Below are positions 1 through 64,000 of a stretch of 64,000 nt of DNA, piece by piece. The translations under genes and the position numbers were made by a program. A model generated the notes under the pieces. That model was given only the letters and a program-made list of their open reading frames with translations. It was not told the origin of the DNA and searched no databases. The first letter of the stretch is position 1. The number at the start of each line of letters is the position of its first letter. The stretch comes from Lepidodermella squamata (taxonomy: Eukaryota > Animalia > Gastrotricha): positions 1,364,001 through 1,428,000 of the forward strand of contig JBLDXI010000002.1 in assembly GCA_047495785.1 (NCBI GenBank), given 5' to 3'.

Positions 1-3000
1 GGCCTTCCTTTTCGGAGCTCGCAGCTGCCTCGCATACTTGTGTACCATTGCTAGTGTATTAATATGCATATTGTCTCGTGATAGTCAGTAAAATCTATAT
101 TAATTCTACGACGGCTCCTCGTTGGCTTCTGCGCGCCGCCGCCGCTATATACCTGGCTGGGCAGGGTGGGAAAGCCGGGCGGCGCCAGAGCGCGCGCACT
201 TTGCCGACCGCGGGCGGTTCATAAAATTTGCGTTATATATTGCCCGCTGTCCAATTTAGCGGCGAAATGTATTTCCTGCCACACCTCGCTCACGGCTAAT
301 GCATGACATGCGAAGACCGACTATTTGGCCTTATATGTTTACCCAAAGGCCAACATCGTGAAAATAAGTAGCCACAGGGGGTTTCGTTTAATTTTTAATT
401 TAAATTATCGCGGAAAAAATTAACTTCATCCGACACCCGTTTTTCACGCGCCCGGTCTGAGCATGCACCCAGTGAAGCGTGTTTATTTATTGTTTATTGC
501 TGTCTCGAGCTGTCGCGTGCTCATCAGCCATTATTTTCCATCATCAATGAAGTCGCGTGCAATTAGCTGCTCATCCCTGCTATTGCGGTTGATTGCGCCG
601 GCAACCTTTTAGCCTCTCTTCGCCGCCGTTGATGTTCGGTACGAGTCCATACCTTTGAGCGAGCGACCGGCCAAGCCAATCCCGGCGGCGCCATTGGTGT
701 GAAAAATCTATCTAATGACCGGTCCTTTCTACAAAGTAATAATGATTTCACGAGTTTAATCACACACATTGCGGGGGAAAAATCGGTGTGGTCTATTAAT
801 ATTAATGATCCACCTGCGCAGTAGTAGAAAGTAGTAGATATAGCTCATAGCTGGTAAGTCGGCGAGCAAACACGCTGGCACTCGACTCGCGGTTCATTCC
901 TTTGCGGATTTCGCGGATTGCCAGGGTGCCAGTCACTTGACTGTAGAGAGCGGTCGTACACCGTGGAACCCGGCGGCTCCGGGGCCTTTTAGCCGCGGCA
1001 TCGGCAACACCCGTGCCGTCATTCACTTAATGCTTTGTTGCGCAACGCCTTGTTTACCGTCATTATTATTCTTGTTATTCGTTATTCAACGACAAACAGG
1101 TACCGATTTTGTGCTGGCGATGATGACGGCATCCGCTGCAGTAATTGCTGGAACTAAGCCCCGGAATTTTTACGCAACCGAAAATTATCACAGCTTTAAT
1201 TCCCGCCAGCGGTTCTCTTTTGTCTTGCTAATGATCCCGCTTTCTTCATCATACCTTCAAGGCTTATTGCCGTTGTTTTTATTCATTAATTTCAATTATA
1301 TGATAACTTTGTTGTTAGAAATCAAAGATTAATCCGCGTCCGTACTCTAAAACGTCAAGCCCGTGTTGAAAAATCGCGGGATTATCTCTTTGTTTATCAT
1401 CGTTATTTTTCTATAGGTGAAAAATAATAGATTAATCAAACGTAAGGTTGACAGGTTTTTTAACCAGTCTCAATAACAATCATTATTTTCCGGAAACAAT
1501 GGCCAATTTTTGCGTGACGGCTGTTTAGCGGAGCGTAAACACGCACCCGTTTGCGGTTGAACCGCGTGTTTTTTCGCCGCTACTTTTTTTTGATATTTTT
1601 GCGCGTTAATTCTACGCCACGATACTCACGCTTGATTACTATACTTTTCTTGTGCCATTATTCCAAAGCGTATAATAAACACGCTCACTTGTCGTGTTGC
1701 AAAAAGAGATACGCTGATAAAAATTTACCTCTTGCTCTGGTATAGGTAACGCGTGTTATTTTTTAATCTTCTCAAGTTTGCATTTTTATACACACAAATT
1801 TATTTAATAAAAATATTATATTCGCCTTTTTAGACCTGCTGGTAAAAGTTGTTATTTTGAACTCTTCCTTTTCGCTGCTGAGAAATGTAATTTTCAGAAT
1901 AAACATTGACACTTTTTCAATTATTAATAATAGTTATAGGCAGTAGGTATAGGACAAATTGTTCTGGTGAGGAAGCGTTTAGCCACCGCGAAATTTTGTC
2001 GGCATTTCGCTCATCGCTGAAGCGTGCTCGCGTTTTACGACTCGAGATATGAAGCAGATGGTTGAATCTTCATGATAATAACGTTAAATTATAGGGTTAT
2101 TACAAAATCGCAGTTGTACATCTCAGCATTATTAGGCAGCTAGTTTTCAACATTTTATGTTATCGTCAAACAAAGTTTTGGCGGCGACGGCTTCTTCTGC
2201 TGCAGGTGCATTTCTTGTCAGCAGTCGTCAAAGAATAGTGGTAGTAGTAGCGAAGATGAAACGCGCTAATGCCTTGTGCCTATATTACGATGTATATAAC
2301 TACGCGAGAGTGAAGCCAGGACGCGTTCTTTTTAGCATTGTAAGTCCAATTATTGGCAAGAACTGCGCGGCGTTGAAATTTTGGCGCTAAAATAGTTATA
2401 CGCAGGTAGAGGCATATACATGGCTTTGCGTGTTGAATGTTTGTTCAAGAGACGACTCGTCTTCTTTTCTTTGAAGCTGCTCCTTCTCATCATCATCATC
2501 ATCAACATCATCATCACGCCGGGCCTTTGTTTCATTCAAATAATTTGACGCACAAAATTCGGCTTTTCTGTGTCTTCTTATATTACCTGTGTGGAAGATG
2601 CGCGGCCGATATATCTACAATACAACATGTGTACACCACCTTAATGCGCTTAGTACTACTAATAATAATAATAATAACAGCAACGACGTCAAACCAACAT
2701 ACCACCCACTTTGGGACACAAAGTTTACAACATCTCGTAAAACAAGTGTTTTGGTGAGAAAACGTTCGTAGTAGCAATACCTGCTTATACATGGTGTTTG
2801 TTTAGGTAAAATTTAAGCGCACGAAACACCTTATATTTTTGTTTTCACCGCGCCGCGCTCGCAAAAAGTCAGGCATTTCGTGTGCTCTCCCACAACAGCA
2901 GCATATGCCTGCCCCTGGTTGTCGTCGCCAGGCCTTTCTTTCTTTTATACCTGTATAATGTTTGAACAAGTAATTATTGAAACCTCGTCGAAACGACAAC

Positions 3001-6000
3001 AACTTCGACACATAAACAACAATAACACCACATTTTTTACGCGCTCGCGCTGACGTGATATTTATCTGTAAACACGATTTTTTAATTAATTTAGATTTCA
3101 CGCAATTTTTCTATTACACCTGCATCTCTATAGATTATAATTTACATGAGCACTCATCTTTTCGCGCTTAATTTATTCGGCCCGATGTACGTATTTATTA
3201 CCCGAACGCAATTACCGGAGACGCAAATTATAGATTTTTCGAGATAATTGAGTAAGGGTATTCGTTAAATAGGAAAAATCTACTCATTTTGTAGAGATAT
3301 AGCGATTGCCCCCATTTTTAGTGCGAACGTATCGTTTTCTGTCTCGGAAGTCATCTTTCAGCTTTCCTCTTTCGAAAAATGTGTTAATTATTCTTTGTTG
3401 AGCTGTATTCTGGTCTCCTTTCGTTTGTAGATTTTCGGAATTTTCGCCCAACTTCCAAATTCCAACCTAAACGAGAACGATTATTTTAATAAAAAATCCT
3501 CCTTAATTAAATTAATTAAAATTGAGAGTTTTTTCTATAGTTTTCATTGGATAACTTTGGCGTAAGTAAGTCAGGAAAATTCGTAATATATAATGGAGAT
3601 TTATTAACATGATATAGCTCAGCATCACGCGCACATGCGGTCAGTTCGCTAGTTAAATATTAACCGTACGGCAGTAGTACTGGGCCTGGCCACCTCATCC
3701 ACCTTATACCTTATACCTGTCAGCCGTGGCTGGGCGTAGCACGCCCGACTGACAGGCGTTGTACTAGTGGGTGCAATTAAACCGCTGCTCGAGAGCAATA
3801 AAACGCGACCTTGTGTCCGCCGCGGCGACTCTTGGGTGTGACTCGCGGTGCAGCACGCTACGCGCGTCTGCCGGCCATCAATCAGACATCAGGCAGCAGG
3901 CATCGCGGCCAGCAGCGATGTGGCTTTTTAATGCCTGGTATCGATTTCGAAATCTGCGCGCCCGCAAGTCAGCGATGCCGCGCGCGCCCTGCTCCGCCAT
4001 CACCGACGCGTCCACCCAACAACAACAACAGTCACATTTATAAACAAACATGCGGTTAAATATTGAGAAGCCGGTTCTCGGATTTCATCGACAATTATTA
4101 CTACTGGCTGATGCTGTTTGTTGTTTAAAATACTGCTGGGCGTTGTTGCTCTAGTAAACAGACCAACCACACCTTTTTCGCGCACTGGTCTCCGATGACA
4201 GCAGCCGGCCGCCGATAAGTCCCGGTGGACCTGCCGAGACGCTTGAATTCAAACACAGCTTGGCTGCTTTATTAATTTTCCATTCATAATAATTATTAGC
4301 CGCACAGTGTCAGTCACCCTCGCGAAACTGAAATTTTTCAAAGTCGAAATTTTTTTTTTGTTATTTTCTAGAAATTTTTAATTGAATTTTTGTGTAGAGC
4401 CATTGAACAACAAAATGGGCTCCTTTTTATCGATACTTAAGGCTGTTCTCTTTTCACCGTCGTCAACATTATTTCTCGCAATTATTTACAAAATAACAAC
4501 GCGGCAAACACGTGTCGGCCCGGCGCACCTAGCGATTTTGTTGTTTTCGCCATTATTTCTTTCGATCATAAATTACACGTATATTGGACATGAGATGTCG
4601 TAATAATAATGGCTTGTGCGCGCCGTGATTTTTTGCCCCGAAACGCGCACGATATTTGGCCTAGGCAACGCGCACGTCGCCATCATCACCTAGGCCTAAA
4701 ATGTGCGATGGTTGTTGTTGTATTTCCGGATTCCGCTGCGGCTAACATGTCCGGATTCCGAAATCGAGCCGGTAGGTATTAGGTTAGGCACGTTAATGCT
4801 GTTGATGTTGATACGTTAAAAGGCGCGTGCTGAGGCTCTAAGCAACTTTTCAATGTCCGCCCCCCAATTTGTGTTTGTTCGCTAATAACACAGCCAGCCG
4901 TGTAGGAATTTACCGCGGCGGCGTCGCCCACATTTTTCGCTATGATATATTTGCTCTGTCTCACTCATCGCATAAGAAAAATATCGGCAACTTTCTTCCT
5001 CCTTAAACGAGGCATTTATTGTTGTGTTTAGGTAAATTATCTTCTCGCGATATTTGTATACTATTAACTCTATGACAGCATATACAGGTAGCTTTTAGCC
5101 GGCGTAATTGCCTTGCGATTATTGGCTTCTTGTCGCGCCGGTTTGTTGACCGACTCCGCGACGCAATTACCCGACGACAGCCACAACCACACCAAACATT
5201 TCGGGAAAAAATGTGAGGATTTTACGCGCGTAAATACCCGATTTCGCGTTGTTTACGCCGTCGTACAAAAATCAATCGTCGTTTATTGGCGGCGAAAGAT
5301 GAAAATTTTTGTTTATTTGCACAAGTTAAGCGAGCTGGCTCTTGAAAACACGCCGCCGGCAGCAGGCACTTTATATTACCTGCGTTGGATCTTTTTTAAG
5401 GTGGGCCGTTATCATGCGATAACACAACAGATGCCCTGTGTTGCTTTTTCGAGGCGCCAGACGCAGCGCAAACAACTTTCCACCTCGTCGTTAATTTGTA
5501 ATTGTTGAGGTATCGGAACAAGTATTTGCGTCGAATAGTTGCACGCGCCTCGGGTTTATTGCAGGGTAAATATTACGGCGGCATTTCCGCGCGTCCCCGA
5601 CGTGACTTATTGGCTATTATCTATCGAGGGCGCGATCATTGCGCAACGCGATAAAGTCCTTATCTCGCATTATGTAAAAACCGTGTTCTCACTCACTCGA
5701 CTCGCGCGACAACTTTCAAGTAAGTAGCACGAGAGGTGCAGCGGAATTTTTGGCGTCACGATTTTAAGTAGGGAGGGGGGTGCCTCGCCGCCGACTGTCG
5801 CGCGATATAGCGAGACACGAGACGCTTAACTAGTTTTATAGATTTTTCTGCGCCCTGTCTCTCGAGGTCCGTCGAAAATTTCTCGACAAACATTTTAAAT
5901 ATTTATAAAATGTTATTACACGCGCCATAGCCACCATGGCTTTATTGTTTTGCTAGCTATTGCTGGTGCATGACAACAGGGTGTATCATCGATGAGCAGC

Positions 6001-8418
6001 TCGCCGCACTTCACTCGTTTTCACGCGCGCGCGCAATCCACGCCCCCTCTCGCGCGCATTGTTATTTTGCGGACAATCTAGTGCCCTATACTCACTTACT
6101 TCAAACACCGCAGCGACTGCTGTAGTATAATAGCAGCAGAAAAATGTGTATATTTTATTAAACAACGTCTACACTGCATTCCAGCCCTCTCTCTCTCAAT
6201 CATGGGCGCCGTGTGTTATTTTATTCTGAAGCGTTTTGTTTGTACGATTCTTTTCGCGCGCGTTCATTAACACCGCTCCAACAACAAAAACGCAAGAAAC
6301 AAAATGATAAATTAATTCATTAGTGGCGAGATGCTCCGAGATAATAGCGCGCCGGTGAAATCGATTGTCGCCTTTTTAAATGCTCACCACATTGTTTTAC
6401 AACCACTTTCAACTCAATGCAGACGCGACACGACATGCCTGAATTTGTGAGCCGCCTTAATGCCGCGCCTCGCTATTCAACCCCCTACGCGTTTATCACC
6501 CGCTTTGTCAATGGCAGTGGCCTATAACAAGAAAAATCTATGTTTTGCCAGTTAACATTTACGAATATTTACGAGCGAATAATGTGTTAGTAGAAGAGCC
6601 ATGAAATTTCGGCGCATCAGCATCATCGGTTAATTAGCAAATTTGTCGCGTGCAGTTGCGCAAGGAAGGAAGTCACCAAAGCGCTTCATCGCCTCGTCTC
6701 CATCTGCAGAAACCCTGTTCGATCGGAGTAAGGGGCTCATTAAAGTTAACGATTGCCCCTTCGAAGGTGCTAATTATCGAACTGCTGTCTCGCGCACTAA
6801 ATGATGACCTCTCTGCCTTAATGATTATAAGTCTTCCTTTAATTCGCGCCCATCATTATCATTATCAGCCGAAATTTACATAAGGCTTCCCTCGACAAGT
6901 TCATCGCACTCGCGAGGAGAAAAAGACGCGCCTGATGTCAACAAAAACAATTAGTTTTTTTTTTATTTTATTCGGCGCGTATAAGCGTGACACTTGACCC
7001 ATCTCGCGCTTGCAAATTTTTATTGTTTATTTAACTAGACCGTGTATATCTTGAAAAACACGCACTTTACTTTATTGCATATAGAAATTTTAAGAAAAAC
7101 TTTCCGTTTATTTGCGTGATAATTGGCATTTGGCAAACACCTCAGGAAAATATTTCCTGCCTTTATGCTCATGATCTTTTGCCAAATCAATTTACGTTCT
7201 TTTTATACGCTCAACTTCTTAATGAGGGGCTATACCTGGCATGGCGCGATAATCTTATAACATGATCTAGCTTTACAACAAAGAAAGTTGGGAAATTTTT
7301 GCATATGCATCGTGTAATTTTGCAGATCGATAGCGACGCCTTGAAAATTAACGAGAAAAATTGTTTGCCGCCGAGCACCGAAAATACATCATGAAGCACA
7401 TTTTTCAGAAAAATTTGTCGATCGCACTTATTATCGCCGCATCACACGCGCATTTGTCTTAGAGACATCATATTATTATAATATATATATCTTTCCAATT
7501 TATTATTGTTATTATTATTGTTATGTCGTTGATGCCCCTGAGTGCCTCGTTCGATTCACATATCGGCGCGTGTGTGCCACCTGATGACCGGAAAAACATG
7601 GCGCGTTCGGTCTCGCGGGCATTTTCGCGCGCGGCTATTTTCGTTCTCTTACGAGCTTCCCTTTTTTCCGGTCGCTTTCAATTTCGCGATGATAGCGCGC
7701 CGGCTTTAGCTAGTCTTGTTATAAAAGTGCTGTGGAAGCTAATCAACACGATGGGCATCCATTACGCGCCCATCGTCTTCTGCTTAGGCTCATTCGAAAG
7801 GCGTGAAAAGGCGCCGACAGCTGACCAATCGGCGTATCGCTAGCTCACGAAAAATTTCCCTAGCGTATCGATGATCGCGCGTGTGCCCATTGTTGCCATT
7901 ATAGGATATCGACTCGCGGCGTTGAAAGGACCATCGCCGATTAAAAGCCGATTTGACGCTTTGTTTATTGTTCAACGACGCGTAGGCCAGCATCGCCGCT
8001 TTTGTTTATTATCTGCTGCTTTCGCCGTGTTGTTGATTTGTTGCGGGCGGTGTAAAAACGTCTTCTTCGTTTCCCCTCATTTCCCGCCCGCCCACTCACA
8101 CTCACCTCGAAACCTGGATTTTTTGCTAATGATTATTATCTTTACAGATTTCCATGCGCGATAGATAAAAACACGCATTAAAACGGCTATTAGCGCCTGT
8201 TTATATCACTCTAAATATCGCGCAAGGTACGATACGCGTAAGTATCTTATTTTTTAACGTTATCTAACACCTATACCAATCGAATCGGCTTAATTTGGCG
8301 AATATTTTAGTACTAATGCCTAATTACGTTAAAAAATTTGATTTTGTTTTCGTTATATAGAGATTTACTGATAAAATGATTATCATTCGGAATTTTTAAT
8401 TCGGAAAATGATGCTTTC

Positions 8419-11400
8419 ATGATGGCGAGGTGTGTGATTTTCGCAATAATTCACCTGGCGCTGTTCGCTGGGGCGACGGCCAACAATTTGCGAGTCGCGA
8501 ACAGCATCTACGAGAACGAACCCGTCGGCTCAGAAGCGGCCGATCTCGACAAAATGCTTCACGGCTCAATTTACGGCATCGGCGAACGCGAGTATCAACT
8601 CGTTGAAACTAAACTCGCGCCTAGCTCGGCATCAGGCGTCGCAAACCCGGCTATGGTTGACGAACTATTCTCGCTGGAGGGCAATCGACTCGCCATAAAA
8701 TCACCCGTTGACCGCGAGGCGATTTGCCCCAACATCCGGCCTAATTCTTGCCTCGTTGAGACGTCAATCTTCGTGCATCAGAAAGAGCCGAGAGAGGTTG
8801 AGTTCATGCTAGTTCTCGAGACTACGATTCGAGATGTTAACGACAACGAACCGAGCTTTCCAGTCGCCTATACCGGCAATGTTTACCGGTTAAACGTGAC
8901 TGAAGGCGACCCTGCCGGGACTAAATACGCCCTACCCGAGGCTTCAGATCTCGACTCGGTCGACTTCGGGATTAAAAATTACACCCTGGAAGGTCCGCCT
9001 GAATCTATGGCCTATTTCAGGCTAGTTACCGAAAATACCGATGGGACTAGTTCGGACCCGGCCCTAGAGTTGATCCAACCTATCGACCGGGAATCTACGC
9101 CTCATCTCCAACTTAGGGTAGTGGCGGCGGACAAGGGTGTCCCGGCTTTGAGCTCGACAATGACTGTCGACGTTCAGGTGTTGGACGAAAACGACAACAC
9201 GCCTCAGTTCGAGAAAATGGAGTATTTAGAGTCGCTGCAAGAAAGTTACGATCTGAACGGGGTTGTCACCAATGTGCGCGCGACAGACCGCGACGAGGGT
9301 GACAACGCCCGGGTGTCGTATTTCGTCGACGACTCAGCGAATGCGGCGAATGAACGCGGCATGTTTGTCATTCCGAACCCAAGTCTCGGCCAGGTTCGCC
9401 TTGCGAAGCCGTTGGACTATGAACAATGGCCGGAACATCGGTTCAAAATCGTGGCGGTCGACCATGGGAAAATACCGAGAACCGGGTCGACCCTGGTTAC
9501 CATTCGGGTTCTCGATGTCAACGACCAGCCGCCGACTATTGTTACCTACCCGACGGTACCGAACGAGGCGAACGAAATTCGCGTCAAAGAAAACAGCCCA
9601 GTTCACACTGCAGTCGCTGTAATTAAGGTAGATTTTTTAATTAACACATTTTGAAATTTTGAAATATTAATTTATTTCAAAATTAAAAAATTAAAAAATT
9701 AAATTTTTAAATAATAATACTTTTTAATTTAAATATTTGAAATCGAACTTGAAATAATTTATCATCAAATAATTTATCTGGAATTTTTTTATAGATCAAA
9801 GAGCCCGATGGTGCTACTTCTCAGCAAGTTCAGGCTAATGCCAAAAATGTCGAGTGCCACATTCAAGAACAAGAAATTCCTCGCTCATTCTACCTCATCG
9901 CGATGTAAGAAAAAAATTATAAAAAAATTCAAAATAAATACCAATTTTTTTTCAAAATTTTTAGTGAAAAAGGGGCCGAGTACGTGCTCAAATCGAACTC
10001 TACTTTCGACCGTGAGATCAAGCCAACAATTTCGGTCCAAATTCAATGCGTGAATCGCCTCGATGCCGGATCGCGGCTGGCTACAACTCGAGACATCACC
10101 GTTCATATCGTCGATGAAAACGACAACGCGCCGATTTTCGAACAAGGCTCGTACCAAGTCGCGACATTCCGCGAAAACAGCGCAATTGGCTCAACTGTAC
10201 ACAAATTCGTTGTGACAGACGTCGATTCCGGGCAAAACGGGGCTGTCTCGTTCTCGCTAGTCCCGCCTAGCGATGTAACCGAGCCTCTGCCGTTTTCGAT
10301 CAACCCTAATCTAGGCACCCTGACTGTTACCGATATGTTAGACCGGGAGATGAAGGAATCTTACACGTTGAAAGTCATCGCGAGGGATAACGGGGCGAAC
10401 CCGATGAGTTCAACGGCTACCCTTGTTGTTAACATTGCCGATGAGAACGACAACGCGCCGCAGTTTGAACGCCGCATCTACAACTTCCTAATCCCGTCAG
10501 ATATCCCAGTTCCGTACAAGGTGACTCAATTCACGGTTGCTGATCAAGACTCGGGGGACAACGCCGCGGTGTCTCTATCGATTGGCGAGGTGAAAGGCGT
10601 TGCGAAATCATCATTCAGCATCGATCCAACCGGCGCGTTTTACATCAAGGAGCAATTGGGTAAGGAATTGTGGAATGCGGACGCCAGCCCGGAGCCTGTT
10701 GAGGTTAAGGTGGTCGCGACCGATGCCGGGTCGCCTCGTCAGCGCGACAGCTCAGCCATCGCCCGGCTGTTCATGGTCAACAAAACTGACTCTAGCATGT
10801 TAATGCTTTTCCCATCGAAAAATAACGACACGCTGCATGTTTCGATTTCGCTGCTGAAATCAGCCCTAGGGTTGAGCGGCAACGGCGTCGCGCCGCCAGC
10901 TATCGGCCAGGTGATTGCGGTTACCGATGACAACTACATTAGCCAGGGCGCGTTTTTAACGTATGAATTGCTGGACTCAAACGTGAACCAACAGCAGAGC
11001 CAAATGCCGGGGGCTAGCCCGATTTTGTTCCGCATCAACAAAACTTCAGGCGCGATTTACGTTGATACAGCTGCGATGGCGGCGGCGTCGCAACAGCAGC
11101 AACAGGTGCCGGTTGTTGTCAACCCAGGCGATCGTTACAGCCTAGCTGTTGTCATTCGGTTGAGTCTGCATCCTTTCAATAAAACATTTGCACTTGAAAA
11201 GTTCAATCGGCTGGATATCGTGTTCCATGAGGCTCAGGCAGCTGAGGCGAGGATGCTGGGCGACGTCGGCGGGCCTGGTGTTACCGGGTCGATTTCCGCC
11301 GATCTGAAAAGCATCGGCCTAGTCGCTGGCCTAGCTGTCTTCGCCGCTGTAGCCACCCTACTCGTTCTACTCCTCGTCATCGTCTGCCGGAAGCGGAATA

Positions 11401-12997
11401 TCAACGCAGGCCGAGGCGGTTTTCTGCGGAACTGCGCCTCTGGGGTGATCGGTGCTAAGGCTATTAAGGCGGGTGGGAATAAAGGCTTAGGATCTTGCAC
11501 TACCGGCAACACCTCGCCGTGTGGTTCGAGTTCTAGTAAGCAGACAACTTGCGATACGAAGCCGTTGAGTGTCGATATCATGGCCTGTGGCGCGTCGTCG
11601 TCATCAGCGAATTCTTCGGCGACCCACGAGCCGGCGAAGCAAATAATGTCGAATACGTTACCGCGGGGCGGCGTGAACGCTGCAACTGCGATGGCGGCGA
11701 CCCAGTTCGAGAACAGCATGTTTCCAGTCGATCGAATCAAATTGTCGTGCAATCGAATCGATGAAGAAGCGGCTGCGACATTGCCGGTAAGGAAAAATTT
11801 ATTTCATTAAAAAATTTAGAATTTTTAATAAATTATGACAACTGCGGCAAAAATTCAATCTGCGGAATTTTGAAATTTTTTCAAATTTCAAATAAATTTA
11901 GATTTAATTTTTCTCAATGTTAAATTTAAAAAAATTGAAAATTCGAAATTTTTTAAATCTTCTAAATAATTTTAAAATCCAAATTAAAACTTTTGAAATT
12001 TGAAAAATTGAATTTTTAAAAAATATTTTGAAATTGAAATTGAAACATTTTTGGCAATTTGAAATTGAAATTTTTGAAGAAACTTTTACTTGGAATCGAT
12101 CAATCTAATTTGTCTCCTTAATCACTGATTCATTAAAAAATTTATTTCCTCCAGGTAACTGAAGGCTGTTACAGTTCAAGCACGTTGCGAAGAGGCAGCG
12201 CGGCTAACAAGCAATCGCTGCTGGTCGGCGTTTCCGCACCGCGCACCCCTATCAATACCAACACCAGCGTGCTAGACGAAACCGCTACATCACCCCTATC
12301 AGACAAATCTCAATCGAACAACCACCGCCAGGAATGTTCGTCATCTAGCATCGTCAGCAATTCTTCGACTAATAGTGCTATCAGCGCTGGGGTCGGGTCT
12401 TCGGGCAGTGGCCCCCAGCAGCAGGCGAGTGAGTCGAGCGGCCGGGGTACGGACGAGCCGCCCTCAGCGCCCGGCTCTACAACAACCGTGCCTCGGTCGA
12501 TTCTGGTCACTAAATCCCCGATGCCCCCGCCGCGGCCGACCGGGTTGTACCCGACCGGCGGGAATATCGCCCAGTACCACGTGTACCCGCGGCATGTTCA
12601 AAACCGGTCGCAGCCTTACCTAGCCGAGGCTGACGAAACCGGGTACGGCGGCGGTGTGGGTAGCAACCCAGCGTATTTCGCCTACACCAACCGGCACCAC
12701 CACAGCGAGCACTATTTGATGGACAACGAAAGCAGCAGTGATGAGATGCGGATGCCCAACTCGGCGTCCGGTAACAGCGTAGGGTGCCCGATTCACGGCT
12801 CAGACCAGGTCGCGCCGCCCCCGCCGCCGCCCTACCGCAGCTGCCCGGTTCACGGTCACGTGATACCGGTCGGCGCCGAGGCGACCTTCTCGCCAACGTC
12901 GATACTCCGAAACCACCACAACGCCATGGTGGCCGCTGCTCAACACCAACACCACCATCAGCCGTTCAGCAATCATCTACACGGAACGATGCTATGA
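8419..12997 (+). CDS. Protocadherin (non-clustered type; signal peptide, 6 clear + 1 degenerate cadherin repeats, TM, long cytoplasmic tail); exons 8419-9627, 9795-9904, 9965-11786, 12155-12997
   Basis: Repeated DRE/DYE, DxNDN-P-F and AxDxGxP cadherin motifs; protocadherin-type Cys pair in EC1 (REAIC...NSC); TM IGLVAGLAVFAAVATLLVLLLVIVC. GT-AG junctions join the three ORFs plus a 110-nt exon in frame. Confidence 0.9.
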
Positions 12998-13855
12998 AAA
13001 AAAATTCAGCTGCCCTTCAATTTTATTTTGACCGCGCGGTGATCTGTGATTTCCTGTCAATAGTAATTACTATAACACACCTTGAAAAAAAAAGAATCTA
13101 ATCACGAGAAACGGACCATGGCGTTTTTTTTCCCAAATTTCCACATGATCTTCCTTGTCCCTGATGAAAAAATAATAATATAACCAACATCAACACCGGA
13201 AATCGCTATGCATAAAATAATTTTTATAGTGTAGTTACCTTATTGTTCTTTGATAAAACTGAAATAACGGCTGTTTCTTGCTCAAATAATACTGATGATC
13301 AAGCCTTCTCTTTTTTCTGAAACGCGTCGCCCTTCTTGAGGTTGTACAACTACTATTTCATCGTTTGTTATTATTGTCAACAAATGTGTGTTAATTATTC
13401 CCTATCATCTCATCATAATTTTATTTGCGCCCCTGCTCCTTTTTTATTTCCAGGTCATTTGCCCAAAAGATGAATTGCCATGTCACGATAACGCCATGAG
13501 ATGATGAGAAAAATGGACAAGAAACAAAATTTTTATGGTGGCTATTGTTTATTATTGCGATTGAATTTATTAAACTTTTTTCTCAGCGCCATCATCTCGG
13601 AATTTTTTTCCTGTAAATAAGTATTGAGCGCCATGGACGGAGATTTTTATTGTTTGTTGTCGAGTCTCGTGTTATTTTAGATGATGATGGATCGTATGTT
13701 CTCGCGTCAAAATGATGATGTATATGAACGAAAAATTTATATCGGAGGAAGGATGTTTTTTTCAAAAAGGAATGAAAGAAATAAAGAAACGCCAAAGTCA
13801 ACCTGGGTACTTTTTTTTTATTAACTTAAATGAAAGACATGTGGAAATCGACGCG

Positions 13856-16355
13856 CTAAGAGCGGCTTTTTTCTGGGCAGAAGCAAAATTTCCGCAATTT
13901 TTCCATGTTATCCGGTAAGCAAGCCGATTGCTGGCCGTAGCGATTAACGCGTTCGATACCGCCGATGATTTTCCAACCTTCAGCCGTTCGCCAGTGGTTC
14001 CGAACAGTTGCCTCGAATTTCCCACCTCCCGGGGTCATTGTGACTTGAAGTACGTACTCGTCGAAAACGTCCTCAACATCACTGCCCTCTTTTATCAAGC
14101 CGAAAAATCGGCATTTTTTCATGTAGGTCCGCGCGCCTTTTGTGAACTCGACCTGCCGGATTGATTCGATAGTTGCAATTGTGAGATTAACGCAGAGGCC
14201 CTGTTTAATTCCAGCGTCAAGCTGCGAGTTTATCGATTTAGCCAACGCTTGACTTGCGGTGACAGCTATTCGATCTGTAGAATTCAGATTTTTGTAGCGG
14301 TGGCAAGCGCAGTACCACTCCGGGATTCCAGCGGTTTGGCAACTTCGGAGAGGGTCGACCTGTTGGAACAAACTGGTAGCGTAGCCTGAGGGTCCGACGT
14401 CTTTGAACAAATCCGGGTCGTCCGATGCATTTCCGTCAGATGAGAGATGAAGAATGTGTTTGTAAGTCGCGTATAAATCGAAAACAGTCACTAAATGCTT
14501 CGAATTTTCCGCTAAATTCGCCGACATTTTTGGGAATTTCTAAAAAAAATATTACAATTTTTTAAATTTTATACGAATATGACACTTCTATGAAAATATT
14601 TGGAAACCAATTTGAATTTTAAAATTATTAAGGTAGAATAATTGAAAAATTGTAAAATTTAAATTTTTTTGAAAATTTTAAATTTTAAAATTAATTTTAG
14701 GTCAAAATTATTACGTCAGTGATTTATTAGATTTTCATACCTTCCGAAAAGCTGGCGGTACTGATACGGCTAGAAATGGTAGGCGATCTTCGAGTCTCCC
14801 AACAAAAGATGCTCGAATTTTATCAACCCTCTGCCCGTGATCCGATAAAAGAAATACGAAAGTATTGTCCTTCCAAGGTTTATCACCCTCGAATAGGAAA
14901 TCCAGGGTTTCGACCAGAGGGACATCTGCCTGTTTGATTGTCGTCAACCACTCATGGGTCAACTGAACGACCCATGACAGCATGAAAAACGGCGCGATCG
15001 GCGTGTATTTTGTTAAAAATTGTCGAATTGCGTAATCCCAAAGAATTTCATACTTCTTCCGGCCGTTTATGCAAAAGTAATGATCTTCGGTTAAATATCG
15101 CTTCCCAGTTGTTTTGTTGATTTTTGACAGGGTTGGATTGACATCCTCTTCTCGGTCTTTATAAGTGTCGAAAGCGAGAAACATAGGCCGGCCGTAAATG
15201 TCAGTCGGCTGCTTTTTGAACCCTCTTTTCATTAGATTGAAAGTCGCAATTTGAGGATCATCCTCGACAAAACCAGTCACGTAACCAGCACTGGAAAAAT
15301 TATTCCAAATAAAAGGATAGTCGTCAAAAGGTAGACCGAGCATCCACGTATAAATGCTGCCGGAATGAGGTAGTAATAGCGTTTCATGAGGGGCGGATAG
15401 CTCAACTTTTCGACCCGTTAACATCGGCACCAAATTCGGGAAAGTATTCTCTCCTATTTTGTGGTAGGCGTCGAAAACGTGGAAACCATTCTCGGCCTTG
15501 TTTTTTATCCACTGATACGACTTGGGTAAAAATCGAATGAAACTTTGCCGTGAGACTGAATCGATTCCTAAAATTAACACATTCCATTTTTTGGTTGAGT
15601 TGCCGATTTTAGTTCTGGTAACAGGTGGAACTATTGCGCCAAATGAGTCAGTGTAAAAAATGTCTCCAGATGATTTTTCGCGGCATTGGATTTGAACTAG
15701 TTCGGACGGCATTTCCATAGGAAAATTAGCAACTTTTTCTTCGCCGTAGGACAGAGTTTTGTCATCCAAATTTCGCGTCAAAGTCTGGACGATGCAGTTG
15801 AGATGAGATATTTCCTTTTCCCCCCGATCGGTTAATTCAAGCTTTGACGGTTGAGAAGAGGACCATGTAAGTCGGACTAGAGGATAATCTGGAAGAATAA
15901 GACCTGAATTTAATTGTTAAGGCGGATAAGAATTTCTCACCTTTCGCGCAGTCCTCGACCGGCTTTTCCGCATTAAGATATTTTGTGATAGTTGGATCCC
16001 AGAGATTGAGCGTTGGGATCTCGCATTTAGCTTTGACCGTATCGCTTTCCCATAGTAGGTGTTGATCGGGGCAGTATTCCCAAATGTCTTGCAAAATGCC
16101 TTTCCGGCGCAGCACCTCCAGGGGTGGAATTAATAGCAAAATGACAGCAGCTAGTAACAATTGCCAGCGGGATACGCTACGACCGCAGCAAATTATTGTC
16201 CTGAGTCGTTTCGCACCTGATGAAGATTTTTTGCGGGTTAGAAAACAGGTGCAAATAGCTGCGAAGAGATGGCCTAATACCGGCAGCGGGAAGCTCAACA
16301 TGCTTCGCGCCCATTTTTTCGAAATTTCACGCATTTCAGCCTGTCTACGCGACAT
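13856..16355 (-). CDS. DUF229-family (alkaline phosphatase/sulfatase-like) protein; exons approx. 16355-15941, 15888-14741, 14539-13856
   Basis: Motifs NVLILGIDSVSR, YHKIGENTFPN, GFKKQPTDIYGRP, FLLSDHG, RLEDRLP, RSCQTAGIPEWYCAC, RVNRYGQQSAC...KFCFC; N-terminal hydrophobic anchor; in-frame GT-AG junctions. Start codon uncertain. Confidence 0.85.
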
Positions 16356-16898
16356 TGCGATGGCACAGCAGTGAATGAAATGCTGCTACTCTTTTGGCAT
16401 GAATGCAACTCTCTGTAGTCGGGGGCTTTGCGCCGCATCTATTCATATGAAATGTAGGAATAACGGGGCATGACCGGTCACATTGTCCGCCTTCAATAAG
16501 GCGAGCTATTTACGAGCGTTCTCGGGCGCTTAAAGATGTCATCGTTAGACCTGAAAACACGGCACGGGATGGAAGCCAAATAACAATAATCGGTTCGCTA
16601 TTGCAGTGCGTAGTGCCAGAAAACAAAGCAAATTTCAACTTCCCGATTCCCAAATTCATTTTCTAAAATTTGAGCGTAAGAAAATTACACCACAGGGTGG
16701 GGAAATTGTGGCGAATTTTTGAGGTTTAAAAATAATCAGTCCTAATTAAGAAATCAATAAATTTTAATTTGAAAAACAAATTGAGACAGATAGAACCTAA
16801 CTGTTTGCCCTACGACACACAATATTTGAGAACTCCAAGAGCTAATATAGTACAGATACACAACATAGTTGTTTTATTCATAGATGCACTTTAGCTAA

Positions 16899-16940
16899 AC
16901 CGTAACGCTGGTACCGTAACGCTGGTACCGTAACGCTGGG
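16899..16940 (+). repeat. 3 tandem copies of 14-nt ACCGTAACGCTGGT
   Basis: Read directly: 16899-16912, 16913-16926, 16927-16939. Confidence 0.9.
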
Positions 16941-17312
16941 TAATTTTGGACAAGCTAAATTTGGACACTACGCCTTTTCAGCTGAATTGTGCTCGATCAG
17001 GAAGGTGAATAAAACTATCGGTAAAAATCCTCAGATTCCTTGAGAATTGGGCTTTCCAACGGTACCAAATACGAGGTATAATGGAAGTTACCTGTCTTCA
17101 ACAAAAATTGAAAAGTTATTTGGATGTCTCTAAACGTCGATTTGGGACCCCTAATTCCCAGTCAATCTGAATATATCTCGACTTGAAATTTGAAACCAGG
17201 AGCAACTGATACCATGAACTCTTGACTGGCAAAAAAAAAGTTGACCTTTGTCGACGGGAATTCGGTACAGGTTACCTCAAAGTTTAGGCCTCACGTGGGG
17301 TAATTTTGGACA
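16926..17312. mobile_element. Probable one-ended remnant of a TA-CCGT (Tc2/pogo-like) DNA transposon
   Basis: TACCGTAACGCTGGGTAATTTTGGACA start, with TTTGGACA repeated near 16960 and GGGTAATTTTGGACA repeated near 17298; no matching inverted end found. Confidence 0.35.
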
Positions 17313-17560
17313 TAATAAATGCGTTGAGCTAAAAACCGCGGGAAAAAAATTGAGAAAGTTTAGTGCTTGGAGCCTCAAAGTTATGAATTTTTAAAAATCT
17401 CGCCAACCCCAGCTGTCAAATATTGATACGGAATTTTACTAATCATTAACAATCAACGAAAATCAAAACAACTCGAACAATAAAAAGATGAGTAGCTATT
17501 CGGCACAGGTATCGATGGAAAAATTAGCGTCTTTTTAACGCGAATAACATTTGGCATAAT

Positions 17561-20155
17561 TCATTGTTTCTCTTCTTCATCGATTCGATCCTCGTGGCCG
17601 TAAAACGGCTGGCAGGGCAGGTTGCTAGGGCGGGACAGGCCAAGGCGGCGAGCTCGGCGCCACGGAACAGTAGGCGAAAGTTTCGGAAGTCCAACCAGAG
17701 GACACACAATCGAATCGGAGGATTGACTCACGCTCGCATCGACTTCAAAAATTGAACAATTGAAATTAAATAAATAGGAAAATTAAGAATTACCTTTAGG
17801 AGGGCCAAATTGTTGCGTCCCATAGTCCAAAATTTCGTAATTTTCTTCGACAGCGCATTTTCTTGGTTTGGCTGCTGGTTTTGCCGGTGACACATTTTGA
17901 CCAGGTTTGACGCGCCACGGTGGTATGAAATCCCGATGAACTACGAAAGCAAAAATCGATAAAATCTGAAAATCATAGAAAAAATATTACCGACCAGCGA
18001 TTTCAGGCGGAACATGCTCCCTGTCGTTTTGAACGGGTTTCAACGGCTTCTTGAACTCGACTTCTTCTCTAGGGGCGGGTTCTTCGCAAATTTGAACTAG
18101 AACGCAGGGCTTTTCGATTTTTTCTTCGACTTTCTCATTTTTCTGCGAGTTTTGCCATGGCCAAATTTTGATTTGAGGCCTAGCTGCAGATAAAATTTTC
18201 GCCTGGCTCAATTCGTCTTCTTCATTGTAAGCATCTTCTAATCCGACCAAATAAGCCTGGGTCAAAGAGATTGATGAAAAATCGAAAGATCTGCGACTTT
18301 TCTTAGCTGGTTGAGGGTCCTCCATAACTTCTTCTTCATCGCCCTGTAAAGCACAAGCGTACATCTGGCTGGCGCAAAAGTCGACTTGAGGCGCCGGGCG
18401 AGGTTTCGCAATAGGCCGAACGATTGAAATTTGAGATGGACCGCAAGCCACGTTGACGTATTTCGACTTCTGGCTAACAGGAATTTCGGGTGGGAAAGCG
18501 TCGCTCTCGCCTTCCAATTTCGAAATTTCTTGCGAATTTTCCTTCGCTTCTTCGGAGATTTCAACAGAAATATTGGTCTTTGAGCAATCGAAATTGTTTA
18601 TTTCGGCGCTTGTTTGAGATTTCAGGACATTTTCAGGTTCATTTTCAACCTCCATGCTAGGTGAATTTTCAGCTGAGGCACAGGCTTCAATAGGATTTTC
18701 CATTTCAGATTTCTCATTTTCATTCTCACTTCTCTCGACAATCACTGACTGGTGATTCATAGTTTCACATTCTTCGTTCAAGTTTTCGTGTATTTCCTTT
18801 ACCGAGTTCACAGCATTGTCGAGTATTTCGTTAGAATTGTTCTCATCGTCATCTTTTCTGGACGTTTCAGAGTCATTTTCAACGATGGAGGCAAGGAGGA
18901 TGGAGTCGGATGTTGCGGCTGAGTTCGCGGAAGAAATCGGTTCGCCGGGCATACGAGTGGATTCTGCCGGATCTGGGACATCCTGCGGAACAGAATGACC
19001 GTCTCGATCTTCAGATGTTTCAAATGTCATTCCTTTGTCTATGATTTCGCAATCAGTAGCTTCTTCAAGAACGATTTCCCCTTGAACTTCATTGACTTCC
19101 GTCGGCTGCGATTCATGCGAATCGCTAGCCTTAACCGATTGAGCTTCGCAATCCATCGCGATTTCCGAACTCTCGACTTCTGCGACCGCTTCTGGAATGG
19201 CGAAAGATTGGGTTTTCTTGTTATTCATTGGGTCGTTATTCTGGTCGTCAGCTTCGATCAGATGATCGGAAATCGAAGTTGAATCTTTTGCCTCGACATC
19301 TGAACCTTGAAGATTGTCACCTGTGGCTGGATTGTAATGATCAGAGTGATGCTCCATATTAACATTCGCAGCAGTTTCTTTGGTTTCAGGCGTACTTTCA
19401 TCGATAACAAGGTTCTGAGATCTTTCATGGAGGGAAGCATTTGTTTCGCTATCCAGCAGGACTTGAGGAAGATGAACTTCGATGTCATTCACGGCATCGC
19501 TAGGCTTCGAATCAATTTTTTGCTGTAGCTGGACTTCTGATTGGAGAATAGTCGCCGCTATTTTCGAGTCACTTTCTCCTTCGCTTGGTACTACATCATT
19601 CCCTCCATCATTTGACACTGGAAAGACGGCTGCTTCAGACGAATTATCGCTTGGTATGGCAGAACTATCGACATTATTGAGACGAACATCTGGTAGCGAG
19701 CGGCTCTTGTCAGTCGAATCAACGTTCATCAAAGCCGAAAATGGTTTGAAAACTAAGCCTGGGTTGTTTTGAAACGGTCGGGGGAAAATCAGTGGCTTTG
19801 CTTGATTTTGCGGCGTCGTAGAGCTGTTATCGTCCGATTTGTGGGTCGAAAGTTGAGTCGGCTTGGAAGCTTTGGCGAAAATGTCCCGACTTTGCAAGCG
19901 ATCGCGCCATGAATTCAGCAGAGAAACCCGTTCTCCGAAGTTAATGGTACCAAAACGCTGGGTGCTTGGAGGCGGTGGGATAGTGGTCGCGACATTGCTG
20001 GAAAAAGCAGGCGGCAAAGAATCGCTCTGCTTAGACGGCGAAGCCTGATTAATAGTCTCCGCCCCGTATTTTAGACATCTGTCATTTGAGGCCATAACAG
20101 ATTTAAGATGTGTGCCTAAAAGGAAACAAGTTTTAGAAATCCCTAAGAAATTCAT
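17561..20155 (-). CDS. Large acidic, intrinsically disordered protein with C-terminal RRARRLGLSR motif (RAD51AP1/RAD51AP2-like motif); exons 20155(or 20095)-17995, 17940-17794, 17742-17561
   Basis: 722-aa Glu/Ser/Asp-rich ORF extended by two phase-1 GT-AG introns (54 and 51 nt) to ...PTVPWRRARRLGLSRPSNLPCQPF...EEKQ*. Family assignment rests on the short motif only. Confidence 0.7.
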
Positions 20156-20819
20156 GCCTAAATTGATTGGGAAAAATTTTGCAAGAAAACTTGGGCAAGC
20201 TTGATCGCTCTCATAATTACTAAACCATAAACAAGCAATTTACTTGCTGAATGCACCAATATGTATAAAGACAGTTCGATGGGGTTCGATGGACGAGGGA
20301 TCGCCAAGATCACCGGGTTGATCGGTTTCGATTTTTTGAATCACGCGCCAATAGATGTGTGAAGATCATTTGATTTATAAATTTTTGATTTTCAAATCAT
20401 AAATCCCTTTTTGGAATAACTCAAACATGATACACAATTTTTCATAATTCAATAACCGTCACCGTTTTGGCTGAAAGCCGCGCTACGTCCGCTCTTCGCT
20501 TTGTCCGGAATGCGATTGTCTGCAAGTCTTCACTCTTTAAGGTATGCCACACCTTATGACCTTTTGGTGCTTGTGCCTGAGTTCAAAGTTCATTTGCCGG
20601 TACAATTTGAGGTCCAGTTTGTGTTGACGACGTGGCGTGTCAATTCGCTGATCTGGCCGCTGGTCTCGGATGTTTTTTGTCAGATGAACATCACGTGGTT
20701 GATGGGTGAAGATGATTCATTTTGTATGTGTTGATTGTTTCGACCCAACGTCATTCGTTATTCAGAGATTTTTTGAAATGTTATCTTGATTTTAGGTATA
20801 ATTATCAGTATAGTCTCAA

Positions 20820-21533
20820 ATGCGAGGTCGAAAAGTATGCTGTTCTCTTCTTGTTGTTGTATTCTTGTAAGCTGCTGCTGTTAAATATTATTACTTGTCT
20901 TCTACGATTTCCTTTTCTGTTGTAGTGCTGCAACTGGCCTAGTCATAACTGAAATCATGTTGCTGTCAAGTTTTGCATCGAGCTCTAGTCGGAAATTCTA
21001 CATCAGCGCAAACTCCAGCGAATCTCTCCCTCTAGAATCCCACATTTGCAATAACGGCAACAACGCGAGATCGATGAATCAAACCTGTCGGCCATGTACG
21101 AAGTTCGAACTAAATAACCTCTACAGGGAAATATGCTCTAGCTCCGGTTTTATTCAAGTGAGTCGAGGTGCTATGTTTGAGAAGTTATAATTTCTCTCTT
21201 GAAATTTAGTTTATGGATTGCGGTGATGGCGATGTTCAAGCCTCTAGCTGTCCATTGTCAAACGAAGAAGCTCAACGCAGATTCTGGGCTTTCGAAATTT
21301 TCGTACTTCTCGGTGCTCTACTTTCAGCGTTTGTTGGCTTCAGGCGCCAGCAATTTTTAGACCGACAAGCCGCGCGCCGTATGGACCGCCGGTTATTAGC
21401 TAATTCCAGTCGTGAAGAGCATCTTGAAATTCATCACGACACAGCTCCTCTTCTCGGTTCTTCAACTGTTAGTAGCGCGGGTATAGCAGCAATCAATAAA
21501 TTATTGGAACAAGAATCTTCGTTTATGCGGTGA
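20820..21533 (+). CDS. JTB: Jumping translocation breakpoint (JTB) family protein; exons 20820-20866, 20926-21157, 21210-21533
   Basis: Cys pattern C..CRPC..C..GF..C..C followed by RRFWAFE-TM-RRQQFLDR, matching the JTB signature (RLFWKFE-TM-RQRQLDR); N-terminal hydrophobic segment; in-frame splicing. Start uncertain. Confidence 0.8.
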
Positions 21534-21648
21534 AAGCTCTCCATATGAGAATAAATTATTGTTAGTTTTTGTATGCATAACTTTGTTTTCTGTTATAGAT
21601 TTTTAATTTTTTTGTTGATTTGTTTCATTCCTTGTTTGCCGAGATTCA

Positions 21649-24600
21649 ATGCCCACGTTTTTAAACAAAATTCTGGGCGTATTCTCGGCTAATGCTGCCG
21701 AGCCGAATGATTCTGGGATAGATTTTTCTGAGATTAGCGCCTCTGATCTTTCAGGGTAAGGATTTATTTGTATAGAATTCACTTGTTTATCTTGATTATT
21801 TTAGGTATTCTGTTGTCATTGAAGACAATACCGAGAAGCATTTCATTTTCCTGGCAATAAATACGGCGCCAGGGCCACTCCAAGGCCAATTTTCGGTCTT
21901 TGTTACCGACGGCGTCCAGCCAATAAATAATGCGAAGCTTTTCAAAGTTTTCACGTCGAAAGAAGAAGCAATTGCGGTTTCAACAGCCGCAAATCTATTC
22001 GAACAACTAGAACCTTTCATCGAAATTGTTTCAAGCAACCAAAAATCGCGCCCTTTCTTCCAATCCACCTCAACTGTTCGCGACTTTTGCGTGCTATCCC
22101 TCATGCACCCAGACTGGACCTCGGCTCATATAATGGCTGCAATTCCGAAGATTGGTTTCACAGACCCGAAAACTCTATACCCGAAAGCGGCTATTCACCA
22201 TAAAATGAATCTTCAAAGCGCAATAACCGGTCTTACCCCTCTTATGGTAGCATTAGACAACAAAAATATGGGTATTTTTGCGTGCGGGTTGATTTAATCG
22301 ATTTTATATCAAAAAATTGTTTCAATCCGCAGCTTTTGTACTCGAAGCGATAGGACCAAACGGGCAGCTGCGTGATATCATCGATTTTACGCTGTGTGAT
22401 AAAAATAACCGAAATTACGTGTACTATGCCGTGACATTTCACATCAACACGTTTCCGACAACTGATCCAGAGCGAGAGAAGGATAATATTCTTGTTAAAA
22501 TTGCCACAGCCTACCCAGAGGGCGCGAGAGAAGTTGACACCGAGGGTCGGTCTGCGCTTCATCTAGCCGTTGCAGCGAAAAGACTCGATGTTTTGAAGTT
22601 TTTGGTCAATCGGTGCATCGGAGCGTTGGAACACAACCCGAAATCTGTTGCTTCCTTACTTCATGTTGCTGCCGAAGTTGGGTAAATAAATAAGATCAAT
22701 TTTTTTTTATTTTAAAATCGCGCAAAATTGAACAACTGGCCGAAAAACTATTGTAATTTTGTAAAAATAGAAAAACTGCAATACCTCAAGGTGGCTCAAC
22801 GAAAAGTGATAAGCCAGAACTCGCTCGAAGGTAAAATTCTAGAAATTTTGTAGTGAAAAAGCTGTGTGTTCTCGAGACATCCTAAAAATCCTTCGCATGA
22901 GCTTCTTTTGCCGCTTTTCACGTTTCGGTTGTTTTTTTCTGAGGATATCGCTTCGTTGTATCTTCATTGTAGTGTCAGGCTTCAATTTCGTTCTGACTCG
23001 CGATATTAATTAATGAATTTCATACAGTCTTTCCTTTTTTAAGGGATATATATGAAATAAGGAAATGCTGAAATATGACAATTTGACCTGAAAATGAGTT
23101 AACCCATTAAAGCCCAACGGCATCTTTTCCTGCCACCCTATTTTTAAAAAATCCTGTAGGGTGACTACAACCCCAGGGTGTCTAAAAGGCATATCTCCGC
23201 GCTGGGAAATCGTATAAATTCGGGGAAAACGGATAAATGACCAGTGTCTCGTAGGCTTGGTGATGAGCTAGGAGCCGTTTTTTGGGGCTGTCACCAAACT
23301 GCACTAAAGTGTCCTCAAAATCGATTTTGCACGAAGTATCACCTATGACCCAACTGAATGCATTTCTAGATAGATCTCATCACGCTGATGAACTTTTTCT
23401 TTGAGAGCGGCTTCCTAGCTATCACCGTTCTTGAGATAATCGTCCAGGTGTGACAAAAGGTAAGGTCACGTGACAAATTGACACTGGAATATCTCAATAA
23501 CGGTAGACGATAAAAGTATGCGGTTTTCAGATTCTTAATCCCCGAATTTTTCTGTTACGGAAAAGCACGTGTCAATAGAGAAAGAAAAATGAAAATATTT
23601 TCCGAAAACATTCTGGGCTTTAATGGGTTAAGTAGGAAATTGTATTCCACCTTAATGAATAAATATTTAGTGAAAAGTAAAGTTGAAAAGTATATTATCA
23701 GACTTATGATGCTACCTTAATACCAAAAATCAGATTATTGTTCCGTTTAATTTAGAAATACTTTTCTAGAAATTGTCAGATTTTTTTTAAATTTTTTAGC
23801 CAAATTGATTACTTGAAAATAATACTAAAACTTTATTGAATTTTTAGAACTTTATTTATCTATTTATTTACAGAACTTTATTTATCATTAGTTGGTACAT
23901 GAAAATAGGATTGGTTTAAAATTAATCAGGAAATTATTTTTTTCATATTTTGATGTAGATTAGGAGCACATGGGAAGCAATAATTTTTAGAAATTTTACC
24001 TCCCATTTTCTTGATTGAATTTGGTTAAATTACAAAAACCGAGATAGACATCATCTCAATAATATTTTCTTTTTTTTTGGGAAATTATTTCCGAATTTCG
24101 TAAATTGAGAATATTCCTGTAAAATTTCCAATTTCTTCCCTTTTTATCATTTCCTGATTTTATCGATGTTATTTTGTTATTCAGCCATTTGGAAATCGTG
24201 CAATACTTATTGGAACACGCGCCCGAGTTAGTGCTGCTAAAAGACTCGAAATACAACGCCACCGCCCTGCACTGGGCCACAACCGTCGAAGTCGTCGACG
24301 CGCTTCTCGAAGCCGGCTGCGATCCGGACCAACTCAGCTCGACCGGCGAAACCGCAATCCACGTCGCCCTTCGCTACGACCGTCCACCCGTCGTGCAGGC
24401 CCTCATCGCATTCGCAGCTAATGTCGACGTAGTGGCCCCAGAACTCGGCGCCCCTCTCCACGTTTCAGCCCAAAAACCGTCGAAACAAATCGCTGAGGCT
24501 CTCATTGCTTACGGGTGTGATGTTAATATTCGCGATAATAAGGGCCAAACCGCGAGACATATCGCCGCAGTAGCCGCCCAGCCACCGCCCGAGCAGGATA

Positions 24601-27600
24601 ACTCTGGCGCACCGGCTTCTGTCCGCATTACAAACGCGTTGTACTCAATTTTGTTGCGGGATGACGAGGAGAAGAAAAAACGGGAGGAGTGTGATAATAT
24701 TATAGCCCTGCTGCATAATGTTGGGGCGGCGCGGTGTGAGCCGGGCACGACAGGTTGCGCGCCTGGCTGTGCGTTTGATGGCAATTTTGATGGCGTTTTA
24801 CCGATTGGCTATCCGTCTTTCCCTATTTCGGACCCTTCCACGTTGGAATGCCCGGCTGCGGTTCTGATTGACCGGTTGCTGTCTGATACGGCTATTGCGG
24901 GGTATCAAGCGAATCCTAGCGAGTACAAAGACCGATTACGGGTGAGTTCATCCGCCATAAAATTTTAAACGGGTCTAAATTTTTGCGATTTCGCTTTTTA
25001 TGTGATAAAATAGGATTTTAATAAGGGTCTTACTTTTAGCGGAACCAAATTTTGGAATTCGGAAAAATTTATATTACATTCTTGAAAAAGATAATATCGT
25101 TTTCGGAATCCGTGGAATCCGGTTTCCGAAGTTTGCGAAGTGCGGAATTTATTATTTAAAACTTGTCTCCGCTAAAAGCCCCAGTAAGAATTTCTCCCGT
25201 GAAATTTTGTTTCATTTCGTATTTTTTCATGAAATTGAACAAATTCAAAGGTCGAAGATTTTGAATGACTAAATTTGATTTATATTTATCTTCAGGATCT
25301 CAATCTCTCAAATCAGTTTTTAAATATTCATTCGTATTTGCTTAGGTATTGTGTCTCGATGGCGGTGGAATTCGCGGTCTTATGAGTACCATGGCACTGA
25401 GACATATCGAAAAACTAGTCGGCCTACCAATCACAGAATGCTTCGACTTCCTCGCCGGCACTTCAGTCGGCGGCCTAATCGCGCTATTCCTGCTGTACGG
25501 CAAACCCTACGGCCCTCCCTTCGCCCCGTGCTGCTACAACAAACTAGTCAATATGCAACGACTGGCTTATTTTATGAAGCGCAAAGTCTTCGTCGGATCT
25601 CGGCCCTACTCGACCACAGCTTTAGAAACCCTGCTGAAAAAGGCCTTCGGTGAAGATACTTACCTATCTGATAAATCCCAGCCGATGGTTATGGTGACAT
25701 CGGTACTCGCGAATCGCTTCCCAGCCGAGTTGGTGATGATTCGAAACTATTCGAGTGCTGTTGATTTGTACGAACAGGCGCATCCGGATTTGAGAGAGCA
25801 GGCGCTGTTAAATCAGGTCAAAATGACCCTGTCGCCGTCGAATTCTGTGTCTCAGCTCAACTCAGAGTCACGTGATCGAGGTGCGTTTTTATTAATCCAA
25901 TTTATTTCGTGTTCTCAACTTCATACCGTATACCGTGAATATGGGTTAATATTGGATAAATCATGTTTTAAACGTTGAATTATTTGAACTTAAATTTTAA
26001 ACGTTTTTGCCCAAGTTTGCACTAAGATGGGTTGTGATTTACCGGAGAATAAACTTTTATTAAAATATTTTTTCCCAGTAAATTTCTCAATTTTCATTAT
26101 TTGTTCTTTTACCGGTAAATTTAGAATTTTTTAGTAATTTTTAAAATAACTCGCAGAATTGCAAAAATATGCCCAAAATTTTCGGTTGTTTTTTCTACTG
26201 ACGTCGTCAATGTATGGGAACGACCATTTCGCGTCACCGAAATTGTGAAACGAGAAATATTAGTATCGTAGACTCGTAGAGAAGTTCGCAGAGAAATGAA
26301 ATGAAGCTCTCAATAATGATTATTGTCTAGCAGAACGGTCAGAGTTGGCTTTCGGCCCCTGAATCAGCTTTTCGCACAGATCATCGCGGCCGGCTGTGTA
26401 CCCTTATGTTTACTTGTTTTGCAAAGGCAACGGCGATTCGTGACCGCCCCAATAGCCGGGCGTGGACTCACTGAATATTACATATTTATTGATCTACGGC
26501 ACGGTTTCTCGGTCTCCCTCCGGAAACACCTCCTAGAATGAAGGTTCAGAAGTCTCGAGGTATGACCTCAGTTCAATCGTGACAAATTTCGTTATAAAGA
26601 CTTACTACAAATAATTGACGATGAACTTATGAAAGCGATATTCTGGGATGCCATCACGCCAGCTAACGGCTATAGGGTATAGGGCCACGTGGTAACAAGG
26701 GAGTCGTAAAAGTTTTCGAAAGCCAGCTTTCCCTCCGCGATCGTACCGTCATTTTTGTTTGCTGTTAAGAAAAGGGACTCAGTTTAATCGTAACAAATTT
26801 CTTTATAAAACTTACAACAATGAACTTGTGGAACCGAAATTCAGCTTTTTCTTTGGTGTCCGTGGCATCACGCCAACCGGCAGCCATAGGGTCCCACTCG
26901 TGGTGCTTCGGCAATTTAGCCGGGTAGCTGCCCCAGCTCGCCAAGCCGGGTGACGTTACAGGAAATCGGCGCCGTTTTTCGATGGCCTTCACGACTTTGG
27001 GTTGGTAATGCCAAGCGTTTTGATAGTCGCACCCCAGTAGCTCTTGCTTCCTTTAATAAGTAGTAATGCTTCTGACGCCTCCTGAAAGCGACGAAGCCAG
27101 TGTGAGTACCCTTACCAACGCTCTCTGTCCAGCCATCAGGCTGCGGAATGAAGATGTTTCGAAAGTTATGTTGATGTGCAAACAAGGTAGCCAGTTTGTC
27201 TCCTCCGTATTGAGAATTGGAAGATATCATGTCGACTGCCACATGTCCACAAGATTCGCATCAAATTAGTCACGACAAGCCTGTTATGTTGTAATTGAAA
27301 CACAGCAATACTGTAATCACAATGGGTAATACTTGTTGTTGATGTGCTTCTTCAGCCAGCCATGGAAAGACTCAGCCGATTATTGGTGTGTGAGTCAAAA
27401 TGAGAAGTGAAAGAAGTGAAATTTTTTCGCCAAACTGGCCACGGAAAACTAATTCTAGACAATGACGCGATAAACGAGGCGTTACGGTCACTCAAAGCGC
27501 AGGTGAATACATTGGTGGCTGGTGAATAAAGAGGTGTTCGATGGGAGAAAGACGCACAAATATTTCATTATGAGGATGTTTCAAGATAATAGTTAAAATT

Positions 27601-29321
27601 TGAAAAAAGTTAAGTTTGTAGCCATTGGCAAATACGATATCATCCGGGGTGAATAACATTCAATTGTGGGGTGATGGACTCAGGACAAATCTTTATCAGC
27701 AATGACCTCGCTAATTGCCTCAACTTCTTTGAAATCGCTCACGTTGCTGCAGAATTGAACAATAGGACAGAAATTACTCAGTTTTAGCTGTTCAACAGAA
27801 GTAAATTGTAGTCGGCATGAAATAAAAGGCAAATGTTTGGCATTTGCCGACTTACTCATCTTCCGATTGGCATTAACAATTGTCGAGTGATCGGTTTTAC
27901 ACGTATTGTAAAATATGCCATTAAATACAACAGATGATAGGGGGTTTCCACAGCTTGTTTGACACGCGTTACAACTCATGACGTTTTATTCAAACTGAAA
28001 AGTAAAACATTTTTACGAATTGAAGTTAATGCTTGGTATGACTACGAAATTCTCACTATCGTTCATTGAAAATCCATAATTCTTCCTTAATTTGAATTTA
28101 TATGTATTGTTTCAATTCTTTAGCTGCAACTCAACTCAGCCCAACGCGTTGCAGCAGTCCACCACCGCCACCGTCGATTTCCGTGACAACGGGTTCTTCC
28201 TCAGTTTTTACTGTCGGATCGCCGCCGAAGGGCGCCACCTCGCCTACGAATCAAACCGCCAATAACGAGGCTGAAAAGGGTCTCGTATGGAAAGCGGCCA
28301 GGTCAACGGGTGCTGCTCCGACCTACTTCCGCGCTTCGGGCAATCACATCGATGGCGGGGTCATGGCTAATAATCCAACTCTTGGTAAAATTCAAGTTAA
28401 AAATTCAAAAAATGTTCATAATTTCGAATTTTTAATTTTTCGGTTTTTTGATATTTCTCAATAAATTTGAAAATTTGAAAATTTTAGAACAGATTTGTTA
28501 AGATCAGCAATTTATGAAATTTTAAATTTTCGAAATTCATTAGACATCTGAACATTTTCAAATTCAATTTTCTTGGTTTTCACTGATTTTTGAATTGTGA
28601 ATTTTTAATCATTCTTTTTATTCTATTTTTTAGATGCGATGACTGATGTGCATCAACTGTCTGTTGTAACTCGTGCGTTGGGGTTCGGTGACGAGACGTC
28701 CGAACGCTACCGGCTTGGTGTTGTGCTATCGATCGGAACCGGGCGAGAAGTTCAACGGCAAACACCTGTGGCTGATTTGCGCCGGCCGGAGGGCATCATC
28801 GATATGACCAGTTTGTACAAGCAAGTGCTTGCCTTCATCAATCTACTAGTCGATCAAGCTACTGTAGCCGATGGCAGACCGGTAATTCACAGAATTTTCG
28901 CTAAAAAAATGAAAAAATTATGTTTTCAAATTTCGTAAAAAAAATTTCAAAAAAATTCAAAAATTCCATTTTTATTTTAGAAATAAAAATTTAATATTTC
29001 AAAAATTTTGAGAGAAAGTTATTAAATTTCTCTCTATATTTTATTTTTATTAAGGTGGATCGATCTCGGGCTTGGTGTAATCAGCAAGGTGCTATCTATT
29101 ACCGCCTTTCTCCGCTGTTTTCACATCACGTTGAGCTGGACGAGCACGATGATGCGCTGCTGGTGCGGGCTCTCTACGAAACCCGGGCATATATGCATTC
29201 TAATGCCGATCAGTTAAATCAATTAGCCACGGTCCTGCGCGAAATGGCCCATGCAAGGCAGCGAGAAGCGGGCGCCAATTCGTCACATAATAACGACTCG
29301 AAAATCGACATGGAACTATAA
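21649..29321 (+). CDS. PLA2G6: Calcium-independent phospholipase A2 beta (iPLA2-VIA/PNPLA9): ankyrin repeats + patatin domain; exons 21649-21755, 21805-22271, 22333-22681, 24185-24941, 25346-25880, 28124-28384, 28634-28881, 29055-29321
   Basis: HPDWTSAH N-terminal motif, ankyrin repeats, [15 protein letters not shown] nucleophile elbow, [40 protein letters not shown]; all seven introns GT-AG and phase-compatible. Confidence 0.93.
23103..23627. mobile_element. piggyBac-type MITE (525 bp) in PLA2G6 intron 3
   Basis: Perfect 14-bp TIRs CCCATTAAAGCCCA (23103-23116) and TGGGCTTTAATGGG (23614-23627), flanked by TTAA on both sides; no transposase ORF. Confidence 0.88.
25024..25183. mobile_element. 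Short MITE-like inverted-repeat element in PLA2G6 intron 4
   Basis: CTTTTAGCGGA (25033) and TCCGCTAAAAG (25168) are inverted repeats; TTTTAGCGGAACCAAATTTT recurs near 38704, so it is a dispersed repeat. Confidence 0.45.
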
Positions 29322-30200
29322 AGACGATAGATAGTATTTAATAGACTATGATGACATTTTATTCGGTGAAAACTTTCCGCGCGAAAAATTTATCATACGA
29401 GTATCCCAGCTTAAAAATGAAAGAAAAATCAATAAAATTAATATAATTATTCCATTATTTGGCCTTTTTTCTCTGAAGTCGATCAATCAACTTTTGCTAG
29501 CGGAACGTTTTTGATATATTGCGTTTTTTTGTAATAACAAAAGAGGTCAAAAGCTTATTGATTATTAATCGTGCGTTCGTTCAACCGGCGACAATTTTTG
29601 TGATTTAATTGAATATAAAAAACTTTTTTTCAAATCACGTTTCATTTATAATATATTATTCCGTTTTTTATACTGTTGCGTGGGTTTCTCTTCAATGGCA
29701 TTTCATGGTTCATTTTTTGTATTATGCTTGATTTATTGTCGAAACTCCGTGAGTAGTTCTTCCGCGTCTGTGAACTTGCCCGGTTTTTCTTCAATATCCC
29801 GCTTTTATTCTACCGTGCTATACAATTATTAATTCGGGATTTTCTATTCACAAATATGCGATCTGTTCGATTTTACCCCGGCCGATTGAATATTTTCGAA
29901 AATAAAAGAAAGCAACAAACAAGAAATGATGTTTTCATTGATTTATTTTTCCACTTTCATCAAAACACGTAAATATATATAAGACATTCTAGACATTTAC
30001 AAATATGTATGCACTGAAAATTTGAGATAAAATCCTTCACGATTATATTGCTGTGTAATTACTATTTGTGCCTCAGGCAAAAATCGATGTTATTGTGTCC
30101 TGATTGTAGTAGAGCAGCATGCCAGCCGCGTCGTATTATATATAGTACAAAAGAAGATAAAAACAAGCAATTTGTTCAGTTTGAGTTATGCACAATCGGT

Positions 30201-31398
30201 TCAAACTCGAGCAGGCCAGGTTTTGTAAGGGCACGCAGCTTCATGCACCATTTTAGCGTGAGGAGAAAGGCTTGACAATTGACAACCAGCGTCCTTGTAA
30301 CGGCAAGGATACGTCAGCTCACTCGCAATTGTATCCAAGGCAATCGATCTAACAAAGGCACCAGGCCCTAGAAAACATTACATTTTTGATTAATTCCAGC
30401 TTAATTTTTCGAAAAATACCTGAAGTACGGCAAACAGGACAAGCGAGTTGGTCAAGTTGAGGTAGACAATAATTGCAAATGATGTGGCCCCATCGGCACT
30501 GGGTGACCGGCGGTAGGCAATGGCCGTAGCAAACCGGGCACTCCAAGGCCGCTAATAAGGTTTCATTCCGATCACTGCTACTAGCAGGTTGAGCCTCTTC
30601 ATCTGAAATTTCAATAATCTGCTCAGGCAACTCGCCATGCTCCACCTGAACTGACGCGTCGATACGATCTGGTGGGATTTCTGGGTTGTTAAGGCTCGAG
30701 TTATTCCCAGCGCCTATCACCCAGCTACGTGAGGTTCTTCGCAATCGAGATTTGTAGAAAACCGAGGAAGCTGGAATGCAAGTGTGGCAGCGTAACGGTG
30801 CTGGTCGAGTAGGTGATGCTGGCTCCTGATTAACGACCAAAGATCGAGATGAGAACATAGCACTTGGGTTGACATCGATCATGTAACGATTTTCAGACGT
30901 ATCTGTTTGGCACGATGACGTTCGCATTGATGAGAATTGGAATGACAGAGATGAGCTCAGCAAGGAAGACGTTGACAAATCTAGAACGCCCGAGTCATTC
31001 TGAACGCTGATTGACGCGTCTGAGAATGGCGAAGAAGTCAGTCGAGGCGCTTCCATTGATTGTGAACTCTCAGTTGCGTCCATAACGTCTGAGCTAGTTG
31101 AGCCGGACGAGTCGGCGTGAAAGAGCAAGCGGCGAACTTTGGCTAAGCGTCTGTGGTCGTTACGATTTGGCGCGGCACCATGAGGACCGAATCTACGTCG
31201 CTTTGGTGTAGTCTCTAGTCGAGTCAAATTAGATACGCCGCGATGAGTGACAGGGCGCGGCGACGGCGGTCGATCAGGTGAGAAGAATCGCATTACCGTT
31301 GGGGTTGGGGGCCGCAGAGGAGATCGGGGCCGCTCAGCTTCACGTTCCCGTTTGCCATTTCTGATATTCAGAGAATTGAAGTGTCCCACAAGGTCCAT
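30201..31398 (-). CDS. Sina/Siah-type RING finger protein with long disordered N-terminus, lacking the Siah substrate-binding domain; exons 31398-30420, 30367-30201
   Basis: LECPVCYGHCLPPVTQCRWGHIICNYC...CPVCR is a Siah-type C3HC4 RING. A 52-nt intron leads to RSIALDTIASELTYPCRYKDAGC...HEAACPY (first Siah zinc finger), then a stop. Confidence 0.8.
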
Positions 31399-33578
31399 AG
31401 CGTTCAGTCAACTATGGCAAGAGTTAATTAGTGAATAAGATATTCTTTGGTCAAAAACTTACTTGGTTATTTCTAGGGAATGTTCATCATTGCCAACGGA
31501 TTGACAACAATGTCTCCAAAACTGAGTTGCTCACTTCACAGCTCACTACACTGCTCACTCGAATTAACGGTAGCTAACCTACATAAGAATTAAGAATTAA
31601 GATAATTACATTTGGATTGAAGAAATGAAAGAAATGATTGATCAAAGATGAACAACTATGACAAGTCGAGCTATTCAGGCGTTACCTATAACTATGTCAT
31701 AGATGTCAATCTAGTTCAGGCAGAAACCAACAAACAACTTGAATCACTCAATCGTCCACTTCAACTTCAACTTACAACCTAACCTAGGCGACAGAACAGC
31801 CAAGTTTTTGTGCCCGTACAGGTCACGTGACACTTCCTAAATCACCTTATTTTGACAGACATTTTTAGATTAGCTAAAATATGCAATATAAAAAACTTAG
31901 ATTTATGCACTCATAAAATCATTGTTTTATATATCCATGACAACGCGTCCCCGTGACCAGGCCCTGGACGGCCGCAAGTCAACTACCCAGCTGCAGTCTT
32001 GGTCCGAGAGCAACACTGTCTATCGGACGGTCTCGCGAGCTCTATTTTTAAGAGCGGCAAACGCCTGTACCCGGACGGGTAGAATCACTCGGCAGAATGA
32101 CAGCAGAATCCATTGCTGGCATTCATGTAACCAAAACTTCGCGTGTGCCTTACATCTTTCTCTGCTCATGCTGTTACCAGTTATGAAATATTTTCGGTCC
32201 TCTTTCGGTTGGTCTCGAAAGGGTAGGTATAGATAATTGAAAAATAGCGTGAACAGGAACTGCAAAATGGTGCCTAGATGTAGCTACAGGGGATGGCATA
32301 GCTTAGTGACTCGTGCATACTTATTCACAATTCTATAATCATTCATCTCACTGAAGTCTGGACCGTAAAATCATTTTTCATTTCCAGAATCATAAGTCAT
32401 TAAGACCAAGATATGGGAAACCAGTAAATTAAATTTGTTCTACCTCGAATCACTCTTGAATACATCGGATGCCCTAGTAAAGGAGAACTCTCGATATACT
32501 TACAGGGATAATCATAACGACCACACTGTGGAATGTGGAATTGATTTGAATTTTGCACAAATTTCGCGCTCTTGCGAGATGATGCTTTATTTTCGTTCAT
32601 AAACAAACTAGATGTTCTTTTTCACAGGCTACAATAATAGGGCGGATGCAAGTTACCATACTCACAAATTCAGATCGATCATTATTTTCAAATGCTCGAA
32701 TATTGACCCAAGTTAACGGGCGCACTGAGAAGCGTACAAAACATAGGTTCTTAAAATTGAAATACCCCTAACCTGAAATTTGTTTGAAGTTTGAGGTCGA
32801 TATTATCTTCGAGCATTACGGTAATCATGGCTCCATGTTTTTCGCATGCGATTCTATTTTCGGATGCCTTAGAATGAGCACGGCATGCTTTGAAACGCAA
32901 CTATGGAGGCTAGATGTGAAACCAGTTTAGATTGAAGAATCGCGAAAAAAATCTCTTCTTCAAAGTGTAACCTGAACTGCAGAGTGCGCGAGACATTCGG
33001 CCAGGATCACTGCTTTTCCGCAGCTTTGATGTGTGCACCCAAATTTCAGAATTGCGGTTGATCGGAATTTTAAGTGAATGGAAAATGGGATTTTTTCGCC
33101 CTGTAATGACTTGGGAATAATATAAAATCGATATCAATTGCTACCGTTTCCGCGATTCTAATTTAGGGCCTTAATTGCTCAAAATGTCCTCGTTCGCCAC
33201 TTATTAAATGCACAAACAATCGATCACTCGGTGTAAGTGCATCGCGATATTATCGGATAAATTTAACACATTGATCCCAAGGACGTTTCTTATTTGTTTT
33301 CTCAGTGCATGTCTACCCGTCCTCGTGTAATAATCAAGAGCCTAAAATGCGCGTTCTCGCTAAGCAAATGCGCTCAGCACTTGAAAAAGTGTGCACATGC
33401 CATTAGTGTTATTTGATCCTCATAATCAATAAGAGCAGTAAGAGCACACTTCACATAAGCATTTTTAACCTTGAAATATTACACGCGACTACGAAAAGTT
33501 TTTCCAGTCTGAAAAATTTCTTAAATCGTCCACCGTAAAAAAAATTGAAAATTTTGTCCTTTTTCCTAGACCGCAGAG

Positions 33579-34479
33579 ATGATGGAGATTTTATCAAATT
33601 CATACGTCACCGGTTTTATCACTGCTTTTTTAACCGCTGCTATTTTAATCACCGTACCCCTTCTACAATTCGGCGTGATTTACCCGGCAGTCTACGGCGC
33701 AAAAAGTCCTGTTAATCCAGAAAAATGTAAGATTTTTTTGGAAAAATTTGATTTTTTTTAATTTATATTCTATAGGTAATTGCCAATGTTGGGACAGTAA
33801 ATTTAAAGGTTACTACGAACAATGGCCTGGAAATTATCACCATTTATATTTCAACATAACGTGGCAAACTCTTGGCATTTGGCTAGTCACCCTAATTTAC
33901 GTTCTAGCAATTAACGAATCGATTCGAAAATTAGTGACAAGCTCAAAAATTCGATGGCAATACGCTGGGCTGTTCCTGAGCGGGCTCTACTCGCATCACT
34001 ACTCATGGTGGTCGTATTTCGGCTATTTCAACGATGATTTTTACGCGCAATTTTGGCATCAAACTTTATTTTCGATAAGTGAAATCTACGCTGCGTGGAT
34101 TGCGTTATCTCTAGCTGCCGATCAAGCAGCAATCAGTCTTTCAGAGGAGGTAGAAAAGTTGACCTCGTTAGGTTGCATCAGTTTCGCCCATTTAGCACTC
34201 GGCGGTCTCGATCAATTTATCGATCAAAATATTTACGGCGATGGGCATATATCGCAGAAGACGCGAAATTTCGGATTTATTCTACCCGATGCGTTAGGCC
34301 TGGTTATTGCGGTTGTTCAGCTTCGGAAGTCACTGCCGGCTTATTTAGATGAAAGATCATTATCATCTGCTGTTATGGCTAGTCATTCAAAGTCGAAAAT
34401 TTCAACTTTTATCCGCTCAAATGCTTTCACGCGTGGCTTGTATTTATTCGCTCTGATATTTATTTTTGGACTCTTGTGA
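33579..34479 (+). CDS. Uncharacterised multipass membrane protein; exons 33579-33726, 33776-34479
   Basis: Several hydrophobic segments; spliced CNCQCWDSKFKGYYE and HHYSWWSYFGYFNDDFYAQFWHQ motifs; 49-nt phase-1 intron joins the two ORFs. Confidence 0.8.
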
Positions 34480-35674
34480 TTTCACGCAAATTTCTATCTA
34501 TGAGCAACTCGGCTTGAGACATATCATCAAATATTTTCAGAGCAATTTTCTTCTCTATTTATAATAGCTGTTGAATACATTGTAATAGCAAAGTTGTGAA
34601 AACTGCTGGACTATTTTCGTACAACAATAAAATGGAAATGTTGCATTTTTTTCATCGTCATTTTTTGTACCTAACTCGAAAAAATATCAACTGACCGCTG
34701 CAAAGTGAAAAGTGTATCTTGGCGATTTTTCAATTATTTTCAGCAACAAGAAAAACAAGTCTCGGGGTCAACCAAGGCCGTTCTGGTTTCATCTAATTAC
34801 CTTACGCAGTTTGAGTCGTAGATTCCGAATTTCGCATCCTTAACTTCATCGGACCTACGGATCCATCTCAAATTTGCATTAATTTATAGAGCAATAATTT
34901 GCGTTTTTTCTACATTTTTGTACGCATGGTCTACGATGCAGACATCAATATTTGTGCGCATTGAAAGCTCAAATGATGTTTTAGCATTTCGCCGAAGTGC
35001 AATAAAAGCAAAAGCCGCACTCATTTGCCAACGCTCGCGCTTTTTAGGCTTTGAAACTGCACCAGCCGTGATAAACGCAGTCCTCGAAATCGCCACTCAA
35101 ATTATCGTGTGCAATTGCTTATTAACACGCCATGAGTGAAATTTTCATGGACCTTGCTATAAGAACACACTAGGAGATCAAGAATACCAAGCCATGGGTT
35201 CTGAACTGCCTGGAATTTTCAGGTAACTATGTCTGTGTAAATCATGCGCTGGAATTCAAATTTCAATAAGAATTTCCAACAAATGTTGTGCTTCACCATT
35301 TTTTAATAATATTCCAATTGAATGCTGGTGTGAAAAGCGCCTTGTCTCGCTCTTTCGAACGGTATAAAATTTGTAGTAATACCATTGAGAAATCCGGATA
35401 TAATGGCGGTGTGAAAATGTGTGCAAATAATTTTCTACGCGCGGAAAATGAAGTTTTATTTTCACATTTTTTCCCAAAAAGTGAAAAAATTGTCTCTAAA
35501 CTTCTAAACGCGATATCTCGGTCATTTTAAGGTATTTTTTCGAACGGTTTTCACCAATGGACTCGGGATGTCATGGCAAACAACCCTATGTACTCATTTT
35601 GAAATGTGAAAAAATTCCTCAAGATACTTTTCACTTTGCAGCGGTCAACTATACTTAATGTTTGGTAATTTTCA

Positions 35675-35948
35675 GCAAATTCGACTCGAAACATCCGTTG
35701 GAGTTGAGCATCAATACTGACGCCGCCGTTGGAGCCATTAAAATATTGAGAAAACCGCCACCACAGCCCACACAACAACCGCCGGCTTTCAAAAATCACC
35801 AAAATATTTCATCGTCCGAACGCCGGCTGATCAAGCCCCCACCTCGGCCTATCAAATTGGCAAAAGCTGATATTTCAGATTCACAAAATTCGCCTCAACG
35901 TCACAATCAAATTCGCCAGCAACAACCTGTAAAATACAGACGCAAAGG
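35675..35948 (+). other. Possible coding exon (Pro/Gln/Lys-rich) of an unresolved gene in 34.7-37.5 kb
   Basis: Open frame bounded by tttcag acceptor and AG/GT donor; full model could not be built. Confidence 0.25.
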
Positions 35949-36453
35949 TTTCACCTTTATTGCTGAAAATTTATTTTTCTTCGTAACGAAACAAATGATT
36001 GTTGAAAAACTCCAAAGTCTCAATTTACAATTTTGTAAACGTTTCATTATCGGAAAAACCTCTTGCCTTCATCTTTTCACTGTATTTTTTTTAATCGAAA
36101 ATCTTCTTAATTTCCTGTAAATTCGAGCCTTAAAAGGTCAATCTGCCGAAACTTTAAAATGGGCTTATTGTAGTTACCTACGTGTATTTGATAATTAATT
36201 ATTTGTTATATTATGAATTTTATTAATCGGCTCTGCCCATCTTTCGAAAATACTATCCCTCGCCTACAATTGACAATAATTAATAATAAATGTAAATAAA
36301 TTACGTTGATAAATTATATCTGCACGTGAGAGTGTGACGTTTTCTTTTGAAAAAATAAAACAAACAGCTTTTTTTTGTTACAAAAGTCTTTTTTTGCGAA
36401 CATAAACATATTTTCCGCTGATACCGAAATATCAAAAAATAAACCTACTAGAT

Positions 36454-36560
36454 CAGCGGTTCTCAAACCCTGGCACGCGTGCCAATCGTGGCACTCCGAG
36501 AAAATTGATCGGCATGCGTGCCAAAACTGGCACGCGGAGGGTTTTGACTACGCGTACTCC
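36454..36560 (+). mobile_element. Left end of a hAT (Buster/Charlie-like) DNA transposon remnant
   Basis: CAGCGGTTCTCAAAC terminus preceded by TACTAGAT (fits the NNNTANNN target), followed by subterminal TGGCACGCG/GCGTGCCA repeats; no right end seen. Confidence 0.55.
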
Positions 36561-37617
36561 AAGAAATAAGAATAAGCGTTTTATTCTCATTTTGAGAGGT
36601 GTTTGGGCCTATTTTTTTGGAAATTGCCTGAAAATTCCTTGCTTCGCTCGTTTAATTTATGCGAATTTCACTTAAGTAACGTTCAAAACTGCATTGTGCA
36701 GTGTGCAGCTTCAATACGGGAGGGGAAATTCATCATTCATCCCCAGCTCGGCTAGACAGGACAAGAGAACGAAAATGAAGCCAGATGTTTCGTCAATTTT
36801 AGAGGTTTTGGAGCGTGTTTTAGCAGAAAATCTTCACAATTTTCTCGCATCGCTCGCTCTCTGTTTGAAATCACTAGTCAACTGGGAAAAAATTCTTACC
36901 ATCCCCTCGTCCGTGTCATCAATGCCCTGCCTTGATGGTCCACTCGTAAGAACGATTCTAACTGTAGTTGAACCTCGCATCCTGCCTCCTGAACTGTACA
37001 ATAGTACAATACACCCGTAACTGTACGATAGAAATAAACATTTTTAAAATTTTATATTTAACATAAAATCGTCCAACAGCAGGTTATAAGCTGCTCGTTA
37101 CCTCAGTCCTCAGCTTCAAAACTTAAAATTATAGCGTCAAAATTCTACTTCTGATCTGGGATATTATACAGCAGTAAGTTACTCAATCATTTTTTATTTA
37201 AAAATTTGAGTACGAAATTAAAAATTCTTAGAAATTAAACCTGCCGGGAGAATTTACCATCCTTTATCCGCGGTTTTGCCGAAAAAATTGACAATTTACC
37301 CTGAAAAACCTGACGGTAACTGGTTCGGTAATTTTCGGTATTTTACCTGGTTGGACCAAATTTCTCCGAATTTTTCAAGTGATAAGTATACTTGGTTACT
37401 TATTTCATGGCTTTTTTAATTTTCCTGCCATGAGACATGAATTCGCCTCTCATTTTAGTTTCTGATCCCATAGCAGATTCCAAGAGTCCATATAGCGTAT
37501 TCAGATCAGGAAATTAAAGAATGATCGTCAAAAACGCAGCCGATATTTTTTGCAGTAAAAATGTTTTATTTTTTCGTCAGAGAAGCACTCACAGTTTGGC
37601 AAATATAATTTCGTGTT

Positions 37618-38304
37618 TCAAAAATGCACGTGTTGTTTCTTCAAAAACACATCAGCCGGGCCTTTCGCGTCGCCGTAGTGCCGCGTCCACGCCTCGCCGT
37701 ACCATTCACGGAAGTCAAACTCACGGAACGGCACCTCCAGCTCAATCGTACCCTCATCCCACGCCTTCAACACAGCGACTAGCAAATTTTCCTGCTGGAA
37801 CGAGCACAGATGAGTTTTGGTCGGCGGTAACACGTGACCAGAAACCGGGTCGATAAATTGTCTGAGCAACCCGACATTCCGGTAGTCGGCCACCAGCATT
37901 TCATCACGGCACAGCGGGCACGGATTGCCGGCCATAATCAGCTGGGTTTGGTGGTGAACGCAGGGCCGGGCGGGTGTCCGCGGCGGGTAGTGGCCCTTGA
38001 AATTGCGCCGGAATGGCACCCACACCGGCAAATCGCCGTACGTGTCTTTATAAGCAGCGCTCGATAGGTATTTAATCGACGTTTCAACGTCGCATTTCAC
38101 GTACTTTTTCCGCTCTTTTTTCGCCACCAGACGAAATTCATTGACCTGAGACGGGTCGATGGCCTTCGGGGCGCCGTCACCCTCAGCGGCCGGTGGAGCT
38201 TCCGCCGCTGGTTTTGCGGCTGATAAAAGGGCTGAGGTCAAAAACGACCGGGAAGAGGTCAGCTTCAACAACTGAGAGGTAGATCTAACACAAGCGGGTA
38301 ACAT
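37618..38304 (-). CDS. MRPS18B: Mitochondrial ribosomal protein S18B (mS40)
   Basis: SIKYLSSAAYKDTYGDLPVWVPFRRNFKG, GNPCPLCRD, DYRNVGLLRQFI, VPFREFDF; presequence-like N-terminus MLPACVRSTSQLLKLTSSRSF from the ATG at 38304. Confidence 0.93.
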   Translation of the reverse strand: MLPACVRSTSQLLKLTSSRSFLTSALLSAAKPAAEAPPAAEGDGAPKAIDPSQVNEFRLVAKKERKKYVKCDVETSIKYLSSAAYKDTYGDLPVWVPFRRNFKGHYPPRTPARPCVHHQTQLIMAGNPCPLCRDEMLVADYRNVGLLRQFIDPVSGHVLPPTKTHLCSFQQENLLVAVLKAWDEGTIELEVPFREFDFREWYGEAWTRHYGDAKGPADVFLKKQHVHF

Positions 38305-38479
38305 TCTAAAATAAAAAAAAATCACATAAATCTTTGGTTTTATTGCAACAATCAGCAGTAGGCAGCACAACCATTAAGGTGATTAAAACGAAACAAGTAT
38401 ATAGTAGAAAGGAACTAAGAGAACTTGATGAAAAATGTCAAACAATATGCTGCAGCTGAAATGAGAAAAATTGCAGGTG

Positions 38480-40790
38480 TCACGAGGCTTTATTGGCTCC
38501 TTTATTGGCAGCACTTGCCTTCGAATTGGCCCAGCCTGGCTGGTCAACATCGGCAATAACACAGCAGAGATTCGGGAATTCGACCATCGCAGATGAGTGG
38601 AATAAAATATTCGAAAATACAATGTAGTATTCGCAGGCGGCGTACCACGAATAGACTAAAAATAGAAAATTATTTAGAATTCAATTGAAAACAGAAAACT
38701 AAATTTTAGCGGAACCAAATTTTCAATTAATTTATATTATTAACTTATATTATTTAATAATTTATTCTCATTTAATATTTTCGAATAGTGTAGGGTAGGT
38801 AAATCCTGATCAGGCCAAGTTTTCACGTCTCATGACTAGGCCTTTTAGATTTAGTGTAAGTTCGTACCCGTTTTTACCCCTCTTCGTACCTTTGGTACCT
38901 AATAAATCAGTTGGAGATTTTGCTAATCAATTGTTCTCTTTCCTTTTAGACTTGTTACTTGAACATATGGCTTACTCCAAACCTCAACAGAAAGTTTACA
39001 GGAAGTATCGCAGAAACCGTTCGCTGGGGAAAGACCAGGAGTATAGTGCGTGGCTGCGCATCTGCTTCCACATAGACGTTGGCGCTTCGGAATTCATTCG
39101 AAATTAGGCTTCAAGGAAATCAACGACGTGCGGAATGGGTTGCCCAAGTTCGACCCGATCGAAAAAGCCTTCGATCGTGGATTTATTTGTTTCGTTCAGC
39201 AAGGCTCCAACCTCATAGTGCGACTCCTGGATATCGAGCTCACTTCAAGGTTGCTTGTAAGTGAAAGCTGGATGCAGCAAGCATGGTAGCGATATTGAAC
39301 TTCCACTTGAACTCCAGACGATGACCTACGGGGACCTTAACGGCACCTTCATGCACCACCACCGAGCGGATTTGGCCCATTTCATAGGTGCCTCTACCTG
39401 CTCGCACAATTAGCTTTCGAAAAAGCCAAAATGGCAAAGTGGATCGCCCAAATGCCGACCCGCTGATTAACTATTGCTCACCAAAAGCAAAACAACTGGT
39501 GGAGCCACCATGCAGCCTGGGGTCGACGGTGCAGGTGATTAAAAGGATGCATGATTGGAGCTCAGCGCAATTCCGATGCCTGCTCCTGGTGACTTTCTCC
39601 CGCGTCTTTCCAAGTATCGCTGCTCATTGACCCTCGCCCACTATAACCGATCTCGCGACCACCTCTAGCATCTATTGAACCTGAGCCTTTGATTTCCCGT
39701 AACTATTGTTTACGGCTCTATTTTTCTGCGACAATTCATTCGGCCTCAGATAGAAATTGTTCGAAGTGCTGAAAGCTGGCGTCACATAGAACATTCGGTG
39801 GTTGTTTGTTTACGTTGCTACTGATTATATTAATCTGAAGTTGGTTGCTTAAAGCATTCTGCTTTCATTTTTATTTCTTGAAAAACAAAAAATGAAACCG
39901 CTACAGCTTTTTATATTGCACGAAAGCTTAAAATGCTGTGGTAAGAATTTGCTGGTAAGAAGTTACCTTTTACCCTTGGTTAGAATTTAATAGGTATTTT
40001 TGAATGCTGAGAAAAAATCGCGTAAATAAAAAATTCAGTTAAGTAATTTTGGTCAAATAAAAAGTATTCAAAATTTGGTTCCACTAAAATTAAGATCCAA
40101 TAAAACGCACCTCCAGGTTCACAATAAGCGTTGTGACGAATAAATAAATAGATCGATAGAATAAAAACGGACACATTCGTAACGAAAGCGAAAATCTTGA
40201 TTTTGAAAGCTCGCATTTGCTGAAATTGAAACAATATTTTTCAAATTAACGTCAATGACTCAAAAACGTACTGCAGCATCAAGTCCAACTACTTTCCTCG
40301 CACGATTTTGAACATAAATCGTGAAAATCATGTAAAAAGTAGCACAGGCCATGAAGGTGATGAACGACTTCTCGTGGACCGAGTAATTTTCTCGTGAAGA
40401 TACAAAGGTGAGCATGACCAAGCACACGTTTTCGATCACATTCAGCACCACAGCCGATTTCGACAAAATGCTGAACGCTGATTCACAAATTTTCTTGCTC
40501 AAATCAGCGTAGTGAGCAAAATAGAACGATGGAATTATGAAAGTACGCGGCAAACAGTGGTAGGCGATGCAAAATCGCCAAATGTAACGTTCCGGGGCCG
40601 AATCGCCAACAGCAGCGCTGATCGAGGGCAGAAAATTCCAAACGCCACAGTGAGTTCGAGTCGCTTGTTCGAAATGATACGTTACAGCTATCAGCACACA
40701 TGCCGTAAAGCCGGCAAGGGGCAGAAACGATGTAATCCAGCCCCATACGAAGAATGGAATCGTTCCATATACTTTCAATAACTTGGTCAT
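38480..40790 (-). CDS. PGAP2: PGAP2/FRAG1-family protein, copy B; exons 40790-40272, 40219-40111, 38655-38480
   Basis: ATRTHCGVWNFLPSISAA, PERYIWR, VSSRENYSVHEKSF, RHNAYCEPG/VYSWYAACEY...NILFH; in-frame GT-AG junctions. Confidence 0.9.
38790..39976. mobile_element. Putative degraded insertion (approx. 1.2 kb) expanding PGAP2 copy B intron 2
   Basis: Intron is 1455 nt versus 60 nt in copy A; the ends AGGGTAGGTAAATCCTGATCAG and (reverse complement) AGGGTAAAAGGTAACTTCTTACCAG form an imperfect inverted repeat; no recognisable transposase. Confidence 0.35.
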
Positions 40791-41021
40791 TTTCTACCAA
40801 AACAATTTAAGAACATTTAAGGAGGGGTTTTATGTTCAAAGATCTTGAGATATTTCAATTTGAGGTATTAAATTTTTGAAAGATTCTGAATCAGCAGCAG
40901 ATGTATCGATAAGGTTCGTGTAAGCTGATGGTGCCAGTTCAGCAGCATAGATCGACAGCAAAATTAGGCTTATTAGCCCAGTCTTCGAGGGCCACAGCTG
41001 AAATGAGAAAAATTGCAGGCG

Positions 41022-41944
41022 TCACAAGTCTTTATTTTTGGCTCTATTATTGGCAGCACTTGCCTTCGAATCGATCCAGCTTGGCTGGTCGACATTGCCA
41101 ATTACAGCGCAGAGATTCGGGAATTCGATCAAAACCGTTGAGTGGAATAAAATATTCGAAAATACAATGTAGTATTCACAGGCGGCGAACAACGAATAGA
41201 CTATATATAAATAAATTATTAAAAAATGACAAATGAGCGCCCGACAAAAAATGAGCGCACCTCCATCTTCACAATGCTTGTTGTGACGATAAAATAAATA
41301 GCAGGCTAGAATTGAAACGAGTAAATTCGTAACAAAAGCGAAAATCTTGATTTCGAAAGCTCGCATATGCTGAAATTAAAACACAATTAATTTCAAATTT
41401 TAAATCTAATGATTCAGAAACTTACTGCCGCATCGAGTCCGACTTCTTTCCGCACGCGATTTTGAACATAAATCGTGAGAGCCATGTAAAACGTAGCACA
41501 GGCCATGAAGGAGTAGAACGACTTCTCGTGGACCCAGTAATTATCTCGCGAAGAAACGTAAGTGAGTATGACCAAGCACACGTTTTCAATAACATTTAGC
41601 CCCACGGCAAAGTTCGACAAAATGCTGAACATCGAGTCGCGAATTTTCTTGCCCAAATCAGCGTAGTGTGCAACATAATACGACGGAATTATGAATAATC
41701 GCGGCAGACACGGGTAGGCGATGGAAAATCGCCAAATGCAACGTTCTGGCGCCGCAATGCCAGTAGCAGCGCTGATCGATGGCAGAAAATTCTTAGCGCC
41801 GCAATGACTTTGAGTCGATTGTTCGAAATGAAACGTTACAGCTACCAGCACACATAACGCACAGCCGAATAGGGGCAGTGTAGATGTAATAAAGCCCGGT
41901 ATGGTGAATGGAATTGTCGCAAATGCTTTCAAAAGATTGGTCAT
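41022..41944 (-). CDS. PGAP2: PGAP2/FRAG1-family protein, copy A; exons 41944-41426, 41369-41261, 41200-41022
   Basis: Same motifs and same intron positions as copy B (HCGAKNFLPSISAA, VSSRDNYWVHEKSF, RHNKHCEDG/VYSLFAACEY). Confidence 0.88.
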
Positions 41945-42075
41945 TTTCTACCAAAATATTGAACAAAATTAAGGAGGGTTTTTTCAAGTTCGAAAGTCTA
42001 AAATCTTGATTTATTTCAATACTGAGGTATTAAATTGCTGAAAGATTCTGAAAGAAGAAAGCTCAATTTGATGTG

Positions 42076-43368
42076 TCAACAAGGTTCGTCCTTAACAGCA
42101 CAGTCGCAACTACAATTTTCGATTTTCTCATTTTTCACAGATGTGATTTCCCTCTTCGACGCGTATCTATGAACATTCCGAACATGCGATTGATAGCTAT
42201 CGCGAGTTTTGAAACTCCGTTTACAACGCGCGCAAGGAAATGGCCTAGTTGATGCGTGTAGCCGGCTGTGATTAGCCAAGGCAACGGCCGAAGTTGCGCG
42301 GTGTCCACAGCCCGGGAATTTACAAACGTGGGTAAAATGAACTTTAAGGCGGTGCGAATTCAAACTTTCGAGGGAATAAAACATTTTGCAACACCGGCGA
42401 CATCTCAGTTGCAGGTGACCGGCCGTGAGGTGTCGAGATTTGATATGCTCATCCAGCTGCTCGGACGATTCGAAACGATGAAAGCCCCCGTTCAAGCAGT
42501 AAGGACACTTTGGAAGGTGAAAACGAGATGTATGCGTGTCTAGTCGCTCCTTATTCAAAAATTTCTGGCTACAGGCAGGGACCGGGCAGACGAAAATGTG
42601 ACTCTCCCTGCGATGGTGGAACAAATGTTTACGGGTTGTGAACCTCAACGGGCAATCCGGGCACTCAGCCGGGTGATCGAATCTCATATGGACCTTCATT
42701 CTACCAAAACCGAGAATTCGAGTATTGCATAACCGGCATTGAAAGAACGAATTATATAGGCGAATATGCTTCTCGATATGCATTTTCAACCCAGCTATGC
42801 CAATGCTAGTCCAGCCCTTATGACAACACGGGCAGGCGAGTTTGAAGAACGGCTCAACTTCGGTTTCGCCGAGAATAATCGCAATGTCCTCCTCAATTTC
42901 ACTTCGAAACTCGCGAGTTTTCGTCGGTTCTTGCAAGTTTTCCATGTAGCATTTCAACTCAGTTAAATGCTTTTGAATTACATGAGGAGTCATTCGTGGA
43001 GACGAATATTGCTTCTCACAGACGAAACATGAGAAACGATCACTCTTCTCCTTGCTGTACGCAACAGGTTTACCAATATTCGACTTTTTCGCCGCAGGTT
43101 TGACGTCAAGATTTTCCTCTTTGACAATTTCGGAAGGTAGTGGTTTTAAATGAGCGTAACGATTCGATAACTTCTCATATTTCGCCGCTGCCTCAGCTGC
43201 CTTAGCCCGCTTGTCTGCCTTGGTTTCTCTCCGCCGTTTTACGCCAAGACCTTGAGGTACATTCTCAACGATTGACAAATTATCCGAATGCCGACTTGTG
43301 ATGTGTTCAGTCAATTTCGCCTTTGAGACATAAACTTGCCCACAAAATCGACAATTATTAAAAGCCAT
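42076..43368 (-). CDS. Multi-C2H2 zinc finger protein (single coding exon, 430 aa)
   Basis: About ten CxxC...HxxxH/HxxxxH fingers, e.g. FPCARCKRSFKTRDSYQSHVRNVH. Confidence 0.88.
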   Translation of the reverse strand: MAFNNCRFCGQVYVSKAKLTEHITSRHSDNLSIVENVPQGLGVKRRRETKADKRAKAAEAAAKYEKLSNRYAHLKPLPSEIVKEENLDVKPAAKKSNIGKPVAYSKEKSDRFSCFVCEKQYSSPRMTPHVIQKHLTELKCYMENLQEPTKTREFRSEIEEDIAIILGETEVEPFFKLACPCCHKGWTSIGIAGLKMHIEKHIRLYNSFFQCRLCNTRILGFGRMKVHMRFDHPAECPDCPLRFTTRKHLFHHRRESHIFVCPVPACSQKFLNKERLDTHTSRFHLPKCPYCLNGGFHRFESSEQLDEHIKSRHLTAGHLQLRCRRCCKMFYSLESLNSHRLKVHFTHVCKFPGCGHRATSAVALANHSRLHASTRPFPCARCKRSFKTRDSYQSHVRNVHRYASKREITSVKNEKIENCSCDCAVKDEPC

Positions 43369-43443
43369 CTACACAAAAATTGAAAAATTAAGGTAGAAGT
43401 TATTCAGATTTTACACGCACAATCTTCAACAATTATATAATCT

Positions 43444-45309
43444 TCATCGCTCAAACAACAATACCAACTCGCAGTGCGGCGTATGTGGGAATAAATCGAC
43501 GGGCACAGCACGTTTCAGAACAAAAGGATCGCCCTGGAGACGCCGGCTGGGAATGCAAGTCAAGTGGTCGAAATTATTATAAGCTGCAGCTGGATTGCAA
43601 GACACGTAGACGAGTCGTTTAATCGCCATTGTTTTCCGAATCGTTTGAATTACAGATGCATGGATACCAGCTCTTGGCGGGTCTAAAACGGCAACGATAG
43701 AGGCTTCGTTGCTTTTGGCCTCCTCGCTCCGATTCAATACGCCATAGATCGCCTTTTCAACTTTATCGCAGATGAAAGAAATTCTTGAGGCTGGAATTTG
43801 GTTTAGAGCAACATTTTCAGCAGCATCTTTAACGGCAGGTTCGCACAGCTCAACCCCGACGACTTTAACATCCGGGTTTGCCGCGGCAATTACAATGCCA
43901 ATCGTGCCAGTTCCGCAGCACAGATCGAGAACAAGCTTAGGCTTATTAGCCTCGCCTTCAAGGGCGAAATCGCGAACGAGCGAGTATAAAACTTCGGTGC
44001 ATTTTGTGTTGATTTGAAAGAAAGACTGAGGCGAAATTCTGAATTTCAACCCGCACAATTCTTCAATAATTGAAGATAAACCAAAAATTGGCTCCTCAAT
44101 ACTTGGAGCGACATCAGTTCCGAAATCGTTCTTGCTTGAGCCAGTATTGAGATTATTCCACAACAGTCCAGTTAAACCAAGCTCTTTTCGTTTTTCTTCG
44201 GTGAAAAAATTACGCAGAGCTTCGGCTTCTTTCTCCAGGCTTTCAGTCCGTTGCTTCAGATTTCCGCTGAAAATTCCGATAACACAAACAAACTGACCAG
44301 CAGAATTGACTCGGCAAGTAAGAAAGCGGTAATTTCCATCGTGGGTGACTTGATTGAATGGTTTCAATCGATCGCCGCCTTCTCGGACGAACTGTTCAAA
44401 GGAACGAGCGAATTCGCAAAGATTTTTAGGAATTATTTTACAGGCTCCTGTTTCGGGTCTGACAACCCAGCACGAGCCATCCTTGTAAGAACCTGAATCA
44501 AGTAGATCGATTGATTCTATTTAACACCTAAGGAAAAAATGTAACTAACCTAGCCTGAAACCAACCGCCGGTAAATCATCAATGCCATAACCGACAGTGA
44601 ATTCGACCTTGTTGCGGTAGTATTCTATCTGGGGTGATTGTCGGATATCCCAGAACTCGACCGAGTCATTTAATAGCGGCTTCATGATGGCTCGCATATC
44701 TTCTGTTTTCCGACGAACTTGTTCTGCGTAATCAACTTGACACCATGGTTCCGTGGTTTCACAGAGCAGTTCACCGAGACCTTTCTTCTTCTCTTCTCCA
44801 TCTGGCATAGCACGAATCTCTTCGAGGCGCTTTACTTTGGGGTCTTCAGCTTTCGGTTCATTAGGTTTCCTTTGCTGGCGGCTTTTAACAAATGGATCAG
44901 CCGCTGGCTTCCCATGCTTCACCTCGAGAGTACAGGACTTCCATTTCAGAGAATCTAAGACTTTGAAACCGTGATCCATGTCTTCTTTGGATTTGAATAC
45001 GACGAATGCGTATGCATCTGAACCCTTCCCAAGCAGCTTAATTTTGGAAGGATTGAGACCCAAATTAGCCATTTTCTTCTTGAACGCGTTGTATCCTATG
45101 TACCGTGGGATCTGTCTCACTTCCAGTTTCCACATCTCATTAGTTTGAATGTTGTTGAGGTAAGCTAATGGATCGGACGGCGCGTTAAATATATCCGATG
45201 CCTCTGCTTCATTATCAGGTTGTTGAACGGTATCACCTCCGTTCTCGCCTTCCTCACATCTAATATCCTCCATCATCTCCGTTTCAACGCTTGCAGATTC
45301 GGCAGACAT
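43444..45309 (-). CDS. TRMT2A: tRNA (uracil-5)-methyltransferase homolog A; exons 45309-44550, 44492-43444
   Basis: N-terminal RRM, YRNKVEFTVG, SFFQIN, LDLCCGTGTIG, LDPPRAG, YVSCNP (catalytic Cys), VDLFPHTPHCE; 57-nt phase-1 intron. Confidence 0.94.
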
Positions 45310-46213
45310 TCAATTATCAGGTTAAATCGCTGTATAAAAAAATATTTTATTACTAAGCAAAATAAACAGGCACTGGACAGTTTTCGCCAACGGCAAAAAG
45401 AGATAAGATGAAATTATAAAATGAAAGAAATCGAAAATCTACTCACAACGCAATAAGGCATCATGCATGTTTACCAATAGCCATGCGAAATCAGCTTCTC
45501 AGGTGGAAATTCAGCTGAGAAATTTCGACATAAAACGAATGGCCAGCAGCCAACGGCTGGGTGCAAATAATTGCGCGCTGAGCTACATAGGAATAACATT
45601 GCATTGATATGCAGGGAATGGCCTTCGAATAAGTTCATTATGAAATTCATTATGAAAGATACAAACAGGCAATCAGGCCCACAGTCAAGCATGCAACTAA
45701 TTAGATTTATCGCGTTTTCGCTGGTCTCAATACCAGTTGGCCTGTAACTAACTTGAAAGTTTAAAGAACATACTCCTTCCAGCAGCGCAAGGTGCATTTC
45801 AGTTTCAGTCAACTATCAACCATCAACCATCTTGACTTCTTGCAACCTTCTTGACTACGAACTCAGAGACGCGTCGGTCGCGGGCCACTGCCGCGCCAAA
45901 ACTTTTGAAATAAAAATTAAATTTTTGTATTTGTTATTGAATTAACACATGACAGCTTTTCATGTAATTAAAAAAATTATATGTGAAAATAATCAAATTA
46001 GCGTTCTTAGTAACACCAGTTGGTGGTGTTTTGGAAATGTGCAAGTAGCTTAAGAACGTGATGATGCATGCCCTCCAAGCTCTGAGGCACATCAAGTTTC
46101 CAGTTAGCGGATTCTATTTTTACATCCATTTTATGATGCTAGCCAACCGCGTTACGGAGATTTCATGCTTTCGATCCTTCGCTTATTTCTCTTATTATTG
46201 ACTAGATATTTAA

Positions 46214-48194
46214 ATGGATGAAGATGACGATTTCTTTGACGAAGGAACTCCGAAGAAAGCTAACTCATCAACTTTGCTTAAAAATATTGTTGCTATAAGC
46301 GAAAAAGAATCAAGGTAAATCTTTTAACGCTTCGGTTCCTTCATCCCTACCATAATTGAATACTTATAGAGCTCGCGATCGAGAACTCTCTTCTACGGGA
46401 TCACCTGTTAATTCTCCGAACAGCCATCCATATTATGAAAACTCAGGTAGATACGGAGCCCACAGAGATTATGAGGATATCCCGCGTGTCAGTGGGGGCA
46501 GCAGTACATCGCCGGAGGTTATTTCCCCGGTTGCGAGGAAGCCTCCCATTCCTCCATCAGACGTTCACAGATTGTCTCACTCTTTGAATTTATCACACGA
46601 CTACGGCTCCAATCGTGAAGACCGGTGCAAAAAGTATGCTTTGAATGATCGGGTTAGTTTCTTTGTATTGGGTTTATCTATTTCAGCCCCGAACTTCGTC
46701 TTGATCTTTCCAATTTGGACCTAGCGAAAGCTAAGAAGAAGAAGAAGAAACCTGCGAGGAGTTCATCAGGAAGTCGCCAAAAGTCTAAAGTTGACGCTGA
46801 AGTCGAGGATCGGTCTTATGAATCCAGTCAAGTGAAAACGAAAAGCACGAAACCAAAAGTAAAAGTACCAACCGGATCGCCAAAGAAAAAATCTAGTGGA
46901 AGCAAACGCTATGGCTTGGATGGCCACGCGTACAACGGAGACGATGGCGATAGCTGCTCAACTTGCCAGTCTTCTTCGTCTAGTTGCGTGAGTGAAGTTG
47001 GCGATGACGATTTTTCGGAGCAAAGGTTTGCATGCTTCGGGCAAAGTTTTGGTCCTGTTAACAAATCATATGTTATTTTAGTGATGTTACATCAGTATCG
47101 CCGCTGAACAGCCCGCATCACTCTAATCATGTCAAAAGCGGTTACAGCTCATCTGCTCATCATTTATCATCATCAGGTCCTCGCAACAGTCCTTCCACGC
47201 CGGCTGCAAATGACTTGTTCAGGCTTATGCGTCGGCTAATTGATGACGTCGATAAGGTAGTATTACATACCTAATTCAATGACATTTTTATTAACCTGGG
47301 AATTACAGGATCAGAAAGTTTCCAGAGGCAGGGGTCAACCTGGATATGCTTCGTTTGCGGGAGACCGAGTAGCCAGTAGTACGGCTTGGTCAGGCGTGAC
47401 GGCAGGTGTTCATTCTCGCCATCCAACTCTAGGAGAAATTATTCAATCGCTGTCACGATTCCAAGTCGCGAAGGCGAAAAAAGCCAACAGTACTACTGCA
47501 CCCTCAGTAGCTTCTGGGACCGGAAGCGGTTTCTCTGGTTATTCAGGCTTCTCAGCTGCTACTACAACACTTTCCCACGCAAGTTCGAGGCACAGTTCGG
47601 TCCCTGAGCCTCCAAGACGAAAACATCATGCTGCTATCAATCGAGATAGAAAGCAGCGTGAAATAGCGTCGGAAAATTTGGTGAGATCTTGTGTTATATA
47701 AAATTAGCAAATTTTTTATTTTATTCTTTTTTCAGCGCATTTATCAACGGCTTCAAACTGTAAGAGCTTCTCCGGATGTGTCGCGGGAGCGTCAAATTTC
47801 CGATTGGCACAAGCAAGTCAGTTTTGGCGCTGGGTCATCCGGAACGGGAAAGCAGATTTACATGCCGGAACGGCTATCTTACGGTGTGTCGCCTCTCACC
47901 GGCCTTATAGCTTCAGCACCTGGGCGAGGCACGAAGCCTCTCAGGCCACAAAGCGCTGTTGCTTATTTAAACACACCATCTCAGGCGAGTTCGGTAACTA
48001 GCGACCGACCTAGGCGGCACCGGGGCGAAAGTGGAAGCAGGCCATCTTCAGGTAGTGTGCACAGCAGAACTGCAGGTGGCAGTGTTGCTAATGGATCGAT
48101 GCGAGGCGAGATGTATTTAGAGACCGCCGAGTTCGCACCTGAAGCCACACGACGTCGGAGGAAAAAATCTCGCCCTGTTTCTGGCCATTTCTGA
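46214..48194 (+). CDS. Multi-exon Ser/Arg/Lys-rich low-complexity protein of unknown function
   Basis: ATG at 46214 (MDEDDDFFDEG...) and successive same-strand ORFs separated by short GT-AG introns; internal junctions not fully resolved; no domain recognised. Confidence 0.6.
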
Positions 48195-50017
48195 ATTTTC
48201 CCCAAAATGATCTTTTCGCAAGTTAAATCTGGCTTATAACCGCGTGAATTATTTTGTGACAAGAAATTGCGAACAACTATATTTAAACCACGATAAGATT
48301 GCAAAGCAAATAACCATGTACAGGCTAATGTCAAAAGTGATATTATCATTGCAAAATTTGTGATATTCACTGTGATCTTTGCTGGAAAAATTTTCGATCA
48401 AATTGTGACGTGCTTTGGGTTTTAAGCATCTTCTCTCTGAAAATTACATTACTTGCCGAGGCATGACGGTTTTTACATTGTGTGCTCTGAACATTTTCAT
48501 CTTGCAAGACGATTTTCTCACCTTGCCATATCATTACACTTCATATTATTTAGGCGGCGTTCGATCAAGTCGGAAAAAAATCATTTTATTATTATAAAAT
48601 ACACATAAATATCGTCATTCCTAAAGGAATGCATGTGACATATTGCAAGATGATCACGAATTCTTGCGTGCTGCAATTTCTCTTGATGTGACTTTGATAG
48701 CTTTTTACTGCTCCATATGTATAAATAATACGATATACTTTATATGTTATGTGCACGGCCGCCATTGTGCCATTAAAAATAACGCGGAGTAAACATTTAA
48801 AGTAAACATTAAGCCATATTTTGCATCAGTCTCGGCTAAATATGATCGACTAAATCGTGCCGTTTTGTTATCCGCTCCGGCGCCGATTTATTTATATACC
48901 TATTATATACCTATCAAAAACTATTGTTATTGTGGCATTTTTGCTTTACAGTTTTCAACGTTTTTCTCTCTTATAAAAATCAAAAAGGTCGTCAATTATT
49001 CATCATCGCTGTTATTTTATTTTATTATATTAAACTCCTACTCGCTATCGTTATTTTCGGAAATAAGGTGTTACTTCTGTCCGTCGCTATCGACTCTCAA
49101 CCTGTCGAATAGATTTTTTTCTTCTTCATTTTAACATCAGCAACTTTTCCCCGTATGCATCACATATTCGCGAAAAAAATCAATTTTAGGTTATACGTAA
49201 ATTTGTATATTCTTGCCGACACAGTGTATTGTTCAACGTTTGATAAAAATCAGCCGTTAAATATAATTATAAAAAAATAATCAATTAAAAAAATAAAAGG
49301 AAACATTCGATAACTTCGTATAGTTGTTTTGGGATGCTGATATTGCGCGAGTTGCAAAACAAATATATTGTTGTGCAGCATTTTTTTACGAGCCCAAAAA
49401 ACTGGTCATGGAAGCCGTGATAAATAAGCAAAAGCCCACGTCTTTGTTTAGAAAACCTTCAACATATACGGCGAGTAAGCGCGCTCTAAAATTTGCCATG
49501 TTTATTCAAATTGTACAAACGCTGGCAACAACACAACCAATACTTGTCAGCTTCTTGTATAATGCAGTTATACTGTGAATGAAGACGGTTCTTGTTGTAA
49601 TATTAGCTAGATTTTGGAGCCAACGCAATGCGGTTTACAATTGATGCCGCTATATATTATTAGCCATTGTTCGCGGAACAATATACAACGTTACTTACTA
49701 GCGTCCGCCTTAATTTCAAGAGCACACATCCGCACCTTTGGCGTGTGTGCCAAAGGTCATCCGCGGCCTACTTGTGGACACTTTAAGGGGGCTCTTGTAT
49801 AGTTGAAACGAGATTCTTTTAATCCTAGATAAGTATGCCAAAAATGCACCGGCCGATTTGGCCATAAAAATAACCCATAGACCGACATCTCCTGCTCTGA
49901 ATAATTTATTAGCTTGAACGCATCCGCTGGTTCAGTTTTTTGTTGAGCTCTTTTTATCAAAACAAATTTTTCCAATAATTGAAGCGAATTAATAAAATAT
50001 CGATAAACATTTATAGG

Positions 50018-51935
50018 ATGCGCGGGGTGCTAAATAATAATCGCATACCGGTATCAGTTCTTTTGGTGCTCGCCGTTGCACTTCCAAGCCATGCGTGGTT
50101 CGATTTTTTCTCGAGCATGGCGCCGACCAAAGTTATCGACGACTTCCGCGCACTTATTCAACGCACTCGTTCGAGCGTTCAAGCCGAATTAGCTGCTCAA
50201 CGCGCTCTCGTCGCGCACCTTGAAGAGGTGGAAAAATTTACGTTCGACGAGGAGAAACAACTCGATGATTTAACCGGATCTGTGACGAATCTTTTATTCG
50301 AGCTCGGCAATATTTATGGAAAGGTTAAAATCTCGAGTCAGAAACTTGTTCATCACGTAAGGATGTTGGATCAATTATCTGCTCAAATCGAACCCTTTCG
50401 GGCTAATACCTTCACGCTAGCTGACACAATGATACGATGTAATTTATTTTGATTTTTAATTAATTAATTAATCATTTTAATTATTTTAATTATTTTGAAA
50501 TTTATTAATTAATTAAATTTTTTTAGCTTTGCGAGAAATCATGAAGTACATGAATGGTGCGCCGGAAGATCTCCCGCCGTTCCTTTTCGAATTAGTCGGT
50601 ATGCAAAAGACTGGTTTTTCATTCGGCAACACCGTCCAAGGAACGGGAAAAGGCGAGAAAGAATTCTTCGACCAAGGCTTCCAGCTGTACAAACAAGGCA
50701 AATGGCAAGATGCCTATAACTTATTCATCGAATCTTGGAGGATCTACAATTTGACCCAGAGCCTTGGGGAGCAGCATAGCTTGGATGAAATGTATATTTT
50801 GGACTATGTTCAATACTCGGCCTACAAGTTGGGGAAGCTAGAGGAGGCTCTATGGGTTTGCGAACGAGCTCTTACCTTGCCTTTACAGGAAGACCAAAAG
50901 ACTCGTTTCAAGAGTTCGGCTCTGTTTTACCGTCAGGAATTGATGACTGTAACTCTGCGCAAAATGGCGAAGGAAGGCGATAGTGTTCCGGTTGAGAGGC
51001 AGATTGAAGTTGCTAAGAATCTCGAAAAAACCAAGCAGTACGACCTGTGCCGGGATGAAGTTGCGAACGAAATCAACAAAAAGTTGGCCAGCAATCCTAA
51101 ACTATTCTGCCGATACGATAATCGAAATAGGAATCCTATCTTAATCCTGTCACCGGTTAGGGAGGAATTCCTAAGCTTCAATCCTATAGTTGTTGTGCTG
51201 TATGACATGATAACCGACGATGAAATGACCCACATCAAGAATCTGGCGGAATCTAGGTTCCAGGTCGCAGGTGTTGTGTCGCCGACTACACACGAAGGTT
51301 CGGTTCAGTACGAAACTCGACGAGCTAGAATTGCCTGGTTAGAAACGCTGACGATGCCGAGATTGACGAAACGAGTGGAGGCCTACACTGGGTTGAATCC
51401 TTACGATGATGGATGCGAAATGTATCAAGTTGGCCATTACACAATTGGAGGACGTAAGTCTTGATTTTGCAGACATTCCACCTTAATCGTTTTGATTTCT
51501 TTCATTTTAGATTATGTTCCTCACTATGACCTGCTATTTGAATCTTCGAAAACGGCTGGAACAGGACTCGGAGAGCGAATCGCTACTTTATTGCTGTACC
51601 TGTCCGATGTTGAGCAGGGTGGTGGTACGGTGTTCAACGAGCTGAAACTACGCGTAACGCCTCAAGCTCGATCTGGACTGTTGTGGTACAACGTTTACAA
51701 AAACGAAACTGGCGACATGCGAACTCTACACGCAGCTTGCCCAGTTACGAAGGGCGAGAAATGGGTGACTAATAAATGGTTCAGGATGCGCGGCCAAATT
51801 CTTCACAAACCATGCGGTCGAACAGAACATGAAAATTACGGCATCAAAGACTACATCGTTCCAAAACACGTTCGAGAAATCAAGCGTGACGAAACCCCGG
51901 CTTTCAGTGATTTGCCGCGACGGCTTACTAGCTAA
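50018..51935 (+). CDS. Collagen prolyl 4-hydroxylase alpha subunit-like, full length (copy 1); exons 50018-50438, 50527-51453, 51511-51935
   Basis: Signal peptide, coiled-coil N-domain, TPR/PSB (ILDYVQYSAYKLG), YDLCR, LFCRY, PILILSPVREE, QVGHYTIGG-HYVPHYD, RIATLLLYLSDVEQGGGTVF, TLHAACPV, KWVTNKW (HxD...H and 2-oxoglutarate Lys intact). Confidence 0.92.
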
Positions 51936-52453
51936 ATTTTTCAGCTTTCATTAAATAAAATAATTTTAATCCTTTTAATTTGTATTTTCAATGAGTGTTC
52001 CCAAACTATTTAGCAAGTGCCGGTGTTTTCAGATGAATATCGTCCAGTAATAAAACGCTCTAGGGACAATTGTTTCTTCTCTCAAAAGATGACTGTTATG
52101 ATGAAGTGAACAATTGGAAAGAGCATTGGAAAGTTTATTATCACTCGAGAGCGCTTCAACAATGCTTACGTGGCCTTTTGCCCCTAATGACTGATGCGCT
52201 GTGGGCCCTACGGTAGCATTGTGGCGCCGAGAGTGACTACACTCAACCCACTCACAAGTTGTAAGATTAGCACAGTAATAAAAAAGCTCTTCAAAGTCGA
52301 CGTCATGTTTAATTTCGCATTTCGCAGACGTGGCATCTCGCTATTTGCGCGAATTTTTTAAAATTATGATATTTAATCTTCCCTCAACTCCCCGTTAATC
52401 CACCTTATAAATTGTTAATATACCTTTGAATTAGGCAATTGGTTAGTTATACC

Positions 52454-53419
52454 ATGGCTAAACTATTGCTGACCGTTGTTTTCCTCGGCTACTTCGCATA
52501 TGCCAATGGCTTCCTGGAGAACTTCTACGCGTATCAAAACCCGACACAGATCATCAACAGCTTCCGCGATTCAGTTTTCGTCACCACTCTTCGCCTCAAA
52601 CGAGAAGCTGCGATTCATCAAATGATCCTCGACCACCTGAAGGCGATGATTGCGTTCCAGAGCGAGAAGGACAAGGAGATTGACGAAATGACGGACTCGA
52701 TCACAACCCTGGTTCTTGATCTGCCTAACCTGTACCCGAAAGTGCTCAACGCCTCGACTCATCTGGTTGAATACCTCAAGAATTTGACCGAACTACGGAA
52801 CAAGCAAGACGAGCTGGAACACAGCACTTTCCTCGGCTATGACGAAGTTCTAGATCGTAAGCTTATCGTCAGATACGTCAATTTATTATAATTTTTGCTT
52901 TTTTTGTGTGATCAAGGTCTTCGCGAAATCATGACCAACCTCGGAGCCAAGTCTGATGAGCTGCCGCCAGAAGCGTACGAGGCGATTGGTGACATTCGCA
53001 AGCGCCCGACTTACGACTACGCGCTGCGAGTTCGCCAGGAAAAGATTCATTTCGATGAAGGCATGAAGTACTTCAACGAAGAGAAATGGGAGGAGGCGTA
53101 TGAAGCGTTCGTCAGGTCGTGGCTAGCGTACAATGACACGTTGAAGATCGGCTCGCGAGCCCTTGTCAACATTTTGAACATCCACGACCACGTTCAGTAC
53201 ACGGCTTTCAAGACCGGGCGGCTGGAACGCGCCATCGAAGTCGCGTCTCTCATTGCTGACAGCGAAATGTGGGTCGAAGATACGCGCCAACGCCAGCGCG
53301 ATAACATCAAGCACTACCGGGACCTTCTGAGCGGCAACGCGACCACGACGACGACTGAAACAACAACAACCGAAACCGCTACCGAGGCGACACCGACCGA
53401 GACCAAGTCCGAGCTATAG
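52454..53419 (+). CDS. P4H-alpha-derived non-catalytic protein (signal peptide, N-domain, TPR/PSB, Thr-rich tail, C-terminal KSEL); exons 52454-52856, 52917-53419
   Basis: Aligns with the N-terminal half of copies 1 and 3, with the same phase-1 intron; ends ...TTTTETTTTETATEATPTETKSEL*; AATAAA follows near 53485. Confidence 0.82.
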
Positions 53420-54081
53420 AATTCGAATAATTGCTCATTAACAATCACGTTACGTAGGATCAATATGACACATCGTTTGGTGCAATAAAAAAGCGAAGGA
53501 AAAAAAACCGCACTCATCTTTCATCTTTCAGCGAAATTTATACCGCACACATTTTTTAATAAAAAAAAATGGTGTATGACAAAAAACAAACAACACATCT
53601 CCTGTCGAGAGTCAGGTAAACAGTAGCATCTATTTATATAACTATACAGCGGCTTTTTGAAAATATAACGCTGTTTTACGTTGTGCCCAGCAGCCGTCAT
53701 GCATTACTCGTTAACTAATAGCGTTTCTTTAGCTTGAGTAGTATAGCAGTATAACGATTCTCGCAGCACGCGCGGCACAGGTGGTACTACTACACGACGG
53801 CAGCAATACAATACTAGGCAATGTATAATAATGCAGCGACAAGAGGCATTGTTGAATCCTATCGACTAAATAAACTTTGGCTCGACAGCGCGAGTTGAAT
53901 GTATATGCAAGACTGTCATTACTTGTGCCCCATATATTTATATTGATGTTCCTGTTCGCCGTCGCGGTTGAAGACACTTTGACAAGTAGAATGTTGCTTC
54001 TGTCTAGCGTCTCATTGATGTATCATCCAATTGCTATTAAATTAATTCACTTTTAACGTAGGAATTAGGCCATTTGACAAC

Positions 54082-56011
54082 ATGCGAGTGGTGGCAGTTA
54101 CTGTCTACCTGTTCGTGCTGCTGTCATCTGCCCATGGCTTTCTCGAATTTTTGTCTAGTCTCTCGCCGACTCGCATTGTCGACAGCTTCCGCGAACTCAT
54201 CGCCACATCACGGCGCCAAATCGAATCGGAAATCGAAGCGCATAAAGCGATGTTAGCTCACCTGGAAAAAATGCGAGATTTCTCGTTTGACGAGGAGAAA
54301 AAACTCGAAGTTATGGCTAGCTCAATCACGGCCTTAATGATGGATCTACCGAATTTGTATACGAAAGTGAAAGCGTCCAGTGACCTTCTCGTATCTCACG
54401 TTATCACCCTAAACGAAATCCAAAACAAGATGAACTCAATCAGAAGTCAATCCTATCTAGCTATCGATGAAGTGATAAAAAGTGAGTCAATAAATCTCCC
54501 TTAAAATTATCCTAATATAAAACCCTAACCTTTAGGAATCCGGGAATTGATGAAATCGATGCATGCCAAGAATGACGAATTACCTCCCCTGGTTTTTGAA
54601 CTTATAGAGCCTCACCGGAGGAGGCCGGAATACGGCGAGGCCGAACCGGAAGGTATTGCCGGGAACTACGACGAGGCGAAGGAGCGGGAGCTGTTTGACA
54701 AGGCCTTCCAACTTCAAAAAGATGAAAAATTCCAACCAGCCTACGAGATGTTTATGGAATCATGGCGAGCTTACAACAGAACAAAGCAATTAGGAATTCC
54801 GCATAGCTTGGACGAAGTCTACATCCTGGACTACGTCCAATACACTGCTTTTAAAACTGGCAGGGTAAAGGAGGCGCATGCAGTTTGCCAGCGATTGCTG
54901 AACCAAATCGAACTGACCGAAGAGCAACGAAATCGGTTTACCAGCACCAATAGATTCTACGAACAGGAACTTTCCGCTGAATCTCTGAAAGAAATGGCGA
55001 AGAAAATCGACGACGAGCCGATTGAGAAGCAAGTAGAAATGGCGAATATGTTAGTGGCAACGAAGCAATACGACTATTGCCGTGATGACCATGCTGCCGA
55101 GGCTCTTATGAAATTGGCCGCTAATCCTAAGCTATTCTGTCGATACGACAACCGTAATCGTAATCCTGTTCTACTGCTTGCGCCAGTTCGCGAGGAGTTC
55201 ATCAGCATTGATCCTCTAGTCGTTATTCTTTACGACGTAATTTTGCCGTCTGAAATCGAGCAGTTTCAAGCGACTGCCAATAAAACGTTGTCGGTTGCCG
55301 GTGTTGTTAATTCGTCGAATTACGGCACTGAAATTCAACTTCACACCAGAAAGGCTAAAACCGCATGGATTGAAACCAACAATTTACCCCGTTTAACGAC
55401 TCGTTTAGAGGCATACACTGGTCTGAATCCCTACGAAGATGGTTGTGAAATGTACCAAGTCGGTTACTACAAAATTGGAGGACGTAAGTCTATTACAATC
55501 TTTTGAGTTTTTCTATTTTCAATAATTCCAAACAGATTACAGCCCCCATTATGACACGTTGTTCGAGGCAGCAACTGAAAGTGGTTTGGGCGATAGGATA
55601 GCGACACTGCTGATTTACATGAACGATGTTGAGGAAGGTGGTGGTACGGTGTTTACTGATTTGAAAGTTCGCGTTACTGCTACAGCTCGAGCCGGTGTTT
55701 TTTGGTACAATTATTTCAAGAATGAAACTGCTGACATGAGAACTATGCATGGTGCTTGCCCTGTAATCCGCGGTGAAAAATGGGTTAGTTTTCTAATAAT
55801 CCATATTATAGGAAATATTTCAAGTTTTTTCGTTCAGGTCTCTAATAAGTGGTTCCGGTGGAGGGGCCAACTGCTGCATAAATTGCAAGGAAAATCGCCT
55901 GAGGAGAATTTTTCATTCGCCGACTACAATTTGACCCCGGCGGCCATACAACTTCGCAGCGAGCGTAATAAACCGCCTGTAACTGAAACACTTCCTCGTA
56001 AACTCAGCTGA
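54082..56011 (+). CDS. Collagen prolyl 4-hydroxylase alpha subunit-like, full length (copy 3); exons 54082-54481, 54536-55483, 55536-55783, 55838-56011
   Basis: Same architecture as copy 1: [42 protein letters not shown]. Confidence 0.92.
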
Positions 56012-56211
56012 ACAAAGGTTCATTTTTTACAAATCCTGTATCCATGTCATTCCAAAAATATGTTATCGCGTAATGAAACTTTATATTTTTACTAAATTAC
56101 TGAAAAAATAAAGTGTGCTGGAACGTATTTTAATTCAAGCAATGTTTTGAACAACGAACGTACGACCGTCAACACGTAAACATCTTTTCACTTGGTAATA
56201 CGCGAGTTGCG

Positions 56212-57030
56212 ATGAACAAGGTTTTACTCGTAGCTTCCTTAGCCGTCTTGGCTATTCTCCCGGAGAACTTTTTCACTTTCGTCTACCAAGCAACTCGAGA
56301 TTCTGTCCTCGGCCTCATTTACGACAACACCGAAGGTTACCTGTTTAGCAAAGGTGAATCGCTGAAGAACGAGGGAAAATGGGACGAAGCTCTCGAGGCC
56401 TTTCAAGAATCTTGGAAAGCCTACAACAAAACTGAAGAGAACGGCGGGTTTCATTTTGTCGATCTTCTGACTTTGCTGGACGGAATACAACTGATAGCGT
56501 TCAAAGCCGGGAAATTCGCTTACGCTAAGTCGGTCTGCGCTCTGATTTTGGAAAGCGAGAAGATTGAGCTGGATGAGACACAACGGTACACGCTGCAGCG
56601 GAATATCGATTTGTATGAGCAGCAAATAACTGCTGAGCTGCATAAGGAGCTGGCCGATTCTGAGGGTGGCACTGAAAGGGATTTTTGGGATGTTGGGTTC
56701 CAGTTTATCAAGTCCGAAAATTGGGCCGATGCTTACGAAAACCTTCAGCAGTCGCTACGGATTCACAATAAGGCCGTCGAGCTCGGGCTGCCGAGCATCA
56801 TTCCCGAGATTCAAATTCTAGACCTCATTCAGTACACTGCGTTCCAGCTTAAACAGTACGAAGATGCGTTCGAAGTCTGCTGGCGTATTGTATACGATTT
56901 GGAGTTAAGCAAAGATCTCGCAGCTCAGTACAAACCTACAGTTGACAACTGCAGGGTGAATCTCAGAAATAACCCTGGCTTTAAACCGAAAAGAGCTCGT
57001 GATTATGATGCTAGTGCTTATGATGACTGA
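56212..57030 (+). CDS. Secreted/ER protein of two tandem P4H-type TPR/PSB modules, without catalytic or N-domain
   Basis: Signal-like N-terminus; two repeats of F.KG...W..A...F..S...YNK....LD.IQ..AF....A..VC..I, matching the PSB region of the neighbouring P4H genes. Confidence 0.8.
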   Translation: MNKVLLVASLAVLAILPENFFTFVYQATRDSVLGLIYDNTEGYLFSKGESLKNEGKWDEALEAFQESWKAYNKTEENGGFHFVDLLTLLDGIQLIAFKAGKFAYAKSVCALILESEKIELDETQRYTLQRNIDLYEQQITAELHKELADSEGGTERDFWDVGFQFIKSENWADAYENLQQSLRIHNKAVELGLPSIIPEIQILDLIQYTAFQLKQYEDAFEVCWRIVYDLELSKDLAAQYKPTVDNCRVNLRNNPGFKPKRARDYDASAYDD

Positions 57031-57401
57031 ACAAAATCGGGAGGTTCCAATATTCTCTTCACGATCAAAAATAAAAAGAAAGAAAGCTAATGCAGAAGCC
57101 CGATATGCAATCCAAGAAAAACAAGGTTGAACCAGGAGTATATAGCCAATTTATTTTCAATCTTATACTTGTTACAACACGCCAACATTACAAAAACTAC
57201 TAGAAACGGCTAGCTCAGCAGCGCTTACAAAATAAAACAAGAAACAAACAGTACCACTTCGGCCCAATAGGGCAGCTGGGGAATATTCATTATTTTCTAT
57301 ATATATAGGTAAGTCTATAATTGTGATAAATCATTGTCAAAATTACCGAGAAGGTGCCAAGCAAATGTTTTAAATGCGGAGGTTTCAAGCTATGTCATGA
57401 G

Positions 57402-60400
57402 CTACAGATCGGGTGTAACTAGTTTAGCAGCGTTTTCTGCCGCCGATAAAAGTTCGGTAGTTTTCTGTTTTTCTTCTGTAAATCCATACCCCGAACCGAC
57501 CAATTGCAAAGCTGTTCGATCCTTCTTGTCTTTCGACAGAGCATCAACGCCGAATTGCTCAAGGAGTAACTTAACAACATCTACACTACCCCATTCAGCT
57601 GCGTGGTGCAATGGCGTCTTGCCGTCCTTATCCTTGTCGTCAGCTTTGGCTCCGAAATCTCGAATCAGCAGGTTTACAACTTCTGCATGACCACCGTGAG
57701 CTGCGTAGTGCAATGGAGTCATGCCGTTCTCATCCTTGTCGCCAGCTTTGGCTCCAAAATCTCGAATCAGTAGGTTTACAACTTCTGCATGACCACCCTG
57801 AGCTGCGTAGTGCAATGGAGTCTTGCCGTATTTATTCTTGTCGTCAGCTTTCGCTCCAAAATCTCGAATCAGCAGGTTTACAACTTCTGCATGACCACCC
57901 AGAGCTGCGTAGTGCAATGGAGTCATGCCAAATAATTTATCCTTGTCGTCAGCTTTGGCTCCAAAATCTCGAATCAGCAGGTTCACAACTTCTGCATGAC
58001 CACACTGAGCTGCGTAGTGCAATGGAGTCCAGCCGTCCTTATCCTTGTCGTCAGCTTTGGCTCCAAAATCTCGCATCAGCAGGTTTACAACTTCTGCATG
58101 ACCACCTCGAGCTGCGTAGTGCAATGGAGTCATGCCAAATAATTTATCCTTGTCGTCAGCTTTGGCTCCAAAATCTCGAATCAGCAGGTTCACAACTTCT
58201 GCATGACCACCCAGAGCTGCGTAGTGCAATGGAGTCCAGCCGTCCTTATCCTTGTCGTCAGCTTTGGCTCCAAAATCTCGAATCAGCAGGGTTACAACTT
58301 CTGCATGACCACCTCGAGCTGCGTAGTGCAATGGAGTCATGCCAAATAATTTATCCTTGTCGTCAGCTTTGGCTCCAAAATCTCGAATCAGCAGGTTCAC
58401 AACTTCTGCATGACCACCCAGAGCTGCGTAGTGCAATGGAGTTAAACCGTCCTTATCCTTGTCGTCAGCTTTGGCTCCGAAATCTCGAATCAGCAGGGTT
58501 ACAACTTCTGCATGACCACCTCGAGCTGCGTAGTGCAATGGAGTCTTGTCGCCCTCATCCTTGTCGTCAGCTTTGGCTCCAAAATCTCGAATCAGCAGGT
58601 TCACAACTTCTGCACGACCACGTTGAGCTGCGTAGTGCAATGGCGTCTTGTCGCCCTCATCCTTGTCGTCAGCTTTGGCTCCAAAATCTCGAATCAGCAG
58701 GTTCACAACTTCTGCATGACCACGTTGAGCTGCGTAGTGCAATGGCGTCTTGTCGCCCTCATCCTTGTCGTCAGCTTTGGCTCCGAAATCTCGAATCAGC
58801 AGGTTTACAACTACTGCATGACCACCCTCAGCTGCGTAGTGCAATGGAGTCCAGCCGTCCTTATCCTTGTCGTCAGCTTTGGCTCCGAAATCTCGAATCA
58901 GCAGGGTTACAACTTCTGCATGACCACCCAGAGCTGCGTAGTGCAATGGAGTCCAGCCGTCCTTATCCTTGTCGTCAGCTTTGGCTCCGAAATCTCGAAT
59001 CAGCAGGGTTACAACTTCTGCATGACCACCTCGAGCTGCGTAGTGCAAAAGCGTCTTGTCGCCCTCATCCTTGTCGTCAGCTTTGGCTCCAAAATCTCGA
59101 ATCATCAGGTTCACAACTTCTGCATGACCACGTTGAGCTGCGTAGTGCAATGGAGTCCAGCCGTCCTTATCCTTGTCGTCAGCTTTGGCTCCGAAATCTC
59201 GAATCAGCAGGGTTACAACTTCTGCATGACCACCTCGAGCTGCGTAGTGCAATGGAGTCTTGTCGCCCTCATCCTTGTCGTCAGCTTTGGCTCCAAAATC
59301 TCGAATCAGCAGGTTCACAACTTCTGCATGACCACGTTGAGCTGCGTAGTGCAATGGCGTCTTGTCGCCCTCATCCTTGTCGTCAGCTTTGACTCCAAAA
59401 TCTCGAATCAGCAGGTTTACAACTACTGCATGACCACCCTCAGCTGCGTAGTGCAATGGAGTCCAGCCGTCCTTATCCTTGTCGTCAGCTTTGGCTCCGA
59501 AATCTCGAATCAGCAGGGTTACAACTTCTGCATGACCACCCAGAGCTGCGTAGTGCAATGGAGTCCAGCCGTCCTTATCCTTGTCGTCAGCTTTGGCTCC
59601 GAAATCTCGAATCAGCAGGTTCACAACTTCTGCATGACCACGTTGAGCTGCGTAGTGCAATGGAGTCTTGTCGCCCTCATCCTTGTCGTCAGCTTTGGCT
59701 CCAAAATCTCGAATCAGCAGGTTCACAACTTCTGCATGACCACGTTGAGCTGCGTAGTGCAATGGCGTCTTGTCGCCCTCATCCTTGTCGTCAGCTTTGG
59801 CTCCAAAATCTCGAATCAGCAGGTTCACAACTTCTGCATGACCACGTTGAGCTGCGTAGTGCAATGGCGTCTTGTCGCCCTCATCCTTGTCGTCTGCTTT
59901 GGCTCCGAAATCTCGAATCAGCAGGTTTACAACTACTGCATGACCACCCTCAGCTGCGTAGTGCAATGGAGTCTTGCCAAAAACATCCTTGTCGTCAGCT
60001 TTGGCTCCAAAATCTCGAATCAGCAGGGTTACAACTTCTGCATGACCACGTTGAGCTGCGTAGTGCAATGGCGTCTTGTCGCCCTCATCCTTGTCGTCAG
60101 CTTTGGCTCCAAAATCTCGAATCAGCAGGGTTACAACTTCTGCATGACCACCTCGAGCTGCGTAATGCAATGGAGCCTCGCCGAACCTATCCTTGTCGTC
60201 AGCTCTAACACCGTTTTCGTTTAACAGGCTTCTAACAAGCTCAGCGTTACCACATTCTGCAGCGATTTGAAGCATTGTCCTTCTGTAACCATCCGCATCG
60301 CTCATTGTGCATCTTTTCAGCAACGTTATTGACCCGTAAAGATCTTCTGCTCCACGGTGCAAGTTGAGCAGATCATCATAGGTTTTGCTTTCAATCAGTG

Positions 60401-61912
60401 GAATCTGTAATTCAACAATATGACGAAATGATTTACGTATTCAGTTTTTAATTTGATTCAGAATTGCTTTTTCTGCTCTGTTTTTCGTTACAATGTTTCG
60501 GTTGTACTCAAATGAACTAAGCCAAACCAAAATAAACCGAAATGTGCGGGCTAGATGCTCCTATAAAGCAACCTATAACGTCTACCCTAACAGTTATTTG
60601 TGGCTCTCAATTTTCTAGGCTGTACGTAGTTATTTATTAGCACCACCCGAGCAATATAGTACTTATGTATCGAGATGAAGAAAAGCACTTACTACGTCTC
60701 TCACGGCATCAACGAGTCCCACCTCCTCTGGCCAGTAAGCTTTCTCCAGCAAATTCGCAGCAGATGGCCGCCTTCCCAATTCATTATCGAGCAGCCTGTC
60801 GGGGCAGCTCATCATCCAGTTCACAAAATCTCTGCATTGCTGCGAATATCCTCGTGATTCTTCGTGTGGTCTTATATGGAATAGTAATATCCTTTAAAAG
60901 CTCATCATTTTAAATGTTAAGCGCTCACAATATCGTCATCCATTCAACCCAGGTTGGCCTAGTGAACTGAATGAAGCAAATTAATTTAACGCATATAGGC
61001 TATTCTGGCTGAGATTTTTTGCAAGAATTACTGGCTTCCTGTTGTTAGCAAGCTCGTACAGCGTAACCCCTAGTGACCAAATGTCTGTCCTTGGCGTATG
61101 CTCGCGGAAACCCCACAAATCGGGTGACATATACTCCTTCGTACCCAGGATTAATTCATCATCGTTTTCGTGCACCCTGCTCACAGACCTAATATCAAAG
61201 AGCTTAGATTTATGAACTAACATCATTTTGGTTTGATTGCAAAACTTCACCTCTGTAAGATTTTAACCAGCCCAAACCCACCCAATTTCAACCATTTTCT
61301 ATCTTCACTGACGTAGATATTTCGCGGCGTTATGTCTCGGTGGACAATGCCCTTCTTATGAAGGTAATTGACCGCAAGTAGTAGCTGGTCAACCCATTCA
61401 ATGAATTGCGTTTCAGTTATGCTGGATGTGTGCGGGTCGCGAATGTAGCTCTCAAGAGTTCCTCCAGCACAATGCTCCATCACAACATAGTACATTTCGC
61501 AATCCTGATTGTCTGGATTCGAGCCTTTGTACATTTCTAGCGAAAGATCACCTTGTTATATGATGTAAAATATTCAAAACTATCGGCACCTCTGAATGCT
61601 CCAAATATCCGAACTATCAGGGGATGATTAATCTTCATCAACTTGGCGTGCTATTTTTGAGAGAAAAATCATAAACAAATTCACAAGTAATATAGTTATT
61701 ACATCTCGTAAGCTCGTTTCAATGACCTCTTCCACTTGTCTATTCTTGTTGTATTGTTGATCTAATCTAAGTCTGGTCAAATTGACCTCTTTGGCGATGT
61801 AACGCTGAGGACCGTAATAGCGCTTTCGAACTATGAACGCTTCCCCATGTTTACCAGCTCGTCCCAGACTTTCGACTATGCTGAACTGGTTGGATGAAGT
61901 AAACAAAGCCAT
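57402..61912 (-). CDS. NEK-like (pseudo)kinase fused to about 28 ankyrin repeats; proposed exons 61912-61703, 61650-61590, 61536-61251, 61188-61032, 60966-60929, 60870-60693, 60404-57402
   Basis: Kinase subdomains YIAKEV, HPLIV, VVMEHCAGGTL, YLHKKGIVHRD, GTKEYMSPD, DIWSLGVTLYEL, RRPSAANLL are joined by 52-65 nt introns. A phase-0 GTAAGT (60692) to TACAG (60405) splice puts the kinase in frame with the 986-aa ankyrin ORF. Both parts are confident; the fusion is inferred. Confidence 0.72.
57630..60188 (-). repeat. Coding tandem array of 25 near-identical ankyrin repeats (22 x 102 nt + 3 x 105 nt)
   Basis: Unit xxxxTPLHYAAxxGHAEVV[NT]LLIRDFGAKADDKD counted from the translation; unit lengths sum to the 2559-nt span. 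Confidence 0.95.
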
Positions 61913-62157
61913 TCTTAGCACACTTCAGACACTTCAGCCAGAAGAAAAATAGGGAAAAATAATAACCAAGCGAACCCTGAAAAACAAATATAATTTTCTG
62001 GCCTTTCTTATTCGTAGGAAGACAGGAACAGATAAAGTCGGCGTGATATCTCGACTGATAATATCATTCATTTTACAAATCTGTTAAAATGCGAATTTCC
62101 TCTTTATCTGATATCACTCAAATCCCACTTTTTGAAACATCAAGCAAGCGAAGGCAG

Positions 62158-62201
62158 TGTTTTATCTATTACGGTTGATTAGTGCCGTAATAGATAAAAC
62201 A
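62158..62201. repeat. Perfect 17-bp inverted repeat with 10-nt loop
   Basis: TGTTTTATCTATTACGG (62158-62174) and CCGTAATAGATAAAACA (62185-62201). Confidence 0.9.
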
Positions 62202-63060
62202 GCCAGTTCGTTTTTGAAAGAATATAGGGTTTTGAGCTGTTTGGCGGCGATAGCTGTGAATTTTATCTATTGAGGGGAAGCCGAGGAAGGGAGACCAGAC
62301 ACAGCCGAGGCGACAACCCGAGTGTGCAAACACCAGGGTGTTTTAAGGGTGTTTGTTCCAACAAGTGTGCTCATTCTTCGAACAGCTGATGTCATCGCCC
62401 GACGAGCGAAAATCTGACGAAAAAGAACTGAAGCTACGCTTTCAAAATGCCCTCGCGGAAATTTGCGACCCGTATAAGCACAACTGTTTCAGAGAGCTTA
62501 ATTCAAAATTTGAAAACAAGTATCATTTCTCGACATTTTCTTTAGCTTGATGAAACTTGGAATATCTTTTTGGCTCCAGTAATTTGTATCACTGATTCCC
62601 TCGCTGCGGTAGTCAGAAATTTAGCTGCGAATTCATGAAAGAAAGATGTTTGAAAAATGAATTAAGGCGCAACAAACGCAGATCAAAAATTGCAAAATAT
62701 AGATCCCGAGCTGAAAATCTCACTGAAATTACCCGATAGCAGATAACGGCCGACTACAATTTTTATCATTTGAAACTGAACCTATACCACTGCAGAATTT
62801 GTCTCAAAAACAACGTATAGGAGCCTGCGTTTTCAATGACATTCAGAAATTCTCAGACTCGGATGGGACATATATAGCTTGTTCATCACCGGTTTCGGTG
62901 CGCTTTCAGACACAGGTAGGATCACGTATTGTGTCGTTACCGCAGCACGTTCAAAACACCATCGTCCAGACGATGTATACATCACATAAATACACAATGT
63001 AGGTAACACACAATGCGCTTATTGTGCTAAACTTTTATACATTTTCACATAAATAGAGAT

Positions 63061-64000
63061 ATGCTGCTCAACTCGGTAGTAGTTTTAGCCACAACTTTGC
63101 TCGCTGTTACCTGCTCTAGCTCATCAGAACTGAGCAGCCTTCTCGAGCAGGGTATGCGATTGATGGCAGCCGAGGAATGGGACGAGGCGCGGGAGACCTT
63201 CTTACGACTGCTTCAAATTTTCAGCAAACTGCCGTCCATAGAGCAAGATAACTCGATTCTTATGACAATCCTAGACTACCTGCAATACACAGCGTATAAA
63301 TCAAACAAATTCTCACAGGCGTACCAAGTTTGCGAGAAAATTTTAACCGGCGGATTTCATTTAAGCGATGATGACCGCGAAAAGTACAAGTCAAGCCTGG
63401 AAATTTACCGGCAATTCCTCGCGATCGATCGGCAGAAAGAGGCCTTCGAGAAAGACGGCGGGTCTGAACGCGAATTCTGGGAGAAAGGCTACGAGTTATA
63501 CCGGGCGGATAATCTGACAGAGGCGCTAGCAATGTTCAGAGAATCGCATAGAATCTACAACAAAGCAACCGAGCTCGACATCCCGCATATTGTTCAAGAA
63601 ATCGATATTTTAGACTACATTCAATATTTGGCGTTCCGAGTTGGAGATGAGGAAGAAGGCTACGCGGCTTGTGATAGGATTGTTCACGAGCTCGAGATGA
63701 CAGACGAGCAAAAAGCGACTTATGCCGAGACTTTTGCCGACTGCAAAACGAGAATGGGCCAATTCGCAACTCATGCAGTCTCAAAGTTGAACGGGAAACC
63801 CGAGGAGAGGCAAATTCGAACAGCTAAGGTGCTTCTGACTGAAAACGATCACTACAACTTTTGCAGGGACGATGTCGCGAATGAGGCGGCGAGAATTCTG
63901 TCAGCAAATTCGAAACTTTTTTGTAGATTAGACAACCGGCAATTCCACCCTCTCCTTGTCCTAGCTCCTGTTAAGGAAGAATTCCTAAGCCTCGATCCAG
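63061..64000 (+). CDS. P4H-alpha-like gene, 5-prime part (signal peptide, two TPR/PSB modules, start of catalytic region); runs off the window and is absent from the ORF track
   Basis: Manual translation is open from ATG 63061: MLLNSVVVLATTLLAVTC...ILDYLQYTAYK...DGGSEREFWEKG...ILDYIQYLAFRVG...YNFCRDDVANE...LFCRLDNRQFHPLLVLAPVKEEFLSLDP. Confidence 0.88.
   Translation, partial: MLLNSVVVLATTLLAVTCSSSSELSSLLEQGMRLMAAEEWDEARETFLRLLQIFSKLPSIEQDNSILMTILDYLQYTAYKSNKFSQAYQVCEKILTGGFHLSDDDREKYKSSLEIYRQFLAIDRQKEAFEKDGGSEREFWEKGYELYRADNLTEALAMFRESHRIYNKATELDIPHIVQEIDILDYIQYLAFRVGDEEEGYAACDRIVHELEMTDEQKATYAETFADCKTRMGQFATHAVSKLNGKPEERQIRTAKVLLTENDHYNFCRDDVANEAARILSANSKLFCRLDNRQFHPLLVLAPVKEEFLSLDP

Follow-up and report, generated by a model that had tools for sequence, protein, structure and literature searches.

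The window analysed here is a 64,000-nt stretch of Lepidodermella squamata contig JBLDXI010000002.1 (1,364,001-1,428,000, forward), and all positions are counted within it. Five paralogues of the prolyl 4-hydroxylase alpha subunit (P4H-alpha), g1 to g5, were found in this 64-kb window, all on the + strand and representing four architectures. A first-pass annotation had reported the same genes, and both gene models and HMMs recovered them at the positions it gave. The genes, with their putative signal peptides and their PSB and catalytic (CAT) domains, are as follows:

50018-50438, 50527-51453 and 51511-51935, + strand: g1, three exons, 590 aa; signal peptide, coiled coil, PSB, CAT (spliced model and domain HMM map)
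52454-52856 and 52917-53419, + strand: g2, two exons, 301 aa; signal peptide, coiled coil, PSB, Thr-rich tail, KSEL; no CAT
54082-54481, 54536-55483, 55536-55783 and 55838-56011, + strand: g3, four exons, 589 aa; signal peptide, coiled coil, PSB, CAT
56212-57030, + strand: g4, single exon, 272 aa; signal peptide, PSB, PSB; no CAT
63061 to beyond 64000, + strand: g5; signal peptide, PSB, PSB and the first part of CAT, cut by the window end

The spliced models contain GT-AG introns of 52-88 nt, and g1, g2 and g3 share the position and phase of intron 1. Each of g1-g4 has one terminal stop with a polyadenylation-like AATAAA motif downstream. By eye, each of the five products shows a signal-like start, in which 1-12 polar residues are followed by a hydrophobic stretch of 15-20. 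Paralogy of the five genes is far above chance (blastp E 1e-8 to 1e-123), g3 being 53% identical to g1 over exon 2. With 27-53% identity among g1-g5, their divergence is old; the reading frames of g2 and g4 are nonetheless intact. The gaps between g1, g2, g3 and g4 are short (200-660 nt), and two opposite-strand genes separate g4 from g5. No further array copies were found in bases 1-50000 of the window. Its other genes encode cadherins, DUF229, a zinc finger, a methyltransferase, an ankyrin array and a kinase, and no gene for PDI, collagen, a Pro-rich substrate or a chaperone was found in the 64 kb.

The close spacing of g2-g3 and g3-g4 might indicate mistaken gene borders, with the short genes belonging to ordinary full-length P4H transcripts as exons or alternative ends. 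We regard this as very improbable. Every unit begins with a start codon and a putative signal peptide of its own, and in g1-g4 the in-frame stop is followed by AATAAA. Catalytic coding sequence is absent between g2 and g3 and after g4, a remnant search and domain HMMs detected no CAT remnant downstream of g2 or g4, and the next + strand CAT lies 6.8 kb past g4, beyond the two opposite-strand genes and the start of g5. Since a single exon of g3 encodes its PSB together with the first CAT half, joining g2 to g3 would also need a cryptic site.

The two halves of the g1 CAT matched the human P4HA2 CAT (7zsc) with E 2e-13 and 2e-28. In g1, the HxD motif reads PHYD, the distal His lies in LHAACP and the Lys in TNKW; in both g1 and g3, PHYD, the distal His and the NKW Lys align to 7zsc and Pfam 2OG-FeII_Oxy_3 was matched. 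Judged by sequence, g1 and g3 possess the His-x-Asp...His triad and the 2OG-binding Lys that characterize the catalytic domain of collagen P4H-alpha. Cys pairs of this domain are essential. They are present in g1, and the last Cys is missing from g3. At the PCG motif that g1 shares with human, g3 reads LQG and has no Cys. Of the g5 CAT, just 50 residues precede the window end, with the cat1 HMM match starting at 63850.

Seven PSB modules were delimited in the array:

50646..50978, + strand: PSB of g1 (module alignment; phmmer match to 1tjc and 2v5f, E 1e-3)
53039..53344, + strand: PSB of g2 (module alignment; Pfam TPR_P4H E 2.4e-4)
54676..55008, + strand: PSB of g3 (module alignment; Pfam search)
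56329..56655, + strand: g4a, first PSB of g4 (alignment and HMM; most degenerate groove of all modules)
56665..56985, + strand: g4b, second PSB of g4 (sister of g5b; structural match to human PSB)
63127..63450, + strand: g5a, first PSB of g5 (alignment and HMM)
63457..63780, + strand: g5b, second PSB of g5 (alignment, tree and HMM)

These modules are very divergent, as a profile built from them barely detects canonical insect and mollusc PSBs. Of the domain HMM checks proposed in the first-pass annotation, 2OG-FeII_Oxy_3 thus came out for g1 and g3, TPR_P4H mostly fell just below its gathering score (21-29 bits, the cut-off of 27 being exceeded only by g5, with 28.7 in two stretches), and P4Ha_N gave nothing. 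The proposed phylogeny of PSB modules was run as well and united g4b and g5b as sisters (support 95/97). We scored groove residues, as defined in PMC12433258, over the seven modules. The Asp192 equivalent is invariant (7/7) and position 199 always aromatic (7/7), while position 158 is aromatic and Tyr196 retained in six of the seven each; two groove tyrosines are gone from g4a. By these residues, the array carries the TPR-like PSB with the aromatic groove known from collagen P4H-alpha.

In g1-g3, the PSB is preceded by an N-terminal region of a different kind:

50102..50437, + strand: coiled coil of g1 (hydrophobic periodicity at 3.5 residues z 7.9, none at 3.6)
52520..52852, + strand: coiled coil of g2 (periodicity z 6.5; 28-35% identical to the N regions of g1 and g3)
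54145..54477, + strand: coiled coil of g3 (periodicity z 6.2)

This region forms an uninterrupted coiled coil with heptad repeats, about 105 residues long, which AF2 models in g1 as a single helix of about 104 residues (pLDDT 83). It had been annotated as the N domain of P4H alpha. We had to abandon this assignment: Pfam P4Ha_N (PF08336) showed no match in the array N regions even at E<=10, and hhalign gave them 0.3% probability against canonical insect and mollusc N domains. The coiled coil is probably a functional analogue of the P4Ha_N dimerisation domain, corresponding to N by position only, or else a homologue after extreme divergence.

We then turn to g2 and g4. The CAT HMM does not match g2; the coiled-coil (N-region) and PSB HMMs do. 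In g4, two PSB HMM matches were found and the AF2 model has a mean pLDDT of 85.1. Its top structural match among 48,161 chains in an exhaustive fold search was 6evl_A, the PSB of human P4HA2 (PSB-II), with residues 152-256 of g4 superposed at Z 13.4 and rmsd 2.1 A over 94/94 residues. Since both genes entirely lack the catalytic domain, they represent derivatives of P4H-alpha and not enzymes. The g4 product ends in AYDD, with no KDEL-type signal. The translation of g2 ends in the Thr-rich tail with KSEL that had been noticed before:

53330..53416, + strand: g2 tail, a 29-residue Thr/Glu-rich stretch ending in KSEL (53405-53416)

Collagen P4H is an alpha2-beta2 assembly in which PDI is the beta subunit, and the KDEL of PDI accounts for its ER residence. 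The classical KDEL pattern (PROSITE) has D, E, N or Q at the second position. With Ser at this position, KSEL falls outside the strict pattern; it might act as a KDEL-like retrieval signal. A review names KSEL only as an engineered replacement of the KTEL end of AGR2 and does not address localisation.

The absence of CAT could also mean that array turnover left g2 and g4 as truncated duplicates which are dead or dying, unexpressed or functionless, and that only g1, g3 and g5 matter. Two observations within the array fit such decay. The end branch of the g2 PSB (0.88) is long against those of g1 and g3 (0.32-0.35), which corresponds to about 2.5 times faster evolution, and the groove of g4a is degraded. 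However, the g2 and g4 frames (301 and 272 codons, with putative signal peptides) have stayed intact despite 60-70% amino-acid divergence from every paralogue. The truncations sit exactly at domain borders, g2 acquired a new Thr-rich/KSEL end, and the high-confidence model of g4 shows two PSB domains. Furthermore, the end branches of g4b (0.79) and its CAT-bearing sister g5b (0.68) are about equally short. We consider decay of both genes unlikely, also in view of the selection data from a relative given below.

The array locus is syntenic with locus L008 of a related metagenomic animal, where the tRNA U5 methyltransferase is 56% and one neighbouring gene about 50% identical, and where the first P4H shares 62% of its residues with g1. 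The P4H array of L008 has another paralogue mix, without g2-, g4- or g5-type genes, and one of its copies, P0106, ends mid-PSB; such shedding of fragments is typical of these arrays and would suit the decay of g2 and g4. The differing paralogue set at a syntenic locus indicates birth-and-death tandem duplication. On contigs other than that of L008, the relative possesses stand-alone genes with two (P0007) and four (P0002) PSBs. Haplotype differences in P0007 and P0002 were synonymous in 5/5 and 8/9 cases, respectively, against an expected synonymous share of 0.19, which sums to 13 synonymous versus 1 non-synonymous. P0007 and P0002 are demonstrably under purifying selection, a result that concerns these analogues in the relative. 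Enzyme-less PSB arrays analogous to g2 and g4 are thus constrained in that animal, which speaks against the decay reading. One clade uniting the P0007/P0002 modules with the g4/g5 modules was rejected (AU p 1e-4), so that the origins were probably independent.

The first-pass annotation had seen in the locus enzymes together with dedicated binders for one collagen-like or Pro-rich secretion, in which case the five genes would be a co-regulated toolkit and their clustering functional. Their common strand, the gaps of a few hundred nucleotides among g1-g4 and the complementary domain sets agree with this. We nevertheless find it quite unlikely, because i) neither a substrate gene nor one for PDI or a chaperone lies in the window, ii) g5 is cut off from g4 by the opposite-strand genes, iii) the orthologous locus of the relative does without g2-, g4- and g5-type genes while its PSB-only genes lie on other contigs, and iv) tandem duplication alone can explain the clustering, as in Drosophila. 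What stands of the earlier proposal is that intact, non-catalytic, predicted secreted PSB-bearing paralogues with most groove residues kept lie beside the enzymes; a dedicated toolkit is not supported, given the missing PDI, collagen or substrate gene and the differing syntenic set. The array looks like the result of birth-and-death tandem duplication and repeated domain loss rather than a dedicated toolkit.

The explanation we favour, by a modest preference, is a birth-and-death array in a compact genome, in which g1 and g3 would be enzymes and g2 and g4 intact non-enzymatic binders, their expression being presumed. According to this explanation, a tandem P4H-alpha array would have grown via birth-and-death duplication, its members repeatedly losing or doubling domains. 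Here g1 and g3 would be working enzymes, and in g5 a second PSB would have taken the place of the coiled coil. The catalytic domain would have been cleanly lost from g2 and g4, leaving predicted secretory-pathway proteins otherwise intact, which may bind proline-rich or unfolded collagen-like chains non-enzymatically. Without the domain that holds PDI, g2 might be retained in the ER by its own KDEL-like KSEL end. Because the coiled coil is common to g1, g2 and g3, g2 would probably heterodimerise with catalytic chains through it and could, by analogy, be a CRTAP-like modulator subunit. As for g4, it may serve as a bivalent PSB reader or holdase. More broadly and more tentatively, it is possible that PSB-only and coiled coil-PSB proteins are non-enzymatic binders of Pro-rich or collagen chains that repeatedly evolved from P4H-alpha and were selectively maintained, a counterpart of CRTAP acting as chaperones or as subunits that retune or restrain catalytic chains.

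The PSB domain gives collagen P4Hs their grip on the substrate and is now a drug target. If PSB-only proteins are indeed kept by selection, the PSB would have an independent life as a proline-peptide reader, paralogues without the enzyme part could adjust hydroxylation in the way that CRTAP does for P3H1, and natural bivalent and tetravalent polyproline/collagen binders would be at hand for structural and biochemical study. A CRTAP-like class derived from P4H-alpha would be relevant to animals with very large collagen repertoires, in which HSP47-type chaperones may be missing. For a little-studied animal lineage, the array illustrates how a collagen-processing enzyme family diversifies when domains are lost and duplicated.

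Human P4HA1-3 and Drosophila PH4alpha belong to the secretory pathway, as is predicted for the array products, and lead from a dimerising helical N region (putatively dimerising in the array) through a TPR-like PSB to a 2OG/Fe(II) CAT, an order seen in the array too. Human P4HA2 (7zsc) is the nearest match of the array CAT, and human PSB-II (6evl) that of the PSB fold. The array differs from them in the coiled-coil N region of about 105 residues without detectable P4Ha_N homology, in its very divergent PSBs, and in architectures that lack the N region, carry two PSBs or lack CAT. Expansion in a tandem cluster is common to both, Drosophila having 26 clustered P4H-alpha-related genes (PMC12340787). 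One of these, CG34041, has no catalytic domain and one or two tandem 'N domains'; its pairing with other alpha chains is the speculation of its authors (PMC12340787). Loss of CAT within an expanded P4H-alpha family is thus shared with g2 and g4, from which CG34041 is set apart by its description ('N domains', not PSB-PSB or coiled coil-PSB-KSEL) and by independent lineage and origin. The first-pass annotation knew of no description of the combination; CG34041 (PMC12340787) and CRTAP (PMC11381544) precede it in part, and in the literature we found no description of PSB-PSB, PSBx4 or PSB-PSB-CAT. In P0007 and P0002 of the relative, as in g4, a signal or anchor segment is followed only by tandem PSBs of the same divergent subtype, although they lie at other loci and their modules do not group with those of g4 and g5. 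Finally, CRTAP is a TPR paralogue without catalytic domain and the partner of P3H1 (PMC11381544). Under this definition, g2 and g4 resemble it as paralogues of the non-catalytic TPR part of a hydroxylase from which the oxygenase domain is absent, and it serves as the model for their possible mode of action. CRTAP differs in belonging to the Leprecan/P3H family, not P4H-alpha, and in using its TPR domain instead of a coiled coil for pairing. Entry 8k0e (P3H1/CRTAP) matches the g4 model structurally only at a generic TPR level (Z 10.2). The resemblance of g2 and g4 to CRTAP is one of putative functional analogy, not of membership.

Six-frame reading resolved five plus-strand units between 50 and 64 kb of the window, in eukaryotic DNA with short GT-AG introns. 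Open frames were joined at canonical splice sites, giving clean coding models with one terminal stop apiece, and homology searches were run exon by exon. The products are paralogues of the collagen prolyl 4-hydroxylase alpha subunit (P4H-alpha), here called g1 to g5. Their domains, namely an N-terminal region (N), the TPR-like peptide-substrate-binding domain (PSB) and the 2OG/Fe(II) catalytic domain (CAT), were mapped with HMMs built on sequences of the window and of its relatives.

Gene models and domain architectures of the P4H-alpha array
50018-50438, 50527-51453 and 51511-51935, plus strand: g1, N-PSB-CAT, 590 aa, introns of 88 and 57 nt
52454-52856 and 52917-53419, plus strand: g2, N-PSB, 301 aa, intron of 60 nt
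54082-54481, 54536-55483, 55536-55783 and 55838-56011, plus strand: g3, N-PSB-CAT, 589 aa, introns of 54, 52 and 54 nt
56212-57030, plus strand: g4, PSB-PSB, 272 aa, intronless
63061 to beyond 64000, plus strand: g5, PSB-PSB-CAT (only the start of CAT, at the window edge), at least 313 aa, no intron seen up to the window end

A hydrophobic signal-like segment, read by eye, opens all five products, and AATAAA-like motifs lie between each stop of g1-g4 and the next start. g1, g2 and g3 share intron 1 in both position and phase, and g1 and g3 also share intron 2. In local blastp the paralogues matched each other with E-values from 1e-8 to 1e-123; g1 and g3 share 53% identity over exon 2, the remaining pairs 27-43%. 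The C-terminus of g2 is a 29-residue Thr/Glu-rich tail ending in KSEL. By tblastn, no catalytic remnant was found 3' of g2 or g4, and no further array copies in window 1-50000. Splice models, blastp, HMM map and tblastn thus confirm the five plus-strand paralogues with four architectures described in the first-pass annotation: a P4H-alpha array with enzyme-less copies is real and well defined.

Other genes were noted around the array. Between g4 and g5 lies an ankyrin-repeat frame (57402-60362, minus strand; 986 aa, a 102-nt unit repeated 25.5 times with 90% identity), followed by protein-kinase-like exons (60981-61921, minus strand; Pfam Pkinase E 4e-19). Upstream, cadherin-domain frames and a DUF229 gene (8419-11810, plus strand, and 14735-15781, minus strand) are unrelated to it.

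For the catalytic domain, exon 3 of g1 matched that of human P4HA2 (7zsc) with E 2e-28 and the end of exon 2 with E 2e-13. In both g1 and g3, GGHY-x-PHYD spans the exon 2/3 junction, and the distal His (HAACP / HGACP) and the NKW Lys are present. Both Cys pairs of the human domain are retained in g1. In g3 the last catalytic-domain Cys is missing (window 55838-56011; LQG versus PCG in g1 and human P4HA2), so one of two intrachain disulfides may be missing.

Assignment of the seven PSB modules (one each in g1, g2 and g3, and first and second modules a and b in g4 and g5) drew on several searches. Pfam TPR_P4H scored them at 21-29 bits, with g5 alone above the 27-bit cut-off; g1 had an E 1e-3 match to human PSB-I sequences from crystal structures, and phmmer of g4 and of the g5 PSB pair against PDB sequences returned no PSB match. 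Against the full set of 48,161 representative PDB chains, the AlphaFold2 model of g4 (mean pLDDT 85.1) matched best to 6evl_A, the PSB of human C-P4H-II (Z 13.4, rmsd 2.1 A, 94/94 residues, g4 residues 152-256). Z values below about 13 are common for helical repeats; this match ranks first and spans the whole domain. Foldseek with the full two-domain g4 model gave long TPR arrays, PSB coming first only in the exhaustive structure search, and the ESM Atlas, queried by features as well as by structure, yielded generic TPR clusters only.

Pocket residues as defined for PSB (PMC12433258) were mapped over the groove except for the last PSB helix, where alignment is not confident. In human PSB-I numbering, the Asp192 equivalent is invariant (7/7 modules), that of Tyr199 is aromatic in all seven and that of Tyr158 in six, and Tyr196 is retained in 6/7. 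The Tyr193 equivalent is Tyr in four of the seven, being His in g2, Gly in g4a and Leu in g4b. Four modules also carry an N-x-T sequon at the same position (W-x-x-Y-N-x-T), which is absent from g4b, g5a and g5b:

50646-50978, plus strand: sequon-bearing PSB of g1
53039-53344, plus strand: sequon-bearing PSB of g2
54676-55008, plus strand: sequon-bearing PSB of g3
56329-56655, plus strand: sequon-bearing first PSB of g4

By eye, the sequon seems to occur in many modules of the related animal described below, and a conserved N-glycan on PSB is possible. As a separate observation, four bacterial-looking proteins retrieved by the PSB profile search (P0049, P0075, P0117 and P0121) contain two or three repeats of a WIYDYGLLDEF-x-NAYW...C-x-RLL module matching positions 45-104 of the PSB profile, its second half (E 3e-7 to 4e-5), and some seem, as we read the sequence, to begin with a glycosyltransferase-like region. 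The repeat may represent a distantly PSB-like module of bacteria, or resemble TPRs by chance.

The N region did not match Pfam P4Ha_N even at E<=10, and a profile of seven N regions aligned to a canonical insect and mollusc N-region profile with an hhalign probability of 0.3%. AlphaFold2 predicts it as one helix of about 104 residues (pLDDT 83), and its hydrophobicity is strongly periodic at 3.5 residues, holding one register for about 105 residues (z 6.2-7.9 versus shuffles), with no periodicity at 3.6. By this periodicity and the single predicted helix, the N region is a long heptad coiled coil. Placed where the dimerisation domain sits, it is plausibly a functional analogue, family membership not being implied. 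The "N domain" first proposed for these proteins therefore stands as to position, but not as to P4Ha_N homology.

Relatives were scarce. Word search and exact look-up of g4 in the protein collection gave no match, g4 itself included, the genome being absent from that collection; g1 exon 2 gave a single relative by word search. A PSB profile search of 1.84 billion representatives returned mostly generic TPR proteins; the genuine relatives numbered only about a dozen and belong without exception to a handful of ENA metagenome assemblies from a related animal (ERZ27333047, ERZ23486787, ERZ23486764 and ERZ27332993). In the JGI metagenomes, neither g4 nor g1 exon 2 had a relative. Architectures among the ENA hits include N-PSB-CAT, anchor-PSB-CAT, stand-alone PSB-PSB (P0007, 279 aa) and stand-alone four-PSB (P0002, 486 aa).

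One of its contigs, L008, is syntenic with the window. In window 42076-48191 and L008 1-4825, a C2H2 zinc finger gene (minus strand), a tRNA U5 methyltransferase gene (minus strand; window 43447-45204, 56% identical) and an unnamed plus-strand gene (window 47191-48191, about 50% identical) precede the P4H array, whose first L008 member is 62% identical to g1. Such microsynteny is useful for locating orthologous loci in a poorly sampled lineage. The L008 array comprises three N-PSB-CAT genes, two opposite-strand genes and one copy stopping mid-PSB (P0106, L008 13763-14329, 188 aa), with no one-to-one partner of g2, g4 or g5. P0106 is probably a decaying duplicate; polymorphism of the array is too low to judge it. 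Four further tandem copies lie on contig L010.

The PSB module tree was weakly resolved. It joined g4b with g5b (support 95/97), and a g4a+g5a clade was not rejected (AU p 0.48), so the simplest history is a PSB-PSB-CAT ancestor with loss of CAT in g4. Grouping every multi-PSB module of the two species in one clade was rejected (p 1e-4), indicating that PSB arrays arose more than once. P0007 was also considered as a g4 orthologue, both being followed by a minus-strand ankyrin gene, and was rejected: the loci otherwise differ and the modules do not group.

Are the enzyme-less copies maintained? In four assemblies P0007 has five nucleotide differences, all synonymous, the expected synonymous share being 0.19 (P about 2.6e-4); its flanks differ by 1-2%, with indels. 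The four-PSB gene has 8 synonymous and 1 non-synonymous differences (binomial P about 1.5e-5). Judged by these differences, the enzyme-less copies of the related animal are functional. For g2 and g4 the indications are indirect: frames are intact and signal peptides kept despite 60-70% divergence, each truncation coincides precisely with a domain border, g2 has acquired KSEL as a new terminus, the predicted g4 fold is of high confidence, and the g4b branch (0.79) is about equal in length to the branch of g5b, its sister with CAT (0.68). Counting against function are the g2 PSB branch, about 2.5-fold the length of the g1 and g3 branches, and the degraded groove of g4a.

The P4H complex is held in the ER by the KDEL of PDI. 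Without CAT, g2 cannot borrow this signal, which fits its possession of a KDEL-like end of its own, and we infer that KSEL could work in ER retrieval. In the literature, KSEL was found only in an engineered AGR2, where it substitutes for the KTEL terminus. P0007 (L003 10001-10840) ends in AEEL, which we take to fit the classical KDEL-type pattern and which hints at ER residence for PSB-only proteins. In P4H-alpha, the N domain dimerises alpha chains, PSB binds proline-rich peptides and CAT binds PDI (PMC12340787, PMC12433258). CAT-less chains, a coiled coil shared with the enzymes and the KDEL-like end favour a model where g2 would be an ER-resident modulator, pairing with catalytic chains via the common coiled coil, and g4 a bivalent proline-peptide binder. 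The dedicated toolkit initially proposed was not borne out: i) the window contains no PDI, collagen or Pro-rich gene, ii) the opposite-strand ankyrin array and kinase-like gene split g5 from g4, and iii) the orthologous locus of the related animal has different content.

The combination had also been thought undescribed, which holds in part. Our limited literature search found no description of PSB-PSB, four-PSB, PSB-PSB-CAT or coiled coil-PSB-KSEL proteins. Tandem P4H-alpha expansion, however, is already known from Drosophila, where 25 of 26 P4H-alpha genes keep N-PSB-L-CAT (PMC12340787). Catalytic-domain loss is likewise not new in kind, since Drosophila CG34041 lacks CAT, having one or two tandem N domains and a function described as 'totally unknown' (PMC12340787). 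Of most interest is that proteins consisting solely of PSB modules emerged repeatedly and under selection. For g2 and g4, the closest working model by analogy would be CRTAP, a hydroxylase paralogue without oxygenase domain, which shares 36% sequence identity with P3H1 (N-terminal, TPR-containing part aligned) and stabilises and assists it (PMC11381544).

Follow-up and report, generated by a model that had tools for sequence, protein, structure and literature searches.

A kinase-ankyrin gene of Lepidodermella squamata with a predicted pseudokinase domain and a homogenised ankyrin array

The window analysed here is a stretch of 64,000 nucleotides of Lepidodermella squamata DNA (contig JBLDXI010000002.1). 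The question raised by the locus within it is whether a kinase fold and a long run of ankyrin repeats belong to one protein and, if they do, what such a protein may be for. The original prediction was a diversifying recognition receptor, in which a pseudokinase is coupled to a reprogrammable binding surface. In our study, the explanation that we consider probable as a whole is that the gene belongs to a large family of NEK-like kinase-ankyrin genes that is restricted to its lineage and encodes cytosolic proteins. An immune role of the gene is only a guess.

Gene structure and splicing

The gene was found on the minus strand, from 61912 to 57402, and contains seven exons and six introns (Table 1). 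All six introns are GT..AG and the exon phases are compatible. The coding sequence comprises 3,933 nt and encodes 1,310 amino acids, which bears out the proposed joining of a kinase fold to ankyrin repeats. The introns flanking exon 2 are 52 and 53 bp long. The seventh exon, of about 3 kb, encodes the ankyrin part, and its reading frame runs uninterrupted from the splice acceptor at 60404 down to the stop codon.

Table 1. Features of the kinase-ankyrin gene, with positions counted along the window.
Feature	Position	Strand	Description
Exon 1	61703..61912	(-)	Starts with ATG at 61912; kinase N-lobe; read from the sequence, by translation and paralogue alignment
Exon 2 (61 nt)	61590..61650	(-)	HAKLMKINHPLIVRIFGAFR; end of alpha-C and beta-4
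Exon 3	61251..61536	(-)	Hinge; catalytic loop HRDITPRN; GFG replacing DFG; Pkinase E 3.6e-19
Exon 4	61032..61188	(-)	Activation segment and P+1 loop (GTKEYMSPD, DIWSLGVTLYE); Pkinase E 2e-09
Exon 5 (micro-exon, 38 nt)	60929..60966	(-)	FTRPTWVEWMTI; missing from the open reading frame listing
Exon 6	60693..60870	(-)	End of kinase C-lobe (..GRRPSAANLLEKAYW..) and start of linker; translation and paralogue alignment
Intron 6	60405..60692	(-)	288 bp; GTAAGT..TTACAG; phase 0
Linker (about 35 aa) and N-terminal capping ankyrin repeat	60198..60404	(-)	..TMLQIAAECGNAELVRSLL..
Array of 25 near-identical units	57639..60197	(-)	102 bp each, three of 105 bp; cassettes at codons 4-7 and 15-16
Divergent last full unit, degenerate C-cap, acidic or helical tail, stop	57402..57638	(-)	KDGKTPLHHAAEWGSVDVV..; stop TAG at 57402-57404; sequence read
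Candidate poly(A) signal AATAAA	57150..57155	(-)	About 250 nt past the stop codon; inferred from the sequence

Splicing was followed in three short-read contig sets (X1, X2, and X3), contigs of four runs being used in all. Contig 21 of X3 matches the locus with 0 mismatches and is spliced at the introns 61250-61189 and 61031-60967. It joins 61032 to 60966 and 60929 to 60870, and reaches into exon 6 down to 60800. Three kinase introns, the micro-exon included, were found to be spliced at the exact locus. The joint between the kinase and ankyrin parts (60405/60694) was present only in one contig of X1, which shows 11 mismatches over 131 nt and represents a near-copy about 91% identical. This near-copy contained joints at or near the other five introns too, on both sides of exon 2 (61650/61704 and 61536/61590) among them, as well as the homologous 38 letters of exon 5. 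The near-copy was looked for in the assembly and was absent, and none of the RNA contigs examined joins the kinase and ankyrin exons of the exact locus. The predicted splice from 60692 to 60405 was seen only in the near-copy.

A division into two genes, with a kinase-only mRNA ending in intron 6 and an ankyrin-only mRNA that starts inside the intron and uses the first ATG of the long exon for translation, is in our judgement very unlikely. Intron 6 is 288 bp long vs. 52-65 bp for the other five, its middle is barely covered, and exact-match X1 contigs cross both its donor (60652-60860) and its acceptor (60275-60517) unspliced. Retention of the intron would bring an in-frame stop after 9 codons, and AATAAA lies at 60633-60638. 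However, the same X1 contigs are unspliced at the small introns too, two of which are spliced in X3. Such contigs resemble DNA or pre-mRNA in their behaviour and are uninformative on splicing. A cDNA-amplification primer sequence adjoins 60517, but this junction lacks the canonical template-switch form. One continuous gene is further favored by the near-copy, spliced at precisely the kinase-to-ankyrin junction, by the strong donor and acceptor sequences of the phase 0 intron, and by the order of a kinase followed by an ankyrin reading frame in 7 of the 7 paralogues examined.

Kinase domain and gene family

The Pkinase profile (PF00069) scored 69.6 bits in exon 3 and 37.7 bits in exon 4, above the cut-off of 31.7, and by this profile the domain is assigned to the eukaryotic protein kinase superfamily. 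Exon 1 contained a degenerate glycine loop (LGRAGKHGEAF) and the VAIK lysine within YIAKEV. An Asp of exon 1 stands at what we take to be the alpha-C Glu position, aligned by eye with PKA and NEK2. The VAIK Lys and the HRD Asp (HRDITPRN) are kept, whereas the DFG Asp is substituted by Gly (LGGFG); the catalytic-loop Lys is a Thr in HRDITPRN. A kinase is taken as competent when K72, D166, and D184 are all present (three-residue rule of PMC3218828), and by this criterion the domain is a predicted pseudokinase on account of its DFG position. A pseudokinase had been proposed originally, and this reading held. Compared with the closest paralogue, the omega of the kinase was 0.31, and the kinase part remains under purifying selection despite its dead motifs.

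Exon 1 was too diverged for a kinase match in the PDB (best NEK1, E 0.3), and the matches of exon 3 include GCN2, PKR, and NEK1. For the kinase exons, NEK1 and NEK2 were among the top PDB matches though not the best, and GCN2, PKR, STK17A, RSK, and Aurora had similar scores. An active-looking paralogue had NEK1 as its best single-domain PDB match (E 1.1e-16). Membership in the RIPK4/ANKK1 group was considered and rejected: the domain order is shared, but the best 60 PDB matches of exon 3, and likewise those of exon 4, included no RIPK chain. NLR/STAND membership was likewise rejected, as Pfam detected no nucleotide-binding oligomerisation domain in the long kinase reading frames (exons 1, 3, and 4) or the ankyrin exon, and just about 35 aa lie between the kinase end and the N-cap. 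In the same four reading frames there was no Pfam match to NACHT, NB-ARC, death-fold, TIR, or other immune-type domains. Neither a signal peptide nor a membrane segment was found in the protein, and no further domain either.

The genome was found to contain at least 150 kinase-exon matches, with variable repeat numbers and one broken relic. At least seven paralogues possess the dead motif together with an ankyrin exon, whose repeats number at least 4 to 26. Down to 37-60% identity, seven paralogues contained HRDITP and a Gly in place of the DFG Asp (GGFG in six and GGLG in one). One paralogue has a homogenised 21-unit array of its own with a different consensus, in which mostly the same columns vary and the pN/pS picture is similar. 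Among public proteins, no kinase-ankyrin relative was found.

The ankyrin array and its variable columns

The ankyrin exon reads as an N-cap, 25 units, and a divergent C-cap, just as the original prediction had described it. TRF found a single array (57597-60204) with a period of 102 bp, 25.5 copies, and 90% matches, and Pfam gave 26-27 repeat matches (Ank_2 E 2e-256, Ank E 1.7e-243). The units are 34 aa long, except for three of 35 aa of the KLFGM type. In an AlphaFold2 model of the N-cap and eight units (pLDDT 94.6), regular helix pairs formed an ankyrin solenoid, and the N-cap helices were predicted to span residues 11-18 and 21-30 in the folded piece (pLDDT >84). The PDB matches of this part were ankyrin-1/2 and DARPins. 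Profile and model together assign the array to the ankyrin repeat proteins (PF00023/PF12796).

Near-identical tandem units are prone to misassembly. The short-read contigs of X1 and X2 are too short to span the 2.6-kb array; in one contig of X2, 817 bp (about eight units) are skipped. It is nevertheless exceedingly improbable that the array, or the copy number or order of its units, is an assembly artefact. The longest exact internal repeat is 222 nt in an array of 2,559 nt and 20 of the 25 units are distinct at the DNA level, so that each would have a unique place in long reads. No interruption is present in the 3-kb frame, the window sits on a contig of more than 2 Mb, and contigs of X1 and X2 cover 30 of the 30 bins of the examined stretch. 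An exact-match X1 contig covers 57300-57649, the C-terminal end of the gene.

The hairpin variants EGDK, KDGW, KDGL, VFGK, RFGE, (K)LFGM, KYGK, and ENGM and the pairs following LHYAA (QR, RG, LG, EG, QC, QG, and HG) match the originally listed ones exactly, giving eight hairpin and seven helix cassette types. The six most variable of the 34 columns were 4-7 in the hairpin and 15-16 at the end of helix 1, and they contained 66% of the column entropy. In the model, the variable residues are placed in the loop of the hairpin and at the final two positions of helix 1. The DARPin library described by Binz and co-workers in 2003 reportedly varied positions 2, 3, and 5 (hairpin), 13 and 14 (helix), and 33. 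Positions 2, 3, 5, 13, and 14 correspond to unit columns 4, 5, 7, 15, and 16 here. Of these six library positions, five were among the six top columns (hypergeometric P = 1.3e-4). The DARPin principle, though not the exact library positions, is confirmed by PMC8683736. The predicted concentration of changes at DARPin-type positions was thus upheld by the column entropy, the hypergeometric overlap, and a confident structural model. In any ankyrin repeat the same columns are the least conserved ones, which is a counterpoint to selection for diversity.

Mean pairwise identity between units was 89% for nucleotides and 83% for amino acids, and identity to the consensus was 88%. The framework had been called almost invariant in its DNA; this wording was a little too strong, given the mean identities, the 38 of the 102 nucleotide columns that vary, and a framework pS of 0.09. 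High internal conservation has been defined as 85% identity or more across 100 aa or more (Dyrka et al., 2014). Runs such as units 4-6, 9, and 15-16 were 94-100% identical, and the amino acid mean of the whole array sits at this threshold, just below 85%.

The rate of replacement in the binding-face codons (pN 0.36, pS 0.32) was about four times the framework synonymous rate by proportions and about five times when corrected. In the framework, pN was 0.02-0.04 and omega 0.23-0.46. Synonymous differences are raised in the same codons, and the omega of the variable codons was therefore only 1.2-1.5, each comparison having about 3.7 synonymous sites. Such an omega is not clearly above 1, as classical positive selection would require, and tree-based selection tests are invalidated by recombination among units. 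Of the claim that the gene is diversifying, the concentration of pN at the binding face stands, but omega is low and pS is raised likewise.

Shuffling was found within the array. Four helix cassettes pair with two to three hairpin cassettes each, and the block of units 7-10 recurs as units 13-17. Units at least 89% identical were present only inside the present gene, the best match elsewhere being 78-84%. The pattern is consistent with a few older cassettes kept and shuffled on a homogenised scaffold, rather than with fresh hypermutation.

Possible roles and comparison with known systems

The kinase fold is most likely a non-catalytic docking or regulatory module, and the putative binding part is the solenoid that some 27 ankyrin repeats form at the C-terminus. 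The array was probably amplified within the gene by unequal exchange between 102-bp units, which keeps the scaffold uniform. The same exchange also recombines the cassettes at the hairpin tip and at the end of helix 1, both of which border the groove where ankyrin repeats usually bind. Diversity is kept at the cassette residues while the rest is homogenised, so a varied binding surface is probably favored.

A structural or targeting scaffold of the Giardia kind, in which the array brings the (pseudo)kinase to some part of the cytoskeleton or cilium and the variation is a by-product of unstable tandem DNA at tolerant positions, is unlikely. The NEK1-like character of the active paralogues agrees with such a role, as does the low constraint on these columns in ankyrin repeats generally. 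Giardia Nek-ankyrin proteins localise to the cytoskeleton, and removal of a part of the ankyrin region altered localisation (PMC3218828). However, neutral decay would give neither a pN in six codons about four times the framework pS (0.36 vs. 0.09) nor multi-nucleotide cassettes preserved intact and recombined, and the Giardia repeats are divergent, not homogenised, with a TALM motif that is missing here.

Quite unlikely, in turn, is a germline-diversifying intracellular non-self sensor, in which the ankyrin face would recognise foreign or altered proteins and the pseudokinase would relay the signal with no NOD module. High internal conservation with variable concave-face sites is the pattern of fungal NLR ANK, TPR, and WD repeats (PMC4986451), and Pkinase is listed among the N-terminal effector domains of fungal NLRs. 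The large, fast-turning family points the same way, and the near-copy seen in the reads could be a very divergent allele. Against the sensor stand the lack of NOD, death-fold, TIR, or other immune-type domain matches, an omega not clearly above 1, and units not common to different loci, unlike the concerted evolution between Podospora genes. A germline-diversified, NLR-independent recognition family of cytosolic kinase-ankyrin and pseudokinase-ankyrin proteins, in which unequal exchange within each gene re-deals the two cassettes and the dead NEK-like domain couples binding to active paralogous kinases, is improbable to a similar degree. If true, it would be an animal counterpart of the fungal NLRs with highly conserved repeats and of the plant tandem-kinase resistance proteins.

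For the preferred reading, a kinase-ankyrin family with a putative binding array, the rarity of such arrays is important. Homogenised arrays with diverse binding residues are a hallmark of fungal non-self receptors and are rare in animals; high internal conservation was found in only 0.8% of metazoan ANK, TPR, and WD repeats (Dyrka et al., PMC4986451). An animal family uniting a mostly dead kinase-ankyrin expansion with homogenised, diverse arrays would add a new example of a "binder library" evolved in nature, and an immune or allorecognition role, if true, would make it a new class of animal recognition receptor. Even with no immune role, the family offers natural long consensus-like ankyrin scaffolds and a tractable case of tandem repeats that homogenise yet keep functional diversity.

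In RIPK4, an active kinase is joined to about 10-11 divergent repeats. The present gene resembles RIPK4 and ANKK1 in its N-terminal Ser/Thr kinase, C-terminal ankyrin repeats, and cytosolic nature, and RIPK1-5 are essentially confined to vertebrates and amphioxus (PMC9573974).

In Giardia lamblia, 133 of the 198 Neks contain an N-terminal kinase and 1-26 ankyrin repeats, and in the strain WB 71% of 195 Neks are catalytically dead; Manning et al. (2011, PMC3218828) state that the Nek-ankyrin association was not seen in any species besides Giardia. The parallel that had been drawn with NEK-ankyrin proteins, many of them inactive, is thus in print. Both systems have an N-terminal Nek-like kinase followed by a variable ankyrin array, most members without a catalytic residue, a large and fast-turning family, and cytosolic proteins devoid of receptor features. 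The Giardia repeats, in contrast, are divergent, start with TALM, and end with a conserved Glu (PMC3218828), whereas those of the present gene are of the TPLH type and homogenised within the gene. Membership among the TALM-ankyrin Neks was rejected, as all units read T-P-L-H at the TALM place. Giardia is a protist, and no sequence relationship to its Nek-ankyrins was found beyond the kinase and ANK superfamilies.

ILK, a conserved single-copy adhesion adaptor, contains five N-terminal divergent ankyrin repeats and a pseudokinase, and plant tandem-kinase or kinase-fusion resistance proteins contain, besides a kinase, a pseudokinase and further integrated domains. Like them, the present gene would join a pseudokinase, as a non-catalytic scaffold or decoy, to a protein-binding module, with no homology implied beyond the kinase fold. 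With DARPins it shares an identical framework stacked between caps. DARPins are synthetic, with 33-aa modules and two to three internal repeats, whereas the present array is natural, with 25 units of 34 aa; DARPin position 33 is invariable here, and column 6, the hairpin Gly, varies (G/D).

The parallel with fungal NLRs is likewise in print (PMC4986451). The NACHT/NB-ARC module of fungal NLRs was not found here and there is no unit exchange between loci; positive selection and repeat-number polymorphism between individuals are features established in the fungi. With the fungal NLRs (Dyrka et al., 2014, PMC4986451; Podospora het-d and het-e, PMC12222747), some of which have Pkinase as the N-terminal domain, the gene shares near-identical tandem repeats, their shuffling, variation concentrated at the hairpin and inner helix of the concave binding face, and related genes that differ in repeat number.

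Gene model and transcripts

The minus-strand gene of the window (61912–57402) was found to encode a pseudokinase (exons 1–6) and a long array of ankyrin repeats (exon 7). The proposed combination of a kinase with an array of near-identical ankyrin repeats was confirmed by the TRF array, the Pfam matches to Pkinase and Ank_2, and the seven-exon model.

Exons of the window gene in window coordinates, from sequence reading and paralogue alignment
Feature	Position	Strand
Exon 1	61912–61703	minus
Exon 2	61650–61590	minus
Exon 3	61536–61251	minus
Exon 4	61188–61032	minus
Exon 5	60966–60929	minus
Exon 6	60870–60693	minus
Exon 7	60404–57402	minus

All six introns were GT..AG; five of them ranged between 52 and 65 bp and the final one was 288 bp. 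The summed exons contained 3,933 nt (1,310 codons plus stop), the three split codons were all sense, and the minus-strand frame stayed open from 60404 down to its stop codon, 57404–57402. Upstream of it, the kinase domain is carried by three minus-strand ORFs, with Pfam matches to Pkinase at E 3.6e-19 and 2e-09. The kinase fold lies directly at the start of the protein, and no domains beyond kinase and ankyrin were found in it. The gene is a singleton, the next family members on its own contig being located about 200 kb or further away. The plus-strand ORFs over the array (57611–60224; 593, 570 and 250 aa) are not genes but antisense frames in which the periodic sequence contains no stop. The convergent neighbours on the plus strand (55559–57030) were a 2OG-Fe(II) oxygenase fragment and an ORF of 272 aa whose N-terminus is hydrophobic and which weakly matches TPR, like the alpha subunits of prolyl 4-hydroxylase.

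Transcription was examined in four sequencing runs, all compared with the window as contigs only. In run X3, one contig with 0 mismatches joined 61251|61188, 61032|60966 and 60929|60870. This shows transcription of the kinase part at this very locus, with splicing that follows the model and includes the 38-nt micro-exon. The SMART amplification primer at a contig end marks run X1 as a cDNA library. Its contigs of about 90–92% identity to the window, which represent a near-copy of the gene, were spliced at or near introns 1–5, with a few unaligned letters at three of these joints, and also at intron 6 (60693|60404). In the near-copy, one mRNA carries both the kinase and the ankyrin array. The original prediction of a splice between kinase and ankyrin exons was thus borne out in the near-copy, whereas the exact-match X1 contigs crossed both borders of intron 6 unspliced. 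They were equally unspliced at the small introns that they covered, two of which are spliced in X3. The exact-match contigs behave like DNA or pre-mRNA and leave the splice question undecided. A fused transcript was shown in a close relative, and we only infer one for the window locus. A transcription start at 60517, suggested by adjacent cDNA-primer sequence, was not accepted as proven, the junction not being a canonical template-switch.

The second copy was present, as well as the exact sequence, in both the 2015 cDNA run (X1) and a 2024 DNA-like run (X2). Over window 60172–62100, it was about 90–93% identical in the X1 and X2 contigs, with small indels. When the near-copy was looked for in the assembly, only the window locus and a 74% paralogue were retrieved. 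The near-copy is thus absent from the assembly; it may represent either an allele that has diverged strongly or a paralogue that was left unassembled.

The pseudokinase and its family

The kinase of the window gene was analysed exon by exon. The glycine loop was degenerate (LGRAGKHGEAF), the VAIK lysine was present (YIAKEV), and the alpha-C Glu position was occupied by Asp in an alignment made by eye. The catalytic loop HRDITPRN kept Asp and Asn with Lys substituted by Thr, followed by GFG instead of DFG and SPD instead of APE. Judged from these motifs, the kinase is predicted to be dead under the usual criterion. Comparison of the kinase pieces with the closest paralogue gave dS 0.43, dN 0.14 and omega 0.31, so the dead domain is kept by selection. 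Against PDB, exon 1 was too diverged and showed no kinase match below E 0.3; for the exons of the window gene, GCN2, PKR, NEK1, STK17A and Aurora scored alike. More distant family members contained HRDIKPKN..GDFG, and their best single-domain PDB match was NEK1 (E 1.1e-16). "NEK-like" is therefore a reasonable label for the family, whereas the window gene itself appears to match several kinase families equally.

In the genome assembly, exon 3 had at least 150 matches (466 candidates). The seven closest share the dead motif, with HRDITP[RK]N in 7/7 and Gly for the DFG Asp in 7/7 (GGFG in six and GGLG in one), and in 7/7 one long ankyrin ORF lies downstream of the kinase. Several kinase-exon matches occurred as pairs of near-equal score on separate contigs (for example, C42:1850471 and C8:57681; C7:2296060 and C32:113644), which suggests that the assembly has retained haplotigs or contains segmental duplications of recent origin. 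The second-closest paralogue (C31:816000-825500) was further decayed, with the VAIK lysine substituted by Glu (YVAEEI), DFG by GLG, and an ankyrin ORF ending within a repeat. In another paralogue (C31:1131000-1140900), the hydrophobic stretch ..ITYSWTSLFYFIIAS.. was found twice, identical-looking, between the repeats of a 1,255-aa ankyrin ORF; it may be a duplicated block with an unspliced intron or a membrane segment.

Outside the genome, exon 3 was searched against 1.84 billion representatives (HMMER) and the maximum identity was 46%; tandem-kinase proteins stood in the top ranks, and ankyrin repeats were present in none of the eight scanned. When the complete ankyrin exon served as query in a word-based search, 120 generic ankyrin proteins were listed, including TRPN, fungal and mosquito NACHT-ANK and Wolbachia proteins, none with Pkinase. 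The linker and N-cap gave a single weak ankyrin match. No kinase-ankyrin relative was found outside this genome; this blank is weak evidence because the searches were limited by length and sampling, and relatives may occur in animals not yet sampled or among models that differ greatly in length.

Variation and selection in the ankyrin array

TRF detected one tandem array at 57597–60204 with a period of 102 bp, 25.5 copies and 90% matches, and Pfam found 26–27 ankyrin repeats in exon 7 (Ank_2, E 2e-256). The exon began with a linker (about 35 aa) and an N-terminal capping repeat, continued with 25 near-identical units and a single divergent one, and closed with a degenerate C-cap and short tail. 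The units were 34 aa long, three of them with one extra residue; 20 of the 25 were distinct in DNA, and the mean pairwise identity was 89% for nucleotides and 83% for amino acids.

Unit columns 4, 5, 6, 7, 15 and 16 were the six most variable and contained 66% of the column entropy. Five of these six are DARPin library positions (hypergeometric P 1.3e-4). An AlphaFold2 model of the N-cap with eight units was confident (pLDDT 94.6, pTM 0.88) and placed helix 1 at columns 9–16, helix 2 at 19–28 and the loop at 29–8; variation therefore falls on the tip of the hairpin and on the two residues that close the inner helix, in agreement with the DARPin-like positions originally proposed. The less variable columns 20 (E/V) and 23 (T/N) were located on the outer helix of the model. 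The DARPin design principle of randomised positions has been described (PMC8683736).

The six binding-face codons showed pN 0.36 and pS 0.32, whereas the other 28 codons showed pN 0.02–0.04, pS 0.09 and omega 0.23–0.46. Compared with the rate of synonymous change in the framework, replacement changes in the six codons were about four-fold higher by proportions and, once corrected, about five-fold higher, an excess that neutral decay following a recent amplification would not produce. The variants were discrete multi-nucleotide cassettes, with 8 types of hairpin and 7 of helix in 13 combinations. The helix cassettes RG, QR, EG and LG each occurred with 2–3 different hairpins, and units 13–17 were a recurrence of units 7–10. 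A few older cassettes may have persisted and been reshuffled through exchange between units as the scaffold was homogenised. The pattern implies that a diverse binding face is favoured. The claim of diversifying repeats was only partly supported: omega in the binding-face codons was only 1.2–1.5, not clearly above 1 because synonymous differences were also raised there, and rapid de novo change found no support.

Units of at least 89% identity were confined to the window gene. Elsewhere in the genome, the highest unit identity was that of a broken ankyrin relic on another contig (78–84%), with the paralogues next at 64–74%; their repeat number ranged from at least 4 to 26. The two closest paralogues had divergent repeats without homogenisation. 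Locus L034 (C31:879000-888500, minus strand, ORF 2075-4499 from the right end), which also carries the dead-kinase motif, contained its own homogenised array of 21 units, assembled from two unit types in alternation together with recombinants between them, with a consensus unlike that of the window. Homogenisation therefore arose at least twice, gene by gene. The extra variability of L034 was mostly at the variable columns of the window gene (pN 0.29 vs. 0.04, pS 0.27 vs. 0.06). The relic (C12:53618-57223, minus strand) was a broken form of the window repeat subtype, whose two short ORFs (130 and 136 aa) lie in different frames and are 78–84% identical in nucleotides to the window units; no kinase motif was found among its ORFs of at least 80 aa in the 3.6 kb examined.

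Comparison with known systems

The structural and evolutionary description of the window gene is well supported, and the proposed immune or non-self sensor function is a guess. The Nek expansion of Giardia has in common with this family the domain order, many dead kinases and rapid turnover, and its authors report no other species in which they saw Neks associated with ankyrin repeats (PMC3218828). However, the Giardia repeats are divergent and of the TALM type, unlike the homogenised ones found here. RIPK4 and ANKK1 have only the domain order in common with the window gene (PMC9573974). In fungal NLRs there is also a NOD module, and both positive selection and polymorphism in repeat number are proven for them; some of them contain Pkinase N-termini, and they share with the window gene homogenised repeats with variable concave-face residues (PMC4986451).
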